Assembly (NCBI GenBank): GCA_043754435.1
Contig: JAYUUS010000124.1
Coordinates: 35,716-99,715, forward strand
Direction of reading: 5' to 3'
Source: Rhodanobacteraceae bacterium
GTDB lineage: Bacteria > Pseudomonadota > Gammaproteobacteria > Xanthomonadales > SZUA-5
Length of the DNA stretch: 64,000 nt
Part shown: piece by piece, positions 1-64,000 of the stretch
How positions within the stretch are numbered: position 1 is the first letter of the stretch
How the letters are laid out: the number at the start of each line of letters is the position of its first letter
Program-made: the position numbers and the translations under genes
Notes under the pieces: model-generated
Seen by the model: the letters and a program-made list of their open reading frames with translations, nothing else
Database searches by the model: none
Told to the model about the DNA's origin: nothing

Positions 1-1
1 C

Positions 2-166
2 GCGATGGCGGGAAAAATCTGCATTGTCGAAGTCGAAGAAATTGTCGAAACAGGGGCTATGGTTCCAGATGAGGTGCATTTGCCGGGAATTTATGTGCAC
101 CGGATCGTGCATAACCCGCATCCAGAAAAACGCATTGAGAAGCGCACGGTAAGCCCGAACAAGTAG
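2..166 (+). CDS. scoA: CoA-transferase subunit A (3-oxoacid/acetoacetate type), C-terminal end; 5' part lies outside the window
   Basis: The frame is open from the window edge to TAG 164-166. The translation ...GKICIVEVEEIVETGAMVPDEVHLPGIYVHRIVHNPHPEKRIEKRTV looks like the conserved C-terminus of family-I CoA-transferase alpha subunits. The beta-subunit gene follows. Confidence 0.75.
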   Translation, partial: AMAGKICIVEVEEIVETGAMVPDEVHLPGIYVHRIVHNPHPEKRIEKRTVSPNK

Positions 167-201
167 CATCGTTTGGACTGGGAAGACAAAGGTATCGCCT
201 T

Positions 202-296
202 GTCATTGCGAGGAGCGCAGCGACGTGGCAATCCATTGTTCGGATCGCTATAAACTAAATAAATACAATGGATTGCTTCACTACGCTCGCAATGAC
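202..296. repeat. REP/MITE-like palindromic element inside the scoA-scoB spacer
   Basis: Imperfect inverted repeat: gtcattgcgaggagcgcagcga...caatccattg (from 202) pairs with caatggattgcttcactacgctcgcaatgac (to 296). Related copies lie at 7893-7944 and 12190-12270. Track ORF 91..303(-) is just a translation of this element. Confidence 0.75.
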
Positions 297-329
297 GACG
301 CAAGGAAGCTAACTTAAGATCGCGTGCTG

Positions 330-345
330 GTTTGCCTCGGCAAAC
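330..345. repeat. Short hairpin GTTTGCC-tc-GGCAAAC, related to the hairpin in the 31-bp units at 4209-4270
   Basis: Arms gtttgcc (330-336) and ggcaaac (339-345) are read directly. The same GTTTGCC..GGCAAAC core occurs twice upstream of parC. Confidence 0.4.
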
Positions 346-382
346 GAATTAAAAAGAAAGTTCAATTACGGAGAGTTTGATC

Positions 383-1021
383 ATGGCCTGGAATCAAGAC
401 CAAATGGCGCAACGTGCAGCGCAGGAGCTACAGGATGGCTTTTATGTCAATTTAGGGATTGGCATCCCTACTCTAGTAGCGAATTTTGTGCCTGAAGACA
501 AGGAAGTGTGGCTGCAGTCGGAAAACGGCATGCTCGGTATCGGCCCGTTCCCGACCGAGGATCAAGTCGATGCCGATTTAATCAACGCAGGCAAGCAAAC
601 CGTCACCACGCAAAAAGGTTCGTCTATTTTTGGCAGCCACGAAAGTTTTGCGATGATTCGGGGCGGCAAGATCAACTTATCGATTTTAGGCGCCATGCAG
701 GTTAGCGAACACGGCGATTTAGCCAACTGGATGATTCCCGGCAAGATGGTTAAAGGCATGGGCGGCGCGATGGATCTAGTCGCTGGCGTCAAACGCGTGA
801 TCGTGCTGATGGAGCATGTGGCAAAGAAGAAAGACGGCACAATTGATTTGAAAATATTGCCTAAATGTACTTTGCCGCTGACAGGCGTAGGCGTGGTGGA
901 CCGCATCATTACTGACTTAGCGGTGATGGATATCACGCCGGACGGCCTGAAACTCATGGAATTAGCAGACGGCGTCACGCGCGAAGACGTGCAAAGCAAA
1001 ACCGGCGTGACGCTGATTTAA
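383..1021 (+). CDS. scoB: CoA-transferase subunit B (3-oxoacid/acetoacetate type)
   Basis: ATG 383 is preceded by GGAGAG (370-375). The sequence [31 protein letters not shown]... with the [12 protein letters not shown] region (catalytic Glu motif SENG) is typical of beta subunits. Confidence 0.9.
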
Positions 1022-1032
1022 ACTTTGAACTC

Positions 1033-1058
1033 ACATGCGCATAAAAATATGCGCATGT
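1033..1058. terminator. Perfect 10-bp inverted repeat between convergent scoB and glnK; possible bidirectional terminator without a clear U-tract
   Basis: acatgcgcat (1033-1042) and atgcgcatgt (1049-1058) are exact reverse complements, with an A/T loop between them. No T-run flanks it on either strand. Confidence 0.4.
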
Positions 1059-1098
1059 TAGCCCAGGCGTTTGGTAATTCAATTTTTGCGTCCTATTT

Positions 1099-1437
1099 TT
1101 ATAGGGCGTCCGCATCCAGTTCACGGGTGCGTATGCGCATAACCTTTTCAAGATTGGTCACGAAGATTTTGCCGTCGCCGATCTTGCCGCTGGATGCAGC
1201 CTTTGCAATGGCGTCCATTACGCCATCGACTTTGTCGTCCGTCACTGCGATCTCAAGGCGGATTTTGGGCAGAAACTCCACGCTGTATTCAGCGCCCCGG
1301 TAAAGTTCGGTATGGCCTTTTTGTCGGCCATAGCCCTTCACTTCACTGACAGTAATGCCGGTAACGCCCTCGTCGCTCAATGCTTCACGAACATCTTCAA
1401 GCTTGTGCGGCTTGATCACTGCGGTAATCATTTTCAT
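1099..1437 (-). CDS. glnK: Nitrogen regulatory protein P-II (GlnK type, adjacent to amtB)
   Basis: 112 aa when started at ATG 1437 (MKMITAVIKPHKLEDVREAL...). The T-loop GYGRQKGHTELYRGAEY is canonical for the P-II family. Confidence 0.93.
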   Translation of the reverse strand: MKMITAVIKPHKLEDVREALSDEGVTGITVSEVKGYGRQKGHTELYRGAEYSVEFLPKIRLEIAVTDDKVDGVMDAIAKAASSGKIGDGKIFVTNLEKVMRIRTRELDADAL

Positions 1438-1460
1438 AAAATTCACCTAAGAGGTTTGAA

Positions 1461-1486
1461 CCGTTCCGCCGAACCCGGCGAAACGG
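1461..1486 (-). other. Intercistronic stem-loop between amtB and glnK
   Basis: ccgttccgcc (1461-1470) pairs with ggcgaaacgg (1477-1486) at 9 of 10 positions, with a 6-nt loop. No U-tract follows, so it is not an obvious terminator. Confidence 0.4.
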
Positions 1487-1500
1487 CGAAAAATGTGGGA

Positions 1501-2859
1501 TTAAAGGCTGTAGCCACGTTCATTGTGCAATGCCAAATCAAGTCCTTGTGCCTCTTCTTCATCGCTAGCGCGCAGTGGCGTGACAAAACTAATCACCTTC
1601 AACACCACGAAACTAACCAAGGCGCTATAGCCAATCGTGACCAAAACCCCGATCGTTTGCTTACCCAGCTGGCTAGCAACGCTCACACCTTCGGGCAAAC
1701 CTGCACCGCCATAAGCCGCTGCCGCAAAAACCCCGGTCAATATCGCACCTACAATACCGCCGACCGCGTGTACGCCAAATACGTCGAGTGAATCGTCATA
1801 GCCAAACTTGCGCTTGAGCTTAGTCGCTGCAAAAAAGCACACCGCACCCGCCACTGCGCCAATCACCAGCGCGCCACCAGGGCCGCACGAGCCAGACGCG
1901 GGCGTAATCGCCACCAAACCTGCAACCGCCCCGGAAGCCACACCCAATACCGAGGGCTTACGATGCACGATCCATTCCGCGAACATCCATGCCAATGCTG
2001 CTGCGGCCGTCGCAATTTGGGTAACTAACATCGCCATACCCGCCGAGCCATTTGCCGCACCCGCGGAGCCTGCGTTAAAGCCAAACCAGCCGACCCAAAG
2101 TAACGACGCACCAATCAGCGTGTAGGTTAAATTGTGCGGCGGCATCGCTGTAGTTGGAAAACCTTTGCGCTTGCCCAACATCAAGCAAGCCACCAAACCG
2201 GCAATACCGGCATTGATATGCACCACCGTGCCACCAGCAAAATCAATTACTCCAACCTCCGCCAAAAAGCCACCTGGGCCTCCCCAAACCATATGCGCGA
2301 TCGGCAAATACGCCAGCGTAAACCAACCCGTAACAAACACCAGCAGCGCGCCAAAGCGCATGCGCTCGGCGAATGCACCGACGATTAGGGCGGGCGTAAT
2401 GATCGCAAAGGTCAACTGAAACATGGCAAACACTGTTTCAGGAATCATCAGTGGAAATGGCAAAAGCGTTAATGAATCACGCCCAACGCCAGCAAAAAAC
2501 ACTTTGCTAAAACCGCCAAAAAAAGAATGTAGATTGGTTGTACCCGCGACCATACCGGTAGTGTCAAAAGCTACGCTGTAGCCATACACCGTCCAAAGCA
2601 CCGTGATCAGCGCGGTGATCGCAAAGCACTGCATCATCACGGAAAGCACGTTTTTCGAGCGCACCATGCCCGCATAAAACAACGCCAATCCAGGAATCGT
2701 CATCAATAGCACCAACGCCGTCGCGGTCAACATCCACGCGGTATCCCCGGAATTCAGCACCACCACGGGTGCTGTAGTCTCTTGGGCCATTACTGATCCG
2801 GCGTACATCGAAAGCGGCCAAACTAGACACCGCGCTAAAACCCCACCCATATTTCGCAT
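1501..2859 (-). CDS. amtB: Ammonium transporter (Amt family)
   Basis: 452-aa polytopic protein with a signal-like N-terminus (...GSVMA/QETT). The Amt signatures DFAGGTVVHINAG and WFGFNAGSA are present. It is adjacent to a P-II gene. Confidence 0.93.
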   Translation of the reverse strand: MRNMGGVLARCLVWPLSMYAGSVMAQETTAPVVVLNSGDTAWMLTATALVLLMTIPGLALFYAGMVRSKNVLSVMMQCFAITALITVLWTVYGYSVAFDTTGMVAGTTNLHSFFGGFSKVFFAGVGRDSLTLLPFPLMIPETVFAMFQLTFAIITPALIVGAFAERMRFGALLVFVTGWFTLAYLPIAHMVWGGPGGFLAEVGVIDFAGGTVVHINAGIAGLVACLMLGKRKGFPTTAMPPHNLTYTLIGASLLWVGWFGFNAGSAGAANGSAGMAMLVTQIATAAAALAWMFAEWIVHRKPSVLGVASGAVAGLVAITPASGSCGPGGALVIGAVAGAVCFFAATKLKRKFGYDDSLDVFGVHAVGGIVGAILTGVFAAAAYGGAGLPEGVSVASQLGKQTIGVLVTIGYSALVSFVVLKVISFVTPLRASDEEEAQGLDLALHNERGYSL

Positions 2860-3119
2860 AAACGCCCTTTGTTAGTTAGCTAAAGAAAAATCACACCCAA
2901 AACTCTTCTTTATTTGAACCTAACTAAAAGGCTTGCTTGCACTACCCTAAATATTGCGTACTATTGGGTTACCCAACGCACTTGTGCGTTAACGCGCTAT
3001 GTGCTGCACAGAATTTACAGGTGCAGTCAAGCTAGTAACGTGCAGTTGATAAACATTCGAGATCGGTGCCATTGGGCCGCGCAATCGAGGCCGCCTCTTA
3101 TCCATGCGGGGCGCACAGC

Positions 3120-3147
3120 AAAACGCCAGCACTAAGCTGGCGTTTTA
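3120..3147. terminator. Rho-independent (bidirectional) terminator downstream of tRNA-Cys
   Basis: Stem aaacgccagc (3121-3130) / gctggcgttt (3136-3145) with loop actaa. T/A runs are present on both sides. Confidence 0.7.
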
Positions 3148-3155
3148 ATTTACTT

Positions 3156-3229
3156 TGGAGGCCTAGGTCGGAATCGAACCGGCGTACGCGGCTTTGCAGG
3201 CCGCTACATGACCACTCTGCCACCAGGCC
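3156..3229 (-). tRNA. tRNA-Cys (anticodon GCA)
   Basis: The reverse complement reads GGCCTGGTGGCAGAGTGGTCATGTAGCGGCCTGCAAAGCCGCGTACGCCGGTTCGATTCCGACCTAGGCCTCCA. It has a 7-bp acceptor stem, anticodon loop CTGCAAA, a GGTTCGATTCC T-arm and an encoded CCA. Confidence 0.95.
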
Positions 3230-3273
3230 GGTAGCTAAAATTGTTGCTAAAACAACTGCTTGATGCCAATTTC

Positions 3274-3349
<76 letters not shown>

Positions 3350-3526
3350 ATCTGAGCCGCGCAATATACCTTCAAACTTTTTTCTGTCAACTTCTCTACC
3401 AAGTGCTCGGCTGATATCGTTCAGATAAATTCAGAAATCGTCACACGCGCGTAACGTGCTTTGCTACGGTTACGCCTATGATTGCGATCCCTAATTTTCC
3501 TCAAACAGCAAAAAGGCCTTTATCCA

Positions 3527-4006
3527 ATGAGCATTCAAGTCGGCGACAAAATTCCAGCGAGCACCCTCAACATCATGCGTGACGGCCCAAAACCGATCAG
3601 CACCGAAGAAATTTTTGGCGCCGGCACCACGGTGCTGTTCTCCGTACCCGGCGCATTCACACCAACCTGTTCCGCCCGCCACCTGCCCGGCTATGTCGAA
3701 CTTAGCGCTGAGCTAAAAGCCAAAGGCGTCGATAAAATTGCCTGTATGGCGGTCAATGATGCGTTCGTGATGGATGCCTGGGGCAAAAGCCAAAATTCCG
3801 GCGACATTATGATGCTGGCAGACGGTAACGCTGAATTCACCAAATTGCTGGGCTTAGAATTGGACGCCACCAAATTTGGCATGGGCGTGCGCTCGCAGCG
3901 TTTTGCGATGGTGACGAAAGACGGTGTGGTCACACATTTGTTTATTGAAGCGCCTGGTGAGTTCAAGGTATCCGCGGCTGATTACGTGTTGGCGCAGCTT
4001 GGCTAA
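3527..4006 (+). CDS. Peroxiredoxin, Prx5/PrxD-like (AhpC/TSA family)
   Basis: Starts at ATG 3527 (MSIQVGDKIPAS...). The peroxidatic Cys motif is in FSVPGAFTPTCS, and the downstream AVNDAFVMDAWG is typical of Prx5-type enzymes. Confidence 0.85.
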   Translation: MSIQVGDKIPASTLNIMRDGPKPISTEEIFGAGTTVLFSVPGAFTPTCSARHLPGYVELSAELKAKGVDKIACMAVNDAFVMDAWGKSQNSGDIMMLADGNAEFTKLLGLELDATKFGMGVRSQRFAMVTKDGVVTHLFIEAPGEFKVSAADYVLAQLG

Positions 4007-4018
4007 CCTCTTCAAAAA

Positions 4019-4119
4019 GTCATTTCGCCCCATTGGTCGGTATGTAAGAAAGACTGCGGCTTTTTTTTGCAATGCCGAATAGCATTTATGTTGCATACCG
4101 GCCAATGCGGCGAAATGAC
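4019..4119. repeat. 101-bp REP/MITE-like palindromic element (GTCATTTCGCC...GGCGAAATGAC)
   Basis: Left arm gtcatttcgccccattggtcggta (from 4019) and right arm taccggccaatgcggcgaaatgac (to 4119) are about 20/22 complementary, with a loop of about 55 nt. It shares the GTCAT/ATGAC termini of the other elements. Confidence 0.7.
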
Positions 4120-4208
4120 TTTCTGAGAAGGTACCCTCTGCGGCTGAAGTTTTGCCATCGCAAAACGCCCACACTCACAAAATTTGACGCCACCCGCGCG
4201 TCCACAGC

Positions 4209-4270
4209 GTTTGTTTGCCCCGGCAAACAAATAAATAGGGTTTGTTTGCCCCGGCAAACAAATAAATAGG
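4209..4270. repeat. Perfect tandem duplication, 2 x 31 bp, each unit carrying a hairpin; ends 9 nt before the parC ATG
   Basis: The unit gtttgtttgccccggcaaacaaataaatagg occurs at 4209-4239 and again, identical, at 4240-4270. The internal arms tttgtttgcc/ggcaaacaaa are exact reverse complements. Confidence 0.9.
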
Positions 4271-4279
4271 TAAGTTTTT

Positions 4280-6514
4280 ATGGCAACGACGTTTCAAAGC
4301 TTTGATACCAAAGCGCTCAAGGATTACGCGGAAGAAGCGTATCTAAACTATTCCATGTATGTAATTTTGGACCGGGCGCTGCCATTTTTGGGCGATGGCT
4401 TGAAGCCGGTGCAGCGGCGCATTATTTACGCGATGAGCGAACTTGGCTTGGAGCATGCGTCCAAACCAATGAAAAGCGCGCGCACCGTAGGCGATGTGAT
4501 TGGTAAATATCACCCGCACGGTGATTCCGCCTGCTATGACGCGCTGGTGTTGATGGCGCAGCCGTTTGCGTTTCGCTATCCATTGATTGAAGGCCAAGGC
4601 AACTTTGGCTCGCCGGATGACCCGAAAAGTTTCGCGGCGATGCGCTACACCGAGGCCAAACTCACCAAATTTGCCGCCACTTTGTTGGAGGAGGTGGATT
4701 TAGGAACGGTCGATTTTAAGCCCAATTACGATGGCAAACAGCTAGAACCGGTATGGCTACCCTCACGTCTGCCGCATTTGCTGCTCAATGGCACCACCGG
4801 CATTGCGGTGGGCATGGCTACCGATATTCCGCCGCATAATTTGCGCGAAGTGGTGAGTGCCTGCATCCGTTTACTGGATGACCCGGAAGCGACCACGTGC
4901 GATTTGTGCGAGCACATTCAAGGGCCGGATTTTTGCACCGCAGGCGAAATCATTACGCCGCGCGCTGACTTGCTGAAAATGTACGAAACTGGCTCCGGTT
5001 CGGTGCGCCAGCGCGCCATTTATTTGCGTGAGAATGGCAATATTGTAATCACCGCCTTACCGCATCAAGTCAGCCCAGCGAAAATTCAGGAGCAAATCGC
5101 TGAGCAAATGCGGCTGAAAAAGCTGCCGATGATTGAAGACATGCGTGATGAAGGCGATCACACCACGCCGGTGCGCGTAGTGCTGATTCCGCGCAGCAAT
5201 CGCGTGGATATTGACGAGCTGATGGCACATTTATTTGCCACTACCGATATGGAGCGCAGCTACCGAGTCAATATCAATTTGATCGGTTTAGATCGCTTGC
5301 CACGCGTTAAGGGCTTAAAAACGATTCTGACCGAATGGCTGGGTTTTCGTACTGCTTCCGTGCGCCGCAGATTGGAAACGCGCTTAGAAAAAGTGGATCG
5401 TCGCCTGCATTTATTAGCGGGATTGTTGATCGCCTATTTGAATTTGGATGAGGTGATTCGCATCATTCGCAGCGAAGATGAGCCAAAACCAGTGCTGATT
5501 GCGCGCTTTGCCTTGAGCGAAGCGCAGGCCGAGGCTATTTTAGAAACCAAGTTAAGGCATTTAGCCAAGCTTGAAGAGATGAAAATTCGCGGCGAGCAAA
5601 AGGAGTTGGAAGACGAGCGCGACGATTTAACCGGTATTTTGGCATCGAAAGCGCGCATGAAAACACTGATCAAGCGCGAATTAGAGAGCGACGCGAAAGC
5701 GCACGGCGATGCGCGCCGCAGCCCCATTGTGGAGCGCAGTGCTGCAAAAGCGCTGAGTGAGCAAGACTTAACGCCGAGCGAGCCTTCGACCGTGATTTTG
5801 TCCGACAAAGGCTGGGCGCGTGCCGCAAAAGGCCACGAAATCGACCCTTCCGCACTGAGCTATCGCGAAGGTGACTCGGTGCTGAGCTTTTCGCGTGGAC
5901 GCAGCAACTACCAAGCTGCGTTCTTCGACACCACCGGGCGCGCCTATTCCACGCCGACCCACACGCTGCCGAGCGCACGCGGCCAGGGTGAACCCCTTAC
6001 CGGACGCTTTGATCTAGCCCCCGGCGCACGCTTTGTGACTTGCGTCAGCGCGGAAAACGAGGCGATGCTGTTGCTCACATCAAGCCACGGCTATGGCTTT
6101 ATCACCAAGTTTGAGAACTTGATCAGCCGCAACCGCGCAGGCAAAGCGATGTTGAACTTAAGCGAAGGTGCGACGGTGTCACCGCCGCTGCTGCTACCTG
6201 CACCGATCGAGCAATGCTGGATCGCCGTTGCCACCACCGCCGGGCATTTATTGGTATTCCCTCTGCGTGATCTACCCGCGCTCGAAAAGGGCAAAGGCAA
6301 CAAGATTATTAGCGTGCCAGCGACGAAAAGTGCTTCGGAAAAAGTCGTTTCAGTGGCATTGATGACGGAAAAGCAAACACTAGTTGTGGTGGCCGGTGGC
6401 CGCATCACCAAGCTTAAAGGCAATGACTTAGCCGCGTATCGCGGTGAACGCACCCAACGCGGCGCGTTGTTGCCGCGCGGTTTGCAGCGGGTTGATCGGT
6501 TGGAAGTGGAGTAA
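4280..6514 (+). CDS. parC: DNA topoisomerase IV subunit A
   Basis: 744 aa. The N-terminus has ...[40 protein letters not shown] and the active-site AAMRYTE. Its size and the lack of a long GyrA-type C-terminal extension fit ParC. Confidence 0.9.
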
Positions 6515-6569
6515 GCGTCATGCAAGCAACCACCGTTTGATCAAAACTTCTCCAAACCAATAAGGTTCT

Positions 6570-6913
6570 ATGGCAACTGGATCCAACACACTCGCTTTCT
6601 TCGTCGATCAGCTAATTGCGCGGCACTGGGTGTCGTCACGGCCAAAAAGATGTTCGGCGAATATGGCCTTTATTTGGACGGGTTGATATTCGCGCTCGCC
6701 TGCGATGATCGCTTGTTTTTGAAAACCAAAACGATGCCGGATGAATTGGTCGCCACCCTCTTTGGCAACCGCACGCCCGCTTATCCGGGGGCTATGGGCA
6801 CGTCTGAACTAGCGATGGCGGTTTTGGAAGATCGTGAGAAATTGAGATTGGTGTTGCAAGCAACATTGGCAACACTTCGGGCGCTGCCGGTGAAGGTGAA
6901 GCGCAAACTATGA
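6570..6913 (+). pseudogene. TfoX N-terminal-domain family gene with an apparent +1/-1 frameshift near 6617-6626
   Basis: ATG 6570 gives MATGSNTLAFFVDQLIA... and then runs out of frame to TGA at about 6684. The family-typical continuation ...ALGVVTAKKMFGEYGLYLDGLIFALACDDRLFLKT... is in the next frame (track ORF 6650..6913). That frame has no start codon upstream of 6650. Confidence 0.6.
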
Positions 6914-7065
6914 ATGCATTTGAACGACTGAATCACGCACAAGACTTATTTTCAGCGGGGCGCTTCGAAACAGCACTCAATGCCTGCGGCGGCACTGGAA
7001 TTTCAGAGTGCGAATTGCCCGGTCGATTGATGTGTGATCTGCAAATACGGTTGCTGCGATCTTGA
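6910..7065 (+). CDS. Small hypothetical ORF (51 aa) overlapping the TfoX-like stop (ATGA)
   Basis: ATG 6910 overlaps TGA 6911-6913. It translates MNAFERLNHAQDLFSAGRFETALNAC... (faintly TPR-like) and is below the track cutoff. Only the coupling and the open frame support it. Confidence 0.2.
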   Translation: MNAFERLNHAQDLFSAGRFETALNACGGTGISECELPGRLMCDLQIRLLRS

Positions 7066-7068
7066 TTT

Positions 7069-7476
7069 TTAACTCAATAACACCACCGGCGGCAAAAGAT
7101 TCTGCACTTTCGCACGTTTGGCAAATGCTTTATCGAAACTCAGCAGCGCAGTACACCGCACGCTTTTCGCATGGTGTAGGGCATCACTAAAATCTAGTCC
7201 GTGCTGATAGGCATCAATCGCTGTTAGCACTGCCGCGCGGTCCTCTACTGCGATGTGCGCAATGCCGACTAGGGCATTGAACACACCCGTGATTTCCGCA
7301 CGCGTCATCTTGTAAAAACCGCGCATTACCCATTCGAATTCAAGCACCACAGTGATGCTAATGAAACTCCGGTCTGACATGGCAAGTATCGCCGAAGGGC
7401 GCTGTTTTGCCGCCTGCAGATCCTCTGAGTCGTCAATGAAAAACCGTGCGAGGACATTAGTATCCAGGCTTTTCAC
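7069..7476 (-). CDS. vapC: PIN-domain toxin (VapC family)
   Basis: 135 aa beginning MKSLDTNVLARFFIDD... (PIN acidic residues). It overlaps the upstream antitoxin gene by 4 bp. Confidence 0.85.
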   Translation of the reverse strand: MKSLDTNVLARFFIDDSEDLQAAKQRPSAILAMSDRSFISITVVLEFEWVMRGFYKMTRAEITGVFNALVGIAHIAVEDRAAVLTAIDAYQHGLDFSDALHHAKSVRCTALLSFDKAFAKRAKVQNLLPPVVLLS

Positions 7477-7727
7477 TGTGGTGATTTTGCCAGCATTGTA
7501 GCCGCATCAAAGTCGGCCAAGCTGCGCGCGTTGCCACTGGCGCGGGCTTTAATCATGCCCGCTAAATTGCTGAGATCTACCTTGGGCACGGCGCGCAACA
7601 CGGTTAAATTCACGCCATCAGTGAGCTCTTCCAGTTGCAACGATGCGCCAGCGGCCAATCCCAGCCTATGCCGCAATGCTGCAGGCAACACGATTTGGCC
7701 TTTAGATGAAACGCGGACGGTAGACAT
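7473..7727 (-). CDS. vapB: AbrB/SpoVT-type antitoxin (VapB)
   Basis: 84 aa. MSTVRVSSKGQIVLPAALRHRLGL is a swapped-hairpin AbrB/MazE-like DNA-binding motif. The gene sits upstream of and overlaps the PIN gene. Confidence 0.8.
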   Translation of the reverse strand: MSTVRVSSKGQIVLPAALRHRLGLAAGASLQLEELTDGVNLTVLRAVPKVDLSNLAGMIKARASGNARSLADFDAATMLAKSPQ

Positions 7728-7892
7728 TCATAGGCTCACAAAATATTTTTCACAACACTACTCTGACTTACTTAGTAAGACAATAAATTTTAAGTCGGAC
7801 GCTTTCAGACAAATCTGACCCCGCGTTCCGACTGCACTGAGTTTGCAGCGATGTAACTAGTGCAAAGAAACCTGAACATCCAAGCATTAGAT

Positions 7893-7944
7893 GCAGTGAA
7901 GCGCAAGCCGCTGAGATTGCTTCACTTCGTTCGCAAAGACGAAA
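7893..7944. repeat. Partial copy of the GCGAGCG.AGCGAAGCAATC-type palindromic element
   Basis: gagattgcttcacttcgttcgcaaagacgaa matches the reverse complement of the left arm of the 12190-12270 element. A short opposing arm gcagtgaagcg lies at 7893. Track ORF 7768..8082(-) runs through it. Confidence 0.55.
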
Positions 7945-7967
7945 CGTTGATAACTCCGCTAAGTTAA

Positions 7968-9512
7968 TCAACTCGGCTGCATAAAGCCCAAATCTGACCC
8001 TGGCACCGACAAAATCGGGTCGTTCATGAAGTTTAAATTCGGAAATATCGTTAACCGATCCGCTTCTTGCAACCCGTACCATTTTGCCAAAGTGTGCGCG
8101 TATTGATCGGTTGAAAGCGTTGGAATTAAGCGCCCGCCGTCAATATCGTCGGGGTTAGTAGACGTTGGTTTCAGACTCGGCATTTTTCCATAAATGCGAT
8201 TGCCGTTGACCGCGCCGCCGAAGACCAAGTGGTGTCCGCCCCAGCCGTGGTCGGTGCCATCGCCGTTATTCGATAAGGTTCGGCCAAAATCGCTGGCGGT
8301 AAAAGCGGTGACGTTATTGGCAAGCGTGGGGTCAACGATGTCTAGGACTTGATAAAAGGCTTTGACCGATTGCGATAAATCTTTTAGCAAATCCGGGTGA
8401 TCGGCGTTTTGATTGTCGTGCGTATCAAAGCCGCCGGTTGCGGCAAAAAACAGCTGGCGCTTCATCGCCAAAGTGCCGCGCGCGGCGATCACGCGTGCAA
8501 TCATCAGCAGCTGTTGGGCGATACGCGGCAAGGCATCGACGTTATTCGGCCCCTGCACCAAACCATTGGCAGTCCAGAACGGCGCAAATTTTGGTGCTGA
8601 CGCCGGATGCGCATCAATCGCCACCGAAACCTGCGCTGCGGTTTCAATGGAACGCCGCGTCTTAATCACATAAGCGCGCTCGAATGCGTGCCCTGGCGTG
8701 GCAGAAGCGGCAAGGTCTTGCAAGGCTTTAAAGCTTAAACAGCGTCGACTGCGATAGTCATTGGTTGGCCCGCAATTGGCATCAGGCGTATTGATGGCAC
8801 CAATTTCTTCCACTCCGTAGGTGTTCATAAAATACGGTGCAACCTGCACGCCCGACTGGAACACATTGTCGCCATCCAAAGATACATTCATAGACAGCGT
8901 TTGATTGGGATTGTCGGCACGGAAAATGTCCGCCAATCGCCCACCCCAACCGGTGCGATCCGTGGCATCCGCGCGCGGCGTTTGCCACTGCACGGACTGA
9001 TCCGAATGCGAAAAAAGCTGCGCGGGCAGCAAGATTCCGGGATTGGTTTGATACATGGTTTTGGTCACCGGACGCACCAGCGTGCCGACATTAGCGACGA
9101 CCGCCGCTTTACCCGCGTCGAACATTTCCTTTAAACCAGTCATTACCGGATGCAGGCCAAATTGACCGCCGCCAATGGGCGCTACCGAGGGATTTAGCAG
9201 CAACAAATTAGCTTGTGGGATTGCCAAATTTGACGCGTCGCCCGCGACACCATTGCCTAAGCGCAAAGCCCGATAATCCGCATAGCCCGAGGCATCGCGC
9301 GGCACCACCATATTGAAGCAATCATTACCGCCATACAGATAAATGCAAACCAATGCTTTGTAGTCGTTCGGGCCAGTACCGCGCAGCAGAGTGCCGCCGA
9401 GCAAACTAGATTGCGCCAGCGCTAGCTTTGCTGGCAGCAGGCCAAATGCCGCGCCACCGGCAGTCGCCATCAAGGCGCGTTGAATAAAATCGCGACGTTG
9501 TAGGTAGCTCAT
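7968..9512 (-). CDS. DUF1501 family protein (sulfatase-like fold) with a Tat signal
   Basis: 514 aa with a twin-arginine leader MSYLQRRDFIQRALMATAGGAAFG. The motifs GGNDxxN, FSHSDQ, GGFDTHDNQ and DHGWGG are typical of DUF1501. It is paired with DUF1800 as usual. Confidence 0.8.
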   Translation of the reverse strand: MSYLQRRDFIQRALMATAGGAAFGLLPAKLALAQSSLLGGTLLRGTGPNDYKALVCIYLYGGNDCFNMVVPRDASGYADYRALRLGNGVAGDASNLAIPQANLLLLNPSVAPIGGGQFGLHPVMTGLKEMFDAGKAAVVANVGTLVRPVTKTMYQTNPGILLPAQLFSHSDQSVQWQTPRADATDRTGWGGRLADIFRADNPNQTLSMNVSLDGDNVFQSGVQVAPYFMNTYGVEEIGAINTPDANCGPTNDYRSRRCLSFKALQDLAASATPGHAFERAYVIKTRRSIETAAQVSVAIDAHPASAPKFAPFWTANGLVQGPNNVDALPRIAQQLLMIARVIAARGTLAMKRQLFFAATGGFDTHDNQNADHPDLLKDLSQSVKAFYQVLDIVDPTLANNVTAFTASDFGRTLSNNGDGTDHGWGGHHLVFGGAVNGNRIYGKMPSLKPTSTNPDDIDGGRLIPTLSTDQYAHTLAKWYGLQEADRLTIFPNLNFMNDPILSVPGSDLGFMQPS

Positions 9513-9514
9513 GT

Positions 9515-11344
9515 TTACTTCTCCACGACATATTCAGGGGAATTCATTACCAACCACAGCGCATCTTGCACCCGTGATCGCCGATCGCCTTCGTTCGCAA
9601 CGGGCATACTGTTGACGTGGGAAACCAAAATGTTGCGCATGCCGGTGCTCATTTTGCCGCCCATCATCAACAAATCTAGCCGGGCGATCAGATTTTGCGC
9701 GTTTGCTGAAACCGCAGTGTCGCGGGTCAAATCCAGCAGCATCGGGTTCCAATCGGTGATCGGCGGCAAGTTAGTGTTGCCCCTAAATTGCCAGAAAATG
9801 CGCCCTTCAAACTCGTTGTGAATGCGGGTGATGTAGGTGTCGGTGGTAATTTGAAATTCTGGCGAATATAAACCGAGCGTGGTGGTTTCGCCGGGCAGTT
9901 TGTAGTTGGGCAGATAAAAATTGAACACCGTTGGCGAGCTGACCGGCGCTTGCGCCATCCAGTAGTTCGGATACTCATAAATGCGACCGATACCGCTGGT
10001 GACAAAATTATTATTGCTATCGCGTGAATTTGCATCAAACGCGCGATAAAGCTGGGTCAAACGCAGCAGCGGCTCGCGCACTTTGCCAGCATTGGCAGCA
10101 GTAGGGCGCCGGGCCTCTGGGTCCAGCAAAATGGCTTTCACCACATTGCCTAAATTGCCGCGCGGTGCGGTATTAAAAACGGTTGCAACCCGGCTGATGT
10201 AGGCGGGGGATGGGTTTGAAGTCACGAAACGCTGAATCAATAGGCGCGAAATAAACGGCCCGACATTTGGATGATTCGCGACATTATCCAGCGCTGCATT
10301 TAAATTCGAGCGCGCCGTGCCGCCACTTGGAAGCACGCCATTCGCGGGCGCTGCACCTGGGTAGACAAGCAGTTGCTTCGCATTGTTCGGCAACGGCCCG
10401 AGCAGGGCGGAATGAAAGCGCTCGCCAAACGGGCTACCTTCGCCCCAAGGTTTCATCGGCTCGCGCCAACCCGCGTGTAGGCGGTAGTCTTGATCACCCG
10501 TTACAGATAGGCTTTTGGTATCGCAATAGTCCCAATACCACTGATAGCTAGTCGCTGATTCCGGCGGACGACAAGTGGAATAGTTCCAGCCGGTAAAGAC
10601 ATGGGCAAAGCCACGTATAGTTTCTTGGTTATAAGTCGGCACCGGATTACCGCCCGAAAGAATGGGCGTACCATCCAAGTTAAGCTGCACCAAGCCTACC
10701 GAAAACAGCTGCATAATTTCGCGCGCATAGTTTTCATCTGGGCGAATATTGAGCGCGGCATCCGGTTTGCGGTTCTTGTGCATCGACAGGTAGCGCCCCA
10801 TCGTGGGATGCAAAGTCACATCGCCAAGCAAAGTCCGATAATTGCCAAAGGCGTTTTCGGAAAGCTTGTCGTAATAGTGGGATATCGCCGTAGGATTGCC
10901 TTCAATCGCGCCATTTTGATCCGAGATCACGAAAATTTGGCTCAGCGCAAAAGCCATGCGCTGACGCAATTGATCGTTATTTGCAAATAAGGAATTGCGA
11001 AACCAGCTTTCGGTGCGCTCACCCTGAAACACGTTAACAGGCCCTCCTGCCGCAATCGCGGCATTGATTAAGCCGTCTAAATAGGGCGTTTCTTCCGAGC
11101 GCGTGGCTGCAAACTGCTGATCAAACCAAGCGTTGTAGCCGATGCGGGCAAGGTTTTCGATTTCGCTCAGCTTAGCGCCAAATGTTGCCTGCTGTAGAAA
11201 ACGTGACGCTTCCTGTGGCGTGTATGGCCCTTCGGCAGGCTCATCCATGCTGGCCTTGAAGATCTGATCGATGGGAATCTCGGCCCAGGCAGGTGCGCAA
11301 TTAAGCGCTAGAATTGCCACAAATACCGCTCTTTTTAGGGACAT
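9515..11344 (-). CDS. DUF1800 family secreted protein
   Basis: 609 aa with a signal peptide MSLKRAVFVAILALNCAPAWA. Its size, general sequence character and invariant pairing with the downstream DUF1501 gene (2-bp gap) support the call. Confidence 0.7.
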   Translation of the reverse strand: MSLKRAVFVAILALNCAPAWAEIPIDQIFKASMDEPAEGPYTPQEASRFLQQATFGAKLSEIENLARIGYNAWFDQQFAATRSEETPYLDGLINAAIAAGGPVNVFQGERTESWFRNSLFANNDQLRQRMAFALSQIFVISDQNGAIEGNPTAISHYYDKLSENAFGNYRTLLGDVTLHPTMGRYLSMHKNRKPDAALNIRPDENYAREIMQLFSVGLVQLNLDGTPILSGGNPVPTYNQETIRGFAHVFTGWNYSTCRPPESATSYQWYWDYCDTKSLSVTGDQDYRLHAGWREPMKPWGEGSPFGERFHSALLGPLPNNAKQLLVYPGAAPANGVLPSGGTARSNLNAALDNVANHPNVGPFISRLLIQRFVTSNPSPAYISRVATVFNTAPRGNLGNVVKAILLDPEARRPTAANAGKVREPLLRLTQLYRAFDANSRDSNNNFVTSGIGRIYEYPNYWMAQAPVSSPTVFNFYLPNYKLPGETTTLGLYSPEFQITTDTYITRIHNEFEGRIFWQFRGNTNLPPITDWNPMLLDLTRDTAVSANAQNLIARLDLLMMGGKMSTGMRNILVSHVNSMPVANEGDRRSRVQDALWLVMNSPEYVVEK

Positions 11345-11600
11345 TATCTTCCACCTCGGCAGTTTTAACGTGTCAAATTTTACAGAATAACGTTTGCAAT
11401 AGCTCGGCTTCAGTACTTCGTAAATGCTTTAAATCTGCGGCTAGTTTCGCAAATTGGCATCTCAGTCACGTCTTTTCCACGGAGTTTACGGATACTTTAG
11501 CCAGACTAATCTGTTCGTTGCCTGCGGTTTTGCTCCACCTCAAAATTCGTCACTCCTTTAAAGTCTATCTTTACTCCAAACTCTATTTTTAAGGATCTAA

Positions 11601-12176
11601 ATGAACTTGATGCGGCACTTATCATTCGGAATCGTGCGTATCACAGCCGCGCTTTTGCTGAGCACACTGTCAGGCGCACTGCACGCATTTTCATCCGGCT
11701 CCATCGTTTGTAGCGTACCGCTGATTCCTTTTTCGCCGATGTCCAGCACGCTTTCCAACCCTACACCCACCGGCTGGTCCTTGCTCAGCGATGCACGCTT
11801 TTACCAGCCGGGCGCGCTGGTGCAGTTGCGCATCATCAACACGGATGTTTTAAAAAAAGTCAAAGGTGTGCTGCTTTGGGCGCAATTCGATGATTTCGCT
11901 ACTCCTGCAGGAAGCTTTCTAATCGGGCCCGGCACACCCTGGAAATATGTCTCGCCTAGCCCTAGTGCGCAATGTTTGCAAGGCTCGGTAACGCACGACA
12001 ATCCCACCCCAAAAACGCAAGCCGAATTGATCTTCAACTGGACCGCACCGGAATCGGGAAAGGTGTACTTGCGGGCCTTTCTGATTGAAGACTGCACTAG
12101 CAGCTGCCGCTCAAATCAGGCGCTCACGCAAACGATTGAGTTATTTGAGGCGATCTCTATTGATGGCTTCGAGTAA
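11601..12176 (+). CDS. Secreted hypothetical protein, Reeler-domain-like
   Basis: 191 aa with RBS AAGGA 5 nt upstream and a signal peptide. The pattern KGVLLWAQ...AGSF...C..GSVTHDN..PK...LIFNWTAPESGKVYLRAFLIE resembles the Reeler (PF02014-like) consensus by eye. Confidence 0.4.
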   Translation: MNLMRHLSFGIVRITAALLLSTLSGALHAFSSGSIVCSVPLIPFSPMSSTLSNPTPTGWSLLSDARFYQPGALVQLRIINTDVLKKVKGVLLWAQFDDFATPAGSFLIGPGTPWKYVSPSPSAQCLQGSVTHDNPTPKTQAELIFNWTAPESGKVYLRAFLIEDCTSSCRSNQALTQTIELFEAISIDGFE

Positions 12177-12189
12177 ACCATTAACCTAA

Positions 12190-12270
12190 GTCGTCTTTGC
12201 GAGCGCAGCGAAGCAATCTCGTCTTTTAAGCGCGGCGCACCTAGATCGCTTCACTGCGTTCGCGATGACG
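12190..12270. repeat. REP/MITE-like palindromic element
   Basis: Left arm gtcgtctttgcgagcgcagcgaagcaatctc and right arm gatcgcttcactgcgttcgcgatgac form an imperfect inverted repeat. It belongs to the same family as 202-296. Confidence 0.75.
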
Positions 12271-12336
12271 AAGCCCCAGCTTCGCGCGAATTGCTGGCAG
12301 AATCCGGGCTTAATTTGATCTTAAGTGGGGTTTTTA

Positions 12337-13275
12337 ATGGCTGGTTCTAGTTTTTTCATGCTTTTAGACGACATCGCGACCCTGCTAGACGATGTCGCGG
12401 TAATGAGCAAAGTCGCAGTTACCAAAACCGCTGGCGTATTGGGCGATGATCTTGCGCTCAATGCGCAACAGGTCAGCGGCGTCAATCCCGACCGCGAACT
12501 GCCCGTCGTTTGGGCGGTTGCGAAAGGCTCCATGCTCAACAAAGCCATTCTGGTGCCTTCGGCGTTAGCATTAAATGTGTTCCTGCCGTGGGCGGTGACG
12601 CCGCTTTTGATGGCGGGCGGGGCGTATCTTTGTTTCGAGGGTGTCGAAAAATTAGCGCATAAATATTTGCACAGCCAGCAGGAAGACAAAGCGCATTACC
12701 AAGCGCATTTAGCGGCGGTAGATGATGAAAATGTGGACTTGGTCGCTTTCGAGAAAGGCAAGATAAAAGGCGCGATCCGCACTGATTTTATTTTATCGGC
12801 CGAAATCATTGTGATTGCGCTCAGCACCGTCAAAGCGGAAAGCTTTTTAAATCAAGTCATGGTGCTGTCTGCGGTCGCGGTGTTTTTGACGATTGCCGTT
12901 TATGGACTAGTCGCTGGCATCGTCAAAATGGACGATTTAGGCCTGTACTGGAATCGCTCGAAATCCAGCGTTAAGCGCAAACTTGGCGCACTTTTGCTAG
13001 CAGCAGCGCCTAAGCTCATGAAATTTCTATCCGTGGCCGGCACGATTGCGATGTTTTTAGTCGGCGGCGCGATTATTGTGCACGGCTGGCCGCTACTGCA
13101 TCACGCGCTAGAAAGCATCGAACACAGCGCGAGTGGCGTGGCAAGCGTCGGCGCGTTTTTAAAATTACCTGCGGGTATGCTGTTTGAGCTGGTTGTCGGC
13201 TTAATAACAGGCGCGGTTTGTTTGGTGGGGTATATGTTAGCTATGAAGGCATTGGGGAAAAGTTCAGCGCATTGA
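12337..13275 (+). CDS. yedI: DUF808 family inner-membrane protein (YedI-like)
   Basis: Starts at ATG 12337. MAGSSFFMLLDDIATLLDDVAVMSKVAVTKTAGVLGDDLALNAQQVSGV is nearly the canonical DUF808/YedI N-terminus. Several TM segments follow. Confidence 0.8.
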   Translation: MAGSSFFMLLDDIATLLDDVAVMSKVAVTKTAGVLGDDLALNAQQVSGVNPDRELPVVWAVAKGSMLNKAILVPSALALNVFLPWAVTPLLMAGGAYLCFEGVEKLAHKYLHSQQEDKAHYQAHLAAVDDENVDLVAFEKGKIKGAIRTDFILSAEIIVIALSTVKAESFLNQVMVLSAVAVFLTIAVYGLVAGIVKMDDLGLYWNRSKSSVKRKLGALLLAAAPKLMKFLSVAGTIAMFLVGGAIIVHGWPLLHHALESIEHSASGVASVGAFLKLPAGMLFELVVGLITGAVCLVGYMLAMKALGKSSAH

Positions 13276-13328
13276 AACGGCTGTTTGTGCGGCTGGCGTG
13301 GACGGATATCCAGCCGCGCTCTTGACCT

Positions 13329-14051
13329 TCACCCACACTTCGAATAGCCACAGTTCAAGCAAGTAGAGCAGCCATCCATAAGCACCACGGCTTTCGTTGA
13401 GCATTTCGGACAGATCGTCGCACTGGCTGGAAAACTGCCCGAGTCGGTGCTTTCCGCATCCCCCAACGATGCACTTTGCGCCAACTTTGCATCACGCGCG
13501 ATGACTTCAGCGCGCTTTTTCGCGATCAGCTCGCGCATTTCTGGGCTCAGATCGGTTTTAATCATGCCAATGCGCTTCATATGGTCTTCAATCACTACGC
13601 CAAGTTCAGCCACAACCGAGGGCATGTAAACGCCGCCTGCTTTGTAATAGCCGCCACGCGGGTCAAACACTGCTTTAAGTTCTTCCACCAAAAATGTCAC
13701 GTCGCCACCTTTACGGAACACCGCGCTCATAATGCGCGTCAGTGCCACCGCCCATTGAAAGTGCTCCATATTTTTGCTGTTGATGAACACTTCAAAAGGC
13801 CGATGCTGTTCATGCGGCGTGCCTTCGTTGAGGATAATGTCGTTGATCGTGACGTATAGAGCATGCTCAAATAGCGGGCTTTTGATTTTATAGGTCGAAC
13901 CTTCCAAACACTCTGGCCGCTCCAAACGCTCGTGCATTTGGATCACTTCCGCCATCGGCAGCTCCAGCGGCAGCCCTTTGCTAAAAGCTGGTTTTTCGTC
14001 TGGGCGTACCACTGAATAAGCTTTGATTTTCTTTGAGATTTTAACGGCCAT
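13329..14051 (-). CDS. nrdJb: Class II (B12-dependent) ribonucleotide reductase, small C-terminal polypeptide (NrdJb; TSCPD domain + Cys-rich tail)
   Basis: 240 aa. It has LEGSTYKIKSP...ALYVTIND...RPFEVFINSKN...ALTRIMSAVFR (TSCPD domain) and a C-terminal CPKCS...CSTCLNCGYSKCG redox tail, as in split NrdJ systems. Confidence 0.8.
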   Translation of the reverse strand: MAVKISKKIKAYSVVRPDEKPAFSKGLPLELPMAEVIQMHERLERPECLEGSTYKIKSPLFEHALYVTINDIILNEGTPHEQHRPFEVFINSKNMEHFQWAVALTRIMSAVFRKGGDVTFLVEELKAVFDPRGGYYKAGGVYMPSVVAELGVVIEDHMKRIGMIKTDLSPEMRELIAKKRAEVIARDAKLAQSASLGDAESTDSGSFPASATICPKCSTKAVVLMDGCSTCLNCGYSKCG

Positions 14052-14104
14052 CTTAATTTCCTTGTTTTTCGATACGTTTTTTGACGCTCATCTGTTTTTG
14101 GCGC

Positions 14105-14677
14105 TCAACGCATGCTAATTGCGCGCAGTTCGTTGCCATATTGATAAAGCGCTGGCAACTTTAGGCTATCGCTCAATTTTGAAAGCGCAACCAAGTGGCT
14201 AAGTTGAATAGGCTCGCCCGACGCTAACAACACTAAATGGTCTAATTTGTATAGCTTGCCCAACTCAACTAAGACAGGCAGCAAGTCTTCGCGGCTATAA
14301 ATTTTGCCGCCAAATATAAATTTGTCCAAACCCGAAGCCCCCAACTCAGCGCGCACTTTGGTGCCAGCGGCGGGTGTTTGCTTACCGCCGAGTGCTGCCA
14401 TTGCCGCTGACTCTGCTTGTCGGCGCGCCGATTCAACCGCCGCACGTTGCGCCTCACCGTCACCGGTGGGCGTGTGCAATGCACTTGGCAATACCCCACC
14501 CGAGGCCTGCACCTGCGCATCCAGTTGCGCGTTCGACTTAGGCGCATATTTTTCATTCAACGCACGCACTTCAGCTTCGTGATCGGCACGCGAACGCGGA
14601 CTGATGATCGTTTCCGCACTTGCTACAGTCTGCAAAAAAGCAAGTAACGCAAAGGTCGAAAAAACTTTATGTGACAC
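14105..14677 (-). CDS. Hypothetical secreted protein located between nrdJa and nrdJb
   Basis: GTG 14677 is preceded by AAGGAG with a 6-nt spacer. The signal peptide is (M)SHKVFSTFALLAFLQTVASA. The Ala/Gln-rich middle has no motif I recognise. Confidence 0.55.
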   Translation of the reverse strand: MSHKVFSTFALLAFLQTVASAETIISPRSRADHEAEVRALNEKYAPKSNAQLDAQVQASGGVLPSALHTPTGDGEAQRAAVESARRQAESAAMAALGGKQTPAAGTKVRAELGASGLDKFIFGGKIYSREDLLPVLVELGKLYKLDHLVLLASGEPIQLSHLVALSKLSDSLKLPALYQYGNELRAISMR

Positions 14678-14715
14678 AAGTAGCTCCTTGATTTTACTGT
14701 GCAATTTGCGCTTTT

Positions 14716-14814
14716 GTCATCCCGGCGCACGCCGGGATCCAGAAAAGACTCTGCAAAGATAAGAAATTTAATGTTGTTTTCGAAAAACTGGATTCCGGCA
14801 TTCGCCGGAATGAC
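14716..14814. repeat. 99-bp REP/MITE-like palindromic element (GTCATCCCGGCG..CCGGGATCCAG / CTGGATTCCGGC..GCCGGAATGAC)
   Basis: The terminal arms are each themselves small hairpins (cccggcgcacgccggg; ccggcattcgccgg) and are mutually complementary. Track ORF 14694..14939(-) is its translation. Confidence 0.8.
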
Positions 14815-14853
14815 GATAGTGGGCGCTGATATTGTTGTCCTCTCAGAATGGAA

Positions 14854-17025
14854 TTAAAACTTACCGTAATAGCCCTCTTTAAGTGCATCAAACAAATTGG
14901 CAGCAGTGTGCATTTCACCGTCATATTCGATTTGCTCATTGCCCTTTACCTCGACAACTGAGCCGTCTTCTAACTCGAATCTATAGAGGGTATTTTCCAG
15001 ATCTTGCTCTTTCACCAGCACGCCCTGAAACGCGGCCGGGTTGAATCTAAAAGTCGTACAGCCTTTTAACCCCTGCTTATGCGCATACAAATAGATGTCT
15101 TTAAAGTCTTCATAGGCGTAATCAGTCGGCACATTCGCGGTTTTGCTGATTGAGCTATCGACCCATTTTTGTGAGGCGGCTTGGATATCCACGTGTGCTT
15201 TCGGGCTAATGTCATCGGCTGCGACAAAATAATCCGGCAAACGTTCCTCAGCTTTATCGCTAAGCGGCATCGCTTTCGCGTTGATGAGTTCGCGATATGC
15301 CAGAAGCTCAAACGAATACACCTCGACTTTTTCTTTGCTCTTTTTACCTTCGCGAATAATGTTGCGCGAATAGTGGTGCGCAAAACTAGGCTCGATGCCG
15401 TTGCTGGCGTTATTACCGATTGATAAACTAATCGTGCCGGTCGGCGCTATCGAGCTATGGTGGGTAAAGCGCGCACCAACAGCGGCCAGCTTATTGACTA
15501 AATCAGGCGCCACTTCCGCAATGCGCTGCATATAGCGGCTATAGCGCGCGTGCAAAACTTTGCCTTTGATTAAATCGCCCAGCTTAATGCCATCGCGCAA
15601 CATTTCAGGCCGCTTGCGCAGCATTTCACCGGTTACGGCAAAATCTTCTTCCATAATCGGCGCTGGGCCCTTTTCTTGCGCCAAACTTGCCGCGACTTCC
15701 CAACCCGCAATCGCCATTTCGCGGCTCACTTTGTCCGTGAAATCCAACGATTCTGGCGAACCATAGCGCATTTTGAGCATGGTCAGGGTCGAACCTAAGC
15801 CCAAAAAGCCCATGCCATGCCGACGCTTACGCGTAATTTCATCGCGCTGCTGCGGCAATGGCAGGCCGTTCACTTCCACCACGTTGTCTAACATCCGGGT
15901 AAAAATGCGGACGACTTCGCGATATTGCTCCCAGTCAAACACAGCGTTGGCAGTGAACGCATTGCGGACAAATTTGGTCAAGTTGACCGAGCCTAGCAAA
16001 CACGAACCATACGGCGGCAAGGGCTGCTCACCGCACGGGTTGGTAGCGCGGATCGCTTCGCACCACCAGTTGTTGTTCATTTCGTTTACTCGGTCAATCA
16101 GGATAAAACCCGGCTCGGCAAAATCATAGGTCGAGGTCATAATCATGTCCCACAAACCGCGCGCCTTCACCTTACCGTATATACGACACGCCACCAGACC
16201 ATCATCACGGCTGATATAACCGCTCGCCTGCGGCCATTCGCGCCAAAGCACTTGTGTGCGGTCATCCAGATTTAAATCAGCGCTTTCTTTTTGGTTAATC
16301 GGAAACACCAGCGGCCAATCGGTGTCTAGCTCAACGGCTTTGATGAAGTCATCCGTGATTAATAGGCTCAAATTGAATTGACGCAAACGGCCATCTTCGC
16401 GCTTGGCTTTTACGAACTCTTTGACATCTGGGTGGCTGACATCAAAAGTGCCCATTTGCGCACCGCGCCGCCCACCGGCGGAGCTAACGGTAAAGCACAT
16501 CTTGTCGTAAATATCCATAAAGCTTAAGGGCCCGGAGGTGTGCGCGCCCGCACCGGAAACATAAGCACCGCGCGGGCGCAGCGTGGAGAATTCATAGCCG
16601 ATACCACAGCCCGCTTTCAGCGTTAAGCCAGCCTCGTGCACTTTTTCCAAAATATCGTCCATGGAATCGGCAATGGTGCCGCTCACGGTGCAGTTGATCG
16701 TGCTAGTCGCCGGTTTGTGCGCCAGCGCGCCAGCGTTTGAAGTCACTCGTCCGGCTGGAATCGCGCCATGGCGCAGCGCCCAAAAAAAGCGCTCTTGCCA
16801 ATGCTTTTGCAGCTCGGGCGTAACTTCTACTTCTGACAGTGCTTTGGCCACGCGCCGAAAGGTATCGTCGATGGAATGATCGACCGCGTCGCCATTTTTC
16901 GCTTTGAGACGATATTTTTTGTCCCAAATATCATAGGACGCTGGCTGCATCGGGATTTCATGCGCGGCGTGGGTGGCGTGACGAAATTCGGTATCAGATA
17001 CTAATTCTAGGCGTGCTGTATTCAT
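14854..17025 (-). CDS. nrdJa: Class II adenosylcobalamin-dependent ribonucleotide reductase, large polypeptide (NrdJa)
   Basis: 723 aa. RNR core motifs are present, including ...INCTVSG..., ...NPCGEQPLPPYGSCLLGS... (active-site Cys/Glu region) and ...SIAPTGTISL.... RBS GGGAGGA lies upstream of ATG 17025. Confidence 0.9.
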   Translation of the reverse strand: MNTARLELVSDTEFRHATHAAHEIPMQPASYDIWDKKYRLKAKNGDAVDHSIDDTFRRVAKALSEVEVTPELQKHWQERFFWALRHGAIPAGRVTSNAGALAHKPATSTINCTVSGTIADSMDDILEKVHEAGLTLKAGCGIGYEFSTLRPRGAYVSGAGAHTSGPLSFMDIYDKMCFTVSSAGGRRGAQMGTFDVSHPDVKEFVKAKREDGRLRQFNLSLLITDDFIKAVELDTDWPLVFPINQKESADLNLDDRTQVLWREWPQASGYISRDDGLVACRIYGKVKARGLWDMIMTSTYDFAEPGFILIDRVNEMNNNWWCEAIRATNPCGEQPLPPYGSCLLGSVNLTKFVRNAFTANAVFDWEQYREVVRIFTRMLDNVVEVNGLPLPQQRDEITRKRRHGMGFLGLGSTLTMLKMRYGSPESLDFTDKVSREMAIAGWEVAASLAQEKGPAPIMEEDFAVTGEMLRKRPEMLRDGIKLGDLIKGKVLHARYSRYMQRIAEVAPDLVNKLAAVGARFTHHSSIAPTGTISLSIGNNASNGIEPSFAHHYSRNIIREGKKSKEKVEVYSFELLAYRELINAKAMPLSDKAEERLPDYFVAADDISPKAHVDIQAASQKWVDSSISKTANVPTDYAYEDFKDIYLYAHKQGLKGCTTFRFNPAAFQGVLVKEQDLENTLYRFELEDGSVVEVKGNEQIEYDGEMHTAANLFDALKEGYYGKF

Positions 17026-17325
17026 GTGCTGCAGTTCCTCCCGGAACGAAAGTGGGTGCTTTTATTTGCCGATTTTGCCTTGTGCAAAACCTGAATTATG
17101 TTGAGTACCGTTCGGTGTGTTGTTGGGCAAACTCATTTGGAAAATGGCGGAAACTTGTTGATTTTTGACGAGTTACATCGTGATGAGCGCTACTCCTCCT
17201 TCAACTTCAAAACGTTATTTACCGCGAACGCAGGCATGCCCAAGGCAGCACTCGGAAATAGCGCTAATCAAAAATTACATCGTAAATTTAGGTACTTGAG
17301 TGGCTAAGTTCATGCAGGGCCGCAA

Positions 17326-17373
17326 GTACTACATTTAGCCGATAATACTATCGCTCAACACAACATCTAGCGT
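17326..17373 (-). promoter_or_regulatory. Candidate tandem NrdR boxes upstream of nrdJa
   Basis: Read on the gene strand, the boxes are acgCTAGATGTTGTgt (17373-17358; 13/16 to acaCwAtATaTwGtgt) and cggCTAAATGTAGTac (17341-17326; core match). Their offset is exactly 32 bp, the usual tandem spacing. Confidence 0.5.
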
Positions 17374-17504
17374 TTCGTTGATTTTGAGCTGACAAAATCG
17401 CCGGGTCAAGGCCTTGACTTTTGCAGGCAATGCGCGATCCCATAGAAATCGGCGTTTGCTATAAAAAAATATTTTTTCCGCTTTCGTTCATAAGGAAAAT
17501 GCCG

Positions 17505-17526
17505 AATGTAGTGTTATATTATACGG
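17505..17526 (+). promoter_or_regulatory. Candidate Zur box about 110 bp upstream of the ABC transporter operon
   Basis: aatgtagtgttatattatacgg. Its reverse complement ccGTATAATATAACAc matches the right half and centre of the proteobacterial Zur consensus GAAATGTTATAATATAACATTTC. The left half is weak. Confidence 0.3.
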
Positions 17527-17634
17527 ATATGATGCGTCAACTTTGCATCCTGCGTAGTCCACAATGCACATTGCAGAGCCGCAAAACTGGGCACACAAAA
17601 ATCTGCTGTACAGACCTTAAGAGCTTTTAAATAT

Positions 17635-18393
17635 ATGACTGCCGTGGCAATCCAGAACCTTCAGTTTGCATGGCCCAGAACATCGGGAACCCAAGCACAG
17701 ACCAGCCCGGCACCCATTCTCGAAATTGCCAATTTCACTCTGGCAAAGGGTGAAAAATTATTTTTGAAAGGTGCGAGTGGCAGCGGTAAAAGTACGCTGT
17801 TACAGCTGATCGCCGGCGTACTCGTGCCGACGACAGGCGAAATAACCGTGCTGGATCAGCCCATTTCTAGGCTTTCAAGCGGTAAGCGTGATCAATTCCG
17901 CGCCGATCATCTAGGCTTCGTATTTCAACTGTTCAATCTGCTCGGCTTTTTAAATGTCGTCGACAATGTGCTGCTGCCGTGCCAATTTTCCAAGTTGCGT
18001 ACACAACGCGCGTTGACTCAAGGCGCTAGTTTGATAGATGCCGCAACCACGCTATTGACTGCGCTCGGTTTGCCCAGAGCAACGCGCGAACAACCGGTCA
18101 GTCGCTTAAGTGTCGGGCAACAGCAGCGGGTCGCTTTGGCGCGCGCGCTGCTTGGCGCACCGGGTTTGATTATTTGCGATGAACCGACTAGCGCGATTGA
18201 TGTTGAGCACCGCGAACGCTTTATGCAGCTGCTGCTGGCGCAGGTAGAAAAGTCTGGTGCAGCGCTGCTGTTTGTAAGCCATGACCCTAGCTTGGAGCGC
18301 TATTTTGATCGAACCGTGCATTTAGCAGACATCAATCAAGCCAAGCCATTAACCGAAGAGGCCGCACAAAATTTGGCGGGGGCAATTTCATGA
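17635..18393 (+). CDS. ABC transporter ATP-binding protein (MacB/LolD-like)
   Basis: 252 aa with Walker A GASGSGKSTLL, signature LSVGQQQRVALARAL and Walker B LIICDEPTSAID. Confidence 0.9.
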   Translation: MTAVAIQNLQFAWPRTSGTQAQTSPAPILEIANFTLAKGEKLFLKGASGSGKSTLLQLIAGVLVPTTGEITVLDQPISRLSSGKRDQFRADHLGFVFQLFNLLGFLNVVDNVLLPCQFSKLRTQRALTQGASLIDAATTLLTALGLPRATREQPVSRLSVGQQQRVALARALLGAPGLIICDEPTSAIDVEHRERFMQLLLAQVEKSGAALLFVSHDPSLERYFDRTVHLADINQAKPLTEEAAQNLAGAIS

Positions 18394-19685
18394 ACTTGCT
18401 CTCTTTGGCGTTAAAAAGCTTGCGCAATCGCTGGTTCAGTGCGTTTCTGTGCGTGCTCACCATTGGCTTAAGTACCGCACTATTACTTGCTGTTGAGCAT
18501 ATCCGCGCCAGCGCGCGCAGCAGCTTTCAAAGTACGGTCAGCGGCACGGATTTGATTGTGGGTGCGCGCACCGGTGCCGTCCCGCTGATGCTCTACACCG
18601 TATTTCATGTGGGCGAAGCCACGAATAATGTCAGTTGGGCCAGCTATCAGCGCTATGCCAATTTAAGCTCAGTCAGCTGGACGATCCCGATCTCGCTTGG
18701 CGACTCCTACCAAGGCTATCGCGTCGTCGGCACCACGGATGCTCTGTTTCAGCACTATCGTTTTGGCGCCAAACGCGCCCTGGAATTTAGCCAAGGTCAG
18801 GCCTTTAGTAATACCGACGCGCAAGCCGTTGTCGGTGCTGCGGTCGCTGAGAAGCTTGGGTTAAAATTGGGCGCAAAGCTTGCGGTGTCGCATGGGCTAG
18901 GAAATGTCGGCTTCATCAAGCATGAGCATGCGCAGCAGACTCTAATTGGGGTGTTGGCGGCTACGGGCACGCCAATTGACCAATCGGTATTCGTCAATCT
19001 AGCCGCGATTGAGCACATGCATGAAGGTTTTAATGGAAGCGCGCGTTTTGACGGCAGCGCGCGTTTAGCTCCGGCTAGACCCGATGATCACGAGAGCCAT
19101 GAAACCCATGAACCGCACGCCGCTAAACCGCCGAAAGCGATCACCGCGTTTTTCATGGGCTTAAAAGTGCGCCCGATGGCGTTGGCCTTGCAGCGCAAAA
19201 TTAACGATGACGAATCTGAGCCACTGCTGGCTATTTTACCGACAGCGACCCTACAGCAGCTTTGGCAGCTCGTGGGTGTCGCCGAGCAAGCGCTGGGCTT
19301 AGTATCCATTGCCGTCGTCGCCACCGGCCTGCTCGGCATGATGATGGCGCTGATCGCGACTTTAGAGCAGCGTCGCCGGGAAATGGCAATTCTGCGCTCC
19401 GTGGGCGCACGCGGGCATCAGATTTTTTCGCTTTTACTGCTGGAAAGTGCGGCGCTGACCGCCGCTGGACTGGCCTTGGGCGCGGTACTCATATCTATTT
19501 TGCTAGCGCTTTTTGCAAATCAACTGGCGAGCCGCTATGGGCTGTTTTTAAGCGCCAATTGGCTCAGCGCTCGCACCCTATTTGGCCTAGGACTGATCTT
19601 TTTGACAAGCGTGGTGTTAGCGATTTTGCCTGCGGCTGCGGCTTATCGAAGTGCGTTGGCAGATGGGCTGTCGGTGAAGCTTTGA
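18390..19685 (+). CDS. ABC transporter permease, FtsX-like (MacB-type periplasmic domain) with a His-rich loop
   Basis: 431 aa, with a 4-bp overlap with the ATPase gene. It has an N-terminal TM, a large periplasmic domain and a C-terminal FtsX 3-TM bundle (...REMAILRSVGAR...). The His-rich stretch DDHESHETHEPH is encoded at about 19084-19120. Confidence 0.85.
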   Translation: MNLLSLALKSLRNRWFSAFLCVLTIGLSTALLLAVEHIRASARSSFQSTVSGTDLIVGARTGAVPLMLYTVFHVGEATNNVSWASYQRYANLSSVSWTIPISLGDSYQGYRVVGTTDALFQHYRFGAKRALEFSQGQAFSNTDAQAVVGAAVAEKLGLKLGAKLAVSHGLGNVGFIKHEHAQQTLIGVLAATGTPIDQSVFVNLAAIEHMHEGFNGSARFDGSARLAPARPDDHESHETHEPHAAKPPKAITAFFMGLKVRPMALALQRKINDDESEPLLAILPTATLQQLWQLVGVAEQALGLVSIAVVATGLLGMMMALIATLEQRRREMAILRSVGARGHQIFSLLLLESAALTAAGLALGAVLISILLALFANQLASRYGLFLSANWLSARTLFGLGLIFLTSVVLAILPAAAAYRSALADGLSVKL

Positions 19686-19766
19686 GGCGTTGATGGATCG
19701 TTAACCGCAATGTTGACTAAGCCATATGACTAAGCCAACATTGCTCGGCAGACTTGGAGAACCCTA

Positions 19767-19994
19767 ATGATTAACGTGCACGAAGCGAAAACCAATTTTT
19801 CAAAACTGCTTGACCAAGCGCACGCAGGACAAGAAATTATTTTATCAAAAGCTGGGAAGCCTTATGCACGTCTAGTACCACTGGTATCTGAAGCGCAATC
19901 CCGGATTCCAGGACTCTTACCGGAAATTGATACTTCGGCCTTTTTTGAACCGTTGCCAGAATCTGAGCTTTCTTTGTGGGAAGGCACAGCATGA
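19767..19994 (+). CDS. Phd/YefM-family antitoxin
   Basis: 75 aa. MINVHEAKTNFSKLLDQAHAGQEIILSKAGKPYARLVPL is the classic Phd/YefM N-terminus. RBS GGAGA is present, and the stop overlaps the toxin ATG (ATGA). Confidence 0.85.
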   Translation: MINVHEAKTNFSKLLDQAHAGQEIILSKAGKPYARLVPLVSEAQSRIPGLLPEIDTSAFFEPLPESELSLWEGTA

Positions 19995-20377
19995 AGGTTT
20001 TGCTCGATACCCATACGCTACTCTGGTGGTACGCAAATGACCCACGTTTATCCGTATATGTAAGCGATATAATCCGCACGAAGTCAACTGAAGTCCTCGT
20101 CAGTGCTGCAAGCGCTTGGGAAATTGCGACCAAAGCGAGGGTCGGCAAGCTCTCCGGCGTAGAACGTTTAACTTCCGAATTTGACACGCTAATTTTGCAG
20201 GGCGGGTTTAAACATCTAGCAATAACAAATCGCCACGCCCTACTTGCGGGAAGCTTTGTTCATGTGCATCGCGATCCATTTGATCGAATGCTTGCTGCGC
20301 AGGGGTTAATTGAAAATGCTTTATTGCTCAGTAACGACCGCGAATTAAAAGCATTTGGCGCACAAGTCGCTTGGTAA
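19991..20377 (+). CDS. vapC: PIN-domain toxin (VapC family)
   Basis: Starts at ATG 19991 (MKVLLDTHTLLWW...). The sequences ...SAASAWEIATK... and ...HRDPFDRMLAAQ are typical of this PIN subfamily. Confidence 0.85.
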   Translation: MKVLLDTHTLLWWYANDPRLSVYVSDIIRTKSTEVLVSAASAWEIATKARVGKLSGVERLTSEFDTLILQGGFKHLAITNRHALLAGSFVHVHRDPFDRMLAAQGLIENALLLSNDRELKAFGAQVAW

Positions 20378-20389
20378 GATTTTTCCCAC

Positions 20390-21193
20390 GTGCACAACAT
20401 TCAAACTGCCGCCCTTGAAGCCCTCTGCGCCCGCGATTCCGCTGAAAAAGTTCGCCTGAGCAGCCTGCATGCGAAAAATATCCAAGCTGGCGTTTATGCT
20501 TACACACATCCAGACACGCCATCACCTATGGATATTCCTGGCCGCCCGGACCGGCCGCTCTTGGTTGAGCCAAAATTTCTGGAGCAGCGCAAGCTTGGCA
20601 ATGTCGAAGGGCGCGCGGTGCTGCTGCACGCGGTTGCGCATATCGAGTTCAACGCGATCAACTTGGCCTGGGATGCAGCGTATCGGTTTCCAAACATGCC
20701 AGCGGCGTTCTACACCGATTGGGCCAGCGTAGCCGCCGATGAAGCGCGCCATTTCACCTTGCTCAATGACCGCTTGCTTGAACTGGGCTATCAATACGGC
20801 GATTTTCCCGCGCACAACGGCCTGTGGGAGATGGCGCGCAGAACGCGCGGGGATTTATTGACGCGCATGGCGCTGGTGCCGCGCTTACTCGAAGCGCGTG
20901 GCTTAGACGTAACGCCGGGCATTATCTACAAGCTTAAGCATGTCGGGGATACGCGCGCGGTGGAAATTTTGCAGCTGATTTTAAGTGAAGAAATTGGCCA
21001 TGTAGAAATTGGCAGCCGCTGGTTTGCTTACGCCTGCGCGCAGGCGGACAAGCCGGTCGCGGAGACGTTTTTGGCGCTTTTGCGCAGCCATGCCAGCGGC
21101 ATGGTGCGCGGGCCATTCAATCGGCCCGCGCGGCTGGCCGCTGGGTTTTCGCCACAAGAAGTGGATGCGTTAGAGCGCTTTCATGCTGATTGA
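20390..21193 (+). CDS. DUF455 family ferritin-like protein
   Basis: 267 aa from a GTG start. It has ...HAVAHIEFNAINLAWDA..., ...DEARHF.LL... and ...EEIGHVEIGSRWF... (di-iron ExxH-like motifs typical of DUF455). Confidence 0.7.
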   Translation: MHNIQTAALEALCARDSAEKVRLSSLHAKNIQAGVYAYTHPDTPSPMDIPGRPDRPLLVEPKFLEQRKLGNVEGRAVLLHAVAHIEFNAINLAWDAAYRFPNMPAAFYTDWASVAADEARHFTLLNDRLLELGYQYGDFPAHNGLWEMARRTRGDLLTRMALVPRLLEARGLDVTPGIIYKLKHVGDTRAVEILQLILSEEIGHVEIGSRWFAYACAQADKPVAETFLALLRSHASGMVRGPFNRPARLAAGFSPQEVDALERFHAD

Positions 21194-21296
21194 TTTGTGT
21201 TAACCCTTCGCCAGCCGTGTTGCGAGACCAATCGAATTTTGTAAAGTCAGCGTGCACGTGCGACCATCATTTGACGATTACGTTGAGACTTTGCTG

Positions 21297-22634
21297 ATGA
21301 GCGAATTTGGAACCCCTTCAATAACGCTCCAAACGGACGCCGCGCCAGTTCGCATTGCGCAGCTTCGCGTGCACGAAGTTGGGCCTTTTGTGGACTTCTC
21401 GCTGGATTTTCCAGCTAGCTCGGATAATGACTTGGCCGAGGTGCATATTTTTACCGGGCCAAATGGCAGCGGTAAATCAACGCTGCTCGCAGCAATATCT
21501 GCGCTTTTTGCCAGTTGGCCAATCGGCGCCAAGGAGCTTGAACGATTATCACGTTCTGATTTTGCCTCAATCACGGTAAAAATTGACGCGAACGGGGGCA
21601 ACCTCCGATTGGGGCTTCCAAGCAAAATCGCGGATGAAAACATTTTAGTAAAGGACAGGATAGCAATTTCGCTGCCGCCGGACTCCTGGGTAAAAACTAC
21701 ATTATTTCAGTTGCTCAACGAGAAACGTAGTGGGCAACACAATCACCTAGCTTTCGGTGTACTAACTTACTCTGCAGCAAAGCAATTTCGCTCCGGAATT
21801 ATTGAGTCATATGACGCGCCCTCGGCGGAATTAAGTCGGCGCACCGCGTCCGTTTTCGGCCGCGAGCCGAATGATTCGGCAGTGCAGTGGCTGGCGAATA
21901 CCTTGACCAATATTTCGCTTGCTAAAACTGATGGTGATAGCGCTGCTGCCGCGACCTACGAAGCCAGTATTAACGAGATTTGTCAGGCGGTATCGCTTGT
22001 GGTGGGAGCGTCGTTTTCCTTAAAACTTAATCGAAGACCGCTAGAAGTCATGGCAGTTTGGGCCGGGCAAAGCATTCCTGTGGCACAGTTGCCAGATGGC
22101 TTGAAATCAGTGCTGAGTTTACTTGCTGACATTTCAATGCGGCTAGATGCGATGAATTGGGAACATCCTGAAGCTATCTCTAAGCGCCCATTCGTGCTGC
22201 TCTTAGACGAAATCGACGTGCATTTGCACCCCAAATGGCAGCGTCAAATTGTTTCAGTTTTACAGCGCAGCTTTCCCAATGCGCAGATTTTTGTTTCAAC
22301 GCACAGCCCATTTGTGGTCGCGTCCGTGAACGATGCGTGGGTCTATTCCCTGGATCCGAGCAAAAACCAAGCCATTGCTGAGAAATCTGGTGCGGGCCAA
22401 AGTTTGTTGACGGTGATCCAAGATGTGTTTGACATCGACGAGCAGTTTGATCCGGAAACTGAGGCTCTTTTCGACAAATTTTATGCTGAGCGAAACCTTG
22501 CGATGCGAACCAAACAAGTCGAACGGCTGAAGGTTTTGGGCGCGCAGTTGAGTGATCGGGGCGCGGAAGTCGATGACATTGTCAATTCGGAAATTCATCA
22601 AGTGGAACGCAAAATTGCCATGCCTGCGAACTGA
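21297..22634 (+). CDS. AAA/ABC-type ATPase, PtuA-like (Septu-type defence ATPase candidate)
   Basis: Walker A GPNGSGKS (nt 21456-21479), Walker B-like FVLLLDEIDVHLHPKWQ and STHSPFV are present. There is no TM segment and no ABC transporter partner. The start is ambiguous: ATG 21297 or GTG 21252. Confidence 0.7.
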   Translation: MSEFGTPSITLQTDAAPVRIAQLRVHEVGPFVDFSLDFPASSDNDLAEVHIFTGPNGSGKSTLLAAISALFASWPIGAKELERLSRSDFASITVKIDANGGNLRLGLPSKIADENILVKDRIAISLPPDSWVKTTLFQLLNEKRSGQHNHLAFGVLTYSAAKQFRSGIIESYDAPSAELSRRTASVFGREPNDSAVQWLANTLTNISLAKTDGDSAAAATYEASINEICQAVSLVVGASFSLKLNRRPLEVMAVWAGQSIPVAQLPDGLKSVLSLLADISMRLDAMNWEHPEAISKRPFVLLLDEIDVHLHPKWQRQIVSVLQRSFPNAQIFVSTHSPFVVASVNDAWVYSLDPSKNQAIAEKSGAGQSLLTVIQDVFDIDEQFDPETEALFDKFYAERNLAMRTKQVERLKVLGAQLSDRGAEVDDIVNSEIHQVERKIAMPAN

Positions 22635-22677
22635 TGCGTATGGTTTTGTTTGGACTAAAAACAGAAACTTCGCTGAC

Positions 22678-23238
22678 ATGATGCCCTTTGTCCGCAGTGA
22701 AGCGCCTGATTGCTTGACTGTGATTGCTCCCAGCACTTGGCCGCTGGGCAAAGAGTGTGATCGCGAAACAAGAAAGCGACTATTTGAAGCATCTGGAGAT
22801 CGCTGCGCGTTCTGCGATGGTTTAATGAAAATAACGAGCAAAGCAACTGTCGAACATTTTCGGCCAAAATCCAAATTTCCAAGTCTAAAAGCAGTGTGGA
22901 GCAATCTTTTTCCCTGCTGTGACCAGTGCCAGTCGGCAAAATTAGAAAAGTTTGACGAAGCGCTGTTGAAACCGGATGAAGCGAGTTACAGCTTTCTGAA
23001 ATATTTCGTTTGTAACTTTCGCAGCGGCGAAATAGAAATCGATCCAAACAGCGCGCCGGACGAACAAATACGGGCCGCTATCACAATACAAATCTATAGC
23101 CTCAATGCCACTCCACGGTGCAATGCAAGACGCAAAGAACGCCGTCATTGGCTTGCGGAAGTGTCGCAATTCGGCCAAGGCAGCGTGGAGCTCACGGACC
23201 TAGACGACTGGCAATTTCGCTTCTTTTTGCAACGGTGA
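22678..23238 (+). CDS. HNH-type nuclease, TIGR02646/PtuB-like
   Basis: The 186 aa begin MMPFVRSEAPDCL....W. The motif CAFCDG...(S)KATVEHFRPKSKFP...WSNLFPCCDQCQSAK matches the CxxC...EHfxPks...WxNL...CxxCNxxK pattern of the family. Confidence 0.7.
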   Translation: MMPFVRSEAPDCLTVIAPSTWPLGKECDRETRKRLFEASGDRCAFCDGLMKITSKATVEHFRPKSKFPSLKAVWSNLFPCCDQCQSAKLEKFDEALLKPDEASYSFLKYFVCNFRSGEIEIDPNSAPDEQIRAAITIQIYSLNATPRCNARRKERRHWLAEVSQFGQGSVELTDLDDWQFRFFLQR

Positions 23239-23437
23239 AATCACCGGGTCTGGATTCGCCTTTAAAACCGAACAAGTTGGTGTTCATTTCTGAGATGTCA
23301 ACGCGCACGAGTAAACATGCTGGTGTGCCGCTGGGGCATCCACGCAATGGCATACAAAGTGCTTACTCACAAAATATCGACCAAATTGGGCCGTATTCGG
23401 CCTGGGGGTCGTAACGCAACGTGATTAAGATGTTCAA

Positions 23438-24611
23438 ATGAATGCGATCGCCGCTGATTTCAAACGCGCCTGGCGCGCCCTGACGCGCTCACCCAGCTAC
23501 GCGCTGATGGCGATGCTGGTTTTTGCGATTGGCATTGGTGCCACCATGACGCTGTTTGGCGTGGTCAAAGCGGTCGTGCTGAACCCCCTGTCCTATCCTG
23601 AGCAAGATCAGCTAATCCAAATTCGCGAATCAAGCCTGCCTGATTTCCCAAAATTTTCCATGGCACCTGGGAAGTTCATGATCTGGCAAAAGCAAAGCAC
23701 GGCGTTCAAGGCTATGGGGATGTATCAAGCGCTGAGTTTTAATTTGACCGGGCGCGACCAGCCGCAACGCCTGAATACGCTCGCGGTGACGGACGGCTAC
23801 TTCGATACCCTGGGCGCGCCGTTGGCATCGGGCCGAGGTTTCGCGGCGGCTGACTTGGCGAATCAGGCGGATTCTGTGGTGCTCAGTTACGCGACCTGGA
23901 TGGCGCTGTTTGCCGGTGATCGCAATGCCATCGGGCAGAACATCACATAGAATGACCGTAGCTACAGCATTATCGGCGTGACTTCCGAACAAGTGCTCTC
24001 GAAAGCCAAGCTGTATACGCTTTGGCGCGTGGGGGCCGAGGAAGCGAATGAAATCGGCGGCCATTACGTCGGCGTCATTGGGCGGCTGAAGGCGGGGAAG
24101 ACCGAGGCCGAGGCCAATAGCGAACTCAATCGCATCGCCGAACAGATGAAAAAGCAATATGACGACGCGCGTGGTGACGACTTCGCTTGCCAAAGATGCG
24201 CTGGGTGCGGCGAACGATCAGCTTTCGTTGCTGATGGTTGGTGCGCTGCTGGTGCTGGTGATTGCTCCTTGCTGGCCTCGGTTTGTACGGCACGATCGCT
24301 TATAGCGTCACCCAAGCCAGCAAAGAAATCGGTGTGCGCTTGGCGATGTGCGCCAGCCAAAATACGGTGCTGCAGGCGGTATTGCGACAGGGTTTGACGC
24401 TTGCTGGCATGGTGCAGTGATCGGCATTGGCATTGCACTGATTAGCGCACGCGTGCTTAAAGGCTTTGTGTTTGGCATCAGCACGCGCGACCCGTTGACC
24501 TATGTCGTGATCGCCAGCACCATAATGTTGGTCGCCCTTGTGGCGGCTGCGTTGCCCGCTTGGCGCGCCACGCGGGTGAGTCCGATAGTGGCGTTACGGG
24601 CGAATGATTGA
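23438..24611 (+). pseudogene. Decayed ADOP-type (FtsX-family, duplicated) ABC permease gene
   Basis: The N-terminus MNAIAADFKRAWRALTRSPSYALMAMLVFAIGIGA is typical. An in-frame TAG lies at 23948-23950. Frame changes occur near 24180 and 24415. The first FtsX TM (SLAKDALGAANDQLSLLMVGALLVLVIA) is fused directly to the last FtsX module (LAGLGLYGTIAYSVTQASKEIGVRLA...VSPIVALRAND). This implies loss of several hundred codons relative to the roughly 800-aa family norm. Confidence 0.75.
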
Positions 24612-24639
24612 GTACCGTGGCCTAGTAAAATCTTAAACG

Positions 24640-24972
24640 CTAAACACGCGCCCGATCATTCGGCGTGATATGCGCCAGCGAACCATCGCCATAGGAACGT
24701 ATCACTTCGGATATGACGATGTGATAGCCCTCGTACCACTTCGCATACTGCCGCTTTGCCTCCTGATGCGCTAGATGTGTAGCAAACGCTTTTAGGGCAT
24801 CCAAGTCACGCCAATAATAAGTCGCGTTTCTGCGGTCATTATTCGTGGCTTGCCAGGATTCGGTACCTAGAAATCCAGGCAGCGATTTTGCGACCGCGTC
24901 GATAATCGCGTTGAGGCGATGAAACTCATCATCGTATTGACCTAGCGTGTAGATGAAGCTGGCAATGAACAT
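24640..24972 (-). CDS. ABM (antibiotic biosynthesis monooxygenase-like) domain protein
   Basis: 110 aa. ...GFLGTESWQATNNDRRNATYYWRDLDALKAFATHLAHQEA... has a ferredoxin-like ABM pattern. It lies 33 nt downstream of the RND gene. Confidence 0.55.
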   Translation of the reverse strand: MFIASFIYTLGQYDDEFHRLNAIIDAVAKSLPGFLGTESWQATNNDRRNATYYWRDLDALKAFATHLAHQEAKRQYAKWYEGYHIVISEVIRSYGDGSLAHITPNDRARV

Positions 24973-25005
24973 CGGTGACCTGGGATTGTTGGCAAAAAGT
25001 TGAAC

Positions 25006-28000
25006 TCATATTGTCGCATCATGCGCAACAATGCCAAGTTCGCCACTGCCCTGCCCCACCACTGGTGGCGGCAATAACAAATACATCACCGGCGTCACCA
25101 AACGCGCCAGCACCGTCGACGAAATCAGCCCGCCAATAATCACCCAAGCCATCGGCGAATAGAGCGCGACATTTTGCAACGCCAGCGGTAACAGCCCGCC
25201 AATCGCGGTCGCTGAGGTCAGTAAAATCGGTAAAAAGCGCACTTCACCGGCCTTTTCCACTGCTTCCAGCAAACCCATGCCATCGCTACGCAGCTGATTG
25301 GTAAAATCGACCAATAGAATCGAGTTCTTAATCTCGATGCCAATCAGTGCAACGAATCCGATCGTTGCGGTAAAGCTTAAGGAATAGCCGGACAGATAGA
25401 GCGCAATTAGCCCGCCCACAATCCCAAGCGGAATGACACCGGCGACGACTAGCGTGGATTTAAACGAGCCAAACTCCAAAATCAGCACCGCCAGAATCCC
25501 GAACACCGCAACCAAAATCGCCGCACCGATACCGTTAAAGCTGTCATTGCGGCTTTCAATTTCACCGCCCGCTTGCCATGAATAACCCGCAGGCAGCTTT
25601 TTTAGATCTAAAGTCGCCAGCAACGCATTCGTGACTTTTCCGGTGTTAAAACCGTCTTGCGTGTAGGCAGTCACGGTCACTGAGCGGCTGCGCTGATAGC
25701 GTTGAATCGCGTTCGGGGCACTGGCAAAACTGGGGCTAATGAATTGTTTGAGCAAAATCGATGCGCCGTTTACTGAACTGACTTCAATTTGCTCCAGTAA
25801 ATCCAGGCGCGGGTGCCCATCCTTAAGCGGCAAACGCAGCGTGATCGGGTACTCGTCGCCATCGGCGTCACGATATTTCGCGGCGGTAATTCCGGCCACA
25901 CCCAAACGCACCGCACGGTCTATTTCTAGGCTGGCAACGCCCAACAAACCAGCCTTTTCGACATTGATGTTCAGCGCCAAATCGGTGCGCATGCGCTTGA
26001 GCGGGTTGTCAACGTCACGGGTGCCGATGGTGTCACGAATAATTTGCTCGAACTCACCCGCCAAGCGCCGCAGCACTTTTAAATCCGGGCCGATCACACG
26101 AATGGCGATCGGCGCGTCAATCGGCGGGCCGTTCTCGAAGGGTTTCAGCATGATTTTAGCGCCCGCATAGACGGCAAATTTTTTCCGCAGCGCTTCATAT
26201 AAAAGCGGCGTGGTACGCGGATCGTACTGTTTGACCTCAACAAACGCTTCTGCATAGCTCGCGTCCGTTTCGCGCGGGAAGACATTGTAGAAAATTTGCT
26301 TGTTACCGCGCCCAACGTTGGCAAACACGTGTTTAATTTCGGGTGTGTCCGCCAAGATTTTTTCGACAAACTGCATCGCCTTATTGGTTTCATCCAGCGA
26401 GCTGCCATCCGGGGTTTCCATCGTGACCAAAAATTGTGGGGTGTCCGCCAGCGGAAACAGACTAAAGCCGATCTTTGGAATCAAGCCAAGCGTCACAAAA
26501 AACAGCGCAAAGCTAATCGCCAGCGTCGCTTTGGGGAAACGCAGTGCGCGCTGCATCAAGGGTGTGTAGAAGCGATGGATTCCACCCGTCAGAGCGACCA
26601 AAAACGGATTACCGTGCGGATTCGCGTGCGGCTTTAATACTCGGCTGGCTAAAAAGGGAATGATGGTCAATGATACCAATAAGCTTGCCAGCACCGTTGC
26701 CAATACCGAAGCTGGGATATTGCGCACGAACTTGCCCGCCCCTTCCGGTAAAAACATCAGCGGCAAAAACGCGAAAATCAGCGTGGCGGTGCAGCCTAAT
26801 ACCGCTAAGCTAATTTGCTGCGTGCCTTCGATGGCCGCGCGCAATTTTGACTTGCCCATGCGTAAATGCCGCTCGATATTTTCCACCACCACAATTGAGT
26901 CATCCACCAGCAGCCCGAGCGCAATCACAAAGCCCGCAATGGAAAGCTGATTGAGCGAATAACCGGCGAAATACATGCAGGTCAAACCCACCGCCAAACT
27001 GAGCGGAATCGACACCATCACCACACCTGCCGCGCGCAAACCCAAAGGCAGCAACGTTAATGACACCAACAAAATCGCAATCATGAAATCAAAACCGAGC
27101 GAATCCAAACGGTGCTCGACGTTTTTGCTTTGATCAAAGCCCCATTCCAGCGTCATGCCAGGGGGCAAATGCTGCTCGAAATTTTTAATGCGTTTGGCAA
27201 TGCCAGCCCGAACGGCAAAAATATTCTGCCCTTCCTTTTGATTGGCCGCGATGAACACCGCGCGCTTGCCATTGAAGCGACCCATGACCGTGCTTTCGCC
27301 TGCAGCCCAGTGCACGCTCGCGACATCCTTTAGCCGCACCCGTTGATTCGCGCCACCACCGACTGTGGTGTTGGCAATATCCTCAAGCGACGCGTAATCC
27401 CCGCTGGTGCGCAAATTGAACTTGCGTGCGCCCGCACTGACCGAGCCGCCCGGGATATTAGTGGCTTCTGCTTTGATTACATCCAGTAAACGCTGCACGC
27501 TTACGTTCGCCTGCGCCATGCGCGCCGGATCAATCACGACTTGTACTTGGGTTTCGGGAAGTCCCCAATATTCCGACTGTTTTACTCCGGGAACGGTTTT
27601 CAAAATATCTTGCAAATCTTCTGCGGTTTGCCGCATTAGGCGCACGTCAGCAGTGTCTGACAGCAGCGCAAACTGCACAATTTTGACGTTGGTTGGATTC
27701 GCTTTGCGAATACGGAATTCCGCTAAATCTGCTGGCAATTGCGCACGTAAGCCATTGATTTCACGAATCGCTTCGTCGTATTTCTTTTCCGGGTCGACAT
27801 CCCAACTGAACTCCACTCGGGTAACCGAAACGCCATCGCGCACCTCACTCCAGATGGTTTTGACATCGTCAAGCTCGGAAATTGCATCTTCTAGCGGGTC
27901 GGTGACCAGCGCCTCCATGTCCGCCGGATCGGCACCCGGATAAACTGCGACTACCGTCACCACCGGAATTGGGAACGCTGGGTCTTCCGCGCGCGGAATT

Positions 28001-28092
28001 TTCTGGAATGAAAAAATGCCGATTGCAATCAGCAATGCGAATACCACGAGGGTGAATTGAAACTTCTCAACCGCAAAGCGCGCGATGCTCAT
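25006..28092 (-). CDS. RND efflux transporter permease (AcrB/HAE family)
   Basis: 1028 aa. It has the N-terminus MSIARFAVEKFQFTLVVFALLIAIGIFSF, the 12-TM plus two large periplasmic loops organisation, and GLLVDDSIVVVENI. Confidence 0.92.
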   Translation of the reverse strand: MSIARFAVEKFQFTLVVFALLIAIGIFSFQKIPRAEDPAFPIPVVTVVAVYPGADPADMEALVTDPLEDAISELDDVKTIWSEVRDGVSVTRVEFSWDVDPEKKYDEAIREINGLRAQLPADLAEFRIRKANPTNVKIVQFALLSDTADVRLMRQTAEDLQDILKTVPGVKQSEYWGLPETQVQVVIDPARMAQANVSVQRLLDVIKAEATNIPGGSVSAGARKFNLRTSGDYASLEDIANTTVGGGANQRVRLKDVASVHWAAGESTVMGRFNGKRAVFIAANQKEGQNIFAVRAGIAKRIKNFEQHLPPGMTLEWGFDQSKNVEHRLDSLGFDFMIAILLVSLTLLPLGLRAAGVVMVSIPLSLAVGLTCMYFAGYSLNQLSIAGFVIALGLLVDDSIVVVENIERHLRMGKSKLRAAIEGTQQISLAVLGCTATLIFAFLPLMFLPEGAGKFVRNIPASVLATVLASLLVSLTIIPFLASRVLKPHANPHGNPFLVALTGGIHRFYTPLMQRALRFPKATLAISFALFFVTLGLIPKIGFSLFPLADTPQFLVTMETPDGSSLDETNKAMQFVEKILADTPEIKHVFANVGRGNKQIFYNVFPRETDASYAEAFVEVKQYDPRTTPLLYEALRKKFAVYAGAKIMLKPFENGPPIDAPIAIRVIGPDLKVLRRLAGEFEQIIRDTIGTRDVDNPLKRMRTDLALNINVEKAGLLGVASLEIDRAVRLGVAGITAAKYRDADGDEYPITLRLPLKDGHPRLDLLEQIEVSSVNGASILLKQFISPSFASAPNAIQRYQRSRSVTVTAYTQDGFNTGKVTNALLATLDLKKLPAGYSWQAGGEIESRNDSFNGIGAAILVAVFGILAVLILEFGSFKSTLVVAGVIPLGIVGGLIALYLSGYSLSFTATIGFVALIGIEIKNSILLVDFTNQLRSDGMGLLEAVEKAGEVRFLPILLTSATAIGGLLPLALQNVALYSPMAWVIIGGLISSTVLARLVTPVMYLLLPPPVVGQGSGELGIVAHDATI

Positions 28093-29258
28093 TGAATTAG
28101 CCCTGCATCAATCGGTTTTGCCGCATTTGCGTCCACGTCTACGCTAGCCACTTGCGTGCCGCGAACAACGGGTGTGCCATCGTCCAAGTAGGGCGCGCCG
28201 CGCACGACCACCGCGTCATTCGGGTTTAAGCCACCCAGCACCAGCACCGCCTCGCCGCGAATTTCACCGAGCGCAATCTGTCGGCTTTTGGCGACATTGT
28301 TTTCCACCACATAAATCAAGCCATGCTCAGCATTGGCTTCCACCAAAGCGGCAAGCGGAATCAGCAATAGCGTAGGCCCAGAGTTGGCTGCGCCATCGCT
28401 AGACTTGGCACTAGGCTTGGCGCTCGGCTGAATCACCGCTAGCCCGATCATGCCTGAGCTCAAACGCGCCGTTGCATCATCCAAAGCTAACTCGATCTCA
28501 AACAGGCCCGTGCCGGGATTCGCTGAGCCAGCAAGCGTCAACACATGCGCCGCAATTTTGACGCCAGGCAGGGCATCAAAGCTGATTTCTGCCGGGTCAC
28601 CAATATCCACGCGCACTGCATCCACATCACTCAGGCTGACTTTCAAAATCTTTTTTGCCTCGCCTTGGCTCAACGCCAAAATCGGCGCACCCGGTGCCAC
28701 CACCTCGCCCGCCTGCACAAATCGGCGTAAAACCACGCCGTCTTTTTCGGCGGTAATGCGCCCCGAATCACTGTTGAAATTCATCGCAACACTGCCGGCA
28801 CGCGCCACTTCAAGGGCGGTGCGCACATCGTCCAACTGCGCTTTCGGGATCACGTCTTGCTTAAAAAGTGACTCGGCGCGCACATAGTCGCGCTCGGCTT
28901 TCGCTAAGCTCATGCGCATTTGCGTGGCACCCGCGCCGACTTCGGTACGATCCAGCTCAGCAAGCAGTTGCCCGGCGCGCACCGTTTGTCCAGTATCGAC
29001 GAGCAAGCGCTTTAAAATGCCGCCAGTTTTGAAACTAACGCGTAGCTCGACATTGGCGCTCAGCGTGCCGGTTGCGCGAATCGCGTTCGCGGAACCGGCT
29101 GGCTCAGGCTTGGCGGTTTCCACCGGAATCGGCGCGGAAACGTGCGCGGCTGGCTTAGCCGCAGCGCCCCCAGAATTTGAAGCGCTTTCTTTACTGCACG
29201 CGGCGATTGCGCCCAGCAAAATTAGGCTGCCGACCAAGGCACGACGGTGCAGGCTCAT
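28089..29258 (-). CDS. RND efflux periplasmic adaptor (MFP), lipoprotein
   Basis: 389 aa with lipobox LLGAIAAC, an HlyD/biotinyl-lipoyl-like segment (...VRAGQLLAELD...) and 4-bp overlaps on both sides. Confidence 0.88.
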   Translation of the reverse strand: MSLHRRALVGSLILLGAIAACSKESASNSGGAAAKPAAHVSAPIPVETAKPEPAGSANAIRATGTLSANVELRVSFKTGGILKRLLVDTGQTVRAGQLLAELDRTEVGAGATQMRMSLAKAERDYVRAESLFKQDVIPKAQLDDVRTALEVARAGSVAMNFNSDSGRITAEKDGVVLRRFVQAGEVVAPGAPILALSQGEAKKILKVSLSDVDAVRVDIGDPAEISFDALPGVKIAAHVLTLAGSANPGTGLFEIELALDDATARLSSGMIGLAVIQPSAKPSAKSSDGAANSGPTLLLIPLAALVEANAEHGLIYVVENNVAKSRQIALGEIRGEAVLVLGGLNPNDAVVVRGAPYLDDGTPVVRGTQVASVDVDANAAKPIDAGLIQ

Positions 29259-30679
29259 TGCAATTCCTTCAAAGGTTTGGATTGGGTAAAAGTGCTTGGT
29301 AAGGGAAAGCTTGCTAAGGCAAGCTCCAGTTCTGCTAATTGATTGGCGCGATCAAAACCTGCCGTGTAAAGCGCCAGTTCGGCTTCAGTACGGGCGCGTT
29401 CGGCGTCTAAAAATTCCACCTGCGTCGCGGCACCCGCATCGCGTTTACGGGCGATAATGCGAAAGCCTTCCTCGGCGGCAAGCTGGCGCGCTTGCGCCGT
29501 TTCGATGCGCGAAGTCGCACTGGCGACATCGTCGGCGGCTTGCTTGGCGGCCAGTTCTAGTTGCGCCATCAGCGCAACTCGTTCGGCTTGCAGGGCATTA
29601 ATGCGCGCCGCAGCCGAAGATTTTTGCGCGCGTGTTTGACCAAAATCAAACAGGCGCCAATTCAACACAATCGCAGCAGTCGCAAAATTTTTGCCACGGC
29701 CAAAGCCGTAATTCTCGCCCTGCGTGCCCACGTCCAGGCCAAATCCGACGGTCGGTTTGCCTGCGGCGGCGGCTTGACTCAAACCCGCATGTGCAAGCGC
29801 TAAATTGGCATCTAATTTGCTTAACTCTGGGCGCAGCCCGCTACTGCCAATCGGTGCCAGAGTTCTGGTCGCCAAACCCGGATTGACATGGCTAATAGGC
29901 GCATCAAGCGCACGGTTGACCAAGAAATTTAGGTAGCGCTGTGCCGCTGTCATGGAATTTTCACTGCTCTGCAGACGATCCTGCACGCTGAGCAGCTCCG
30001 CATTCGCGCGCAGTTCGCGGTCACGCGTGGCCGAACCGGAACTCACAAGCGCGGTATTAACGCGCAGATTTTCCCGCAGCAAAAGCACCGATGCTTTCAG
30101 CACCTCGGTCGCCGCATAGGCTTGGCATAAGCCACTGTAGGCACGTCGAATATCACGCACCAAGGTGCGGGCGTAAATTTCCCGGCTGGCGTTCGCATCA
30201 TTCGCCCGCGCATCGGCGGCTTCAATCGCGGCGTCCACGAGCGGCGCATAAATTGGGGTGCTTAATTTCAGCCGCGTGTCCTGTTCCCGCTGGCGCAACA
30301 AATCAAATTCCAAGTTATCAATCGCCGGAAATTGGGTCGGGTTGCCGCTGTTTGCGGTTAGCCCGTTGAGCGTTTTATACACCGGATTAAGCGCATCGCC
30401 AATCGGAAAGTTGATCGTGCGGCCGCCATCGGCGCGCAAATAGCGCGCGTCTAAGCTAATGCTGGGTCGATATGCTAAGCGCGCCGCTTTCAACGCCTGC
30501 TGCGCACTCACCACTTGAAATTCGACCGCTTGCAGCTGCTGATTTCCCTCAAGGCCGAGCGCGATAAAATTTTCAACGGTAGTCGGATCGCTGGCGGGTG
30601 CGTCTGGACGCGCTGCACCAATAAAGCAGAACAATAAGACAGCTGATAATGTTTGAGCTTTAATCCATATATTAGACAT
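29255..30679 (-). CDS. TolC-family outer membrane efflux protein
   Basis: 474 aa with a signal peptide and two-repeat coiled-coil OEP architecture. It is the first structural gene of the efflux operon. Confidence 0.85.
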   Translation of the reverse strand: MSNIWIKAQTLSAVLLFCFIGAARPDAPASDPTTVENFIALGLEGNQQLQAVEFQVVSAQQALKAARLAYRPSISLDARYLRADGGRTINFPIGDALNPVYKTLNGLTANSGNPTQFPAIDNLEFDLLRQREQDTRLKLSTPIYAPLVDAAIEAADARANDANASREIYARTLVRDIRRAYSGLCQAYAATEVLKASVLLLRENLRVNTALVSSGSATRDRELRANAELLSVQDRLQSSENSMTAAQRYLNFLVNRALDAPISHVNPGLATRTLAPIGSSGLRPELSKLDANLALAHAGLSQAAAAGKPTVGFGLDVGTQGENYGFGRGKNFATAAIVLNWRLFDFGQTRAQKSSAAARINALQAERVALMAQLELAAKQAADDVASATSRIETAQARQLAAEEGFRIIARKRDAGAATQVEFLDAERARTEAELALYTAGFDRANQLAELELALASFPLPSTFTQSKPLKELQ

Positions 30680-30711
30680 CTGTCAATTCCAGGGTAAAAA
30701 TTTTTGGTTAG

Positions 30712-31374
30712 TTAAGACGCCGACAGCTGGGCTTTGGGGCCGGCAACCGCGACACAGCACAGCTCCATCGCCTTCGCCAAAAGCTGCGGCTGGCTGATCC
30801 CGTCGTGTGCAATCACATTGGCTTTGGTTTGCGCCAGTTGAATCACACCGTGCAAAAAGCCCCAAAGCGTGATCGCGATTAAGTGCGGGTCCCCGACATC
30901 AGCACGCACCGTGCCATCTTTAATGCCTAAGCTCACGGCCTGTGCGGTCACGGCATGTACTTCATCACCGGCCAAAATGCAGTGCTGTTCGACGGAATCC
31001 GCGACGATTTCATTGGGTTTATGCGACTCAAACGAACTCAGGGCAGCAAAATACATCGGAAATTCCTGCGAATAAGCCAAATACGCTCGGCCGATCGCGG
31101 TGATCTGATCCAGCCCTGTTACATGTCGAGCGATGGCTTGCTGAAAACGATCCCGCAGCAATTGCATTGCCCGAGTTGAGATCGCGAAGTGCAACGCCTC
31201 TTTATCGGGAAAGTACACATATAAAAGCGCGCGCGACACCCGCGCGGTGCGCGCCACATCTTCCATCTTCGCCAAAGCCACGCCTTTGCGCGCAAATACG
31301 ATCTCGGCCGCATCTAAAATTTCAGATCGGCGGCGTTCTTTTTCTTCTAACCTGCGTACAGTGATATAGCTCAT
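30712..31374 (-). CDS. TetR/AcrR family transcriptional regulator
   Basis: The probable start is ATG 31374 (MSYITVRRLEEKERRRSEILDAAEIVFARKGVALAKMEDVARTARVSRALLYVYF, a TetR HTH). The gene heads the efflux operon. Confidence 0.85.
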   Translation of the reverse strand: MSYITVRRLEEKERRRSEILDAAEIVFARKGVALAKMEDVARTARVSRALLYVYFPDKEALHFAISTRAMQLLRDRFQQAIARHVTGLDQITAIGRAYLAYSQEFPMYFAALSSFESHKPNEIVADSVEQHCILAGDEVHAVTAQAVSLGIKDGTVRADVGDPHLIAITLWGFLHGVIQLAQTKANVIAHDGISQPQLLAKAMELCCVAVAGPKAQLSAS

Positions 31375-31520
31375 ACGGCAAATTTTATAGCTGACGCTAG
31401 ACACGTGTCAATAGAAAGCCTAAATTTCGGCTAAATCGTTTTTACTGCGGGCTGTATTCATGCGCCTTACACTGAAACCGTACTACAATAGTCCTCTTTC
31501 ATAAAAGTAACGGTCTGTCA

Positions 31521-31970
31521 ATGCTTAGAATCAGCAAACTGAGCGACTACGCAACCGCGCTCTTAGCACGGATGGCGCAGCTGGGCAAGCCGATTTCAGC
31601 GCCTGCACTGGCCGCTGACACCCGTATACCGCTCACTACCGTCGCAAAACTGCTGAAGCAATTAGCCAAATCTGAGCTTGTCAGCGCCACACGCGGCGTC
31701 AGCGGCGGCTATCAGCTGAGTCGCGCACCGGAGCTCATCAATGTCGCACAAATTTTAACTGCGTTGGAAGGGCCGCTCGCGCTGACCGAGTGTTCCGCAC
31801 ACGACGGCAACTGCCTTCGAACGGGCTTTTGTGGCACGAAAAACCATTGGCGCAAAATTAATCGAGCGCTGATTACGGCTTTAGAAATCGTCACGCTTGC
31901 CGATTTAGCAACGCCTGAGTATGTACCGGTGTTTGCGCCCCGCCCAAACGTTCTTGCAGCGCAGATTTAA
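31521..31970 (+). CDS. Rrf2-family transcriptional regulator (IscR/SUF-regulator type)
   Basis: 149 aa beginning MLRISKLSDYATALLARMA... with ...GVSGGYQLSR... and three clustered Cys (CSAHDGNCLRTGFC), consistent with an Fe-S sensing Rrf2 protein. It sits directly upstream of sufB. Confidence 0.85.
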   Translation: MLRISKLSDYATALLARMAQLGKPISAPALAADTRIPLTTVAKLLKQLAKSELVSATRGVSGGYQLSRAPELINVAQILTALEGPLALTECSAHDGNCLRTGFCGTKNHWRKINRALITALEIVTLADLATPEYVPVFAPRPNVLAAQI

Positions 31971-31979
31971 GGAAATAAA

Positions 31980-33470
31980 ATGATGAATACTCAAGAGCTA
32001 GTCGAAACCACGCCCAATGCGACGGCAGAAAGTGGCGGCATGACGGCAATACATGACGCGATCAAACGCGGTTATGAGCACGGCTTTACCACCGATATTG
32101 AAACCGAAAGCTTTGCCAAAGGCTTAAGCGAAGCCGTCGTGCGCGCCATTTCGGCCAAGAAAAACGAGCCGGAATGGTTGACTGATTGGCGCGTCAAGGC
32201 TTATCACCATTGGCTAACCATGACGCCACCAAACTGGGCGCAGCTGGAAATTGCCGCAATTGATTTTCAAGATTTGAGCTATTACGCAGCACCTAAGAAA
32301 AACCTGCTGAAAAGCATGGACGAAGTGGACCCAAAACTGCTTGCCACCTTCGATAAGCTCGGCGTGCCCCTGCATGAGCGCGCGCGGCTTGCTGGCGTGG
32401 CGGTGGATGCGGTGTTTGATTCGGTGTCGGTCGGCACGACTTTTAAGAAGGAACTGAACGCGGTCGGCGTGCTGTTTTGCTCGTTTTCTGAAGCCGTAAA
32501 AGAACACCCCGAGCTGGTCAAACAATATCTAGGCAGCGTCGTACCCACCGGCGACAACTATTTTGCTGCGCTCAATTCCGCCGTATTTTCCGATGGCTCC
32601 TTCGTGTACATCCCAAAAAACACGCGCTGCCCAATGGAGCTATCGACCTATTTCCGCATCAATGCACGCGATACCGGGCAATTTGAGCGCACGCTCATCA
32701 TCGCCGAAGCGGGCAGCCACGTCAGCTATTTAGAAGGCTGCACCGCACCCGTGCGCGATGAAAACCAACTGCACGCAGCAGTGGTTGAGTTGGTCGCGCT
32801 GGAGTCCGCCGAAATAAAGTATTCGACGGTGCAAAACTGGTATCCGGGCGATGAAAACGGCGTGGGCGGCATTTATAACTTCGTGACCAAGCGCGGTGAA
32901 TGCCGGGGCGCGAACGCAAAAATCAGCTGGACGCAGGTAGAAACCGGGTCCGCTATTACCTGGAAATATCCAAGCTGCGTATTGATCGGGGAAAACTCAA
33001 CCGGTGAATTTTACTCTGTGGCACTGACGAATCACCGCCAGCAGGCCGACACCGGCACCAAAATGATCCATATCGGGCGCGGCACGAAAAGCAAAATCAT
33101 CAGCAAAGGCATCAGCGCTGGGCGCGGGCAAAATAGCTACCGTGGCTTAGTGAAAGTCGAAAAATCCGCCGTCGGCGCGCGCAACTTTACCCAGTGCGAT
33201 TCGCTACTGATCGGCAAGCAGTGCGGCGCACACACCTTCCCCTATATCGAAGTCAAACAACCCAACGCCATTGTCGAACACGAAGCCACTACTTCGAAAA
33301 TCTCCGACGATCAACTGTTTTACTGCGCCGCGCGCGGCATTAGCAAAGAAGACGCAGTCAGTTTGATTGTGGATGGCTTTTGCAAGCAGGTGTTTCGCGA
33401 GCTGCCAATGGAGTTTGCGGTAGAAGCGAAAAAGCTGCTGGAGGTTAGTTTGGAAGGGGCGGTGGGATGA
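31980..33470 (+). CDS. sufB: Fe-S cluster assembly scaffold SufB
   Basis: 496 aa with ...YLEGCTAP..., ...[12 protein letters not shown]...[11 protein letters not shown]... and ...[22 protein letters not shown].... These are canonical SufB blocks. Confidence 0.95.
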
Positions 33471-33700
33471 GTGCGACGTTAATCAACGCAGTTAGAAAAG
33501 TTTCAGGTCGGCAAATTGATTTAAGCATGCGCTATTTCAAACTGGACGAAGAACCAGGCCTCGTCGATGAATACGCCTTTGTGACGGATTTACAACGCTG
33601 TGAACGCTACCTTTTAATGCGAGCCAATTGGATAAAACAACACTATGGAACTGATCCGGGATTTGATCGAGCCAGTTTCGCCCACCGGTCGCTGTTGTAA
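33467..33700 (+). CDS. Hypothetical 77-aa ORF inserted between sufB and sufC
   Basis: ATG 33467 overlaps the sufB stop (ATGA). The composition is non-repetitive and protein-like ([61 protein letters not shown]...). I recognise no family. Confidence 0.4.
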
Positions 33701-33732
33701 AAAAAACAATCAAAAAGAAAAAAAACCTAATC

Positions 33733-34494
33733 ATGTTAGAAATTAAAAATCTGCACGCCCGCGTCGCCGGTCGGGAAATTCTTAAAGGTGTGAACCTAAC
33801 CGTCAAGCCCGGCGAAGTACATGCCATCATGGGGCCGAATGGTGCCGGAAAATCCACGCTGGGCTACGTATTGAGCGGCCGCGATGGCTATGAAATCACC
33901 GAAGGTTCGGTGCACTTCAATGGCAAAGATTTATTGGCTCTCGAAGCCAACGAACGCGCCGGAGAAGGCGTGTTTTTGGCGTTCCAATACCCGGTTGAAA
34001 TTCCGGGTGTAAACAACACCTATTTTTTGCGCGCTGCTTTAAACGCGCAGCGCCGGTATCGCGGCGAGCCGGAAATGGATTCGCGCGCGTTTTTGCAGCT
34101 GGTGCGGGAAAAGCTGAAAGTGCTGCACGTCAAAGACGATTTACTGCAGCGTGCGGTCAACGAAGGTTTCTCGGGTGGTGAAAAAAAGCGCAATGAGATT
34201 TTTCAAATGGCGCTGTTAGAGCCTAAGCTGGCAGTTTTGGATGAAACCGATTCTGGCTTAGACATTGATGCGCTAAAAATGGTGGCTGAAGGCGTCAACT
34301 CACTGCGCAGCCCGGAGCGCGCATTCTTGGTGATTACCCACTATCAGCGCTTGCTGGATTACATCGTGCCAGATTTTGTACACGTATTGGCGGACGGCAA
34401 AATCGTGCAAAGCGGCGACAAAGACTTAGCGCTTAAGCTGGAGGAGCAAGGCTACGCCTGGATTAAAGAGCGCAAGCTTGCCGGGGCTTTGTGA
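33733..34494 (+). CDS. sufC: Fe-S cluster assembly ATPase SufC
   Basis: 253 aa with Walker [22 protein letters not shown] and Walker [17 protein letters not shown]. Confidence 0.95.
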
Positions 34495-35594
34495 TGTTGC
34501 TGCAAAAGCTGGGCGATACCTCCAACACCTTGCAACTGCCAACGAGCAAAACGGAGTCCTGGAAATATACCAACCTTCGGGCCTTAGATAAGGCTGCGGC
34601 AAAACTGCAAGCCGGTGCATTAGCGCAGGAACTTAACGCAGAATTTGCGCTCAGCACGCAGCCAGAAGCGCCGCTGCCAAACGGCGGCGTCGCGCTTAAA
34701 ACGTCCGGAGTATTTGCTGAGCTGGCCGCCAGAGCGCCAGTATTCACGCATGAGCTCAGCGCGCAGCACTATTTTTATCTGTGCCCCAGCCAAGCAAACG
34801 GCATTGTGCAGCAAGCGCAGCGGTTTACCCTGGCGGCTGGTGCGCACGCAACCTTGGTGTGGCACCACACCGGGACGTTGGAAAATACTTTTAGCAATTT
34901 TCTGACGCAGATTGCGCTGGCAGAAAACGCTGAACTCACCTTAATTCGCATGCAGTTGGCAGGCAATTCAGCCAGCTTGATTGAACGCACCGAAATTAGC
35001 GCTGCCGCCGGTGCCAAAATTAACGTAGTCGACATCAACTTCGGCGCACAGCTAGCGCGCCATGAGCTACACATCACGCTTAATGGCACCGCCGCGCACG
35101 CACAAGTCGTGAGTTTGAGCGTATTAAATGCGCGCCAGCACTGCGACACGCAATTGGTGCTCAATCACAACGCCGCGAACACCACGTCCAATACCCGCGT
35201 CAAAGCGGTGGCCGACGCCCGCGCTCGCTCGGTTTTTAATGGCCGCATTTATGTCGCGAAAGGCAGTGACGGCACCGACGCACAGCTTAAGACCAACAAC
35301 CTCCTGCTCAGCGATGCGGCCGAAATTGATACGAAGCCGGAGCTTGAAATTCATGCCGAAGACGTCAAATGCAGCCACGGTGCCACCATCGGGCAATTGG
35401 ACGACAATGCCCTGTTCTACCTACGCTCACGCGGCATTGACGCGCCCCAGGCGCGGCAAATTTTAACGGTGGCATTTTGCCAGGAGCTATTGGAAGCGAT
35501 TCTAGATCTGGAATTACGCGCCAAACTGATCGCATTATTGACGGCGAAACTTCCGGCCACAGTTTTAAATAACGCAGGCCAAGAACCGGTATGA
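34491..35594 (+). CDS. sufD: Fe-S cluster assembly protein SufD
   Basis: 367 aa. It has an N-terminal TESWKYTNL and a C-terminal ...[32 protein letters not shown].... It overlaps sufC (4 bp) and sufS (4 bp). Confidence 0.9.
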
Positions 35595-36829
35595 ACGCTG
35601 CAAACTCTGAAAAAAACGATTGGCAAAGCGTGCGCGCGCAGTTCCCTGGTCTTAATCGAACTATCAACGGTAAGCCGCTGATTTATTTGGATTCAGCCAA
35701 TACCGCGCAAAAATTTGAGTCCGCCATTTTGGCTAGTGATCGCTATTACCGCGAATACACCGCGAACGTGTTTCGCAGCGTCCACACGATGGGCGAAGAG
35801 GCGACGGTGGCGTTTGAAGCAGCGCGTGATGCGGTCGCTAAGCTTATCAACGCGCCGGATCGCGCCGAAATTATCTTCACCCGGGGCACCACCGAGTCGA
35901 TCAATTTGCTGGCGCACAGTTTTGGCAGTAAGTTCATCAAAGCCGACGATGTGATTTTGCTCACCGAATTGGAACATCACGCCAATATCGTGCCCTGGCA
36001 AATGTTGTGTGAGCGCGTCGGCGCAACGATTCGCGTCGTGCCCATTAGCGACGATGGCGTATTAGATTTGGACAGCGCCGAGCGCCTGTTGACCGATGAC
36101 GTCAAGCTGTTTGCTTTCACGCATATTTCCAACGCCCTCGGCACGATCAATCCCGCACAAGCGCTGTGCGCAATGGCGCAGGCACGCGGTATCCCTACAC
36201 TGATCGACGGCTCGCAAGCCGCACCACATATGCAGGTGGATGTGCAAGCTTTAGGCTGCGATTTCTACGTCTTTACCGGGCACAAAGTATTCGCGCCCAC
36301 CGGCACCGGCGTACTCTGGGGCAAGCGCCAATGGCTAGAGGCAATGCCGCCATTTTTGGGCGGCGGCGAAATGATTGAGCGCGTTAGTTTTCAAGGCACC
36401 ACCTACAGCGGCATACCGAATAAATTTGAGGCGGGCACGCCCAATATCGCTGGCGTGATCGGCTTAGGCGCCGCGATTGAATCATTGCTGGAATTGGGTA
36501 TAGACGCTGTCGCCGAGCGCGAAAAAGAGCTTGCGTCTTATGCTTATGGGCAGCTTATTGCGGTCGAAGGTTTAAAACTATTTGGCCCGAAAGCAGCCCG
36601 CGCGCCGGTATTTTCCTTCGCCGTCAAAAATGCCCATGCACACGATTTAGCGATGCTGCTCGATCAAGACGGCATTGCCATTCGCTCCGGCCAACACTGC
36701 GCACACCCGTTAATGCAGCGGCTGGGCGTGAGTGCCACCGCCCGCGCTTCGCTGGCGTTTTACAATACCGAAGCGGAAATTGATGCGTTCATCCGTGGCA
36801 TTTTAAAGGCGCAGCGGATTTTGGCTTGA
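35591..36829 (+). CDS. sufS: Cysteine desulfurase, SufS subfamily
   Basis: 412 aa with HHANIVPWQ, the PLP-Lys region FTGHKVFAPTG and the active-site Cys in RSGQHCAHP. Confidence 0.93.
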   Translation: MNAANSEKNDWQSVRAQFPGLNRTINGKPLIYLDSANTAQKFESAILASDRYYREYTANVFRSVHTMGEEATVAFEAARDAVAKLINAPDRAEIIFTRGTTESINLLAHSFGSKFIKADDVILLTELEHHANIVPWQMLCERVGATIRVVPISDDGVLDLDSAERLLTDDVKLFAFTHISNALGTINPAQALCAMAQARGIPTLIDGSQAAPHMQVDVQALGCDFYVFTGHKVFAPTGTGVLWGKRQWLEAMPPFLGGGEMIERVSFQGTTYSGIPNKFEAGTPNIAGVIGLGAAIESLLELGIDAVAEREKELASYAYGQLIAVEGLKLFGPKAARAPVFSFAVKNAHAHDLAMLLDQDGIAIRSGQHCAHPLMQRLGVSATARASLAFYNTEAEIDAFIRGILKAQRILA

Positions 36830-36920
36830 GCGATCTCCAATTTTCATTTGAAACTTTCTTCACTATTTTTTAGGTCGTAAACGACTAGACTTTGCGCAAC
36901 TTCGTTTAGGCACTATAGCG

Positions 36921-39188
36921 ATGCAATTCAATCCGCAAACAGTCCAGCGCAATATCCTGGCTTTCGCCCTCAGCGCGGCACTAAGCGTCAGTTTTCTGGC
37001 CCAGGCCAAACCCGGTGGCAATGATGCTGAACCGGTTGACCCAGCAGAATTTCGCGTTCAAACCATGCCGCCTAACACATTCGATCTTGCCCCCTCGCGT
37101 GCGCCGAATGCGGGTGGCGTTTGGGTTTCCCGTGGCCCGGCACCGACGCAATCAGCACAAGTGCGGGTGCCGCCAGACAATGAAGTCTGCGGTGCCATTC
37201 ACGCGATTGCAGCGCACCCGAGCAACGCGGATATTCTATACGTGGGTGCCGTTAATGGCGGCATTTGGCGCACTACCAATGCCACGGCGGCGCGGCCCAC
37301 TTGGACGCCCTTGACGGATTCCTTGCCCTCGCTATCAATGGGTGCCCTCGCATTCGACCTATTGGATACAACGCGACAAACGCTCATTGCTGGCACCGGA
37401 CGCTGGAGCAACTTTGCACAGCGGGGCGACGATGAAATTGGCGTCTATCGCACGGTCAACGGCGGCACCACCTGGGCGCAGCTCGGCGGCGCTACTTTGC
37501 TGGGGCAGAAACTCATTTCCGTCGTTGCGCGCGGCAATACGCTTTTTGCGGCTTCTTTTGGTGGTGGGCTTTTCCGCAGCACTGACACGGGTGCAACCTG
37601 GGCGCTCATCTCTGGCACCAACGGCCTACCTACAGGGGGCATAGGGGCCTTGAATGAGGATCGTTTAAACCCGAATCGACTGCTTGTTGGCGTGCGCGGT
37701 GGCGCACCCAAAATTCTGCGCAGTGACGATTTAGGCGCGACTTGGGTCGATATTAGCGCTGGCATCAGCAATCTCAGTGGCAACACGGCGATGCGTATCG
37801 CCGTTGGCCCAGGCTCCGTATTGTTTACCGCTATCGTTAACAGCGGTGTTATTAACGGCGTCTATCGCTCAGCCGATTTAGGTACAACCTGGACAGCGAT
37901 GGATGTGCCTGCTGTGCATCCAGGTGGGCAGGGCAGCACCAATACCGCCTTAGTTGCCGACCCGGTTAATGCCAATGTCGTGTATTTGAGCGGTGATCGC
38001 ATCACCGCTGGCCCGTTCACTGGCAATGTTGCGCGCATTGATGCCGGTTTGGCTCTGGGTGCGCAAAATACGTTTGTAGTCGATGCAGGTGCCACCAACA
38101 CCGCGCCGCACGCCGATTCCCGCGCCATGACCTTTGACGCCAACGGCAATCTGTTGGAATCCGATGATGGCGGCATCTATCGCTTGAATAACCCCAGCTC
38201 CGCTGGCCGTGTGTGGACTTCCGTGATTGGCAATTTAAATGTGATGGAAGCGCACAACGTCGCAAAAGACAGCATTACCAATGTCTTGATTATCGGCGCG
38301 CAAGATAACGGTACGCACCAACAAGAGACCGCGAATAACCCACGCTGGTCATGGATTAATGGTGGCGACGGCGGCGATGTTGCGGTGGATAGCGCCAGTC
38401 TGGGGTCCTCGGGAAGCTTTCGCTATATGAGTTCTCAAAATCTTGGTGGCTTCCGACGCGCGCAATATGACTTGGCAAATGCTTTCATTGCTAATCTAGG
38501 AATGCCAAACATTCCCGCAGCAGATCAACAATTCGTGACGCCTATTGAGGTGAACGCTACTAATCCAGGGCGGCTATTAGTGGGTGGCACAGGGCTTTTG
38601 TACGAATCCACAAATGCCAGCACCGGCACCCCGACATTGCTTGCAATCGGTGCGCCTGGATCAAATCGTCAGGCGCTTGCTTACGGTGCCACCAATGACC
38701 CTGATGCAATTTATGTCGGTAAATTGGCAACCGTTTGGAAGCGCGCTGGTGCTGCAGGTGCGCTTACTCAAACCACAGCTTTGCCCGCCGGTGCTGCAAC
38801 GATTACCGATGTGTCGATGGATACCACGAACTCAGCTCGCGTCTTTGCCGTGGATGACAATCAAGTATTCCGCAGCATAGACAGCGGCGGAACTTGGACA
38901 GACGTGACCGGTAATTTGCCGACGATTAGCGGGCTCGACTTTCGCACCGTGGAGTATATTTCTGACGCCAGCGGCGATAGCGTTGTGGTGGGCACCCGTT
39001 CTGGCGTTTATATGGCGGCGGTAAACAGCTCCGAATGGACACGACTGGGCAGCGCTATGCCGGACGTATTGGTGTTTGATTTGCGCTATCTAAAAGCCCA
39101 AAAAACCTTAATCGCTGGCACGCTTGGCCGTGGTGTTTGGACGTATGTTTTTGATTCTGATCAACTTTTACGTGACGGCTTTGAATGA
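36921..39188 (+). CDS. Secreted BNR/Asp-box repeat protein (sialidase/sortilin-like beta-propeller)
   Basis: 755 aa with a signal peptide. It has at least five Asp-boxes (YRTVNGGTTW, FRSTDTGATW, LRSDDLGATW, YRSADLGTTW, FRSIDSGGTW). Its 3' end overlaps the convergent preA by 21 bp. Confidence 0.75.
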   Translation: MQFNPQTVQRNILAFALSAALSVSFLAQAKPGGNDAEPVDPAEFRVQTMPPNTFDLAPSRAPNAGGVWVSRGPAPTQSAQVRVPPDNEVCGAIHAIAAHPSNADILYVGAVNGGIWRTTNATAARPTWTPLTDSLPSLSMGALAFDLLDTTRQTLIAGTGRWSNFAQRGDDEIGVYRTVNGGTTWAQLGGATLLGQKLISVVARGNTLFAASFGGGLFRSTDTGATWALISGTNGLPTGGIGALNEDRLNPNRLLVGVRGGAPKILRSDDLGATWVDISAGISNLSGNTAMRIAVGPGSVLFTAIVNSGVINGVYRSADLGTTWTAMDVPAVHPGGQGSTNTALVADPVNANVVYLSGDRITAGPFTGNVARIDAGLALGAQNTFVVDAGATNTAPHADSRAMTFDANGNLLESDDGGIYRLNNPSSAGRVWTSVIGNLNVMEAHNVAKDSITNVLIIGAQDNGTHQQETANNPRWSWINGGDGGDVAVDSASLGSSGSFRYMSSQNLGGFRRAQYDLANAFIANLGMPNIPAADQQFVTPIEVNATNPGRLLVGGTGLLYESTNASTGTPTLLAIGAPGSNRQALAYGATNDPDAIYVGKLATVWKRAGAAGALTQTTALPAGAATITDVSMDTTNSARVFAVDDNQVFRSIDSGGTWTDVTGNLPTISGLDFRTVEYISDASGDSVVVGTRSGVYMAAVNSSEWTRLGSAMPDVLVFDLRYLKAQKTLIAGTLGRGVWTYVFDSDQLLRDGFE

Positions 39189-40463
39189 AGGAGCGCTTGC
39201 TTTGATCGGGTTACGCGGGTCCTGAGTCCAATTCATGTAGGGTTTATCGGTAATCTGTTCAACCATCGTGATGCAGCCCGCAATTGGACACGTAATTTCG
39301 CATAAATTACAGCCGACGCATTCTTCCTCAATTACTGCATATTGACGCGCACCCGACGCGCTAATAATTTGTGCGATGGACTGGTGCGAGGTATCTTCAC
39401 AGGCGATATAGCATTTGCCACAGCCAATACATTTTTCCTGATCGATATGGGCGATCACTTGATAATTCATATCAAGATATTTCCAATCGGTAGTATTGCG
39501 CACGGCTTTACCAACAAAATCATTCAATGTGGCATAGCCTTTAGAGTCCATCCAGCGCGCTAACCCGTCCTTCATTTCTTTGACAATACCAAAACCGTGC
39601 AGCATTGCCGCTGTGCACACTTGCACCGAGCCAGAACCGAGCGCGATAAACTCAGCGGCGTCGCGCCAATTCGAAATGCCGCCGATGCCGGAAATAGGTA
39701 TCCCCGCCGTCTCTGGATCGCGGGCAATTTCGGCGACCATATTGAGGGCGATTGGTTTAACGGCGCTCCCGCAATAGCCGCCGTGGGTGCTGCGGCCACC
39801 CACAATCGGCCGCGCCACCATCGCATCTAAATCAATTGAGGTAATTGAGTTGAGCGTATTAATAAGTGAAATCGCGTCTGCACCCCCACGCTTTGCCGCA
39901 CGCGCAGGCATGCGCACGTCGGTGATATTCGGCGTTAATTTAACGATTACGGGTAGCGAGCAATATTTTTTGCACCAGCGCGTCACCATTTCTACATAGT
40001 CGGGCACTTGCCCGACGGCAGCCCCCATGCCGCGCTCCGGCATGCCGTGCGGGCAGCCGAAATTCAGCTCAATGGCATCGGCACCCGTGGCTTCGACTAA
40101 GGGCAAAACGTTGCGCCAGCTTTCTTCGTCACACGGAAACATTAAAGACACGATCATGGCGCGGTCTGGCCAATCTTTTTTAACTTGGGTAATTTCGCGC
40201 AGATTAATTTCTAGGCTGCGATCGGTAATCAGCTCAATATTATTGAACCCAATAACTTCGCGGTTTTTGCCGTAATGCGCGGAATAGCGCGACGACACAT
40301 TCACCAGCGGCGGATTTTCACCGAGGGTTTTCCACACCACGCCACCCCAGCCTGCTTCAAAAGCGCGGATAACGTTATAGGCTTTATCGGTGGGTGGTGC
40401 TGATGCCAGCCAAAATGGATTGGGGGCTTTAATGCCAGCGAAATTAACGCTTAAATCAGCCAT
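39168..40463 (-). CDS. preA: NAD-dependent dihydropyrimidine dehydrogenase subunit PreA
   Basis: 431 aa with a DHOD-like TIM barrel N-terminus (MADLSVNFAGIKAPNPFWLASAPP...) and two C-terminal 4Fe-4S motifs (CIGCGKCYIACED, CVGCNLCEITCP). Confidence 0.9.
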   Translation of the reverse strand: MADLSVNFAGIKAPNPFWLASAPPTDKAYNVIRAFEAGWGGVVWKTLGENPPLVNVSSRYSAHYGKNREVIGFNNIELITDRSLEINLREITQVKKDWPDRAMIVSLMFPCDEESWRNVLPLVEATGADAIELNFGCPHGMPERGMGAAVGQVPDYVEMVTRWCKKYCSLPVIVKLTPNITDVRMPARAAKRGGADAISLINTLNSITSIDLDAMVARPIVGGRSTHGGYCGSAVKPIALNMVAEIARDPETAGIPISGIGGISNWRDAAEFIALGSGSVQVCTAAMLHGFGIVKEMKDGLARWMDSKGYATLNDFVGKAVRNTTDWKYLDMNYQVIAHIDQEKCIGCGKCYIACEDTSHQSIAQIISASGARQYAVIEEECVGCNLCEITCPIAGCITMVEQITDKPYMNWTQDPRNPIKASAPSFKAVT

Positions 40464-40465
40464 TT

Positions 40466-41839
40466 TTATGCCTCCGCCAGTTTATTGATTTTTTCACCTT
40501 CGTTTGCCAACGCAAACAAATCCGCATGAATTGCGCGTGCCGCAAGTTTCCCATGCTGCACCGCTTGTACGGTCAAATCTTGTCCGGGGCCAATGCAGTC
40601 GCCACCGGCGTAAACGCCTTTTAGATTGGTGCGAAAGTTTGCGTCGACGGCAATTTTGTCTGCCGCAAAAGCCAGCCCCGTTTTATCAACATCGGTTTGC
40701 TCAACATCTAGAGTTTGTCCGATGGCCTTAAAAATGGCGTCTGCAGCCAACTCAAAGCGCTCGCCCGCCAAATTTCGCATGTTCTCAAAGCGCATGCCGC
40801 GCACACGACCCGCATCGTCCAGTAACACCTGCACTGGCTTTGCCCAGGTTTTAATACGCACTTGATTTGCCTTAGCAATTTCCTGCTCGTGGTGCGTGGC
40901 TGACATGGATTCAACGCCGCGTCGATATACCACCGTCACATCTTCACAGCCTAAGCGCGCGATTTGTACGGCCATATCAATCGCGGTATTGCCCGCACCA
41001 ATCACTAATGCGCATTTAGGCACCGGCAATTGCGTTAAATCACCAGCTTGACGCAATTGGGCAATGTAATCTACCGCCGCCATTAAGCCCGGCGCGTCTT
41101 CACCGGTTAAACCCAATGCCCGGCTTGTAGCTAAACCTACGGCCAGAAAAACTGCAGAATAATCGTTCTTTAATTGCGTTAGCGATAAATTAGCACCTAG
41201 AGTCTGGCCATATTGAATAGAAATACCGCCAATCGCTAATAAAAATTCGACTTCGCGCCGGGCGTAATTGTCGGTCAATTTATATTTTGCAATCCCATAT
41301 TCATTTAAACCACCCGGTTTTGGCAAAGCCTCAAAAATCACCACGTTATTGCCCAACATCGCCAGCTGATGCGCGCAGGCCAATCCGGCAGGCCCTGCGC
41401 CAACCACAGCAATTGTCCGGCTAGTTAGGGCTGCACGGGCAAATGGATGCGTATCAAAACGCATATGGTCAATCGCAAAACGCTGCAATAAACCAATTTT
41501 GACCGGCACCCCCTCAGCATCATGATTACGCACGCAAGCGTCTTCACACAATATTTCGGTCGGGCAAACCCGCGCGCAGCTTCCACCCAAAATATTCTGC
41601 TGCAGAATCGTTTTTGCTGCGCCATTGATATTTTCTGTGGCGATATTACGAATAAAACTAGCCACATCAATTTCCGTGGGGCAAATACGGGTACAGGGCG
41701 CATCATAACAATACAAACAGCGCTCAGATTCTATTTGGGCTTGGCGTGGATTTAAGGCGGGCGCTAAATCAGTGAATTGTGCTGCGAGCGTTGCATGATC
41801 TAACTGCGCGGGATTTAGATGCTTTAGGGACTCAATCAT
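40466..41839 (-). CDS. preT: NAD-dependent dihydropyrimidine dehydrogenase subunit PreT (GltD-like)
   Basis: 457 aa with N-terminal Fe-S Cys clusters (CLYCYDAPCTRICP; CARVCP...C), VVGAGPAGLACA and a second GAGNTAID nucleotide fold. Confidence 0.88.
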   Translation of the reverse strand: MIESLKHLNPAQLDHATLAAQFTDLAPALNPRQAQIESERCLYCYDAPCTRICPTEIDVASFIRNIATENINGAAKTILQQNILGGSCARVCPTEILCEDACVRNHDAEGVPVKIGLLQRFAIDHMRFDTHPFARAALTSRTIAVVGAGPAGLACAHQLAMLGNNVVIFEALPKPGGLNEYGIAKYKLTDNYARREVEFLLAIGGISIQYGQTLGANLSLTQLKNDYSAVFLAVGLATSRALGLTGEDAPGLMAAVDYIAQLRQAGDLTQLPVPKCALVIGAGNTAIDMAVQIARLGCEDVTVVYRRGVESMSATHHEQEIAKANQVRIKTWAKPVQVLLDDAGRVRGMRFENMRNLAGERFELAADAIFKAIGQTLDVEQTDVDKTGLAFAADKIAVDANFRTNLKGVYAGGDCIGPGQDLTVQAVQHGKLAARAIHADLFALANEGEKINKLAEA

Positions 41840-41869
41840 ATTTGCTTTCCTAAGATATTTTTCATTACA

Positions 41870-43375
41870 TTACTTCATCTGCGGAAACGCAAACTCCGCG
41901 CCCACCGACGCGGTATTCGGCCAGCGCTGCATCACCGCCTTCACGCGGGTATAGAACCGCACGCCCTCGGGGCCATAGACATGATGGTCACCAAACAGAC
42001 TGCGCTTCCAGCCACCAAAACTATGAAACGCCATCGGCACCGGCAAGGGCACATTGACGCCGACCATGCCGACCTGAATCTGGCGCACGAATTCGCGCGC
42101 CACGCCGCCGTCGCGGGTAAAAATGGCGACACCATTGGCGTACTCATTGGCGTTAATCAAATCAATCGCGCTGGCAATATCTTTGGCGCGCAGCACGCAC
42201 AACACTGGCCCAAAAATTTCTTCTTTATAAATCGACATGTCCGCAGTGACGTGATCAAACAGCGTGCCGCCGACAAAAAAGCCCTGCTCGCGCCCCGGCA
42301 CACTTAAACCGCGACCGTCCACGACCAGAGTGGCACCCTCGTGTGCACCCTGCCCGATCAGCTTTTCAATGCGCTCTTTTGCGGCCCTAGTAATCACCGG
42401 CCCCATTTCAGCACCCGCTGCCATGCCGTCGTCAATTTTCAAATTGCGCGCGCGTTGAGCCAAGGCGGCAATCAATTGATCGCCCGCAGCACCGACCGCC
42501 ACCGCCACCGAAATCGCCATACAGCGTTCACCGGCTGAGCCATAGGCCGCACCAATTAACGCATCGACAGCCATGTCCATATCCGCATCCGGCATCACCA
42601 CCATATGATTTTTAGCACCGCCCAAAGCCTGCACGCGCTTACCATTCGCGGTGCCACGGCTGTAGATGTATTGCGCAATCGGGGTGGAGCCAACGAAGCT
42701 AATCGCCTGCACTAACTCGTGATCCAGCAGTGCATCTACCGCCACTTTATCGCCCTGCACGACGTTAAAAACGCCATCCGGCAAACCCGCTTGCTGCAAT
42801 AATTTCGCGTGCAACAGCGAAGGCGATGGATCGCGCTCCGAGGGTTTCAGGACGAACGTGTTGCCGCAGGCAAGCGCAATCGGAAACATCCACATCGGCA
42901 CCATGGTCGGAAAATTAAATGGCGTAATGCCCGCCACCACGCCTAGCGGCTGGCGAAAACTACAGGCATCCACACCGCGCGCAATTTGGTCGCTGAATTC
43001 CCCTTTCAACAGCTGCGGAATGCCGACCGCAAACTCCACCACTTCAATGCCGCGCGCAACTTCACCTTGGGCGTCAGCAAAGGTTTTGCCGTGTTCGCGA
43101 GTTAGCAGTGCGGCAAATTCATCGGCGTGCTGCTGCATCAGCTGCAAATACTTAAAAAGCACGCGCGCACGGCCCAAAGCCGGGGTATTGGCCCAGGCCG
43201 GAAAGGCAGCGGCGGCGGCGGCAACTGCCGATTCAACATCGTTTGCCGATGCCAGTGCAACGCGGGCAACCGGCACACCGAGCGCCGGGTTGTAGACATC
43301 GCCGTAACGTCCGCTGTCGGTATCTTGCAATTTCCCGGCAATGAAATGCGGGATCAGTTGTAGTTGGTTTTGCAT
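41870..43375 (-). CDS. mmsA: CoA-acylating methylmalonate/malonate-semialdehyde dehydrogenase
   Basis: 501 aa of the aldehyde dehydrogenase family. It has ...[17 protein letters not shown]..., the catalytic Cys in GSAGERCMA and the tail [11 protein letters not shown]....YT, characteristic of MmsA-type enzymes. Confidence 0.85.
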
Positions 43376-43444
43376 GTGTGTTCCAAATTTGTGCGGTGTT
43401 TATTACCTGAAATTAATTTTTAGTCCCTAATATTCAAGGAAACC

Positions 43445-43556
43445 CGTTCGTGCTGAGCTTGTCGAAGCATGTGTCCACGAGCTTCCTAACGCACAAAATC
43501 CTAAGACTTCGTTAGAAATCATACTGCTCTGCCCTTCGACAGGCTCAGGGCGAACG
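43445..43556. repeat. 112-bp palindromic REP/MITE-like element (CGTTCGTGCTGAGCTTGTCGAAG ... CTTCGACAGGCTCAGGGCGAACG)
   Basis: The terminal arms at 43445-43467 and 43534-43556 are about 20/23 complementary. There is an inner hairpin ctaacg...cgttag (43486-43514). The element lies inside the catabolic operon, between the aminotransferase gene and mmsA. Confidence 0.75.
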
Positions 43557-43594
43557 ACAAAAACACCTCCAAAAGCTCATACCTATAAAGTTAA

Positions 43595-44911
43595 TTAATC
43601 CAATGTTTTGAGGATGTTTGCCAACTTGCCAAACAGCTCGTCAATATGCGTTTTCTCTAATATCAGCGGCGGCGACAGCGCAATAATATCGCCGGTGGTG
43701 CGAATCAAAATACCGTCCGCAAACGCGCGCTTAAACGCATTGAAGGCGCGTGCGCCGGGTTTGCCGGGAATGGTCGCTAACTCAATACCAGCAATCAAAC
43801 CGATGCTGCGCAAATCAATGACGTGCGGCAGGCCTTTGAGCGAATGCACCGCATCTGCCCAGTATTCCGCCATGCCACTCGCATGTTCCAGCACTTTTTG
43901 TTCTTCAAAAATTTCCAAGCTTGCTAGTGCCGCCGCACAGGCCAACGGGTGCCCGGAATAGGTATAGCCGTGAAATAGCTCAATGCCATCTGGGCCGTGC
44001 ATAAACGCATCATGGATAAAGGCTTTACTAAACACCGCCCCCATCGGCACCACACCGTTAGTCAGGCCTTTTGCCACCGTGACCATATCCGGCTCGACAT
44101 CGAAATAATCGAATGCGAAGGGCGTGGTCAGGCGGCCAAAGCCGGTAATCACCTCATCAAAAATCAACAAAATGCCGTGCTTGGTGCAGATTTCACGCAG
44201 GCGCTTCAAATAGTTTTTCGGTGGGATCAATACGCCCGTTGAACCCGCGACCGGCTCGACAATCACGGCGGCGATTGTGGAGGCGTCATGCAAGGTGACG
44301 ATGCGCTCTAACTCATCCGCCAAATGCGCGCCCCATGCCGGTTCGCCGCGCGAATAGGCGTTGTGTTCCAAATTATGCGTGTGTGGCAAGTGATCCACGC
44401 CCGCCAGCATACTGCCGAAAGACTTGCGATTACCCGCAATACCGCCGACCGAAATACCGCCAAAACCGACGCCGTGATAGCCACGTTCGCGCCCAATTAA
44501 GCGGGTGCGGGCTGCATCACCCCGCACCCGGTGATAGGCCAGCGCCATCTTTAATGCGGTATCAACCGCTTCTGAGCCTGAGTTGGTGTAAAAAACTTGA
44601 CCGAATTTGTGCTTGGTATACGCCATCAAACGCTCAGCTAACAAAAACGCCGCCGGGTGTGCCATTTGAAACGACGGCGAGTAGTCCAGTTGCCCGATCA
44701 TCTCCTGGACGGCTTTGACCAGTTTTGGCTGCCCATGCCCCAGGGGCACGCACCACAGTCCGGCCGTGCCGTCCAAAATTTGATTGCCATCAACGTCTTT
44801 GTAGTACATGCCGTGCGCGGACACCATCAGGCGCGGGTTCGCCTTAAAATCTCGGTTCGCGGTAAACGGCATCCAATAGGCAGACATCGCTTCGGGGCGG
44901 GTTTCATACAT
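43595..44911 (-). CDS. Class III PLP aminotransferase, beta-alanine/omega-amino acid:pyruvate type
   Basis: The probable start is ATG 44911 (MYETRPEAMSAYWMPFTANRDFK...). It has ...FYTNSGSEAVD..., DEVITGFGR and TVAKGLTNG (PLP Lys). The context with mmsA and preTA supports the beta-alanine assignment. Confidence 0.8.
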   Translation of the reverse strand: MYETRPEAMSAYWMPFTANRDFKANPRLMVSAHGMYYKDVDGNQILDGTAGLWCVPLGHGQPKLVKAVQEMIGQLDYSPSFQMAHPAAFLLAERLMAYTKHKFGQVFYTNSGSEAVDTALKMALAYHRVRGDAARTRLIGRERGYHGVGFGGISVGGIAGNRKSFGSMLAGVDHLPHTHNLEHNAYSRGEPAWGAHLADELERIVTLHDASTIAAVIVEPVAGSTGVLIPPKNYLKRLREICTKHGILLIFDEVITGFGRLTTPFAFDYFDVEPDMVTVAKGLTNGVVPMGAVFSKAFIHDAFMHGPDGIELFHGYTYSGHPLACAAALASLEIFEEQKVLEHASGMAEYWADAVHSLKGLPHVIDLRSIGLIAGIELATIPGKPGARAFNAFKRAFADGILIRTTGDIIALSPPLILEKTHIDELFGKLANILKTLD

Positions 44912-45150
44912 AACGCAAATCCTGTGCAAAATTCAAAAGTCCCCGACTGCATTTAGCAAGGTCGGATCGCAGTGGGTTCATCAGATCGCTCAGCAACAAG
45001 CGCGATTTGACGAAACCTTGACGGATGATTCTGACATGAAATTCATGCTCAATTGGCAGAACTTCAGATTTTGCATTCCGAACGAGACTAAATGCGCTCA
45101 AGCAGCCTTGAGCGAGTAATCTCCAGCGCTTCATTTCTTAGAGCGCCGAA

Positions 45151-45921
45151 ATGCCCGCTAACCCCGAACCTCAGCAAAATCATCTTCTGGCAGCCCTCAT
45201 GCCTGAGGTGCAAGCGCGTTTGTTCCCGTACTTGGAACTGGTGCCACTGCCATTACGCACGATCTTGTATGAATCCCGGCGCCCAATGCGGCATGTCTAT
45301 TTTCCTACGGACTCCATCGTCTCGCTGCAGTACGTCATGGAAAACGGCGCATCGACCGCAATCTTGGTGGTGGGCAACGAGGGTTTGCTAGGGATTAGTT
45401 TGCTGATGGGCGGGGAAAGCACGCCGAGCCGGTCCTTGGTGCAAAGTGCCGGTTACGCCTATCGCCTACCCAGACGTCGGGTGAAAGACGAGTTCAACCG
45501 CCACGGCCAGCTGCTCATGCTCATGCTGCGCTACACGCAGGCGCTGATTACCCAAGTCTCGCAGACCGCAGTTTGCAATCGGCACCATTCAATCGACCAG
45601 CAGCTCTGCCGCTGGCTTTTGCTGTCGATGGATCGCCTGTCGCATAACCAATTGACGATGACTCAAGAATTCATCAGCAATATGCTCGGCGTTCGCCGCG
45701 AGGGGGTCACCCAGGCCGCGTTGAGATTGCAGCAGCTCGGCGTAATTTCCTATGCGCGCGGTCTGATCAAAGTGCTTGACCGCGAAAAACTTGAAGCCTT
45801 GAGCTGCGAATGCTACGAAGTGGTTAAGAAGGAAACCGATCTGCTGCTGCATTATTTGCCACAGCGCCAAGTGATCACGAATACCGACTCCATTCCTATT
45901 GCAACGCTGCAAACGCCATAG
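45151..45921 (+). CDS. Crp/Fnr family transcriptional regulator
   Basis: 256 aa with an N-terminal cNMP-binding-like beta-roll and a C-terminal HTH (MTQEFISNMLGVRREGVTQAALRLQQLGVI). Confidence 0.85.
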   Translation: MPANPEPQQNHLLAALMPEVQARLFPYLELVPLPLRTILYESRRPMRHVYFPTDSIVSLQYVMENGASTAILVVGNEGLLGISLLMGGESTPSRSLVQSAGYAYRLPRRRVKDEFNRHGQLLMLMLRYTQALITQVSQTAVCNRHHSIDQQLCRWLLLSMDRLSHNQLTMTQEFISNMLGVRREGVTQAALRLQQLGVISYARGLIKVLDREKLEALSCECYEVVKKETDLLLHYLPQRQVITNTDSIPIATLQTP

Positions 45922-45967
45922 CATTCTGTATTCGCACCGGGTTTATTTTTCTAATCACCCATAAAGC

Positions 45968-45998
45968 AAAAGGCACCGCGATTCGGTGCCTTTTGTTT
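45968..45998 (+). terminator. Rho-independent terminator after the Crp/Fnr gene
   Basis: Stem ggcaccg (45972-45978) / cggtgcc (45984-45990) with loop cgatt, followed by ttttgttt. An A-run upstream makes it potentially bidirectional. Confidence 0.8.
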
Positions 45999-46061
45999 AG
46001 GATTAACGAGCAAACCAGTTCAGCACTTAGTTTGCCTTCAACGCAGCCTTAAATGGGCTGC

Positions 46062-46595
46062 TCAATACACTTCAAAGTCGCCACGGCAGCCTCTTGAAAC
46101 CCATACGCCACGACGATCAAAGCCCCAGCTGTAGCCCTCGGTGCAGGCGGCGCGACTCACTTGATTGACCAATCGAACACGGCCTCTGAATGGCAATGCG
46201 CAATACGCCTGCTGCTGATCATAGCTCTCACAGCGAACTACCGTCTCAGCTGGCTGTTGCGGCGCATAGCCACCACCGCCTCGGCGCTGCGGTTGGCGCT
46301 GCACCACTGAAGCAAAATTGCCTCTGCAGCCTTGACTCACCCACAACCCACGTCGATCCACGCCCCAGCTCTGGCCTTCAACACACTGAGAGCGCGAAGT
46401 TTGCTCAACCAAAACAACATCGCCCTGAGTATCAATGTCGCAATAGGCCACGCGGCCTTTGTAGCTCTCACAAACAACTTCGTCGATGACGTCAACATCA
46501 TCGTCATTCCACGCTGCGGCATGACCACTAAAAAATATTGAAGCGCTGCTTATCAATAAAAGCAAAAACAGCTTGAAATTTGTGTGCGAAATCAT
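46062..46595 (-). CDS. Secreted DUF3011-like protein with two Cys-rich repeats
   Basis: ATG 46595 is preceded by AAGGAG, and a signal peptide MISHTNFKLFLLLLISSASIFFSGHAAA follows. There are two repeats of C-ESY...AYC...V.LV.Q.S...C.EG.SWG.DRRG.WVS.GCRG.F. Confidence 0.7.
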   Translation of the reverse strand: MISHTNFKLFLLLLISSASIFFSGHAAAWNDDDVDVIDEVVCESYKGRVAYCDIDTQGDVVLVEQTSRSQCVEGQSWGVDRRGLWVSQGCRGNFASVVQRQPQRRGGGGYAPQQPAETVVRCESYDQQQAYCALPFRGRVRLVNQVSRAACTEGYSWGFDRRGVWVSRGCRGDFEVY

Positions 46596-46945
46596 AGTGA
46601 AGTGCTCCTTTAATGGTCGAACGATTGCAGCATGATAATGAAACAACTTGGTATTGAATGCTTTGTCAGAACAAATCAACGGCACCAGTCTAAACTTGAA
46701 TACTGAACAAAAACGCGCCATTCACTTCCTGGAGCCTGAACAAACTAGAGGGCTGCCAACTTCGTTCATAAACATGCTCGGCTGAGCCGCAGCGAGGACG
46801 AAAAAAACTTGATGCGATGCAATTTTTTCCGGTCTGTACTGTGCCAAGCCGCTACCATGCTTGTTCTTAACGACAAGCTCGGTGCATAGTCGAATCCTAT
46901 CGCCACTCAACATAATAACGCTCATTGTATGAAAACCTACACCGC

Positions 46946-48835
46946 ATGAAACTTCTCTCACATTGGCGCCTTGCGACAACCATCGGCTTGAGCCTGGCGG
47001 CGGCAATTGTCATAGCCCTTCCTGCATTAAGCGTACTGAGATTTCCGCTTGGTGCAACCTTTTTTTCAGCGGCTGTTTTTGCACTGGCGCTTGCAATTGC
47101 CGCAATCATTTGGCTCTATAATTTTCAAAGAAACCATATTATTGCTGCGGGAAAAGACGCAAATTTCCTTATCAAAACGATTCCACTGATTTTTTTTACG
47201 CTTGATAAGCAAATGCAATTGAGTCGATTAAAATCGGCAGGATTCGAAACATTTTTTTATGGTAAAAATTTTGGCGCAGGAACTGATTTTGCTCAAATTA
47301 TTAGTTTTTTGACGGATGTTCAGTTACGTCAACAAGCGGGTGACTATGTCAAGTTGATGCTCGCGCAACGCCAAAGTACGGTCATCGGCAGCAATCCGCT
47401 GGAATGCGTTTCGGCACTGATGCTTAATAGCGACGGTCGCCCTGAACTACGTTATTTTAAGTTCGCTTTTAGCGATTATTTTGAAAAGGGTCATTTCGCT
47501 GGAATCTTCGTTGCGATCAATGACATCTCTGATCTCGTCAATGCCAATGCTCAAGTGCAAGCGTTGATGCAAAAATCCGAGCACAGCGCGCAGTCTAGCG
47601 TGGATTTAATGCTTCGACTGCTTAAGCTTGACCGAAAAACGCTGCAAGAAAAGCTGGGAAGTTTTGAAAACTTGCTCGATGAGGCTAACCTTGATCTAAA
47701 AGATAGTGGCCACAGCGGCGTGCGGTATCAAACCCTGGCTGATCGCGTGCATAAAAAGATCAAACTGCTGAAAAATGACGCAGCCACGCTTGGTTTAAGC
47801 GAACTCAGCACGAGCGCTGCAGAAATGGCGGCGGAACTTGAAACACTGGGACAGAAAACCGAGCTATCAGGCAATGATTTTTTCAGCGTAGCACTAAAGC
47901 TGGATGAACTTTACGATTGCCTCCATAAATTAAGTGCTCTGATTGGTCAGCTTCCCGAGGCCGCCCTAACTGCAACTGCACCAGCCTACACACCTCCGTA
48001 TAAGTCAGTCGCCGCAGAACTGCCGGAAATGGCGCAAACAGCAGCAGGCACCACAGAAAAATCAGCATCCTCTAGTGAAACGGACTTGACTGGCTATAGG
48101 CCTGCATCCACTGATACCCCGCCTTTAGTTGATACCCCGCCCTTAGTTGATACCCCGCCCTTAGTTGATACCACGCCTTTGGTTGATCCCATAGTTAATC
48201 ATGCAAAACCCACAGCAACAGCACCCAGTCCAAACGCAGCGCGTGGCGTCGCAAATGCCCCCTCACTGCGTTTTGAATTCGCCTTAATTCAACAAGCATG
48301 TATTAGAACTGCCGAAAAATTAGGCAAAAAGGTGGTCGTACGTGCCCAAAACCTTGTTGCTGAAGCGGTTCCTGGCCGTCTGAAACAACCCTTAACGGAA
48401 ATTTTGGTGCAACTGATTCGTAGTTCACTATCAAATGGACTGGAGCTGCCCGCTGTTCGAACTGCTGCCGGCAAAGACGAAACCGCGACCATAACTCTTA
48501 CGTGGACACAACTAGCTAATAACGGCTATGAGTTAGTTTTTCGTGATGATGGCTGTGGTTTAAATTTTGAAATGATCCGTGCGCGTGCACTGGCGCTAAA
48601 CCGCCTATCTGCTGCCCAGGCTGAAGTACTCGAATCGCGTCAGCTAGTCGGATTTATCTTTGAACCTGGATTTTCTACTGCGATAAAAACCGGCGATAAC
48701 GCAGGTTTTGGTGTCGGTTTAGACTTGGTCATGGCAGCGGTAAAGCGAGCAGGCGGAAAAATCTCGGTGGGTACGCAGCCTGGACTCTACACCCAGTTTC
48801 GCGTCAGCTTCCCCGATTTAAAGGAACTCAGCTAA
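46946..48835 (+). CDS. Membrane-anchored Hpt + HATPase_c (CheA-core-like) protein, atypical
   Basis: The probable start is ATG 46946. Domains in order: two N-terminal TM helices; a cytoplasmic region of about 200 aa; an Hpt-like helix pair (...DRVHKKIKLLKNDAATLGLSELSTSAAEMAAELETL...); a Pro/Thr repeat linker; then an ATPase with G1 RDDGCGL and G2 GFGVGLDLV and a CheA-like FEPGFST. I see no DHp H-box, no CheW-like domain and no receiver domain. Confidence 0.6.
   Translation: MKLLSHWRLATTIGLSLAAAIVIALPALSVLRFPLGATFFSAAVFALALAIAAIIWLYNFQRNHIIAAGKDANFLIKTIPLIFFTLDKQMQLSRLKSAGFETFFYGKNFGAGTDFAQIISFLTDVQLRQQAGDYVKLMLAQRQSTVIGSNPLECVSALMLNSDGRPELRYFKFAFSDYFEKGHFAGIFVAINDISDLVNANAQVQALMQKSEHSAQSSVDLMLRLLKLDRKTLQEKLGSFENLLDEANLDLKDSGHSGVRYQTLADRVHKKIKLLKNDAATLGLSELSTSAAEMAAELETLGQKTELSGNDFFSVALKLDELYDCLHKLSALIGQLPEAALTATAPAYTPPYKSVAAELPEMAQTAAGTTEKSASSSETDLTGYRPASTDTPPLVDTPPLVDTPPLVDTTPLVDPIVNHAKPTATAPSPNAARGVANAPSLRFEFALIQQACIRTAEKLGKKVVVRAQNLVAEAVPGRLKQPLTEILVQLIRSSLSNGLELPAVRTAAGKDETATITLTWTQLANNGYELVFRDDGCGLNFEMIRARALALNRLSAAQAEVLESRQLVGFIFEPGFSTAIKTGDNAGFGVGLDLVMAAVKRAGGKISVGTQPGLYTQFRVSFPDLKELS
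48113..48184 (+). repeat. Coding tandem repeat, 4 x 18 bp (DTPPLV)n
   Basis: The four units are gataccccgcctttagtt, gataccccgcccttagtt, gataccccgcccttagtt and gataccacgcctttggtt, followed by a partial gatccc. The repeat lies within the linker of the 46946-48835 gene. Confidence 0.9.
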
Positions 48836-48923
48836 ATGCCTGCGTTAAAGAGAGTAGGTTCTATGCCACGCAAGCGCTGGCAACCCAGTTCGTGAAAGCG
48901 CAATGCCGAAAACGTTTAAAGTG

Positions 48924-48951
48924 GGAACTTTTCCATCAGTCCCCACTCAAC
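48924..48951 (+). promoter_or_regulatory. Candidate sigma-E (ECF) dependent promoter of rpoE
   Basis: GGAACTT (48924-48930), a 16-nt spacer, then TCAAC (47-51). This is a close match to the GGAACTT-N16-TCAAA/TCTGA autoregulated rpoE/algU promoter type. Confidence 0.6.
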
Positions 48952-49132
48952 GGCGCTAACTTCTATTGGCGATCCTCTTATGGCTTACGCACAGCTTACG
49001 CTATCGAATCCAGCACCTCCTCCGCCTATGCCCAATCCGAGCACTCTCTATGCGCTTAGCTCTACAGCTAAACCGCCGGCAGCGCAGGCTGCTGAATTGC
49101 AGGCTGCGTCTTCAGCCCTTGGAAGTGATTGG

Positions 49133-49714
49133 ATGACTGAAGCAGACCTTGATGTGTTGCTTGTGCAGCGGGCGCAAGCGGGCGAAATGAAAGCGTTCGA
49201 TTTGCTGATCCGCCGCTATCAGTCCAAGGTCATTGCCGCTATCGGGCGGCTCGTGCGGGATCGCACGGAGTGCGAAGATATTGCCCAAGAAGTGTTTTTA
49301 CGCGTCTATAAAAACCTCAACGGTTTTCGCGGTGAAAGTTCTTTCTACACGTGGATATATCGAATTTCATTAAACACCGCGAAAAATTTCTTGGCGTCAA
49401 ATAATCGGAAAATTAGCACATCTGGCTTAGAGCTTGATGTTGCGGATCAAATTCAAGATCCTGCAAGCCTGCGTGACCGCGCCACGCCAGAACGGGAATT
49501 CTTACGCGAAGAAATTCAGCGCGCGGTCGTCGAAAGTATGGCAGCACTGCCCCCGGATATTCGCTTGGCCCTGCATTTACGAGAACTTGAGGGCTTAAGC
49601 TATGAGAAAATCGCCGCACAAATGGATTGCCCGATTGGCACCGTACGCTCCAGAATTTTCCGTGCGCGTGAAGCGGTGGATAAACGCATCCGCCCTATGC
49701 TTGAGCAACACTAG
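49133..49714 (+). CDS. rpoE: ECF sigma factor RpoE/AlgU (sigma-24)
   Basis: Starting at ATG 49133 gives 193 aa (MTEADLDVLLVQRAQAGEMKAFDLLIRRYQSKV...), collinear with RpoE/AlgU. Region 2 (FRGESSFYTWIYRI) and region 4 (LRELEGLSYEKIAAQMDCPIGTVRSRIFRAREA) are present. The track start at 48980 adds a Pro/Ala-rich 51 aa with no RBS. Confidence 0.9.
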   Translation: MTEADLDVLLVQRAQAGEMKAFDLLIRRYQSKVIAAIGRLVRDRTECEDIAQEVFLRVYKNLNGFRGESSFYTWIYRISLNTAKNFLASNNRKISTSGLELDVADQIQDPASLRDRATPEREFLREEIQRAVVESMAALPPDIRLALHLRELEGLSYEKIAAQMDCPIGTVRSRIFRAREAVDKRIRPMLEQH

Positions 49715-49792
49715 TCGAAATAACAATGAAAACGATTTGCCTAACCCTCAAAGAAACTCAGTTTCTCATTATGCCGATCAGAGATACCTGCC

Positions 49793-50467
49793 ATGATTAA
49801 CGACAACCATTCAAATTCGCCGGAAGTATCAGAGTCGCTAAGGGAAAGCCTGTCAGCGCTGCTGGATGGTGAGCTAAACGCAACGGAATCAGCATTTTTA
49901 ATTAAGCGTATGGCGCACGACGCTGGACTTCATGCGCAATGGCAACGCTTTCAAGGCATTGGTGAAGTGCTGCGTGGGCAGGCGCAAATACTAGAGAACG
50001 ATCATTTCAGCGCCCGGGTTTTGAGCCGGATTGCACTTGCTGAGGCAGAATCAGCGAATGTGGCCCAAGCGTTTTCTGAGCCACTAATCACTGCAACAAA
50101 GCATAAATTCAACCGCCAAATGCTTCAGCGCTTTGGCGCGGGCATAGCCCTTGCGGCCGCAGTAGCCTGGGCCGCTTTACTGTTACCACAGCGCTATCAA
50201 GCTGATCTAGAGCCCCAGCGTGTCGCACAAACCGAAGCGCCATTTACCCTGGCAAGCCCGGTGGTCAGCATGCGCACAGTATCGGGTCACATTGGCGGTG
50301 AAGTGATGTCTGGCGCGGATCAAAACAACGCTTTGCTTGCGCAATCAATGGACGCTTTTTTATTAGAGCATGTACAACGTTCGCCCGTTTCGCCGATTTC
50401 TGATGCGGTGTATTTGCAAAATGTCGCACTCAGCGGCACAACAGAAATGCGCTTGGTACCTCAATGA
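49793..50467 (+). CDS. rseA: Anti-sigma-E factor (RseA/MucA-like)
   Basis: 224 aa. The N-terminal ...ESLSALLDGELNATE....AQWQRFQGIGEVLRG is the RseA_N pattern. A central TM (GAGIALAAAVAWAALLL) follows, and the position after rpoE fits. Confidence 0.8.
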   Translation: MINDNHSNSPEVSESLRESLSALLDGELNATESAFLIKRMAHDAGLHAQWQRFQGIGEVLRGQAQILENDHFSARVLSRIALAEAESANVAQAFSEPLITATKHKFNRQMLQRFGAGIALAAAVAWAALLLPQRYQADLEPQRVAQTEAPFTLASPVVSMRTVSGHIGGEVMSGADQNNALLAQSMDAFLLEHVQRSPVSPISDAVYLQNVALSGTTEMRLVPQ

Positions 50468-51318
50468 TGCGAGCGCTATTACCGGCCCTGTGCGGCTTTT
50501 TCATGTTACCGAGTTTATTGATGGCGCAAACACCAAGCGCCTCGGCCAACCGCGACACCTTGTTACAACGCTTTGTTGCACCCAAGCCAATGAGTTACCG
50601 CGCCGAGATCATTTTTGGGTCAAGTGATGCAAGCGCTGGCTTAACCATGCGTATTTTAGAAGTGCAAAATGGCCTGCTAACTTCCTCCCCTCCAGTACCG
50701 GGTGCACAATTTGCGATTTCTGATCAAACTAAAGCAATCGCTGCTTTGCTGAGTAATTATCAGGCGCAGTGGCAAGAAATTGCCGCGAATACAAAACTGG
50801 CAGACACAAGGCTTGCGGATCGCCCCATACAACAGCTCAAGTTGCTGCCTAGAGATGGCTGGCGCTATACCCGCGTGCTCTGGTTAGACGAACAAACAGG
50901 GATGCCACTGAAAACAGAAATCTATCGGAAAAATGAGCTTATTGAACGCGTTCAAGTAAAAAACATCCATTTTTTAGAGGCTGGTATTGACAGAACTCCA
51001 GGCGAAACGCCAAAAACGGAGCCAGCACCCGAAATTTCAACGCATTCAATGTTTTATGTGCGCAATGTACCGGCAGGGTTTGTGTTGACTTTGGTTTTTA
51101 GCGACGCCGTGCATGTGCAACAAATCTATAGTGATGGTGTAGCGCGCGTGAGCGTCTTCGTCCAGTCTTTAGGCGCGCTTCCTGCGGCTGGCTATACCCA
51201 ACGTGGCAGCACCGGCTTTGTCGTACGTAGAAGCGGCAACGTTGATTTGGTAGCGGTTGGCGATGTGCCGCAAGCGACGCTTGAGCGCTTTTTAAGCGGC
51301 GTAGACGCTGTCCAATAA
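50464..51318 (+). CDS. rseB: Sigma-E regulatory protein RseB/MucB
   Basis: 284 aa with a signal peptide. Its start overlaps the rseA stop (ATGA). Its length and position fit MucB/RseB. Confidence 0.75.
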   Translation: MMRALLPALCGFFMLPSLLMAQTPSASANRDTLLQRFVAPKPMSYRAEIIFGSSDASAGLTMRILEVQNGLLTSSPPVPGAQFAISDQTKAIAALLSNYQAQWQEIAANTKLADTRLADRPIQQLKLLPRDGWRYTRVLWLDEQTGMPLKTEIYRKNELIERVQVKNIHFLEAGIDRTPGETPKTEPAPEISTHSMFYVRNVPAGFVLTLVFSDAVHVQQIYSDGVARVSVFVQSLGALPAAGYTQRGSTGFVVRRSGNVDLVAVGDVPQATLERFLSGVDAVQ

Positions 51319-51507
51319 TAAACTTAATTCTTAAACCTTAGCCTTCGTGATTTGCTTTATTGACTGTTTGACTTAAACGTTCCGGGCTATGATCGCAGGC
51401 TACTCGGGCCTAGTAAGGCCTACTTAAGTTTACGCACACGGGCTCATGCTTTCTGCCAGCCAGGCGTTCGCTTTGCGCCGGATAATTGGCTTAGTAAAAA
51501 AGGTTCA

Positions 51508-53298
51508 ATGAAAAACATACGGAATTTTTCCATTATTGCGCACGTTGATCACGGAAAATCGACGTTATCAGACCGCTTTATCCAATTTTGCGGCGGCTTA
51601 AGCAATCGTGAAATGAGCGAGCAAGTGCTCGACAATATGGACATTGAGCGCGAGCGCGGCATTACGATCAAAGCCCAAAGCGTCTCACTTGACTATCTTG
51701 CGCTGGACGGCGAAACCTATCATTTGAATTTTATTGATACGCCTGGGCACGTTGATTTTTCCTACGAAGTCAGCCGCTCCTTATCTGCTTGCGAAGGCGC
51801 GTTGCTGGTGGTTGATGCCGCGCAAGGTGTAGAAGCCCAAAGCGTTGCCAACTGCTATACCGCTGTCGAGATGGGTTTAGAAGTCGTACCCGTGCTGAAT
51901 AAAATAGATTTGCCCACCGCCGACCCAGACCGAGTGCGCCAAGAAATTGAAGACGTGATCGGCATTGACGCCACGGACGCCGTCGAAGTCAGCGCCAAGA
52001 CTGGCCTTAATATCCGTGAAGCTTTGGAAGCGTTGGTCAAGCGCATCCCCGCACCGACCCAGCCACCGGGTGACGAAGTCAAAGCACTGATTATCGACTC
52101 CTGGTTCGACAACTATCTAGGCGTCGTGTCGCTGGTTCGCGTGATGCAGGGCGTCTTTAAGAAAGGCGACAAAATTTTAGTGATGTCTACGGGGCGCACG
52201 CATCAAATTGAAGAAATGGGTGTATTTACGCCCAAGCGGGTTTTGCGGGATCGTCTGAGCGCCGGGCAAGTCGGCTTTATTTGCGCGTCCATTAAAGAAG
52301 TTCACGGTGCGCCCGTAGGCGACACGCTAACGCTTGCCAGCAAACCCGCCGCCGAACCGCTCCCAGGCTTTCAGAAAATCAAACCCCGCGTGTTTGCCGG
52401 CATGTTTCCCGTCAACGGCGAGGATTACCCGGCGCAACGCGAGGCCCTAGAAAAACTCAAGCTCAATGATTCCTCGATCACTTTTGAGCCAGAAAGTTCA
52501 GAGGCTATGGGCTTTGGCTTTCGCATCGGCTTTCTGGGCTTGCTGCACATGGAAATTGTGCAAGAGCGCTTGGAGCGTGAGTACGACCTAGATTTGGTCA
52601 CCACCGCGCCGACCGTGATCTATCAGCTTGAATTGACCGACGGCAGCATTGTCGAGCTGGATAACCCCGCAAAACTACCGGCCGGGCACTTGGTCGCAGA
52701 AATTCGCGAACCCATCATCACTGCGAACATTTTGGTACCACCCGACTATCTAGGTTCGGTTATCAAGCTATGCGAAGAAAAGCGTGGCACTCAAAAGAGC
52801 TTAAATTTTTTGGGCACCCAGGTTGCGGTGGTTTATGAGTTGCCGCTTTCAGAAGTGGTTATGGACTTTTTCGACAAACTGAAAAGCGTTTCACGCGGTT
52901 ACGCCAGCTTTGACTACACCTTTAATCGCTTTGAAGCGGGGCCTTTCGTGCGCGTTGACGTATTAATCAACGGTGATCGGGTCGATGCCCTCAGCCTGAT
53001 TACGCACCGGGGTGTTGCGGATCGTCGCGGACGTGATCTGGTAGAAAAATTACGTGAACTGGTGCCGCGCCAAATGTTCGACGTGGCGATTCAGGCGGCT
53101 ATTGGCGCACAAATCATCGCGCGTTCAACAGTGAAGGCAATGCGGAAAAACGTGCTGGCAAAATGCTACGGCGGTGACGCGACACGTAAGAAGAAACTGC
53201 TAGAGAAGCAAAAAGAAGGTAAAAAACGCATGAAACAAGTTGGTAATGTTGAAATACCTCAAGAAGCGTTCCTTGCCGTACTCAAACTAGATCGCTAA
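51508..53298 (+). CDS. lepA: Translation elongation factor 4 (LepA)
   Basis: 596 aa with [28 protein letters not shown] and the LepA-specific C-terminal domain (...[25 protein letters not shown]...). Confidence 0.97.
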
Positions 53299-53367
53299 TT
53301 CAAGCAAACGGGTTTCGCGCAAATAGCCGCGCTACTCTAAAAGTTAAGTCCAACGTGGTTAAAAATT

Positions 53368-54225
53368 ATGAATGTTGATTTCCCCCTGATTCTTACCGTT
53401 TTAGCACTATTTTCTGGCTTGATTTGGCTGGTCGATGCGCTCTTTTTTGCGCGCGCCCGACGTGCAAGAAACGCGGCCGTTGCCGAAGGCGAACTGCCGG
53501 AGAAGGAATCATGGCTGACTGAGCAGGCCAAGGCGTTTTTTCCAGTATTAATGATTGTTTTATTAGTGCGATCGTTCTGGTTCGAGCCCTTTCAGATTCC
53601 TAGCGGTTCTATGATGCCAACGCTGTTGGTTGGGGATTTTATTGTCGTCAACAAGTATGCCTATGGCTTACGCTTGCCCGTAACCAATCAGAAAATTCTC
53701 AACTTAGGTGAACCCAAGCGTGGTGACGTTGTGATCTTTAGACGGCCAGCGCGCCAGGCTGAATTTGATAGCCCGATGTCAGCCGATCAACGCGTTAAGG
53801 ACTTGGCGATTGTGGGGGCGACTTTTATCAAACGCTGTGTCGGCCTGCCTGGCGATACGATTAGCTACCAAAACCATGAGTTCCGAGTTAATGGCGAATT
53901 GATTGTGCACACGCCAATTGGCAACTACATCACCGATGCTTCGAGTGAAGCGCCCACTGAAGCGATCCTGCAAAGTGAAAACCTGCTGGGCGTCACCCAT
54001 CAAACGCTGACTACGCCCTATGGACAGCTCAATGGCCAGTGGACTGTGCCTGCGGGGCACTATTTGATGATGGGTGATAACCGCGACGGTAGTTCAGATA
54101 GTCGCGATTGGGGCTTTGTGCCTGAAGAAAATTTGATGGGCCGCGCCAGTTTTATTTGGATGCACTGGGATTGGAAGCGCAAAGGCGTCGTCGCTTGGAA
54201 TAGAATCGGCACCACAGTACATTAA
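53368..54225 (+). CDS. lepB: Signal peptidase I
   Basis: 285 aa with the catalytic Ser box IPSGSMMPTL, the Lys box IKRCVGLPGD and GDNRDGSSDSR. Confidence 0.95.
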   Translation: MNVDFPLILTVLALFSGLIWLVDALFFARARRARNAAVAEGELPEKESWLTEQAKAFFPVLMIVLLVRSFWFEPFQIPSGSMMPTLLVGDFIVVNKYAYGLRLPVTNQKILNLGEPKRGDVVIFRRPARQAEFDSPMSADQRVKDLAIVGATFIKRCVGLPGDTISYQNHEFRVNGELIVHTPIGNYITDASSEAPTEAILQSENLLGVTHQTLTTPYGQLNGQWTVPAGHYLMMGDNRDGSSDSRDWGFVPEENLMGRASFIWMHWDWKRKGVVAWNRIGTTVH

Positions 54226-54244
54226 CGCAAACTAGGAGCAGTGT

Positions 54245-54619
54245 ATGAAAGTTACAGCGCAACGCGGTATTACTTTAATGGGTTTTTTGGTGGTGCTTGT
54301 GGTGGTGAGCTTTTTTTTCATCATCGGCGCAAAGCTCTTTCCGGCGTATTCCGAATTCAACTCAGTCAAAACGATTATGAATGAAATGGCGCTTGAACCA
54401 AATGCCGCGAACTTTACTATCACGCAGGCTTGGGGTTCGATGGAACGTCGCTTTAATATTAGCTATGTAGAAACGCCCACGCGCGCTTGCCTTACCCTGG
54501 ATCGTAAAGCGGGCGCAAATTTGACCTGCACCTATGAATACCGCACTGGCTTTATTTACAACATTGATTTTGTTGTTAAATTCAGTCACACCGTGAAAAT
54601 GGGCGGCGCGCCTAGTTAA
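54245..54619 (+). CDS. DUF4845 domain protein
   Basis: 124 aa beginning MKVTAQRGITLMGFLVVLVVVSFFFIIGAKLFPAY (pilin-like TM). Its position between lepB and rnc is conserved for this family. Confidence 0.7.
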   Translation: MKVTAQRGITLMGFLVVLVVVSFFFIIGAKLFPAYSEFNSVKTIMNEMALEPNAANFTITQAWGSMERRFNISYVETPTRACLTLDRKAGANLTCTYEYRTGFIYNIDFVVKFSHTVKMGGAPS

Positions 54620-54621
54620 GT

Positions 54622-55359
54622 TTGAACGTGGCTAAGTTCGAGCGCACGCTTAGCCAACTGGGCGTCGCTATACCAACGGCTGCAAATCTTCGCATGGCGC
54701 TGACGCATCGCAGCGCCGGTAAAGTCAATTATGAGCGCATGGAGTTTTTGGGCGACTCACTGGTGAATATGGTGTGCGCAGAGCTGCTGTTTAAAACTGA
54801 AACCAGCGCTTCTGAGGGCGAACTCACTCGATTACGCTCGAATTTAGTGGATGAAGCCTCGCTCGCCGCCTTTGCCCGCAGCCTCAAACTGGGGGACTTT
54901 TTGGTTTTAGGCGGTGGCGAGCTAAAAAGCGGTGGCCATCGGCGTGATTCCATTTTGGCGGATACCTTTGAGGCGTTGTGCGCCGCAATTTATCTCGATC
55001 ACGGCCTAGCTGCGATGCGCGTCTTGCTTGAACCGTTGCTGCTAGCCGCGCTGCCGGTTGCCTTAGAAAAAGCGCAAAGCAAGGACGGCAAAACGCAACT
55101 GCAGGAATGGTTACAAGACAAAGGCCGCGTGCTACCGATTTATACACTGCTAGAAACTTTTGGGTTGGAACATAACCGTGAATTTCTTGTGCGATGCAAC
55201 ATTAGCGCAACCGAGAAATTTCAGGCGATGGAAAGCAGCGGCCGTGGCAGCAGCTTGCGGCGCGCCGAACAAGCAGCAGCGACTTCGATGTTGCAAACGC
55301 TAAAACACAGTTTGCCCCCAAGTGTGATCCCCAATGTATTGGGTCGCAAAAAAATATGA
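54622..55359 (+). CDS. rnc: Ribonuclease III
   Basis: It has the signature ERMEFLGDS, ...DTFEALCAAIYLD... and a C-terminal dsRBD. The start is TTG 54622 or GTG 54628. Confidence 0.93.
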   Translation: MNVAKFERTLSQLGVAIPTAANLRMALTHRSAGKVNYERMEFLGDSLVNMVCAELLFKTETSASEGELTRLRSNLVDEASLAAFARSLKLGDFLVLGGGELKSGGHRRDSILADTFEALCAAIYLDHGLAAMRVLLEPLLLAALPVALEKAQSKDGKTQLQEWLQDKGRVLPIYTLLETFGLEHNREFLVRCNISATEKFQAMESSGRGSSLRRAEQAAATSMLQTLKHSLPPSVIPNVLGRKKI

Positions 55360-55393
55360 CCCACCCCCATTTTTCCCGGAAATAAATAAAACT

Positions 55394-56281
55394 ATGAGCT
55401 ATCGCTGCGGCACCATTGCCTTGATCGGCCGCCCCAATGTGGGCAAGTCCACGTTACTGAACGCGCTAATTGGTGCCCACCTAGCAGCTACCGCCCGCAA
55501 ACCGCAGACCACGCGCCATCGCATCTTGGGCTTAGCTACCGATGCAACGGCGCAGCTGATCTTCATTGACACCCCTGGCATCCACCAAAAAACCCCGCGC
55601 GCGTTAAATCGCACGCTGAATCGAACGGCGGCAAAAGCCATTTCCGAGGTCGATGTGTTGGCGTTTGTAGTGGATGGCGTGCATTTTGAGGACGACGACG
55701 CGTTGGCGCTCAAGCATGCCGTGGCCGCCAACAAGCCGGTACTTTTAGTGATTAATAAAGTTGATCGCGTAACCGATAAAGAAAAACTTTTGCCCTTTGT
55801 GGAAGAAATGTATTTGCGGCATCAATTTTCGGGCACAGCAATGGTGTCTGCGACCAAACGCAAAGGGCTAGAAGAACTTAAGCGGGAATTGGCGGCGCTT
55901 TTACCGATCGGTGAAGCCCAATATGACGCCGACGATCTAACCGATCGACCGGAGCGCTTTTTAGCCGCCGAATTCATTCGCGAACAATTGATCCGCCTGC
56001 TGGGTGAAGAGCTTCCCTACACGTCCACCGTCACCATCGACGAATTCACACTTGAACCGAAGCTCAAACGTATACAAGCAACTATTTGGGTGGAGCGTGA
56101 TGGGCAAAAAGCCATTGTGATTGGCGAAGGCGGTGCGCGCTTAAAAGAAATCGGCACGAAGGCGCGCTTGGCAATGGAGCGAATTTTTGACTCCAAAGTG
56201 TTTTTAAGCGTCTGGGTTAAAGTCAAATCGGGCTGGAGTGACGACGAGCGCGCACTTAAGTTGCTCGGGTATGGGGATTAG
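55394..56281 (+). CDS. era: GTPase Era
   Basis: Starts at ATG 55394 (MSYRCGTIALIGRPNVGKSTLLNAL). DTPG, NKVD and a C-terminal KH domain (VERDGQKAIVIGEGGARLKEIG) are present. Confidence 0.95.
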   Translation: MSYRCGTIALIGRPNVGKSTLLNALIGAHLAATARKPQTTRHRILGLATDATAQLIFIDTPGIHQKTPRALNRTLNRTAAKAISEVDVLAFVVDGVHFEDDDALALKHAVAANKPVLLVINKVDRVTDKEKLLPFVEEMYLRHQFSGTAMVSATKRKGLEELKRELAALLPIGEAQYDADDLTDRPERFLAAEFIREQLIRLLGEELPYTSTVTIDEFTLEPKLKRIQATIWVERDGQKAIVIGEGGARLKEIGTKARLAMERIFDSKVFLSVWVKVKSGWSDDERALKLLGYGD

Positions 56282-56301
56282 CGCTCAGCTGCTGAATCGT
56301 T

Positions 56302-57009
56302 ATGGTGCGTATCGAAAACGAGCTGACCTATGTGCTGCATCGGCGCGCCTTTGGCGAATCTAGCTTAACGCTTGAGCTACTCACAAAAAATTACGGCCGA
56401 GTGGGTGCACTCGCGCGTGGTGCCCGCCAGCTCAGCCCTAAAGGCGGCAAAGATATGCTCGCGATGGGGGTACTTTATTTAGCTGATTTGGGCGGCAGTG
56501 GTGAACTCTTGCAGCTAAAGCGCTATGAAATTTGCGCCACCGCTCCTACCTTGGTCGGCGAACGCAGTTTGGCGTTGATGTATATCAACGAACTCATTAT
56601 TGCGTTACTCCCGCGTGGCGATGCGCATGACCGCTTGTTTTCGTACTATCAAAGTTCCATTCAAAGTATTGCATTCAGTGAGTTGAGTGCGCACTTACGC
56701 GGCTTTGAACGCATGCTGTTAGAGGAACTAGGCTATGGAATTGATTTCGCCAATGCGGTGACAGGCGAGGCGATCACTAATACGGCATGGTATCGACTTG
56801 ACCCGGATGCTGGCTTCATTGCCACGCAGGCCGGTGCGACGGGCGCAATCACGGGTGCGGCAATTTTAGAGTTTGGTTCGGGCTGCTTTAGTAAAACTCA
56901 TAACAGCATTACACGCGCCATCATGCGTGAGCTGATTTCAGAACGTTTGGGCGGAAAGACGCTAAAATCTTGGGATATGCTGCGTGATTTAGCTACTTTA
57001 CGCAGTTAG
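56302..57009 (+). CDS. recO: DNA repair protein RecO
   Basis: 235 aa. MVRIENELTYVLHRRAFGESSLTLELLTKNYGRVGALARGAR is the typical RecO OB-fold N-terminus. The position after era fits. Confidence 0.88.
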   Translation: MVRIENELTYVLHRRAFGESSLTLELLTKNYGRVGALARGARQLSPKGGKDMLAMGVLYLADLGGSGELLQLKRYEICATAPTLVGERSLALMYINELIIALLPRGDAHDRLFSYYQSSIQSIAFSELSAHLRGFERMLLEELGYGIDFANAVTGEAITNTAWYRLDPDAGFIATQAGATGAITGAAILEFGSGCFSKTHNSITRAIMRELISERLGGKTLKSWDMLRDLATLRS

Positions 57010-57022
57010 CATCAGGACAGCC

Positions 57023-57424
57023 TTACTTAGAGCTATCTTCCCGTAAAAAATCGTTTTGCAAGTATTCAATCTTGCGGAACGGCCAAATGCTAACAATTTT
57101 TTCAGCATGAACGGAACCGTCCACCCAAAGCCCACCCACATATTGCTGCACGGTCCATTGATAGCGCGCACCCAATCTAGACGCCACTTTGAGCCGGCAA
57201 TCTTTGGATAACCCAAGCGCAAAACAGGCGAGTGCTTGCGTGGCGTCGTTAAAAGTTTCCTGCCATCGATCAAAGCCAACCGTAAATTTGCGGCCTTTGT
57301 CTTCGCGAATCCATAGCTTAAAACCGGTCGGTTCACTGGGGATGATTGAAAAAGTGTTGCCGGTCAAATCAGTCTTCAATCCAGGCCGATTACTAAATTT
57401 ATCGATCAACTGTTCTAAAATCAT
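57023..57424 (-). CDS. Hypothetical protein (133 aa) translationally coupled to kdsA
   Basis: ATG 57424 overlaps the kdsA stop (ATGA). It has no signal peptide or TM segment, and I recognise no family. Confidence 0.5.
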
Positions 57425-58254
57425 GGATCTAGCTCGAGTGCCCCTGTGCTCTTAACAATATCGTCTATTGCCTTCAACGTCGACAGCAATGTCTGCATTT
57501 TGTGTAAAGGCCAAGCGTTCGGGCCATCGGACAGCGCTTTATCTGGCTCGGGATGGGTTTCCATAAATAAACCCGCTACACCCGCCGCCACTGCCGCGCG
57601 CGCCAAAACCGGCACATATTCGCGCTGACCGCCACTGGTTGCGCCCTGCCCGCCCGGCTGCTGCACCGAATGGGTAGCATCAAACACAACCGGGCAGCCG
57701 GTTTCACGCATCACGACTAGCCCACGCATATCTGAAATCAGCGTGTTATAGCCAAAACTAACGCCACGCTCGCACACCATAATTTGCTGATTGCCTGTGG
57801 CTTTGGCTTTATCGGCGACATGCTTCATATCCCAGGGCGCTAAAAACTGGCCTTTTTTGATGTTGACCGGTTTGCCTGCACGCGCCACGGCCTGGATGAA
57901 ATTGGTTTGCCGGCAGAGGAATGCCGGCGTTTGCAATACATCCACCACACTCGCCACTTCGTTAAAAGGCGTGTCTTCATGCACATCCGTCAACACCGGC
58001 ACGCCAATTTGACGCTTCACCTCGCTCAGAATACGCAAGCCTTCAGCAATGCCGGGGCCGCGAAAACTACTAGTTGAGCTGCGATTAGCTTTATCGAAAC
58101 TAGACTTGTAAATAAATGGCACACCTAACTCAGCGCATACCGCTTTCAGATAGCCAGCGGTATCAATGGCAAGCTGTTCTGATTCAATGACGCACGGGCC
58201 GCTAATCAAAAAAAATGGCCGCGTTAAGCCAACTTCAAAACCGCAAAGATTCAA
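57421..58254 (-). CDS. kdsA: 3-deoxy-8-phosphooctulonate synthase (KDO8P synthase)
   Basis: 277 aa with ...[12 protein letters not shown]..., ...[14 protein letters not shown]..., ...KKGQFLAPW... and ...[12 protein letters not shown].... Confidence 0.95.
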
Positions 58255-58315
58255 GATGATGCACTCTGGTTAGGGGGAACGATTTGACGCGCAAACGATC
58301 TGGCCTCAAATGGCT

Positions 58316-58383
58316 CCCTCTCCCCGCCGAAACCATTAGACACGCAAAATCTGTCTTACGGGGAGAGGGTTGGGGTGAGGGGC
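58316..58383. repeat. Palindromic element CCCTCTCCCCG...CGGGGAGAGGGTTGGGGTGAGGGG
   Basis: Arms at 58316-58326 and 58359-58369 are exact reverse complements, followed by ttggggtgaggggc. It lies between kdsA and sodB and may act as the sodB terminator. Confidence 0.7.
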
Positions 58384-58397
58384 ATTTTTAAAGGTAC

Positions 58398-58976
58398 TTA
58401 AGCCATATTACTTGCGACAAAATCCCAATTGACCAGCGCCCAAAACGCCTCAACATACTTAGCGCGGGCATTGCGATAGTCAACATAATACGCATGTTCC
58501 CAAACATCGCACGTCAACAAAGCACGATCAGAGCCCGTTAAAGGACATGCGGCGTTGCTGGTCGAGACCAGCGCCAGTGCACCGTCGGGCTTTTGTACCA
58601 ACCACGCCCAGCCAGAGCCAAACGTTGTTATCGCTGTTTGAGTAAATTGTTCTTTGAACGCCGCAAAGCTACCGAAAGAGCGCGCAATTGCTTCGCCCAA
58701 CTTGCCACTCGGTTCACCGCCACCATTTGGCTTCAAGCCATTCCAATAAAAAGTGTGGTTCCAAACTTGGGCCGCGTTATTGAACAAACCGCCAGAGCTA
58801 GTCTTAATGATCTCTTCTAAGGTTTTGTTCTCGTTCGGCGTGCCTTTGACCAAATTATTTAAATTGGTCACATAGGTTTGGTGATGTTTACCATAGTGAT
58901 AGTCAATCGTTTCTGACGAAATATGCGGTGCGAGTGCATCACGTGCATAGGGAAGTTCGGGAAGTACGTGTTCCAT
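58398..58976 (-). CDS. sodB: Superoxide dismutase (Fe type)
   Basis: 192 aa with ...HHQTYV..., ...[14 protein letters not shown]... and [13 protein letters not shown]. The AAQ/FW pattern favours Fe-SOD. Confidence 0.9.
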
Positions 58977-59121
58977 GTCTTGCTCCTGATTGAATTAAAA
59001 CGGCTTGTGGTTTTTTAAAGTCATAGACTTCGTGGTGACTAAATGACAAATTTCAATGGTGAAGGAATTACGGAACAATGCCCCATGCGACGCATTTGGA
59101 GTTAAAAGCCCAGCAAAAAAT

Positions 59122-59976
59122 TCAGTTAGATGCAGATTTTTCTGATGCAGGCTTCGCCACTAAACCCTGACGCATGCCATGCTGCAACTGACTCAACAGC
59201 CCACGCAACATTTTCAGCTCAGCAGTTGATCCTTGCAAGCGTTGAAAAATTCGCCGCAGCTGGGTGCCGGTGATGGCGGCATTTTTATTACCAAAATAAT
59301 TTGCCTGTTCGGCGGTACTCAGCAAATGCGTAAAAAATGCATCGAAGGCCTCGACCGGGGCGGGCACGTGACGTGGCTGATAGACAGGCCCCGCCAATGC
59401 GGCTAAACGTAACTCGTAACACAAAATTTGCACCGCAGCAGCCAAGTTCAGCGAAGGGTACTCCGGGTTTGCCGGCACCTGCACTAAAAACTGACAGCAG
59501 TCGAGTGCTGCATTGTCCAAGCCTGCGGGTTCGGGGCCAAAGATAAGCGCAATGTCGCTAGCTTCATCGCCCTTGCGGGAGATTTCCAGGGCCGCCAAAG
59601 TCGCACTGGCGTGCTCGGCGCACTGGCGCGGGGTAAATTCTGGCACCGGAATTAAACGCCGACGCGCACTGGCACCATAAACCACGGCACAGCCTTCAAG
59701 CGCACTTTGCAGGCTAGCAACAACCACTGCGTTCGCTAATACATCCAGCGCACCAGCGGCTAGATCGTTGGCTTGCTTATCGGGAAACGCCATTGGGTTC
59801 ACCAAATACAGCCGACTCAATCCCATCACCTTCATCGCACGCGCACAAGCACCAATATTTCGCGCGAAATGCGTCTCTACCAACACAACACGAATACGCG
59901 CCAACGCATCAGGTTCGCACTTCACGGGGCCAGGATTGGTAGCGTTTCTGGCGTTGATGTTTTTAGACGCGGCCAT
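59122..59976 (-). CDS. trmJ: tRNA (cytidine/uridine-2'-O)-methyltransferase TrmJ (SpoU/TrmH group)
   Basis: 284 aa. RIRVVLVETHFARNIGACARAMKVMGL..LYLVNP and ...FGPEPAGLDN......VQVPANPEYPSLNLAAAV are SPOUT motifs. The extended C-terminus is typical of TrmJ. Confidence 0.8.
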   Translation of the reverse strand: MAASKNINARNATNPGPVKCEPDALARIRVVLVETHFARNIGACARAMKVMGLSRLYLVNPMAFPDKQANDLAAGALDVLANAVVVASLQSALEGCAVVYGASARRRLIPVPEFTPRQCAEHASATLAALEISRKGDEASDIALIFGPEPAGLDNAALDCCQFLVQVPANPEYPSLNLAAAVQILCYELRLAALAGPVYQPRHVPAPVEAFDAFFTHLLSTAEQANYFGNKNAAITGTQLRRIFQRLQGSTAELKMLRGLLSQLQHGMRQGLVAKPASEKSASN

Positions 59977-60140
59977 TTGGGTTCCAAAAGATTATTGTGT
60001 AGTATTAGTTTGTACAGCATCGACAAAAAACGCTTTCATTTAGTTAGGGCCAAATAATTAACGTCGCTAAATATCCGTTCAGAAATCAGCACCCTGCCCT
60101 TTGAGCTTACGGCGTAATTGCACTAGACTTCGCCCCGCGT

Positions 60141-60232
60141 GCCCGAATGGCGAAACAGGTAGACGCAGCGGACTTAAAATCCGCCGGTTGGCTAAAACCA
60201 CCATGCCGGTTCGATTCCGGCTTCGGGCACCA
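60141..60232 (+). tRNA. tRNA-Leu (anticodon TAA), 92 nt with a long variable arm
   Basis: GCCCGAATGGCGAAACAGGTAGACGCAGCGGACTTAAAATCCGC...GCCGGTTCGATTCCGGCTTCGGGCACCA. The acceptor stem gcccgaa/ttcgggc, anticodon loop CTTAAAA and encoded CCA are all present. Confidence 0.9.
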
Positions 60233-60358
60233 CCTCAGCAAGCAATATGACCGCAATAGCCGGTATGCACTCCAGCTATAGCCCAAGAACTCGCCTCACG
60301 CAGGCTTTTTCCGCCGCCCTTTAAACCTGCAAACAAGTTTTCCTGCCGCTAGCAGCCA

Positions 60359-61344
60359 ATGGCTATCAAGAACTTGAACCCACGAGCGCCCTATCCAACG
60401 ACCTTGCCAAAGCTAGCTGCACTTGTCGATCTCAAACGTGCTGGCAAGGCTGCACTTTCCGCAATAGTCATACTTTTTGCTGATCCTCAAATTATTTCAC
60501 CTGCAAAACCCCAAACAACAGCGGGTAACTTTTTGTACGAAGCAACTAGCAAAATTGCGACTTTTAGTCAGCCTGCGCCCGCCCTCACCACGCAGGAGCT
60601 GGAAACTTTTAATCTGGGCAATCGACTATTCAACACGAATTGGGTGCCAACAAGCGCCTCAACAAACGCTTTTAGCGGCCTTTGCCCGCTGTGGGCCGCA
60701 CCACGCTGGGGCGCTACGGTTGGAAGGCGAATATCGCGACTTTGCAGGATTAAACGCTGGACGCAGCACGTTTTGATATGGGCCTGACATCCGAGCTTGC
60801 GCCACAACAAAACTGTGAGGCCGTACAAATCACTTGCGCGCAATCGCTAAGCGGGCACATTCCTGAACTTTCCAGCAGTTTTACCGCAAAAATCACCGAC
60901 TACCTGCGCATGCTCGGCGTGCCTAGGCAACGCCCGCTCAACCCGACGAGTGCACACGGCGCAATGCTGTTTCGTGACTTTCAATGCGGCGCTTGCCACG
61001 TTGAAAACTTCGCAACCGCCTCGCATTCCAGCCTGAGCTATTTGCACAATCAAACTTTTCATCCCTACACCGATCTTTTGCTGCACGACATGGGTGCCGG
61101 TTTAAGCGACAGCCGCCCCGATTTCGCGGCAAGCGGCTCGGAATGGCGCACCGCTCCGCTTTGGGGTATTGGACTAATTCCAAACGTCAATGCTCACAAT
61201 CTATATCTTCACGACGGCCGCGCGCGTGGCGTTGCTGAGGCCGTTTTGTGGCACGGCGGCGAGGCGCAAGCAGCGAAGGAACGCTTTCGCAACACAAGCA
61301 AGGCAGATCGTGAGGCATTGATTGCGTTTGTAAATCGGCTATAG
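60359..61344 (+). pseudogene. Decayed DUF1111 di-haem oxidoreductase/peroxidase-like gene
   Basis: Family blocks are spread over three frames. They are ...FNLGNRLFNTNW...FSGL (frame of 60359), ...TLGRYGWKANIATLQD* (a second frame) and DAARFDMGLTSE...CGACHVENF...EWRTAPLWGIG...LYLHDGRA...AVLWHGGEA (frame of 60778). The segment that should hold the first CxxCH and about 100+ aa is missing. Confidence 0.7.
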
Positions 61345-61409
61345 GCCGAAAGCGTTGACTAAACTGGGATTCGATAAGAACCGCTGACACGGGTTGGGCT
61401 TACTCGGTT

Positions 61410-61835
61410 TCAGGAATGCAGGCTTGCTGGACTCAATACGATGAGTTTCACGCCGGGTAAGTTGTCAAAGTCATTTGCGTTTAGTGTGAGCAGTGCAAAT
61501 CCGTGTTCAATGGCCTGCGCCGCGATCCACAAATCGTTATAGCGCGGACGCGGTGAGCGTCCTGAGCGTTTTTCAGAGGCTGAAAGTACACCGAAAGCCG
61601 CAGCTGATAGCGGCGTTAATTGCAGTATCGGCCCCGCTTCGATGCGCTGTAAATAGGCCGATCGGATCGCTCGCATCGCTGGATCCGCACAAGATTGCAC
61701 ACCAAAATGCAGCTCTCCAAGTGTAATGACCGACGTTGTAAGGTTTGCATTCTGTGTCGCAGCAACCACTGCGCTAAAGGTAAACTGCCGCGTTGAAAGC
61801 CCTATCCAAATACAGCTGTCTAAAATTACGCCCAC
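61410..61835 (-). CDS. vapC: PIN-domain toxin (VapC family)
   Basis: 141 aa from a GTG start inside the antitoxin 3' end. It has (M)GVILDSCIWI..., ...ITLGELHFG... and ...NDLWIAAQAIEHGFALLTLNANDF. These are PIN signatures. Confidence 0.85.
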   Translation of the reverse strand: MGVILDSCIWIGLSTRQFTFSAVVAATQNANLTTSVITLGELHFGVQSCADPAMRAIRSAYLQRIEAGPILQLTPLSAAAFGVLSASEKRSGRSPRPRYNDLWIAAQAIEHGFALLTLNANDFDNLPGVKLIVLSPASLHS

Positions 61836-62083
61836 GGATCGCGCACGCTTTGATCAAACGCATGCTGACTGTCTTTTAGCCATGCCGCACCTTCTTTTGG
61901 ACTCAGTGCGGGCAGTTCAAATCCTTCAAACGCTTGGAAAGCCGTCAAGGTGCGCTTAGGCGGTCCAATCTGAGCGATCGCGACGTTGTTGCGCAAAATG
62001 ACGACGGTTTCGCCGCTTTGCATCACTTTGTCGAGTATGCCGCGCGTGTTTCGCGCGAGTTCGGTAGCGCTAATCGAAAGCAT
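61826..62083 (-). CDS. Antitoxin (Phd/YefM-like) of the adjacent PIN toxin
   Basis: 85 aa. MLSISATELARNTRGILDKVMQSGETVVILRNNVAIAQIGP has the Phd/YefM-type fold pattern. It overlaps the toxin gene by 10 bp. Confidence 0.75.
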   Translation of the reverse strand: MLSISATELARNTRGILDKVMQSGETVVILRNNVAIAQIGPPKRTLTAFQAFEGFELPALSPKEGAAWLKDSQHAFDQSVRDPWA

Positions 62084-62364
62084 ATTGGATCCATAAAATA
62101 CGTATCGTTACGTAATATACATCATTTAGGTGGCCACGCGTGAACGCGTCGGGACTTAACCGCTCATAAGTCTACGCTCGGGGTTGTAAGCTTATGAAGA
62201 CCGCAATGGCCAATTGTTGAGCGTACCAAAGTATTTTTTCCTAATGGCGTGGTGTTTGTCGCACGCAAAACAGCGGCAAGGGCAGTATCGTTTCCATAGT
62301 GTCGAGCACGAAGCCCCCGCGCGAACGATTGCTTCGGGTGGTAAGCAGCATGCCGCTAACGTGC

Positions 62365-64000
62365 CTAGCCCGCTTTCGAGCGCGCCAACAACAACCAAGT
62401 TTCCACCACCGTATCTGGCGTCAAAGAAATACTTTCGATACCCTGCGCCAGCAGCCACTGCGCCAAATCTGGATGATCCGACGGCCCTTGGCCGCAGATG
62501 CCGATGTATTTGCCCATTTTCTTGGCGGCAGTAATCGCCATCGACAGCAGCTTTTTGACCGCCGGGTCGCGCTCATCAAAGAGGTGGGCTACGATATCGG
62601 AATCGCGGTCTAGGCCGAGTGTGAGCTGGGTTAAGTCATTGCTGCCAATGGAAAATCCGTCGAAGTGCGCTAAAAATTCCTCCGCCAAAATCGCGTTGCT
62701 GGGCACTTCGCACATCATGATGACTTTCAAGCCGCATTCGCCGCGCTTGAGGCCAAATTCGGCCAAGGTTTCGATCACCTTTTCGGCTTCGCCAACCGTG
62801 CGCACAAAGGGAATCATTGCCCAGACGTTGGTCAAACCCATTTCTTCGCGCACGCGCTTCATCGCACGGCATTCCAGCGCGAAGCAATCTTTGAAGCGTA
62901 CATCGACGTAGCGCGACGCGCCGCGGAAGCCAATCATTGGATTGTGCTCAATCGGCTCGTAGCGCTTGCCGCCGATGAGTTCAGCATATTCGTTGGATTT
63001 AAAATCGCTCAAGCGCACGATCACCGGGTTCGGCGCAAACGCCGCCGCGATCATTGCCATGCCTTCGGCTAAGCGATCCACATAAAAATCGACCGGGCTG
63101 GCATAGCCCTGGATGCGCGCATCAATTTGCGCTTTGACGGCCGCATCTTGCTGATCGTATTCCAGCAGCGCTTTTGGGTGCACGCCAATGTGGCTATTGA
63201 TAATCATCTCAAGGCGCGCCAAACCGACACCGGCATTGGGCAGCTGGCCGAATTCAAACGCGCGCTCTGGGTGCGCGACGTTCATCATAATTTTGAGCGG
63301 TGCCGGTGGCATAGCGCCCAAATTTGCAGTCAGGCGCTCAAATTTTAGTTCGCCCGCGTAAACATTGCCGGTGTCGCCCTCTGCGCAAGAAACCGTAACC
63401 TGCGCGCCCGCTGCGATTTTTAACGTCGCATCGCCACAGCCCACAATCGCCGGAATACCCAGTTCACGCGCGATAATTGCGGCGTGGCAGGTGCGGCCAC
63501 CGCGATTGGTCACAATCGCCGAGGCGCGCTTCATCACCGGTTCCCAATCCGGGTCGGTCATATCCGTCACTAGCACATCGCCCGCCTGCACCAAGTCCAT
63601 CTGCGCCGTGCCCTTGACCACGCGCGCCGGGCCAGCGCCAATTTTTTGCCCAATCGCCCGGCCCTGCACCAACAGCTCACCTTTTTCGCGCAAGTGGAAT
63701 TTCTCGACTTCGGTGGCGTTTTGCCGCGACTTCACCGTTTCAGGCCGCGCCTGCACGATATAGAGCTTGCCGCTCAAGCCATCTTTGGCCCATTCGATAT
63801 CCATCGGGCGGCCGTAATGCTGCTCAATGGTCAGCGCTTGGCGCGCCAATTCCGCGCATTCCACCTCCGTCATGCAAAACTGATTCTGATCGGCAGCCGG
63901 CACCGGCTCGACGCGCACGCGCTCGCCGGGTTTATCCGAATACACCATGCGCGTTTGTTTGCTGCCTAAAACTCGACGAATCAGCGCACGTTTGCCTGCA
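62365..64000 (-). CDS. ppsA: Phosphoenolpyruvate synthase, C-terminal about 545 aa (N-terminus beyond the window end)
   Basis: The frame stays open to the window edge. It has the phosphohistidine domain ...[21 protein letters not shown]... and the PEP-utilising TIM barrel ...[15 protein letters not shown]... (here [22 protein letters not shown]). Confidence 0.93.

Follow-up and report, generated by a model that had tools for sequence, protein, structure and literature searches.

Within the window (the whole 64-kb stretch of DNA that was analysed), positions 21237–23238 hold a short leader followed by a gene for an ABC-type ATPase (ptuA) and a gene for an HNH nuclease (ptuB), which form an operon, with the same orientation and a 43-nt gap between them. 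The features of this region are the following, residue conservation in PtuA referring to 112 homologues:

21237–21296, plus strand: conserved 60-nt leader moving with the cassette, with a sharp start of homology at TTTTGTA among loci in unrelated contexts
21239–21244 and 21259–21267, plus strand: candidate promoter, unflagged by the consensus scan, with a −35-like TTGTAA, a 17-nt spacer and an extended −10-like TGcGACCAT
21285–21287, plus strand: weak Shine-Dalgarno-like GAG within the leader
21297–22634, plus strand: ptuA, ABC-type (AAA_15/AAA_21) ATPase of Septu, 445 aa (PADLOC, Pfam, AF2/Foldseek)
21456–21479, plus strand: PtuA Walker A GPNGSGKS, G54–S61 including K60; G54, N56, G57, G59 and K60 invariant
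22089–22106, plus strand: PtuA equivalent of the ABC signature, LPDGLK, residues 265–270; L265 and G268 invariant, P266, D267, L269 and K270 at least 90% conserved
22197–22232, plus strand: PtuA Walker B, catalytic Glu and D-loop region LLLDEIDVHLHP, residues 301–312, with D304 and E305
22296–22310, plus strand: PtuA H-loop STHSP, residues 334–338; T335, H336, S337 and P338 invariant
22634–22681, plus strand: bridging mini-ORF MRMVLFGLKTETSLT of 15 codons and a stop, overlapping the ptuA TGA by 1 nt with its ATG and the ptuB ATG by 4 nt (ATGA) with its TGA
22678–23238, plus strand: ptuB, TIGR02646-type HNH nuclease of Septu, 186 aa (PADLOC, NCBIfam, AF2/Foldseek)
22804–22941, plus strand: PtuB HNH core, with C43xxC46-D47, E59-H60 (22852–22857), N76 (22903–22905) and C81xxC84-Q85xxK88 (22918–22941)

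The two genes and their products

The ATPase frame is open from either GTG 21252 or ATG 21297 to 22634, and an earlier note on this DNA had left both starts standing. Only the second one survives comparison, since homologues of PtuA measure 444–447 aa and begin with MSEFG, whereas the stretch preceding that ATG shows 1-nt indels among relatives and is therefore noncoding. The Walker A lysine, K60 of the 445-aa form, corresponds to K75 of the long ORF. All the motifs expected of such an ATPase are complete, including the Walker A Lys, the Walker B Asp-Glu, the signature (whose counterpart in the PtuA of Ec78 is LSDGQR; PMC12819146) and the H-loop. In the stretch LLLDEIDVHLHPKWQ, which spans residues 301–315, E305, H309, L310, H311 and P312 are invariant and D304 is conserved in at least 90% of the homologues. 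PADLOC model PDLC00281 matches residues 17–440 with E=7e-109 and 363 bits over its positions 3–442 of 448, which leaves unfounded the suspicion that 445 aa is short for this ATPase. Pfam AAA_21 (79 bits) and AAA_15 (53 bits) each exceed their cut-offs, and the best 50 PDB matches found by Foldseek with the AF2 model (pLDDT 86.3) are all PtuA chains.

In the source annotation ptuB encodes 221 aa from ATG 22573 and overlaps ptuA. Homologues are 186 aa long and start at the conserved ATGATGCC, and most relatives have stops in the PtuB frame within the spacer, so that an upstream start (giving 221 or 228 aa) is rejected and the database call is corrected to 186 aa. The protein matches PADLOC PDLC00351 over nearly its full length (E=3e-52) and scores 55.6 bits against TIGR02646, over a curated cut-off of 52.15, with Pfam HNH and HNH_5 slightly under theirs. 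The PADLOC E-values of both proteins are far past chance. In the AF2 model of PtuB (pLDDT 94.6), H60 stands at the end of strand 1, N76 before strand 2 and Q85 on the helix that follows, in the layout of a beta-beta-alpha-metal fold, and the best 11 Foldseek matches in the PDB are all PtuB, including chain 8eea_G of E. coli Septu.

The motifs CAFC (43–46), VEHFRPKS (with H60), WSNLF (with N76) and CCDQCQSAK (80–88) contain the residues C43, C46, D47, E59, H60, N76, C81, C84 and K88, which are invariant in 111 homologues. Judged from these residues, the HNH active site of PtuB is intact, with a predicted general-base His, a structural Asn and the metal ligands, the last of which is Gln instead of Asn or His. 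The earlier note had rightly remarked on a Gln in place of the family Asn. Because 110 of the 111 subfamily members carry it, Q85 is a fixed trait of the subfamily and no lesion, while all four distant PtuBs with the CxxC have Asn. In general, the motifs given in that note for both proteins and for the mini-ORF were all found at their sites, and the proposed Septu-type pair of ATPase and HNH protein was borne out by strong full-length matches.

Mobility and identity of the cassette

Related pairs sharing 79–91% identity were found in three genomic contexts unrelated to one another, and ptuA and ptuB travel together in every related locus. Nucleotide homology between the loci runs from about 21233 to 23240, that is, from some 60 nt 5′ of ptuA to the stop codon of ptuB, so that the only genes in the moving unit are these two. 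Moreover, the GC content of the cassette is 0.47–0.51 against 0.54–0.60 in its flanks. Because of the unrelated contexts, the confined homology and the lower GC, we regard the unit as a mobile accessory cassette. The earlier note had counted a strictly core and syntenic pair as evidence against a defence role, and the pair turned out to be neither. In this line, none of 80 GTDB genomes that carry an orthologue of the DUF455 gene found upstream in the window showed PtuA or PtuB within 10 kb. The orthologues share 52–65% identity, and the scan shows non-synteny while being a weak test. There are 24 DUF455 proteins at least 90% identical to the one in the window; L091, the sole close relative to share the flank, carries the pair too.

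At the ends of the cassette neither terminal inverted repeats nor target duplications of a transposon-like kind were found. Searches for carriers returned distant relatives only: on plasmids with whole-match identity of at most 29%, and in phage and IMG/VR contigs with at most 25% for phage matches spanning most of the protein and 31–44% for short local segments. A scan of JGI metagenomes likewise gave only distant PtuAs. The leader that moves with the genes has two blocks, TTTTGTA and TGCGACCATC, that are invariant in 11 loci, and it would supply the promoter; a consensus scan for a sigma-70 promoter and a terminator gave nothing above background.

The pair could conceivably serve as effectors in a type I-A retron of the Ec78/Ec83 kind, a form that has been named type II Septu (PMC12640716), and be held in check by the msDNA of an adjacent reverse transcriptase and ncRNA. 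[quoted passage not shown] NCBIfam names TIGR02646 a 'retron system putative HNH endonuclease', and the PADLOC models ATPase_I-A and HNH_I-A match as well. Against this, Pfam detected no reverse transcriptase domain among the genes up to ~4 kb upstream and ~6 kb downstream, Rfam at gathering threshold reported three tRNAs as its only hits in the 64 kb and hence no retron RNA, and the equivalogs fell far below their cut-offs (NF041760 with 129 of 500 bits, NF041761 with 68 of 150). The mobile unit contains just ptuA and ptuB, with no RT, ncRNA or msDNA, and the 445-aa PtuA lacks the msDNA-binding elements and the N-terminal extension of the ~550-aa retron PtuAs, aligning to the PtuA of Ec83 from residue 237 onward only. 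A retron association is thereby largely refuted, and we consider it very improbable. Since reverse transcriptase and retron RNA are absent nearby, the locus is classed as a stand-alone (type I) Septu.

Two other identities fare no better. That the locus encodes another ABC-ATPase/nuclease defence pair resembling Septu, such as PARIS (AriA/AriB), Gabija, an OLD-family or an AbiE-like toxin system, is suggested by a weak match to AriA (83.8 bits, local, in PADLOC; E=2.5e-4 in the PDB) and by the Pfam description of AAA_21 as a 'putative AbiEii toxin'. It is most unlikely in view of the 363 bits that the PtuA model reaches from end to end, compared with at most 84 local bits for AriA, and of a partner that is a PtuB-family HNH protein instead of a TOPRIM protein (AriB, OLD) or a helicase (GajB); in the PDB sequence search, matches were limited to PtuA, PtuB and AriA. 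A housekeeping, non-immune ATPase-nuclease pair for DNA repair or recombination, akin to RecF, SbcC or Rad50, has equally little to recommend it. The local matches to RecF, SbcC and SMC_N are weak, confined to the P-loop and signature regions and far under the family cut-offs (34.5 of 172 bits for RecF). In addition, the genes are accessory and mobile, and in one relative (L096) ptuB is interrupted by a nonsense codon, as expected of a dispensable, potentially toxic gene.

Both sequence and fold place PtuA and PtuB in their families, and the genes are adjacent in one operon, keep their catalytic residues, belong to no retron and move as a cassette. By our analysis, 21237–23238 is very probably a stand-alone (type I) Septu on a compact, horizontally moved 2-kb cassette, for which phage defence is presumed by kinship. 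The system type is already catalogued, the locus being one further, ordinary member whose sole oddity is the bridging mini-ORF, and the subfamily is covered by the existing PADLOC HMMs (PDLC00281, PtuA1|PtuA; PDLC00351, PtuB1|PtuB), whose nearly end-to-end matches reveal no substantive difference. The window proteins are new sequences, with nearest database relatives, both metagenomic, at 91% (PtuA) and 89% (PtuB).

The spacer and its mini-ORF

The spacer had been given as 44 nt, and its actual length is 43 nt (22635–22677). The 15-codon mini-ORF is present just as the earlier note had described it, filling the spacer and overlapping both genes, with its TGA lying within the ATGATG at the start of ptuB. 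Of 50 distant Septu loci, 48 have a direct overlap of 4 or 1 nt between the two genes, whereas in the clade of the window a gap of 43–82 nt separates them. A mini-ORF with the same 1-nt and 4-nt overlaps bridges this gap in seven of eight haplotypes, where its frame has stayed open although the peptide diverges strongly and the spacers differ by indels of 3, 6, 24 and 39 nt. All eight spacer lengths are 1 mod 3, in spite of at least four independent indels, and none of the 21 stop triplets found in the spacers (about 11–12 independent sites) falls in the mini-ORF frame, whereas the remaining frames contain 13 and 8 of them. Both junctions, TGATG or TAATG on one side and ATGA on the other, are retained. 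In every haplotype with the mini-ORF, the pairing of the region before ptuB with the anti-Shine-Dalgarno sequence amounts to 0 to −1.5 kcal/mol, which means no Shine-Dalgarno, whereas two haplotypes devoid of it show an SD-like GGAAAAG with −3.5 kcal/mol.

Two other roles for the spacer can be set aside. A structured RNA or riboregulator is rejected on a z-score of −0.45, a consensus energy of −2.4 kcal/mol and the absence of covariation, with no conserved structure in the spacer. A relic of a longer C-terminus of PtuA does not fit either, since the alignment of PtuA with the PADLOC model of 448 positions reaches the model's end.

Translational relay coupling through the mini-ORF, which the earlier note had proposed, has thus gained comparative support from the kept frame, the kept junctions and a ptuB without Shine-Dalgarno, and such a link between the synthesis of both proteins is plausible from the sequences compared. 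The fuller scenario would be that an ancestral 4-nt overlap was broken by the insertion of 43–82 nt, and that selection kept a bridging mini-ORF free in its sequence as a two-step termination-reinitiation relay, coupling the synthesis of a toxic PtuB that has no Shine-Dalgarno of its own; we hold it tentatively, at slightly under an even chance. A sizeable but minority probability goes to the mini-ORF being a chance open frame without any role in a short AT-rich spacer, with ptuB translated independently. A single spacer is open in this frame in 22–38% of shuffles, the peptide is not conserved, two related loci (L007 and L010) lack the mini-ORF, and the spacer haplotypes are related by descent, so that their counts are non-independent. 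What speaks against chance is the bias in spacer lengths and stop triplets, the persistence of both junctions, the reciprocal occurrence of mini-ORF and SD-like sequence, and the direct overlap in nearly all the distant loci. Termination-reinitiation coupling has been described for −4/−1 nt arrangements, and a spacing of ~20 nt abolishes reinitiation (PMC10666635).

Known systems and a proposed mechanism

Stand-alone Septu is known from E. coli in the structures PDB 8EE4, 8EE7 and 8EEA, by Li et al. (2024, as cited in PMC13096335), and in Septu EcB88 (PMC13096335). As in the window, E. coli Septu consists of two genes, an ABC-ATPase followed by an HNH nuclease, without a retron. The folds agree (Foldseek E=3e-17 with 8eea_D and 4.5e-6 with 8eea_G, 8ee4 being also among the top matches), and C-terminal helical elements like those used there for PtuA-PtuB binding are predicted in the window proteins too. 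In EcB88 the essential residues are K43 and D316 of PtuA (Walker A Lys and Walker B) and H75 and N91 of the HNH nuclease (PMC13096335); the essential Walker A Lys, Walker B Asp/Glu and HNH His/Asn are all conserved in the window proteins. The differences are a sequence identity of only ~17–21%, a second CxxC knuckle followed by Gln in the PtuB subfamily (CCxxCQxxK), and genes that lie 43 nt apart and bridged by a mini-ORF instead of overlapping. It is a less likely reading, ranked below the translational relay, that the invariant H-N-Q site gives this subfamily a distinct metal or substrate preference.

For the spacer, the closest parallels are the leader-peptide or relay couplings of tap-repA in plasmid R1 and repY-repZ in ColIb-P9. 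In these, and in −4/−1 coupling, the stop of a short ORF overlaps the downstream start and feeds ribosomes to a site without Shine-Dalgarno, the peptide sequence being unimportant. The mini-ORF of the window differs in that it is itself coupled by 1 nt to the upstream gene, which would make it a relay in two steps, linking the two subunits of a single complex. To our knowledge, no such relay has been reported in a defence operon.

Translation of ptuB would probably proceed by termination-reinitiation relayed through the 15 codons of the mini-ORF, and the relay could be attenuating, with PtuA made in excess over PtuB as in a 6:2 complex. For the proteins, a mechanism can be sketched on the model of the E. 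coli systems that have been characterised. PtuA dimers would oligomerise, into a hexamer in E. coli Septu, and their C-terminal three-helix extensions would clamp the C-terminal helical domain of PtuB to yield that complex. [quoted passage not shown] With no more than 15–26% identity between the window proteins and any PtuA or PtuB characterised so far, the trigger, the oligomeric state and the choice of DNA or tRNA as substrate cannot be carried over with confidence. Each monomer, modelled singly, has three C-terminal helices (386–441 in PtuA, 127–171 in PtuB), a prediction consistent with the nine-helix PtuA2:PtuB bundle described in PMC12819146.

For the biology of defence systems the locus carries little weight, as one more Septu in an uncultured gammaproteobacterium. 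On the other hand, the minimal mobile unit of 60-nt leader, ptuA and ptuB, cleanly delimited in three contexts, is a ready construct for an environmental H-N-Q Septu subfamily, and the mini-ORF offers a natural, comparatively supported case of how the subunits of a toxic complex may stay translationally coupled once their genes no longer overlap.

A catalogued Septu pair and its gene boundaries

An earlier note had proposed a Septu pair with a translated bridge between its genes, and both ORFs, their motifs and the mini-ORF were found at the positions it gave, the spacer measuring 43 nt instead of 44 nt.

Features of the cassette (window positions)
21237-21296, leader of 60 nt
21297-22634, ptuA (ORF A), ABC-type ATPase
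22634-22681, mini-ORF of 15 codons plus stop
22678-23238, ptuB (ORF B), HNH nuclease, 186 aa

PtuA matched PADLOC model PDLC00281 (E=7e-109), with residues 17-440 aligned on model positions 3-442 of 448, so that the former worry about a short ATPase could be dropped, and PtuB matched PDLC00351 (E=3e-52). Pfam AAA_21 (79 bits) and AAA_15 (53 bits) were above their cut-offs for PtuA; for PtuB, Pfam HNH and HNH_5 stayed slightly under theirs, and NCBIfam TIGR02646 passed (55.6 bits vs a curated cut-off of 52.15). A sequence search of the PDB returned solely PtuA, PtuB and, weakly, AriA. AlphaFold models made from alignments of 112 (PtuA) and 97 (PtuB) sequences reached pLDDT values of 86.3 and 94.6, and the best 50 Foldseek matches of the first were all PtuA chains, as the best 11 of the second were all PtuB chains, the E. 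coli Septu complex 8EEA among them. These matches bear out the Septu assignment, and the locus is a member of a known, already catalogued system type. The pair itself is of low interest; its bridging mini-ORF is a minor oddity that lends itself to testing.

The PtuA motifs with full or at least 90% conservation among 112 homologues are all present in the window protein: Walker A (G54, N56, G57, G59, K60), the signature-like LPDGLK (residues 265-270), D304-E305 and HLHP (309-312), and the H-loop (T335-P338). Residues C43, C46, D47, H60, N76, C81, C84 and K88 of PtuB are invariant in 111 sequences. The Gln already remarked upon in the HNH motif is Q85, present in 110 of the 111, and is therefore a hallmark of the PtuB subfamily rather than a sign of decay. 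Among 50 distant PtuBs, 26 were parseable from the first CxxC...H motif; Asn occupies the equivalent position in the four of these that show a second CxxC, and the other 22 follow a different layout. In the PtuB model, H60 lies at the end of strand 1, N76 before strand 2 and Q85 on the next helix, where a beta-beta-alpha-metal fold has its last metal ligand, a role that Q85 might play. Three C-terminal helices in each model (386-441 in PtuA, 127-171 in PtuB) would fit the PtuA2:PtuB nine-helix bundle of solved complexes (PMC12819146). In E. coli Septu, PtuA and PtuB assemble in a 6:2 ratio, and ATP inhibits the DNA-nicking activity of the complex (as summarised by PMC12640716 and PMC12819146). 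By analogy with characterised Septu the window system might work alike, although its proteins share 15-26% identity with characterised PtuA/PtuB, and substrate and trigger cannot be read across with confidence.

The open frame of ORF A extends back to GTG 21252. On comparative grounds, ptuA starts at ATG 21297 and encodes 445 aa: a database protein of this length is identical (P0001), all close homologues have 444-447 aa, and the 60 nt preceding this ATG carry 1-nt indels among relatives, so this leader cannot be coding. The source annotation calls a ptuB of 221 aa from ATG 22573 (database protein P0231; 22573-23238), starting inside ptuA with a 62-nt overlap. PtuB homologues have ~186 aa and the invariant N-terminus ATGATGCC, and these comparisons point to the 186-aa form as the protein actually made. 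The spacer as an N-terminal extension of PtuB was ruled out by the stops found within it in the PtuB frame when haplotypes were compared.

The spacer and its mini-ORF

None of 50 distant Septu loci from metagenomes has a spacer between the two genes, the ptuA stop and ptuB start overlapping by 4 nt in 45, 1 nt in three and more in two, and a 47%-identical relative (L180) also shows an ATGA overlap. The window clade has instead a spacer of 19-82 nt, with seven long haplotypes (43, 46, 49, 49, 49, 67 and 82 nt) and one of 19 nt, all eight lengths being 1 mod 3. In the seven long haplotypes, the frame beginning at the last base of the ptuA stop (TGATG/TAATG) remains open up to the TGA within the ptuB ATGATG, with the mini-ORF of one locus (L179) starting at an in-frame ATG two codons further on, and the encoded peptides are freely divergent (e.g., MRMVLFGLKTETSLT, MCKRTVWSSLNKSPDKSPESAPT, MSSFFLDKIRLKTQTT). 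These spacers contain 21 stop triplets, divided between the two alternative frames (13 and 8), with none in that of the mini-ORF. Anti-Shine-Dalgarno complementarity of ptuB is practically nil in every mini-ORF haplotype (dG 0 to -1.5 kcal/mol), and two 19-nt spacers without mini-ORF carry an SD-like GGAAAAG (-3.5 kcal/mol). No conserved RNA structure was found in the spacer.

Experiments have shown that a spacing of ~20 nt abolishes termination-reinitiation, and that genes for heteromeric complexes show an excess of -4 and -1 overlaps (PMC10666635). Taken together, the open frame, the stop bias, the missing ptuB SD and the reinitiation spacing data make coherent a relay in which translation would pass from ptuA to the mini-ORF and then to ptuB, an explanation to which we give about an even chance of being right. 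The mini-ORF frame could also be open by chance, as happens to a single spacer in 22-38% of shuffles; over all haplotypes, which share descent, rough event counts put the indels at ~(1/3)^4 and the stops at ~(2/3)^11.

The 67-nt haplotype (L177, 1626-1692) contains an in-frame 12-nt duplication (aaatcaccagat/aaatcaccagaa), which suggests that spacer length changes may arise through slippage and be tolerated solely with the frame kept.

A cassette in three genomic settings

Three unrelated settings harbour PtuA-PtuB pairs whose PtuA identity is 79-91%:
3' of DUF455: window, L001, L091
GmrSD_N (DUF262) gene 5' and gene of a 293-aa secreted protein 3': L003-L006, L094, L178
arginase gene on one side, RND membrane-fusion gene on the other: L007-L010

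BLASTN homology among settings is confined to ~21233 to ~23240, comprising the 60-nt leader, ptuA, spacer and ptuB and ending at the ptuB stop codon, and GC is 0.47-0.51 within the cassette vs 0.54-0.60 outside. PtuA/PtuB lay within 10 kb of a DUF455 orthologue (52-65% identity) in 0 of 80 genomes. The DUF455 of the window is nearest to Lysobacterales, Thiothrix and other gammaproteobacterial sequences, and GTDB holds no close species representative of the host. Neither inverted repeats nor target duplications were found at the cassette flanks, nor close relatives on plasmids, phages or IMG/VR contigs.

The leader (21237-21296) moves along with the cassette and contains the palindrome GCACGTGC; its blocks TTTTGTA (21237-21243) and TGCGACCATC (21259-21268) show no variation across 11 loci (leader alignment A4). 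A consensus scan flagged no promoter in it. We read in it a candidate -35-like TTGTAA, separated by 17 nt from a candidate extended -10 TGcGACCAT, and the leader may be a promoter of the extended -10 type or the operator of a putative regulator.

Some related loci showed peculiarities of their own. The GmrSD_N protein of L003 (7000-8037), with a type IV restriction-like defence domain, is encoded ~640 nt 5' of ptuA, which places the cassette there in a defence-island-like setting. The 293-aa protein has an N-terminus resembling a signal peptide, lacks any Pfam domain and is encoded ~70 nt 3' of ptuB in one cassette sub-clade (L003 10731-11612; L178 2213-3094; L094 2704-3585; L092 2282-2638), with 53-93% identity among loci. 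Its gene is absent in the window and arginase-context loci, and may be an optional third member of the cassette or simply a neighbour. In a relative 87% identical (L096), codon 94 of ptuB (2290-2571), which encodes E94 in the window, is a premature TAG, so that the nuclease gene is inactivated unless the assembly is at fault. Directly 3' of ptuB in L010 (5062-5170) there are ~3 tandem copies of a ~31-nt unit (catttgccgtgtcgccttccggcgagactc), missing from other loci.

Neighbouring genes

The gene order is an ABC ATPase with a MacB/FtsX permease, a Phd/PIN toxin-antitoxin pair, DUF455 and PtuAB, followed 3' by MacB-type permease fragments, a small monooxygenase-like gene and an RND pump. Retron membership was rejected, since the genes neighbouring PtuAB have no RT domain and Rfam found three tRNAs only in the window; the retron-Ec78 equivalogs of NCBIfam also scored below cut-off (129 of 500 and 68 of 150 bits). 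The window Septu is stand-alone.

Two genes 5' of it, at 19767-20377, overlapping frames encode a 75-aa antitoxin of Phd/YefM type and a VapC-like toxin with a PIN domain, with a GC of 0.47-0.49, below that of the surrounding genes; this pair and Septu make a small accessory islet, with DUF455 in between. The MacB_PCD/FtsX-type permease gene 3' of ptuB (23438-24611) appears to be split into at least three frames (23438-23950, a 170-aa N-terminal piece; 23978-24397; 24348-24611), and we take it for a probable pseudogene in decay. At 17635-19685 lies a paralogous ABC ATPase and permease pair that is intact.

Follow-up and report, generated by a model that had tools for sequence, protein, structure and literature searches.

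What does a kinase-like protein do when the residues that move phosphate have been replaced and the genes for its usual partners are missing from its locus? The question is raised by a gene in the window, by which we mean the whole 64,000-nucleotide stretch of DNA that was analysed. A preliminary description made from the letters alone had found its product hard to place and had offered several roles for it. We found that the protein can be placed as a derived member of a family of kinases with the domain order sensor-PAS-Hpt-P4. We consider it likely that the protein is a repurposed pseudokinase, dead for phosphotransfer and acting through binding, that came from a module made of a sensor-PAS-Hpt-P4 kinase, CheY and CheX.

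Domain organization of the protein

The open reading frame lies on the plus strand, has possible starts at 46925 (TTG) and 46946 (ATG), and ends at 48835. The ATG, which gives a protein of 629 aa, is favoured because homologues begin with MK in the alignment. There are 17 close homologues with 62-94% identity. The features of the gene are as follows.

46946..48835, plus strand: whole coding sequence, 629 aa, for a predicted membrane-anchored PAS / pseudo-Hpt / pseudo-P4 protein, CheA-derived
46970..47119, plus strand: transmembrane hairpin, about residues 9-58 (AF2 helices; hydrophobic stretches read from the sequence)
47183..47530, plus strand: cytoplasmic PAS-fold domain, residues ~80-195 (sub-model pLDDT 81.8; Foldseek)
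47531..47953, plus strand: connecting helix (195-227) and four-helix bundle (230-334) (AF2, hhalign)
47762..47764, plus strand: codon for K273, the Hpt phospho-His position (three alignments)
47954..48268, plus strand: disordered linker rich in Pro, Thr and Ala, residues 337-441 (pLDDT <50 for 339-441)
48112..48187, plus strand: 18-bp tandem repeat encoding (DTPPLV)4, 4.2 copies (TRF score 124, 93% matches)
48269..48832, plus strand: CheA-P4-type GHKL domain, residues 442-629 (Pfam, NCBIfam, 6s1k, Foldseek)
48422..48424, plus strand: codon for S493, the N-box Asn position (E. coli CheA Asn380; alignment to 6s1k)

The AF2 model has helices at residues 2-30 and 36-78, in keeping with the two N-terminal transmembrane helices described earlier, followed by an alpha/beta region (82-193), helices up to residue 334, disorder (339-441) and an ATPase alpha/beta fold (445-622). 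The periplasmic loop of the transmembrane hairpin is only about 6 residues long, and the hairpin stands where intact relatives have a periplasmic sensor of about 150 aa. Two of these relatives, P0018 and P0019, have a long N-terminal extension in the alignment, and L017 has a PilJ-like sensor at the N-terminal position.

Residues ~80-195, suggested earlier to be a possible PAS-like cytoplasmic region, matched PAS folds in Foldseek (best 3k3c, E 1.5e-5; also LOV, FixL and DosP) and were not recognised by Pfam. This domain is conserved family-wide. Its invariant residues D114, F115, D133, Y134, N150-P151-L152, G164, R165 and E167 are common to the window protein's clade and the intact outgroups. 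The disordered linker occupies the place of P2/P3 in CheA and shares 20-31% identity among clade members (85% in the near-identical pair of the window protein and L081). The (DTPPLV)4 run noticed before was found by TRF as an 18-bp repeat, and P0001, a protein 94% identical overall, has a shorter version of it. In the ATPase domain Pfam matched only PF02518, and H-kinase_dim, CheW and Response_reg had no Pfam match anywhere in the protein, as the preliminary description had said of DHp, CheW and receiver domains.

The 5' third of the gene had also been seen to be AT-rich. GC content in 300 bp drops to 0.39 at 47000-47299, and the same measure across the 64 kb has a mean of 0.524, a standard deviation of 0.041 and a minimum of 0.387. 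This minimum is presumably the 300-bp segment inside the kinase-like gene, and a value of 0.40 or below was found in 1 of 425 segments. At 0.345, the GC2 of the PAS region suggests that the AT-richness stems from amino-acid composition. We do not favour horizontal transfer as its source since the orthologues share the dip. GC3 of the whole gene, however, is the lowest in the neighbourhood.

A CheA-type ATPase domain with a replaced N-box Asn

The C-terminal domain had been described as a Bergerat ATPase with G1 and G2 boxes and a CheA-like FEPGFST, and our searches agree with this. HATPase_c of Pfam matched residues 486-624 (E 5e-12). The best match was the P4 domain of CheA both in sequence (6s1k, E 5e-21) and in fold (1i58, E 2e-14, TM 0.8-0.89 normalised to the target, Foldseek). 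Two CheA models of NCBIfam matched with E 9e-24 and 3e-20, both locally only. The chain stops 5-7 residues past P4, and a P5 CheW-like domain was not detected (no PF01584 match). All three motifs are present (G1 FRDDGCGL, F FEPGFST, G2 GFGVGLDLV), and the residues kept are D534, G536 and G538 in G1, F572 and F576 in F, G587, G589 and G591 in G2, and T616 in GT. An Arg of G2 that is conserved in almost all intact members is F588 here.

In the N-box of CheA, Asn380 coordinates Mg2+, and a role is also given for His376 (PMC10410752). When aligned to 6s1k, residues Q489 and S493 of the window protein stand at His376 and Asn380 of E. coli CheA, which bears out the earlier suspicion that the N-box Asn is replaced. 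The N-box of the window protein is LVQLIRSSLSNGLE. The motif is RSSLSN in this protein and its clade versus R-N-x-x-x-H in the family. The whole clade has Ser at position S493, where all the other family members that were scored have Asn. The perfect retention of G1, F, G2 and GT would also be compatible with some residual or altered activity that depends on ATP.

A helical bundle related to Hpt domains

The phospho-accepting His of P1 in E. coli CheA is His48. We looked for the equivalent of such a domain in the helical bundle of the window protein, where an Hpt-like segment had been proposed. Pfam Hpt gave no match on the window protein at E<=1. A profile of the bundle built from the clade only did not match CheA P1 (hhalign 3.6%), and among PDB sequences it matched designed helical proteins only. 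The 50 Foldseek matches listed for a sub-model of PAS plus bundle were PAS/LOV-type sensors and PAS-containing kinases, with no stand-alone Hpt or CheA P1 among them. Because the clade profile alone misses CheA P1, Hpt identity was established transitively through the intact family. The clade profile matched the Hpt region of the intact family (hhalign 99.3%, E 5e-20), and that region in turn matched CheA P1 (97.3%, E 2e-11) and the solved CheA P1 1tqg (E 7.5e-9). As judged from these profile alignments, the bundle is an Hpt domain by descent without the phospho-His. Of the Hpt-like segment, then, the ancestry stood; a Pfam Hpt domain was absent, and K273 stands at the phospho-His position.

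In three separate alignments K273 was aligned with the family His of H-x-[IL]-K-G, a motif that reads KLLKN in the window protein and its clade. Members of the clade have Lys at this site, with the single exception of P0011/L002, where it is Arg. The pseudo-Hpt bundle carries an invariant basic face, KKIKLLKN. The protein contains eight His residues, none of which is invariant in the clade. The His quoted before as the Hpt site (H269, in DRVH) differs from the phospho-site position. It lies four residues before the motif position and is H, Y, R, C or G within the clade, and we rejected it as a phospho-site.

The parent family and its partner genes

We place the window protein in a large, unnamed family of membrane kinases of the sensor-PAS-Hpt-P4 type, which go with a CheY-like receiver and usually CheX. 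About 1,650 clusters at 50% identity (E<=1e-30) make up the family, and its members are labelled in databases only as 'CheA' or 'HPt domain-containing protein'. No description of the sensor-PAS-Hpt-P4 architecture was found in the full-text literature searched, a collection thin on subscription journals. Homology to the family is full-length (residues ~55-623; tblastn, about 50 loci), with the same domain order and PAS-like signature residues. The nearest intact members are from the same taxonomic order, Lysobacterales. Of the 52 loci fetched, 48 have both the His and the Asn intact, and so do 145 of the 149 representatives.

Among the intact loci a called CheY-like gene is at +1 in 21 and a called CheX gene at +2 in 19. 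In most of the remaining intact loci, minus-strand open reading frames are probably shadows of CheY and CheX genes. The partner genes of intact loci matched Response_reg (7e-26) and CheX (5e-17) in Pfam. A tblastn search of the 64-kb window with 40 queries found neither a receiver nor a CheX gene, and tblastn gave no remnants of cheY or cheX between the gene and rpoE. Neither gene is in the L001-L003 loci. At L082, an orthologous locus annotated with Pfam, no CheW family was found within about 8 kb on either side. These results match the preliminary description, which had seen no response regulator, CheW or CheY gene nearby.

Order of losses and selection

In a neighbour-joining tree the degenerate clade (100/100) has P0046 as its sister (100/100), and P0018 with P0044 forms the next outgroup (84/100). 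The contig of P0018, the nearest intact relative, has a DUF3011 gene divergent from the series kinase-CheY-CheX-rpoE-rseA-rseB. P0046 has the same synteny as the window protein, with Tyr in place of the His and the Asn still intact. This combination indicates that the His was lost first and the Asn later, in the window's lineage. Deletions in the window's lineage removed CheY-CheX and the periplasmic sensor.

A second case lies in another phylum. Two members from Vulcanimicrobiota, L049 and L073, have Arg in place of the His and both are without CheY, and in six of their intact close relatives CheY abuts the kinase gene. L049 and L073 lost the His and CheY independently of the window's clade.

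The gene has been maintained. Full-length open reading frames are intact in 17 clusters and in the window, L001-L003 and P0046, at 62-94% identity and less. The dN/dS of the whole gene is 0.07-0.16; for this and for the separate regions, the values for deeper pairs are rough since their dS is saturated. By region, dN/dS is 0.08-0.11 in PAS, 0.05-0.07 in the Hpt-like bundle (0.19 in the near-identical pair of the window protein and L081), 0.04-0.08 in the P4-like domain, which is the lowest in the protein, and 0.27-0.55 in the linker. The PAS, pseudo-Hpt and pseudo-P4 domains are under purifying selection.

A proposed mechanism and the case for remaining enzyme activity

The preliminary description had listed a pseudokinase among its options, and the replacement of the N-box Asn by S493 and of the phospho-His by K273, together with the lack of a clade-invariant His, favours that option. 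We propose that the ancestor was a compact two-component module that joined a membrane sensor-PAS-Hpt-P4 kinase to a CheY-like receiver and a CheX phosphatase. The periplasmic sensor and cheY-cheX were deleted, and the Hpt phospho-His replaced, in one lineage of Lysobacterales/Rhodanobacteraceae. In a later step, the Mg2+-ligating Asn of the N-box was replaced, and selection still keeps the protein. On the evidence of the two residues, the protein appears to have lost its activity and would no longer carry phosphate. It probably works as a dimer anchored in the membrane, with its cytoplasmic PAS domain still serving as a sensor. The pseudo-P4 domain, which retains the motifs G1, F, G2 and GT, may still bind nucleotide. 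By elimination, and by analogy with DivL, the pseudo-Hpt and pseudo-P4 domains would pass the signal on by contacting other proteins.

One alternative, which we judge unlikely, is that the protein is still an enzyme. It would be a non-canonical ATP-dependent kinase or ATPase in which Ser493 together with water or another ligand holds the metal, and it would have a different acceptor (a separate protein, or Ser, Thr, Tyr or Lys). The invariance of the G1, F, G2 and GT residues and the low dN/dS of the P4-like domain would suit such an enzyme, as would the DivL-like Tyr at the former His position in the sister P0046. However, all other family members scored keep the Asn that is the Mg2+ ligand in CheA. 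The change of the G2 Arg to Phe, the lack of any invariant His in the clade and the deletion of both dedicated partner genes also argue against an enzyme.

Neighbouring genes and the question of sigma-E

The neighbours of the gene are a DUF3011 gene and the rpoE operon.

46062..46721, minus strand: DUF3011 gene, divergent and upstream (Pfam E 4e-36); its likely start is nearer 46595
48924..48951, plus strand: sigma-E-type motif GGAACTT-N16-TCAAC before rpoE (pattern scan)
48980..51318, plus strand: rpoE (48980 or 49133 to 49714), rseA (49793-50467) and rseB (50464-51318) (Pfam, TIGR02939)

These are the neighbours named in the preliminary description, including the separate sigma-E-type promoter of the downstream operon. 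The assignment of RpoE comes from TIGR02939 (263 bits). Every syntenic locus has the DUF3011 gene, the intact ancestor-like one among them; it was found in L081, L082, L083 and L086, and L084 has a fragment of it (53% identity, E 4e-19). Synteny of the gene with rpoE occurs in L001-L003, L081-L083, L086 and L084. Scanned with the sigma-E consensus, the window gave a single match, against 0.06 expected, and the motif recurs at the same position in six sister loci (L001, L002, L081, L082, L083 and L086). A scan of 46600-49250 gave no promoter-like sites for sigma-70 and two terminator-like sites, both inside the coding sequence and fewer than in shuffles, so that the scan tells us little.

This arrangement raises the possibility, named in the preliminary description, that the gene is an input of envelope stress to sigma-E, with the pseudokinase, and possibly the secreted DUF3011 protein, binding RseA/RseB or sigma-E. 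Such a role is compatible with a pseudokinase that acts through binding and would name its target; we hold it to be improbable. The order DUF3011 / gene / rpoE-rseA-rseB is kept in all degenerate members whose contigs were read, in P0046 and in intact P0018, and the stretch from the gene to rpoE has no terminator-like site. Against this, the adjacency is older than the degeneration, and CheY and CheX intervened at that time. In addition, rpoE has its own conserved sigma-E-type promoter motif, and P0044, in the nearest intact sister pair, and about 45 other family loci are not beside an RpoE-type gene. At L082, rpoE-rseAB-lepA-lepB-rnc-era is a conserved housekeeping synteny, and because the rpoE block is of this kind, an adjoining gene can persist beside it by inertia. 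The tie to sigma-E appears to be one of inherited synteny only.

A bolder version, which we regard as a long shot, is that the pseudokinase was recruited as a new sigma-E input, cytoplasmic or at the membrane, in Rhodanobacteraceae-like bacteria, with PAS sensing and the pseudo-Hpt and pseudo-P4 domains binding RseA or sigma-E or acting with DUF3011, and that the parent family is an undescribed, widespread group of CheW-independent kinases whose sensor is joined directly to a P1-P4 core of CheA. An ECF sigma factor would then have a regulator derived from CheA.

That the protein is a working phosphorelay or Hpt component with phosphate on another His such as H269, a role also offered in the preliminary description, is very hard to credit in spite of its Hpt ancestry and CheA-type domain pairing, as H269 is H, Y, R, C or G in the clade, 0 of 8 His residues are invariant, the canonical position is Lys, and no receiver gene was found nearby. 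It is equally far-fetched that the gene is a decaying remnant without function on its way to loss: it has lost its catalytic residues, its sensor domain and its partner genes, and its GC3 is the lowest of the neighbourhood, but the full-length open reading frames are intact in 17 clusters and the window, L001-L003 and P0046, and the folded domains have a dN/dS of 0.04-0.11 (excepting the window/L081 pair) versus 0.3-0.55 in the linker.

Comparison with known systems

The related genomes form a natural series: intact kinases with CheY and CheX, proteins that have lost the His and the partners and kept the Asn, and proteins that have lost both residues. With purifying selection throughout the series and an independent replicate, the fate of a former kinase domain becomes directly testable. 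The parent family is a very common P1-P4 core of CheA without P3, P5 or CheW, with its own sensors, CheY and usually CheX. If the position next to rpoE is functional, this would be a new kind of sigma-E input.

Among known systems, CheA has in common with the window protein a P4-type C-terminal domain by sequence and fold, descent of the P1-type bundle, and the order of P1 then P4. Unlike CheA, the window protein is without P2, P3 and P5, is predicted to be membrane-anchored, has its own PAS domain, and has both the phospho-His and the N-box Asn replaced, and genes for CheW, MCP and CheY are not nearby. Set against the sensor-PAS-Hpt-P4 family, the window's clade has lost three residues (His, Asn and the G2 Arg) and is without the periplasmic sensor and, at the locus, CheY/CheX.

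DivL carries Tyr at the phospho-His position. In this histidine-kinase-derived protein the phospho-His is replaced, as it is in the window protein, and the sister P0046 also has Tyr. The statement in PMC12471899 that cites Reisinger 2007 describes DivL of Caulobacter crescentus as a pseudokinase that works independently of kinase activity, by protein-protein interaction. DivL belongs to the class I DHp-CA kinases and is not CheA-derived, so homology to it is limited to the GHKL fold, and its partners, DivK and CckA, are known. To our knowledge, only a few cases of pseudo-histidine kinases have been recognised, and we found none derived from CheA among the known cases. With its replaced residues K273 and S493 and its evolutionary maintenance, the window protein would fit this class.

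Reshuffled CheA domains that work as incomplete sets occur in CheA3 and CheA4 of Rhodobacter sphaeroides. The two proteins retain their catalytic residues, complement one another and depend on CheW and receptors, whereas the window protein has both halves in one chain, both degenerate. SpoIIAB and RsbW are small GHKL anti-sigma kinases with an intact N-box, STAS anti-anti-sigma partners, and targets of the sigma-B/F type. The Pfam-annotated genes around L082, the orthologous locus, include no STAS family. The window protein resembles SpoIIAB and RsbW in being a GHKL-fold protein encoded beside a sigma-factor gene; it differs from them in being a 629-aa multidomain protein of the CheA-P4 type with a degenerate N-box, next to a sigma factor, sigma-E, that already has RseA/RseB.

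A membrane-anchored PAS protein with a CheA-like ATPase domain

The open reading frame is listed on the + strand from 46925 (TTG) or 46946 (ATG) to 48835. Since all close homologues start with MK..., the ATG at 46946 is the likely start, which gives a protein of 629 aa. An AlphaFold2 model (19 homologues, mean pLDDT 67) contains the following parts:

Residues 2-30 and 36-78: two long N-terminal helices
Residues 82-193: alpha/beta domain
Residues 195-227: long helix
Residues 230-334: four helices
Residues 339-441: unstructured stretch
Residues 445-622: second alpha/beta domain

Two hydrophobic stretches read from the sequence are flanked by positive residues and separated by a loop of about 6 residues, which predicts a cytoplasmic protein anchored by a transmembrane hairpin. 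Residues 75-340, modeled separately (pLDDT 81.8), matched PAS, LOV, and FixL domains (3k3c, E 1.5e-5), in agreement with the preliminary description of this region as possibly PAS-like. The (DTPPLV)4 linker noted there is encoded by an 18-bp tandem repeat of 4.2 copies (48112-48187). The sole Pfam match was HATPase_c at residues 486-624 (E 5e-12), and the best local NCBIfam matches were two CheA models. CheA P4 domains were the best PDB sequence matches (6s1k, E 5e-21; 1i58, E 2e-16) and were also matched by the C-terminal domain in Foldseek (1i58, E 2e-14, TM to target 0.8-0.89).

The 5' third of the gene, earlier seen to be AT-rich, has a GC content of 0.39 at 47000-47299 compared with a window mean of 0.524 (sd 0.041). 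One of 425 300-bp windows was at or below 0.40, and the minimum, 0.387, presumably falls in this gene given the value at 47000-47299. The same dip occurs in orthologues, and the PAS region has a GC2 of 0.345, suggesting that amino acid composition accounts for much of it. GC3 of the gene is 0.42, the lowest against 0.48-0.69 in nine compared genes (43595-54225), despite long-conserved synteny; low expression, codon bias, and amino acid composition are candidate causes.

A large unnamed family derived from CheA

By word-indexed search the close relatives numbered just 17 (62-94% identity); after them came two distant relatives with Pfam Hpt and HATPase_c and then ordinary CheAs matched via P4 only. 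A genome scan recovered full-length relatives (residues ~55-623) in many groups: Lysobacterales, Wenzhouxiangella, Alphaproteobacteria, Verrucomicrobiota, Vulcanimicrobiota/Eremiobacterota, Thermoanaerobaculia and, in Burkholderiales/Rhodocyclales, Niveibacterium, Propionivibrio, and Formivibrio citricus DSM 6150. An exhaustive profile search gave 1,651 clusters (50% identity, E<=1e-30) from many phyla; among the 150 matches listed, the clade of the window protein and its close homologues was represented by P0010 and the fragment P0055 only. The phospho-accepting His of the Hpt domain and the N-box Asn are both kept, as in what we call intact members, in 48 of 52 fetched loci and 145 of 149 cluster representatives. 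The combination of Lys (Arg in P0011/L002) for the His and Ser for the Asn is confined to the window's clade, which also has DDG[CY]G and GFG where the family has DDGRG and GRG.

P3 (H-kinase_dim) and P5 (CheW) domains were absent from all eight family members scanned. The N-terminal sensors differ, being PilJ-like (L017), dCache plus HAMP (L021), or lacking (L045, L034). Public sources name these proteins just "CheA" or "HPt domain-containing protein", and we found no description of the architecture in the searchable full-text literature. Since it lacks four of the five defining features, the window protein is not CheA proper; it belongs to this family as a derived member with degenerate catalytic sites.

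Kinases with the layout membrane (sensor)-PAS-Hpt-CheA-P4, lacking P3, P5, and CheW, are the first part of a widespread compact module; a CheY-like receiver comes next, and after it usually a CheX phosphatase. Examples, the first four from within loci L004-L080, are:

L005, 7374-10330
L013, 7323-10302
L017, 7176-10283
L021, 6318-10295
L084 (contig of P0018), 530-3559
L085 (locus of P0044), 6599-9646

Both catalytic sites have changed

In E. coli CheA the P1 phospho-site is His48, and the residues listed as Mg2+-coordinating in the N box are His376 and Asn380; residues of the G1, F, G2, and GT boxes are also listed (PMC10410752). In the 6s1k match, LTHLVRNSLDHGIE of CheA aligned to LVQLIRSSLSNGLE of the window protein at the N box. 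S493 stands at Asn380, so the earlier suspicion of a degenerate N box was justified.

Table. ATPase residues of E. coli CheA and their counterparts in the window protein
His376 (N): Q489; Gln/Glu in nearly the whole family, intact members included
Asn380 (N): S493; Ser peculiar to the window's clade
His384: N497
Asp420, Gly422 (G1): D534, G536 (with G538); kept
Phe455, Phe459 (F): F572, F576; kept
Gly470, Gly472, Gly474 (G2): G587, G589, G591; kept
Arg471 (G2): F588; replaced
Thr499 (GT): T616; kept

The Hpt motif of relatives, FRP[IL]H[TA]LKGE, aligns with HKKIKLLKND, placing Lys273 at the phospho-His position, a point missed previously. H269, the His quoted then, lies four residues upstream and was rejected as phospho-site. 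None of the eight histidines is invariant across the clade, ruling out a conserved alternative.

The bundle alone had no Pfam Hpt match at E<=1, and the clade's bundle profile matched neither CheA P1 (hhalign 3.6%) nor any solved Hpt structure. The same profile matched the corresponding region of 20 intact members (99.3%, E 5e-20), its Lys aligning with their His. In intact members this region matches CheA P1 (97.3%, E 2e-11) and solved P1 structures (1tqg, E 7.5e-9; 2ld6; 1i5n), and Pfam Hpt is called at the aligned place. Through these transitive matches the segment first described as Hpt-like is identified as an Hpt domain by ancestry, with an eroded sequence signature; by itself it is not recognizable as one.

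Loss of the CheY and CheX partners

When the ORFs around 48 loci were clustered, 21 loci had a called CheY-like gene at +1 and 19 a second called gene at +2. By Pfam these are Response_reg (7e-26) and CheX (5e-17). Most other loci have minus-strand ORFs in these slots, probably antisense shadows of CheY-like and CheX genes in GC-rich DNA; a Vulcanimicrobiota/Rhodospirillales subgroup has CheY and another gene at +2. On this pattern the intact unit is a kinase and CheY, usually followed by CheX. Neither gene was found across the 64-kb window or in L001-L003, loci of the same clade.

Two Vulcanimicrobiota kinases (L049, 7632-9455; L073, 7689-9449) have Arg at the Hpt His site and eroded F or G2 boxes, with no CheY-like gene anywhere in their 13-17-kb loci. 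In all six intact close relatives a CheY-like gene abuts or overlaps the kinase stop. Thus, the His and the receiver are missing together in at least two separate cases, and L049 and L073 are a second, independent origin of the pseudokinase state.

History of the rpoE locus

As first described, the gene lies between a divergent DUF3011 gene upstream and RpoE (TIGR02939), RseA, and RseB downstream. The closest intact relative is P0018 (42% identity), and its contig carries in order a divergent DUF3011 fragment (53% identity to that of the window, E 4e-19), the kinase, Response_reg, CheX, sigma-70_r2/r4 (rpoE), RseA_N, and the next gene. The position next to rpoE and DUF3011 is therefore ancestral, with CheY and CheX formerly in between. 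The divergent DUF3011/kinase pairing is conserved even at this intact locus. P0046, a divergent protein of 587 aa without a periplasmic domain, has the window's layout (DUF3011, gene, rpoE-rseA-rseB-lepA); Tyr replaces its Hpt His and its G2 box reads GFG, but the N-box Asn is intact. A neighbor-joining tree (507 columns, 100 bootstrap replicates) supported the degenerate clade at 100, its union with P0046 at 100, and the addition of P0018 and P0044 at 84. The sensor, CheY/CheX, the His, and the G2 Arg would thus have been lost first and the Asn later.

P0044, the other nearest intact sister, does not adjoin rpoE, and no RpoE-type neighbor occurred at the other family loci examined. At the P0044 locus a Sigma70_ECF gene overlapping a large Ser/Thr protein kinase gene (L085, 993-4111) lies upstream of the kinase-CheY-CheX module at a distance of three genes, probably by coincidence, but it gives the family another sigma-factor neighbor.

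Two neighboring gene models also drew attention:

46062-46721, - strand: DUF3011 ORF, listed at 219 aa, with two Cys-rich repeats
48980-49132: 51-aa low-complexity extension before the RpoE core

The DUF3011 start probably lies further into the ORF, at a Met that precedes a stretch resembling a signal peptide (MISHTNFKLFLLLLISSASIFF...), and the called orthologues are 177-183 aa long. In the RpoE ORF the TIGR02939 match begins at residue 52 (ATG 49133), and gene callers differ on the product (244 vs 193 aa). The extension is in frame in the window and in L081, L082, and L001-L003, with length changes in multiples of three and conserved ends (MAYAQxTLSNP ... ALGS[DN]W-MTEADL); in the divergent L086, a separate ORF lies upstream in frame and ends ...GSNW-MTEADL. 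In this lineage sigma-E may possess a genuine N-terminal extension, or a leader may be translated.

The protein is maintained by selection

Pairwise Nei-Gojobori estimates within the degenerate clade, where dS of deeper pairs was saturated and some values were not computable, were as follows.

Table. dN/dS by region
PAS: 0.08-0.11
Hpt-like: 0.05-0.07 (0.19 in the near-identical window/L081 pair)
P4-like: 0.04-0.08
Linker: 0.27-0.55

The contrast between domains and linker was consistent and extended to the 94%-identical pair. Selection thus maintains the protein and constrains the two "dead" domains alike.

Discussion

The protein most likely acts as a pseudokinase, an option raised in the preliminary description that fits the loss of its catalytic residues and partners under continued purifying selection. 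Autophosphorylation at the canonical site should not be possible and there is no dedicated receiver, which suggests that phosphate is no longer relayed. The main rival is a residual, non-canonical ATP-dependent activity, with which the retention of the G1, F, G2, and GT motifs is consistent. A role in sigma-E signaling is possible from synteny; the adjacency to rpoE is inherited, however, and rpoE has a sigma-E-type promoter motif of its own (48924-48951), which occurs once in the window against 0.06 expected and is also present in six sister loci. A phosphorelay component, also proposed earlier, is contradicted by Lys273, the absence of an invariant His, and the lack of a receiver in 64 kb.

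The parent family is a by-product of this work that may outweigh the window protein in importance. As a pseudokinase, that protein would be membrane-anchored and probably dimeric, and in the absence of P3 only the PAS domain and the 195-227 helix are candidates for dimerization. The PAS domain would still detect a cue in the cytoplasm or close to the membrane. The pseudo-Hpt bundle has an invariant basic KKIKLLKN face at the former His site, and the bundle and the pseudo-P4 domain, with its nucleotide pocket largely intact, would signal by binding. In this the protein would resemble DivL, for which such signaling is described (PMC12471899).
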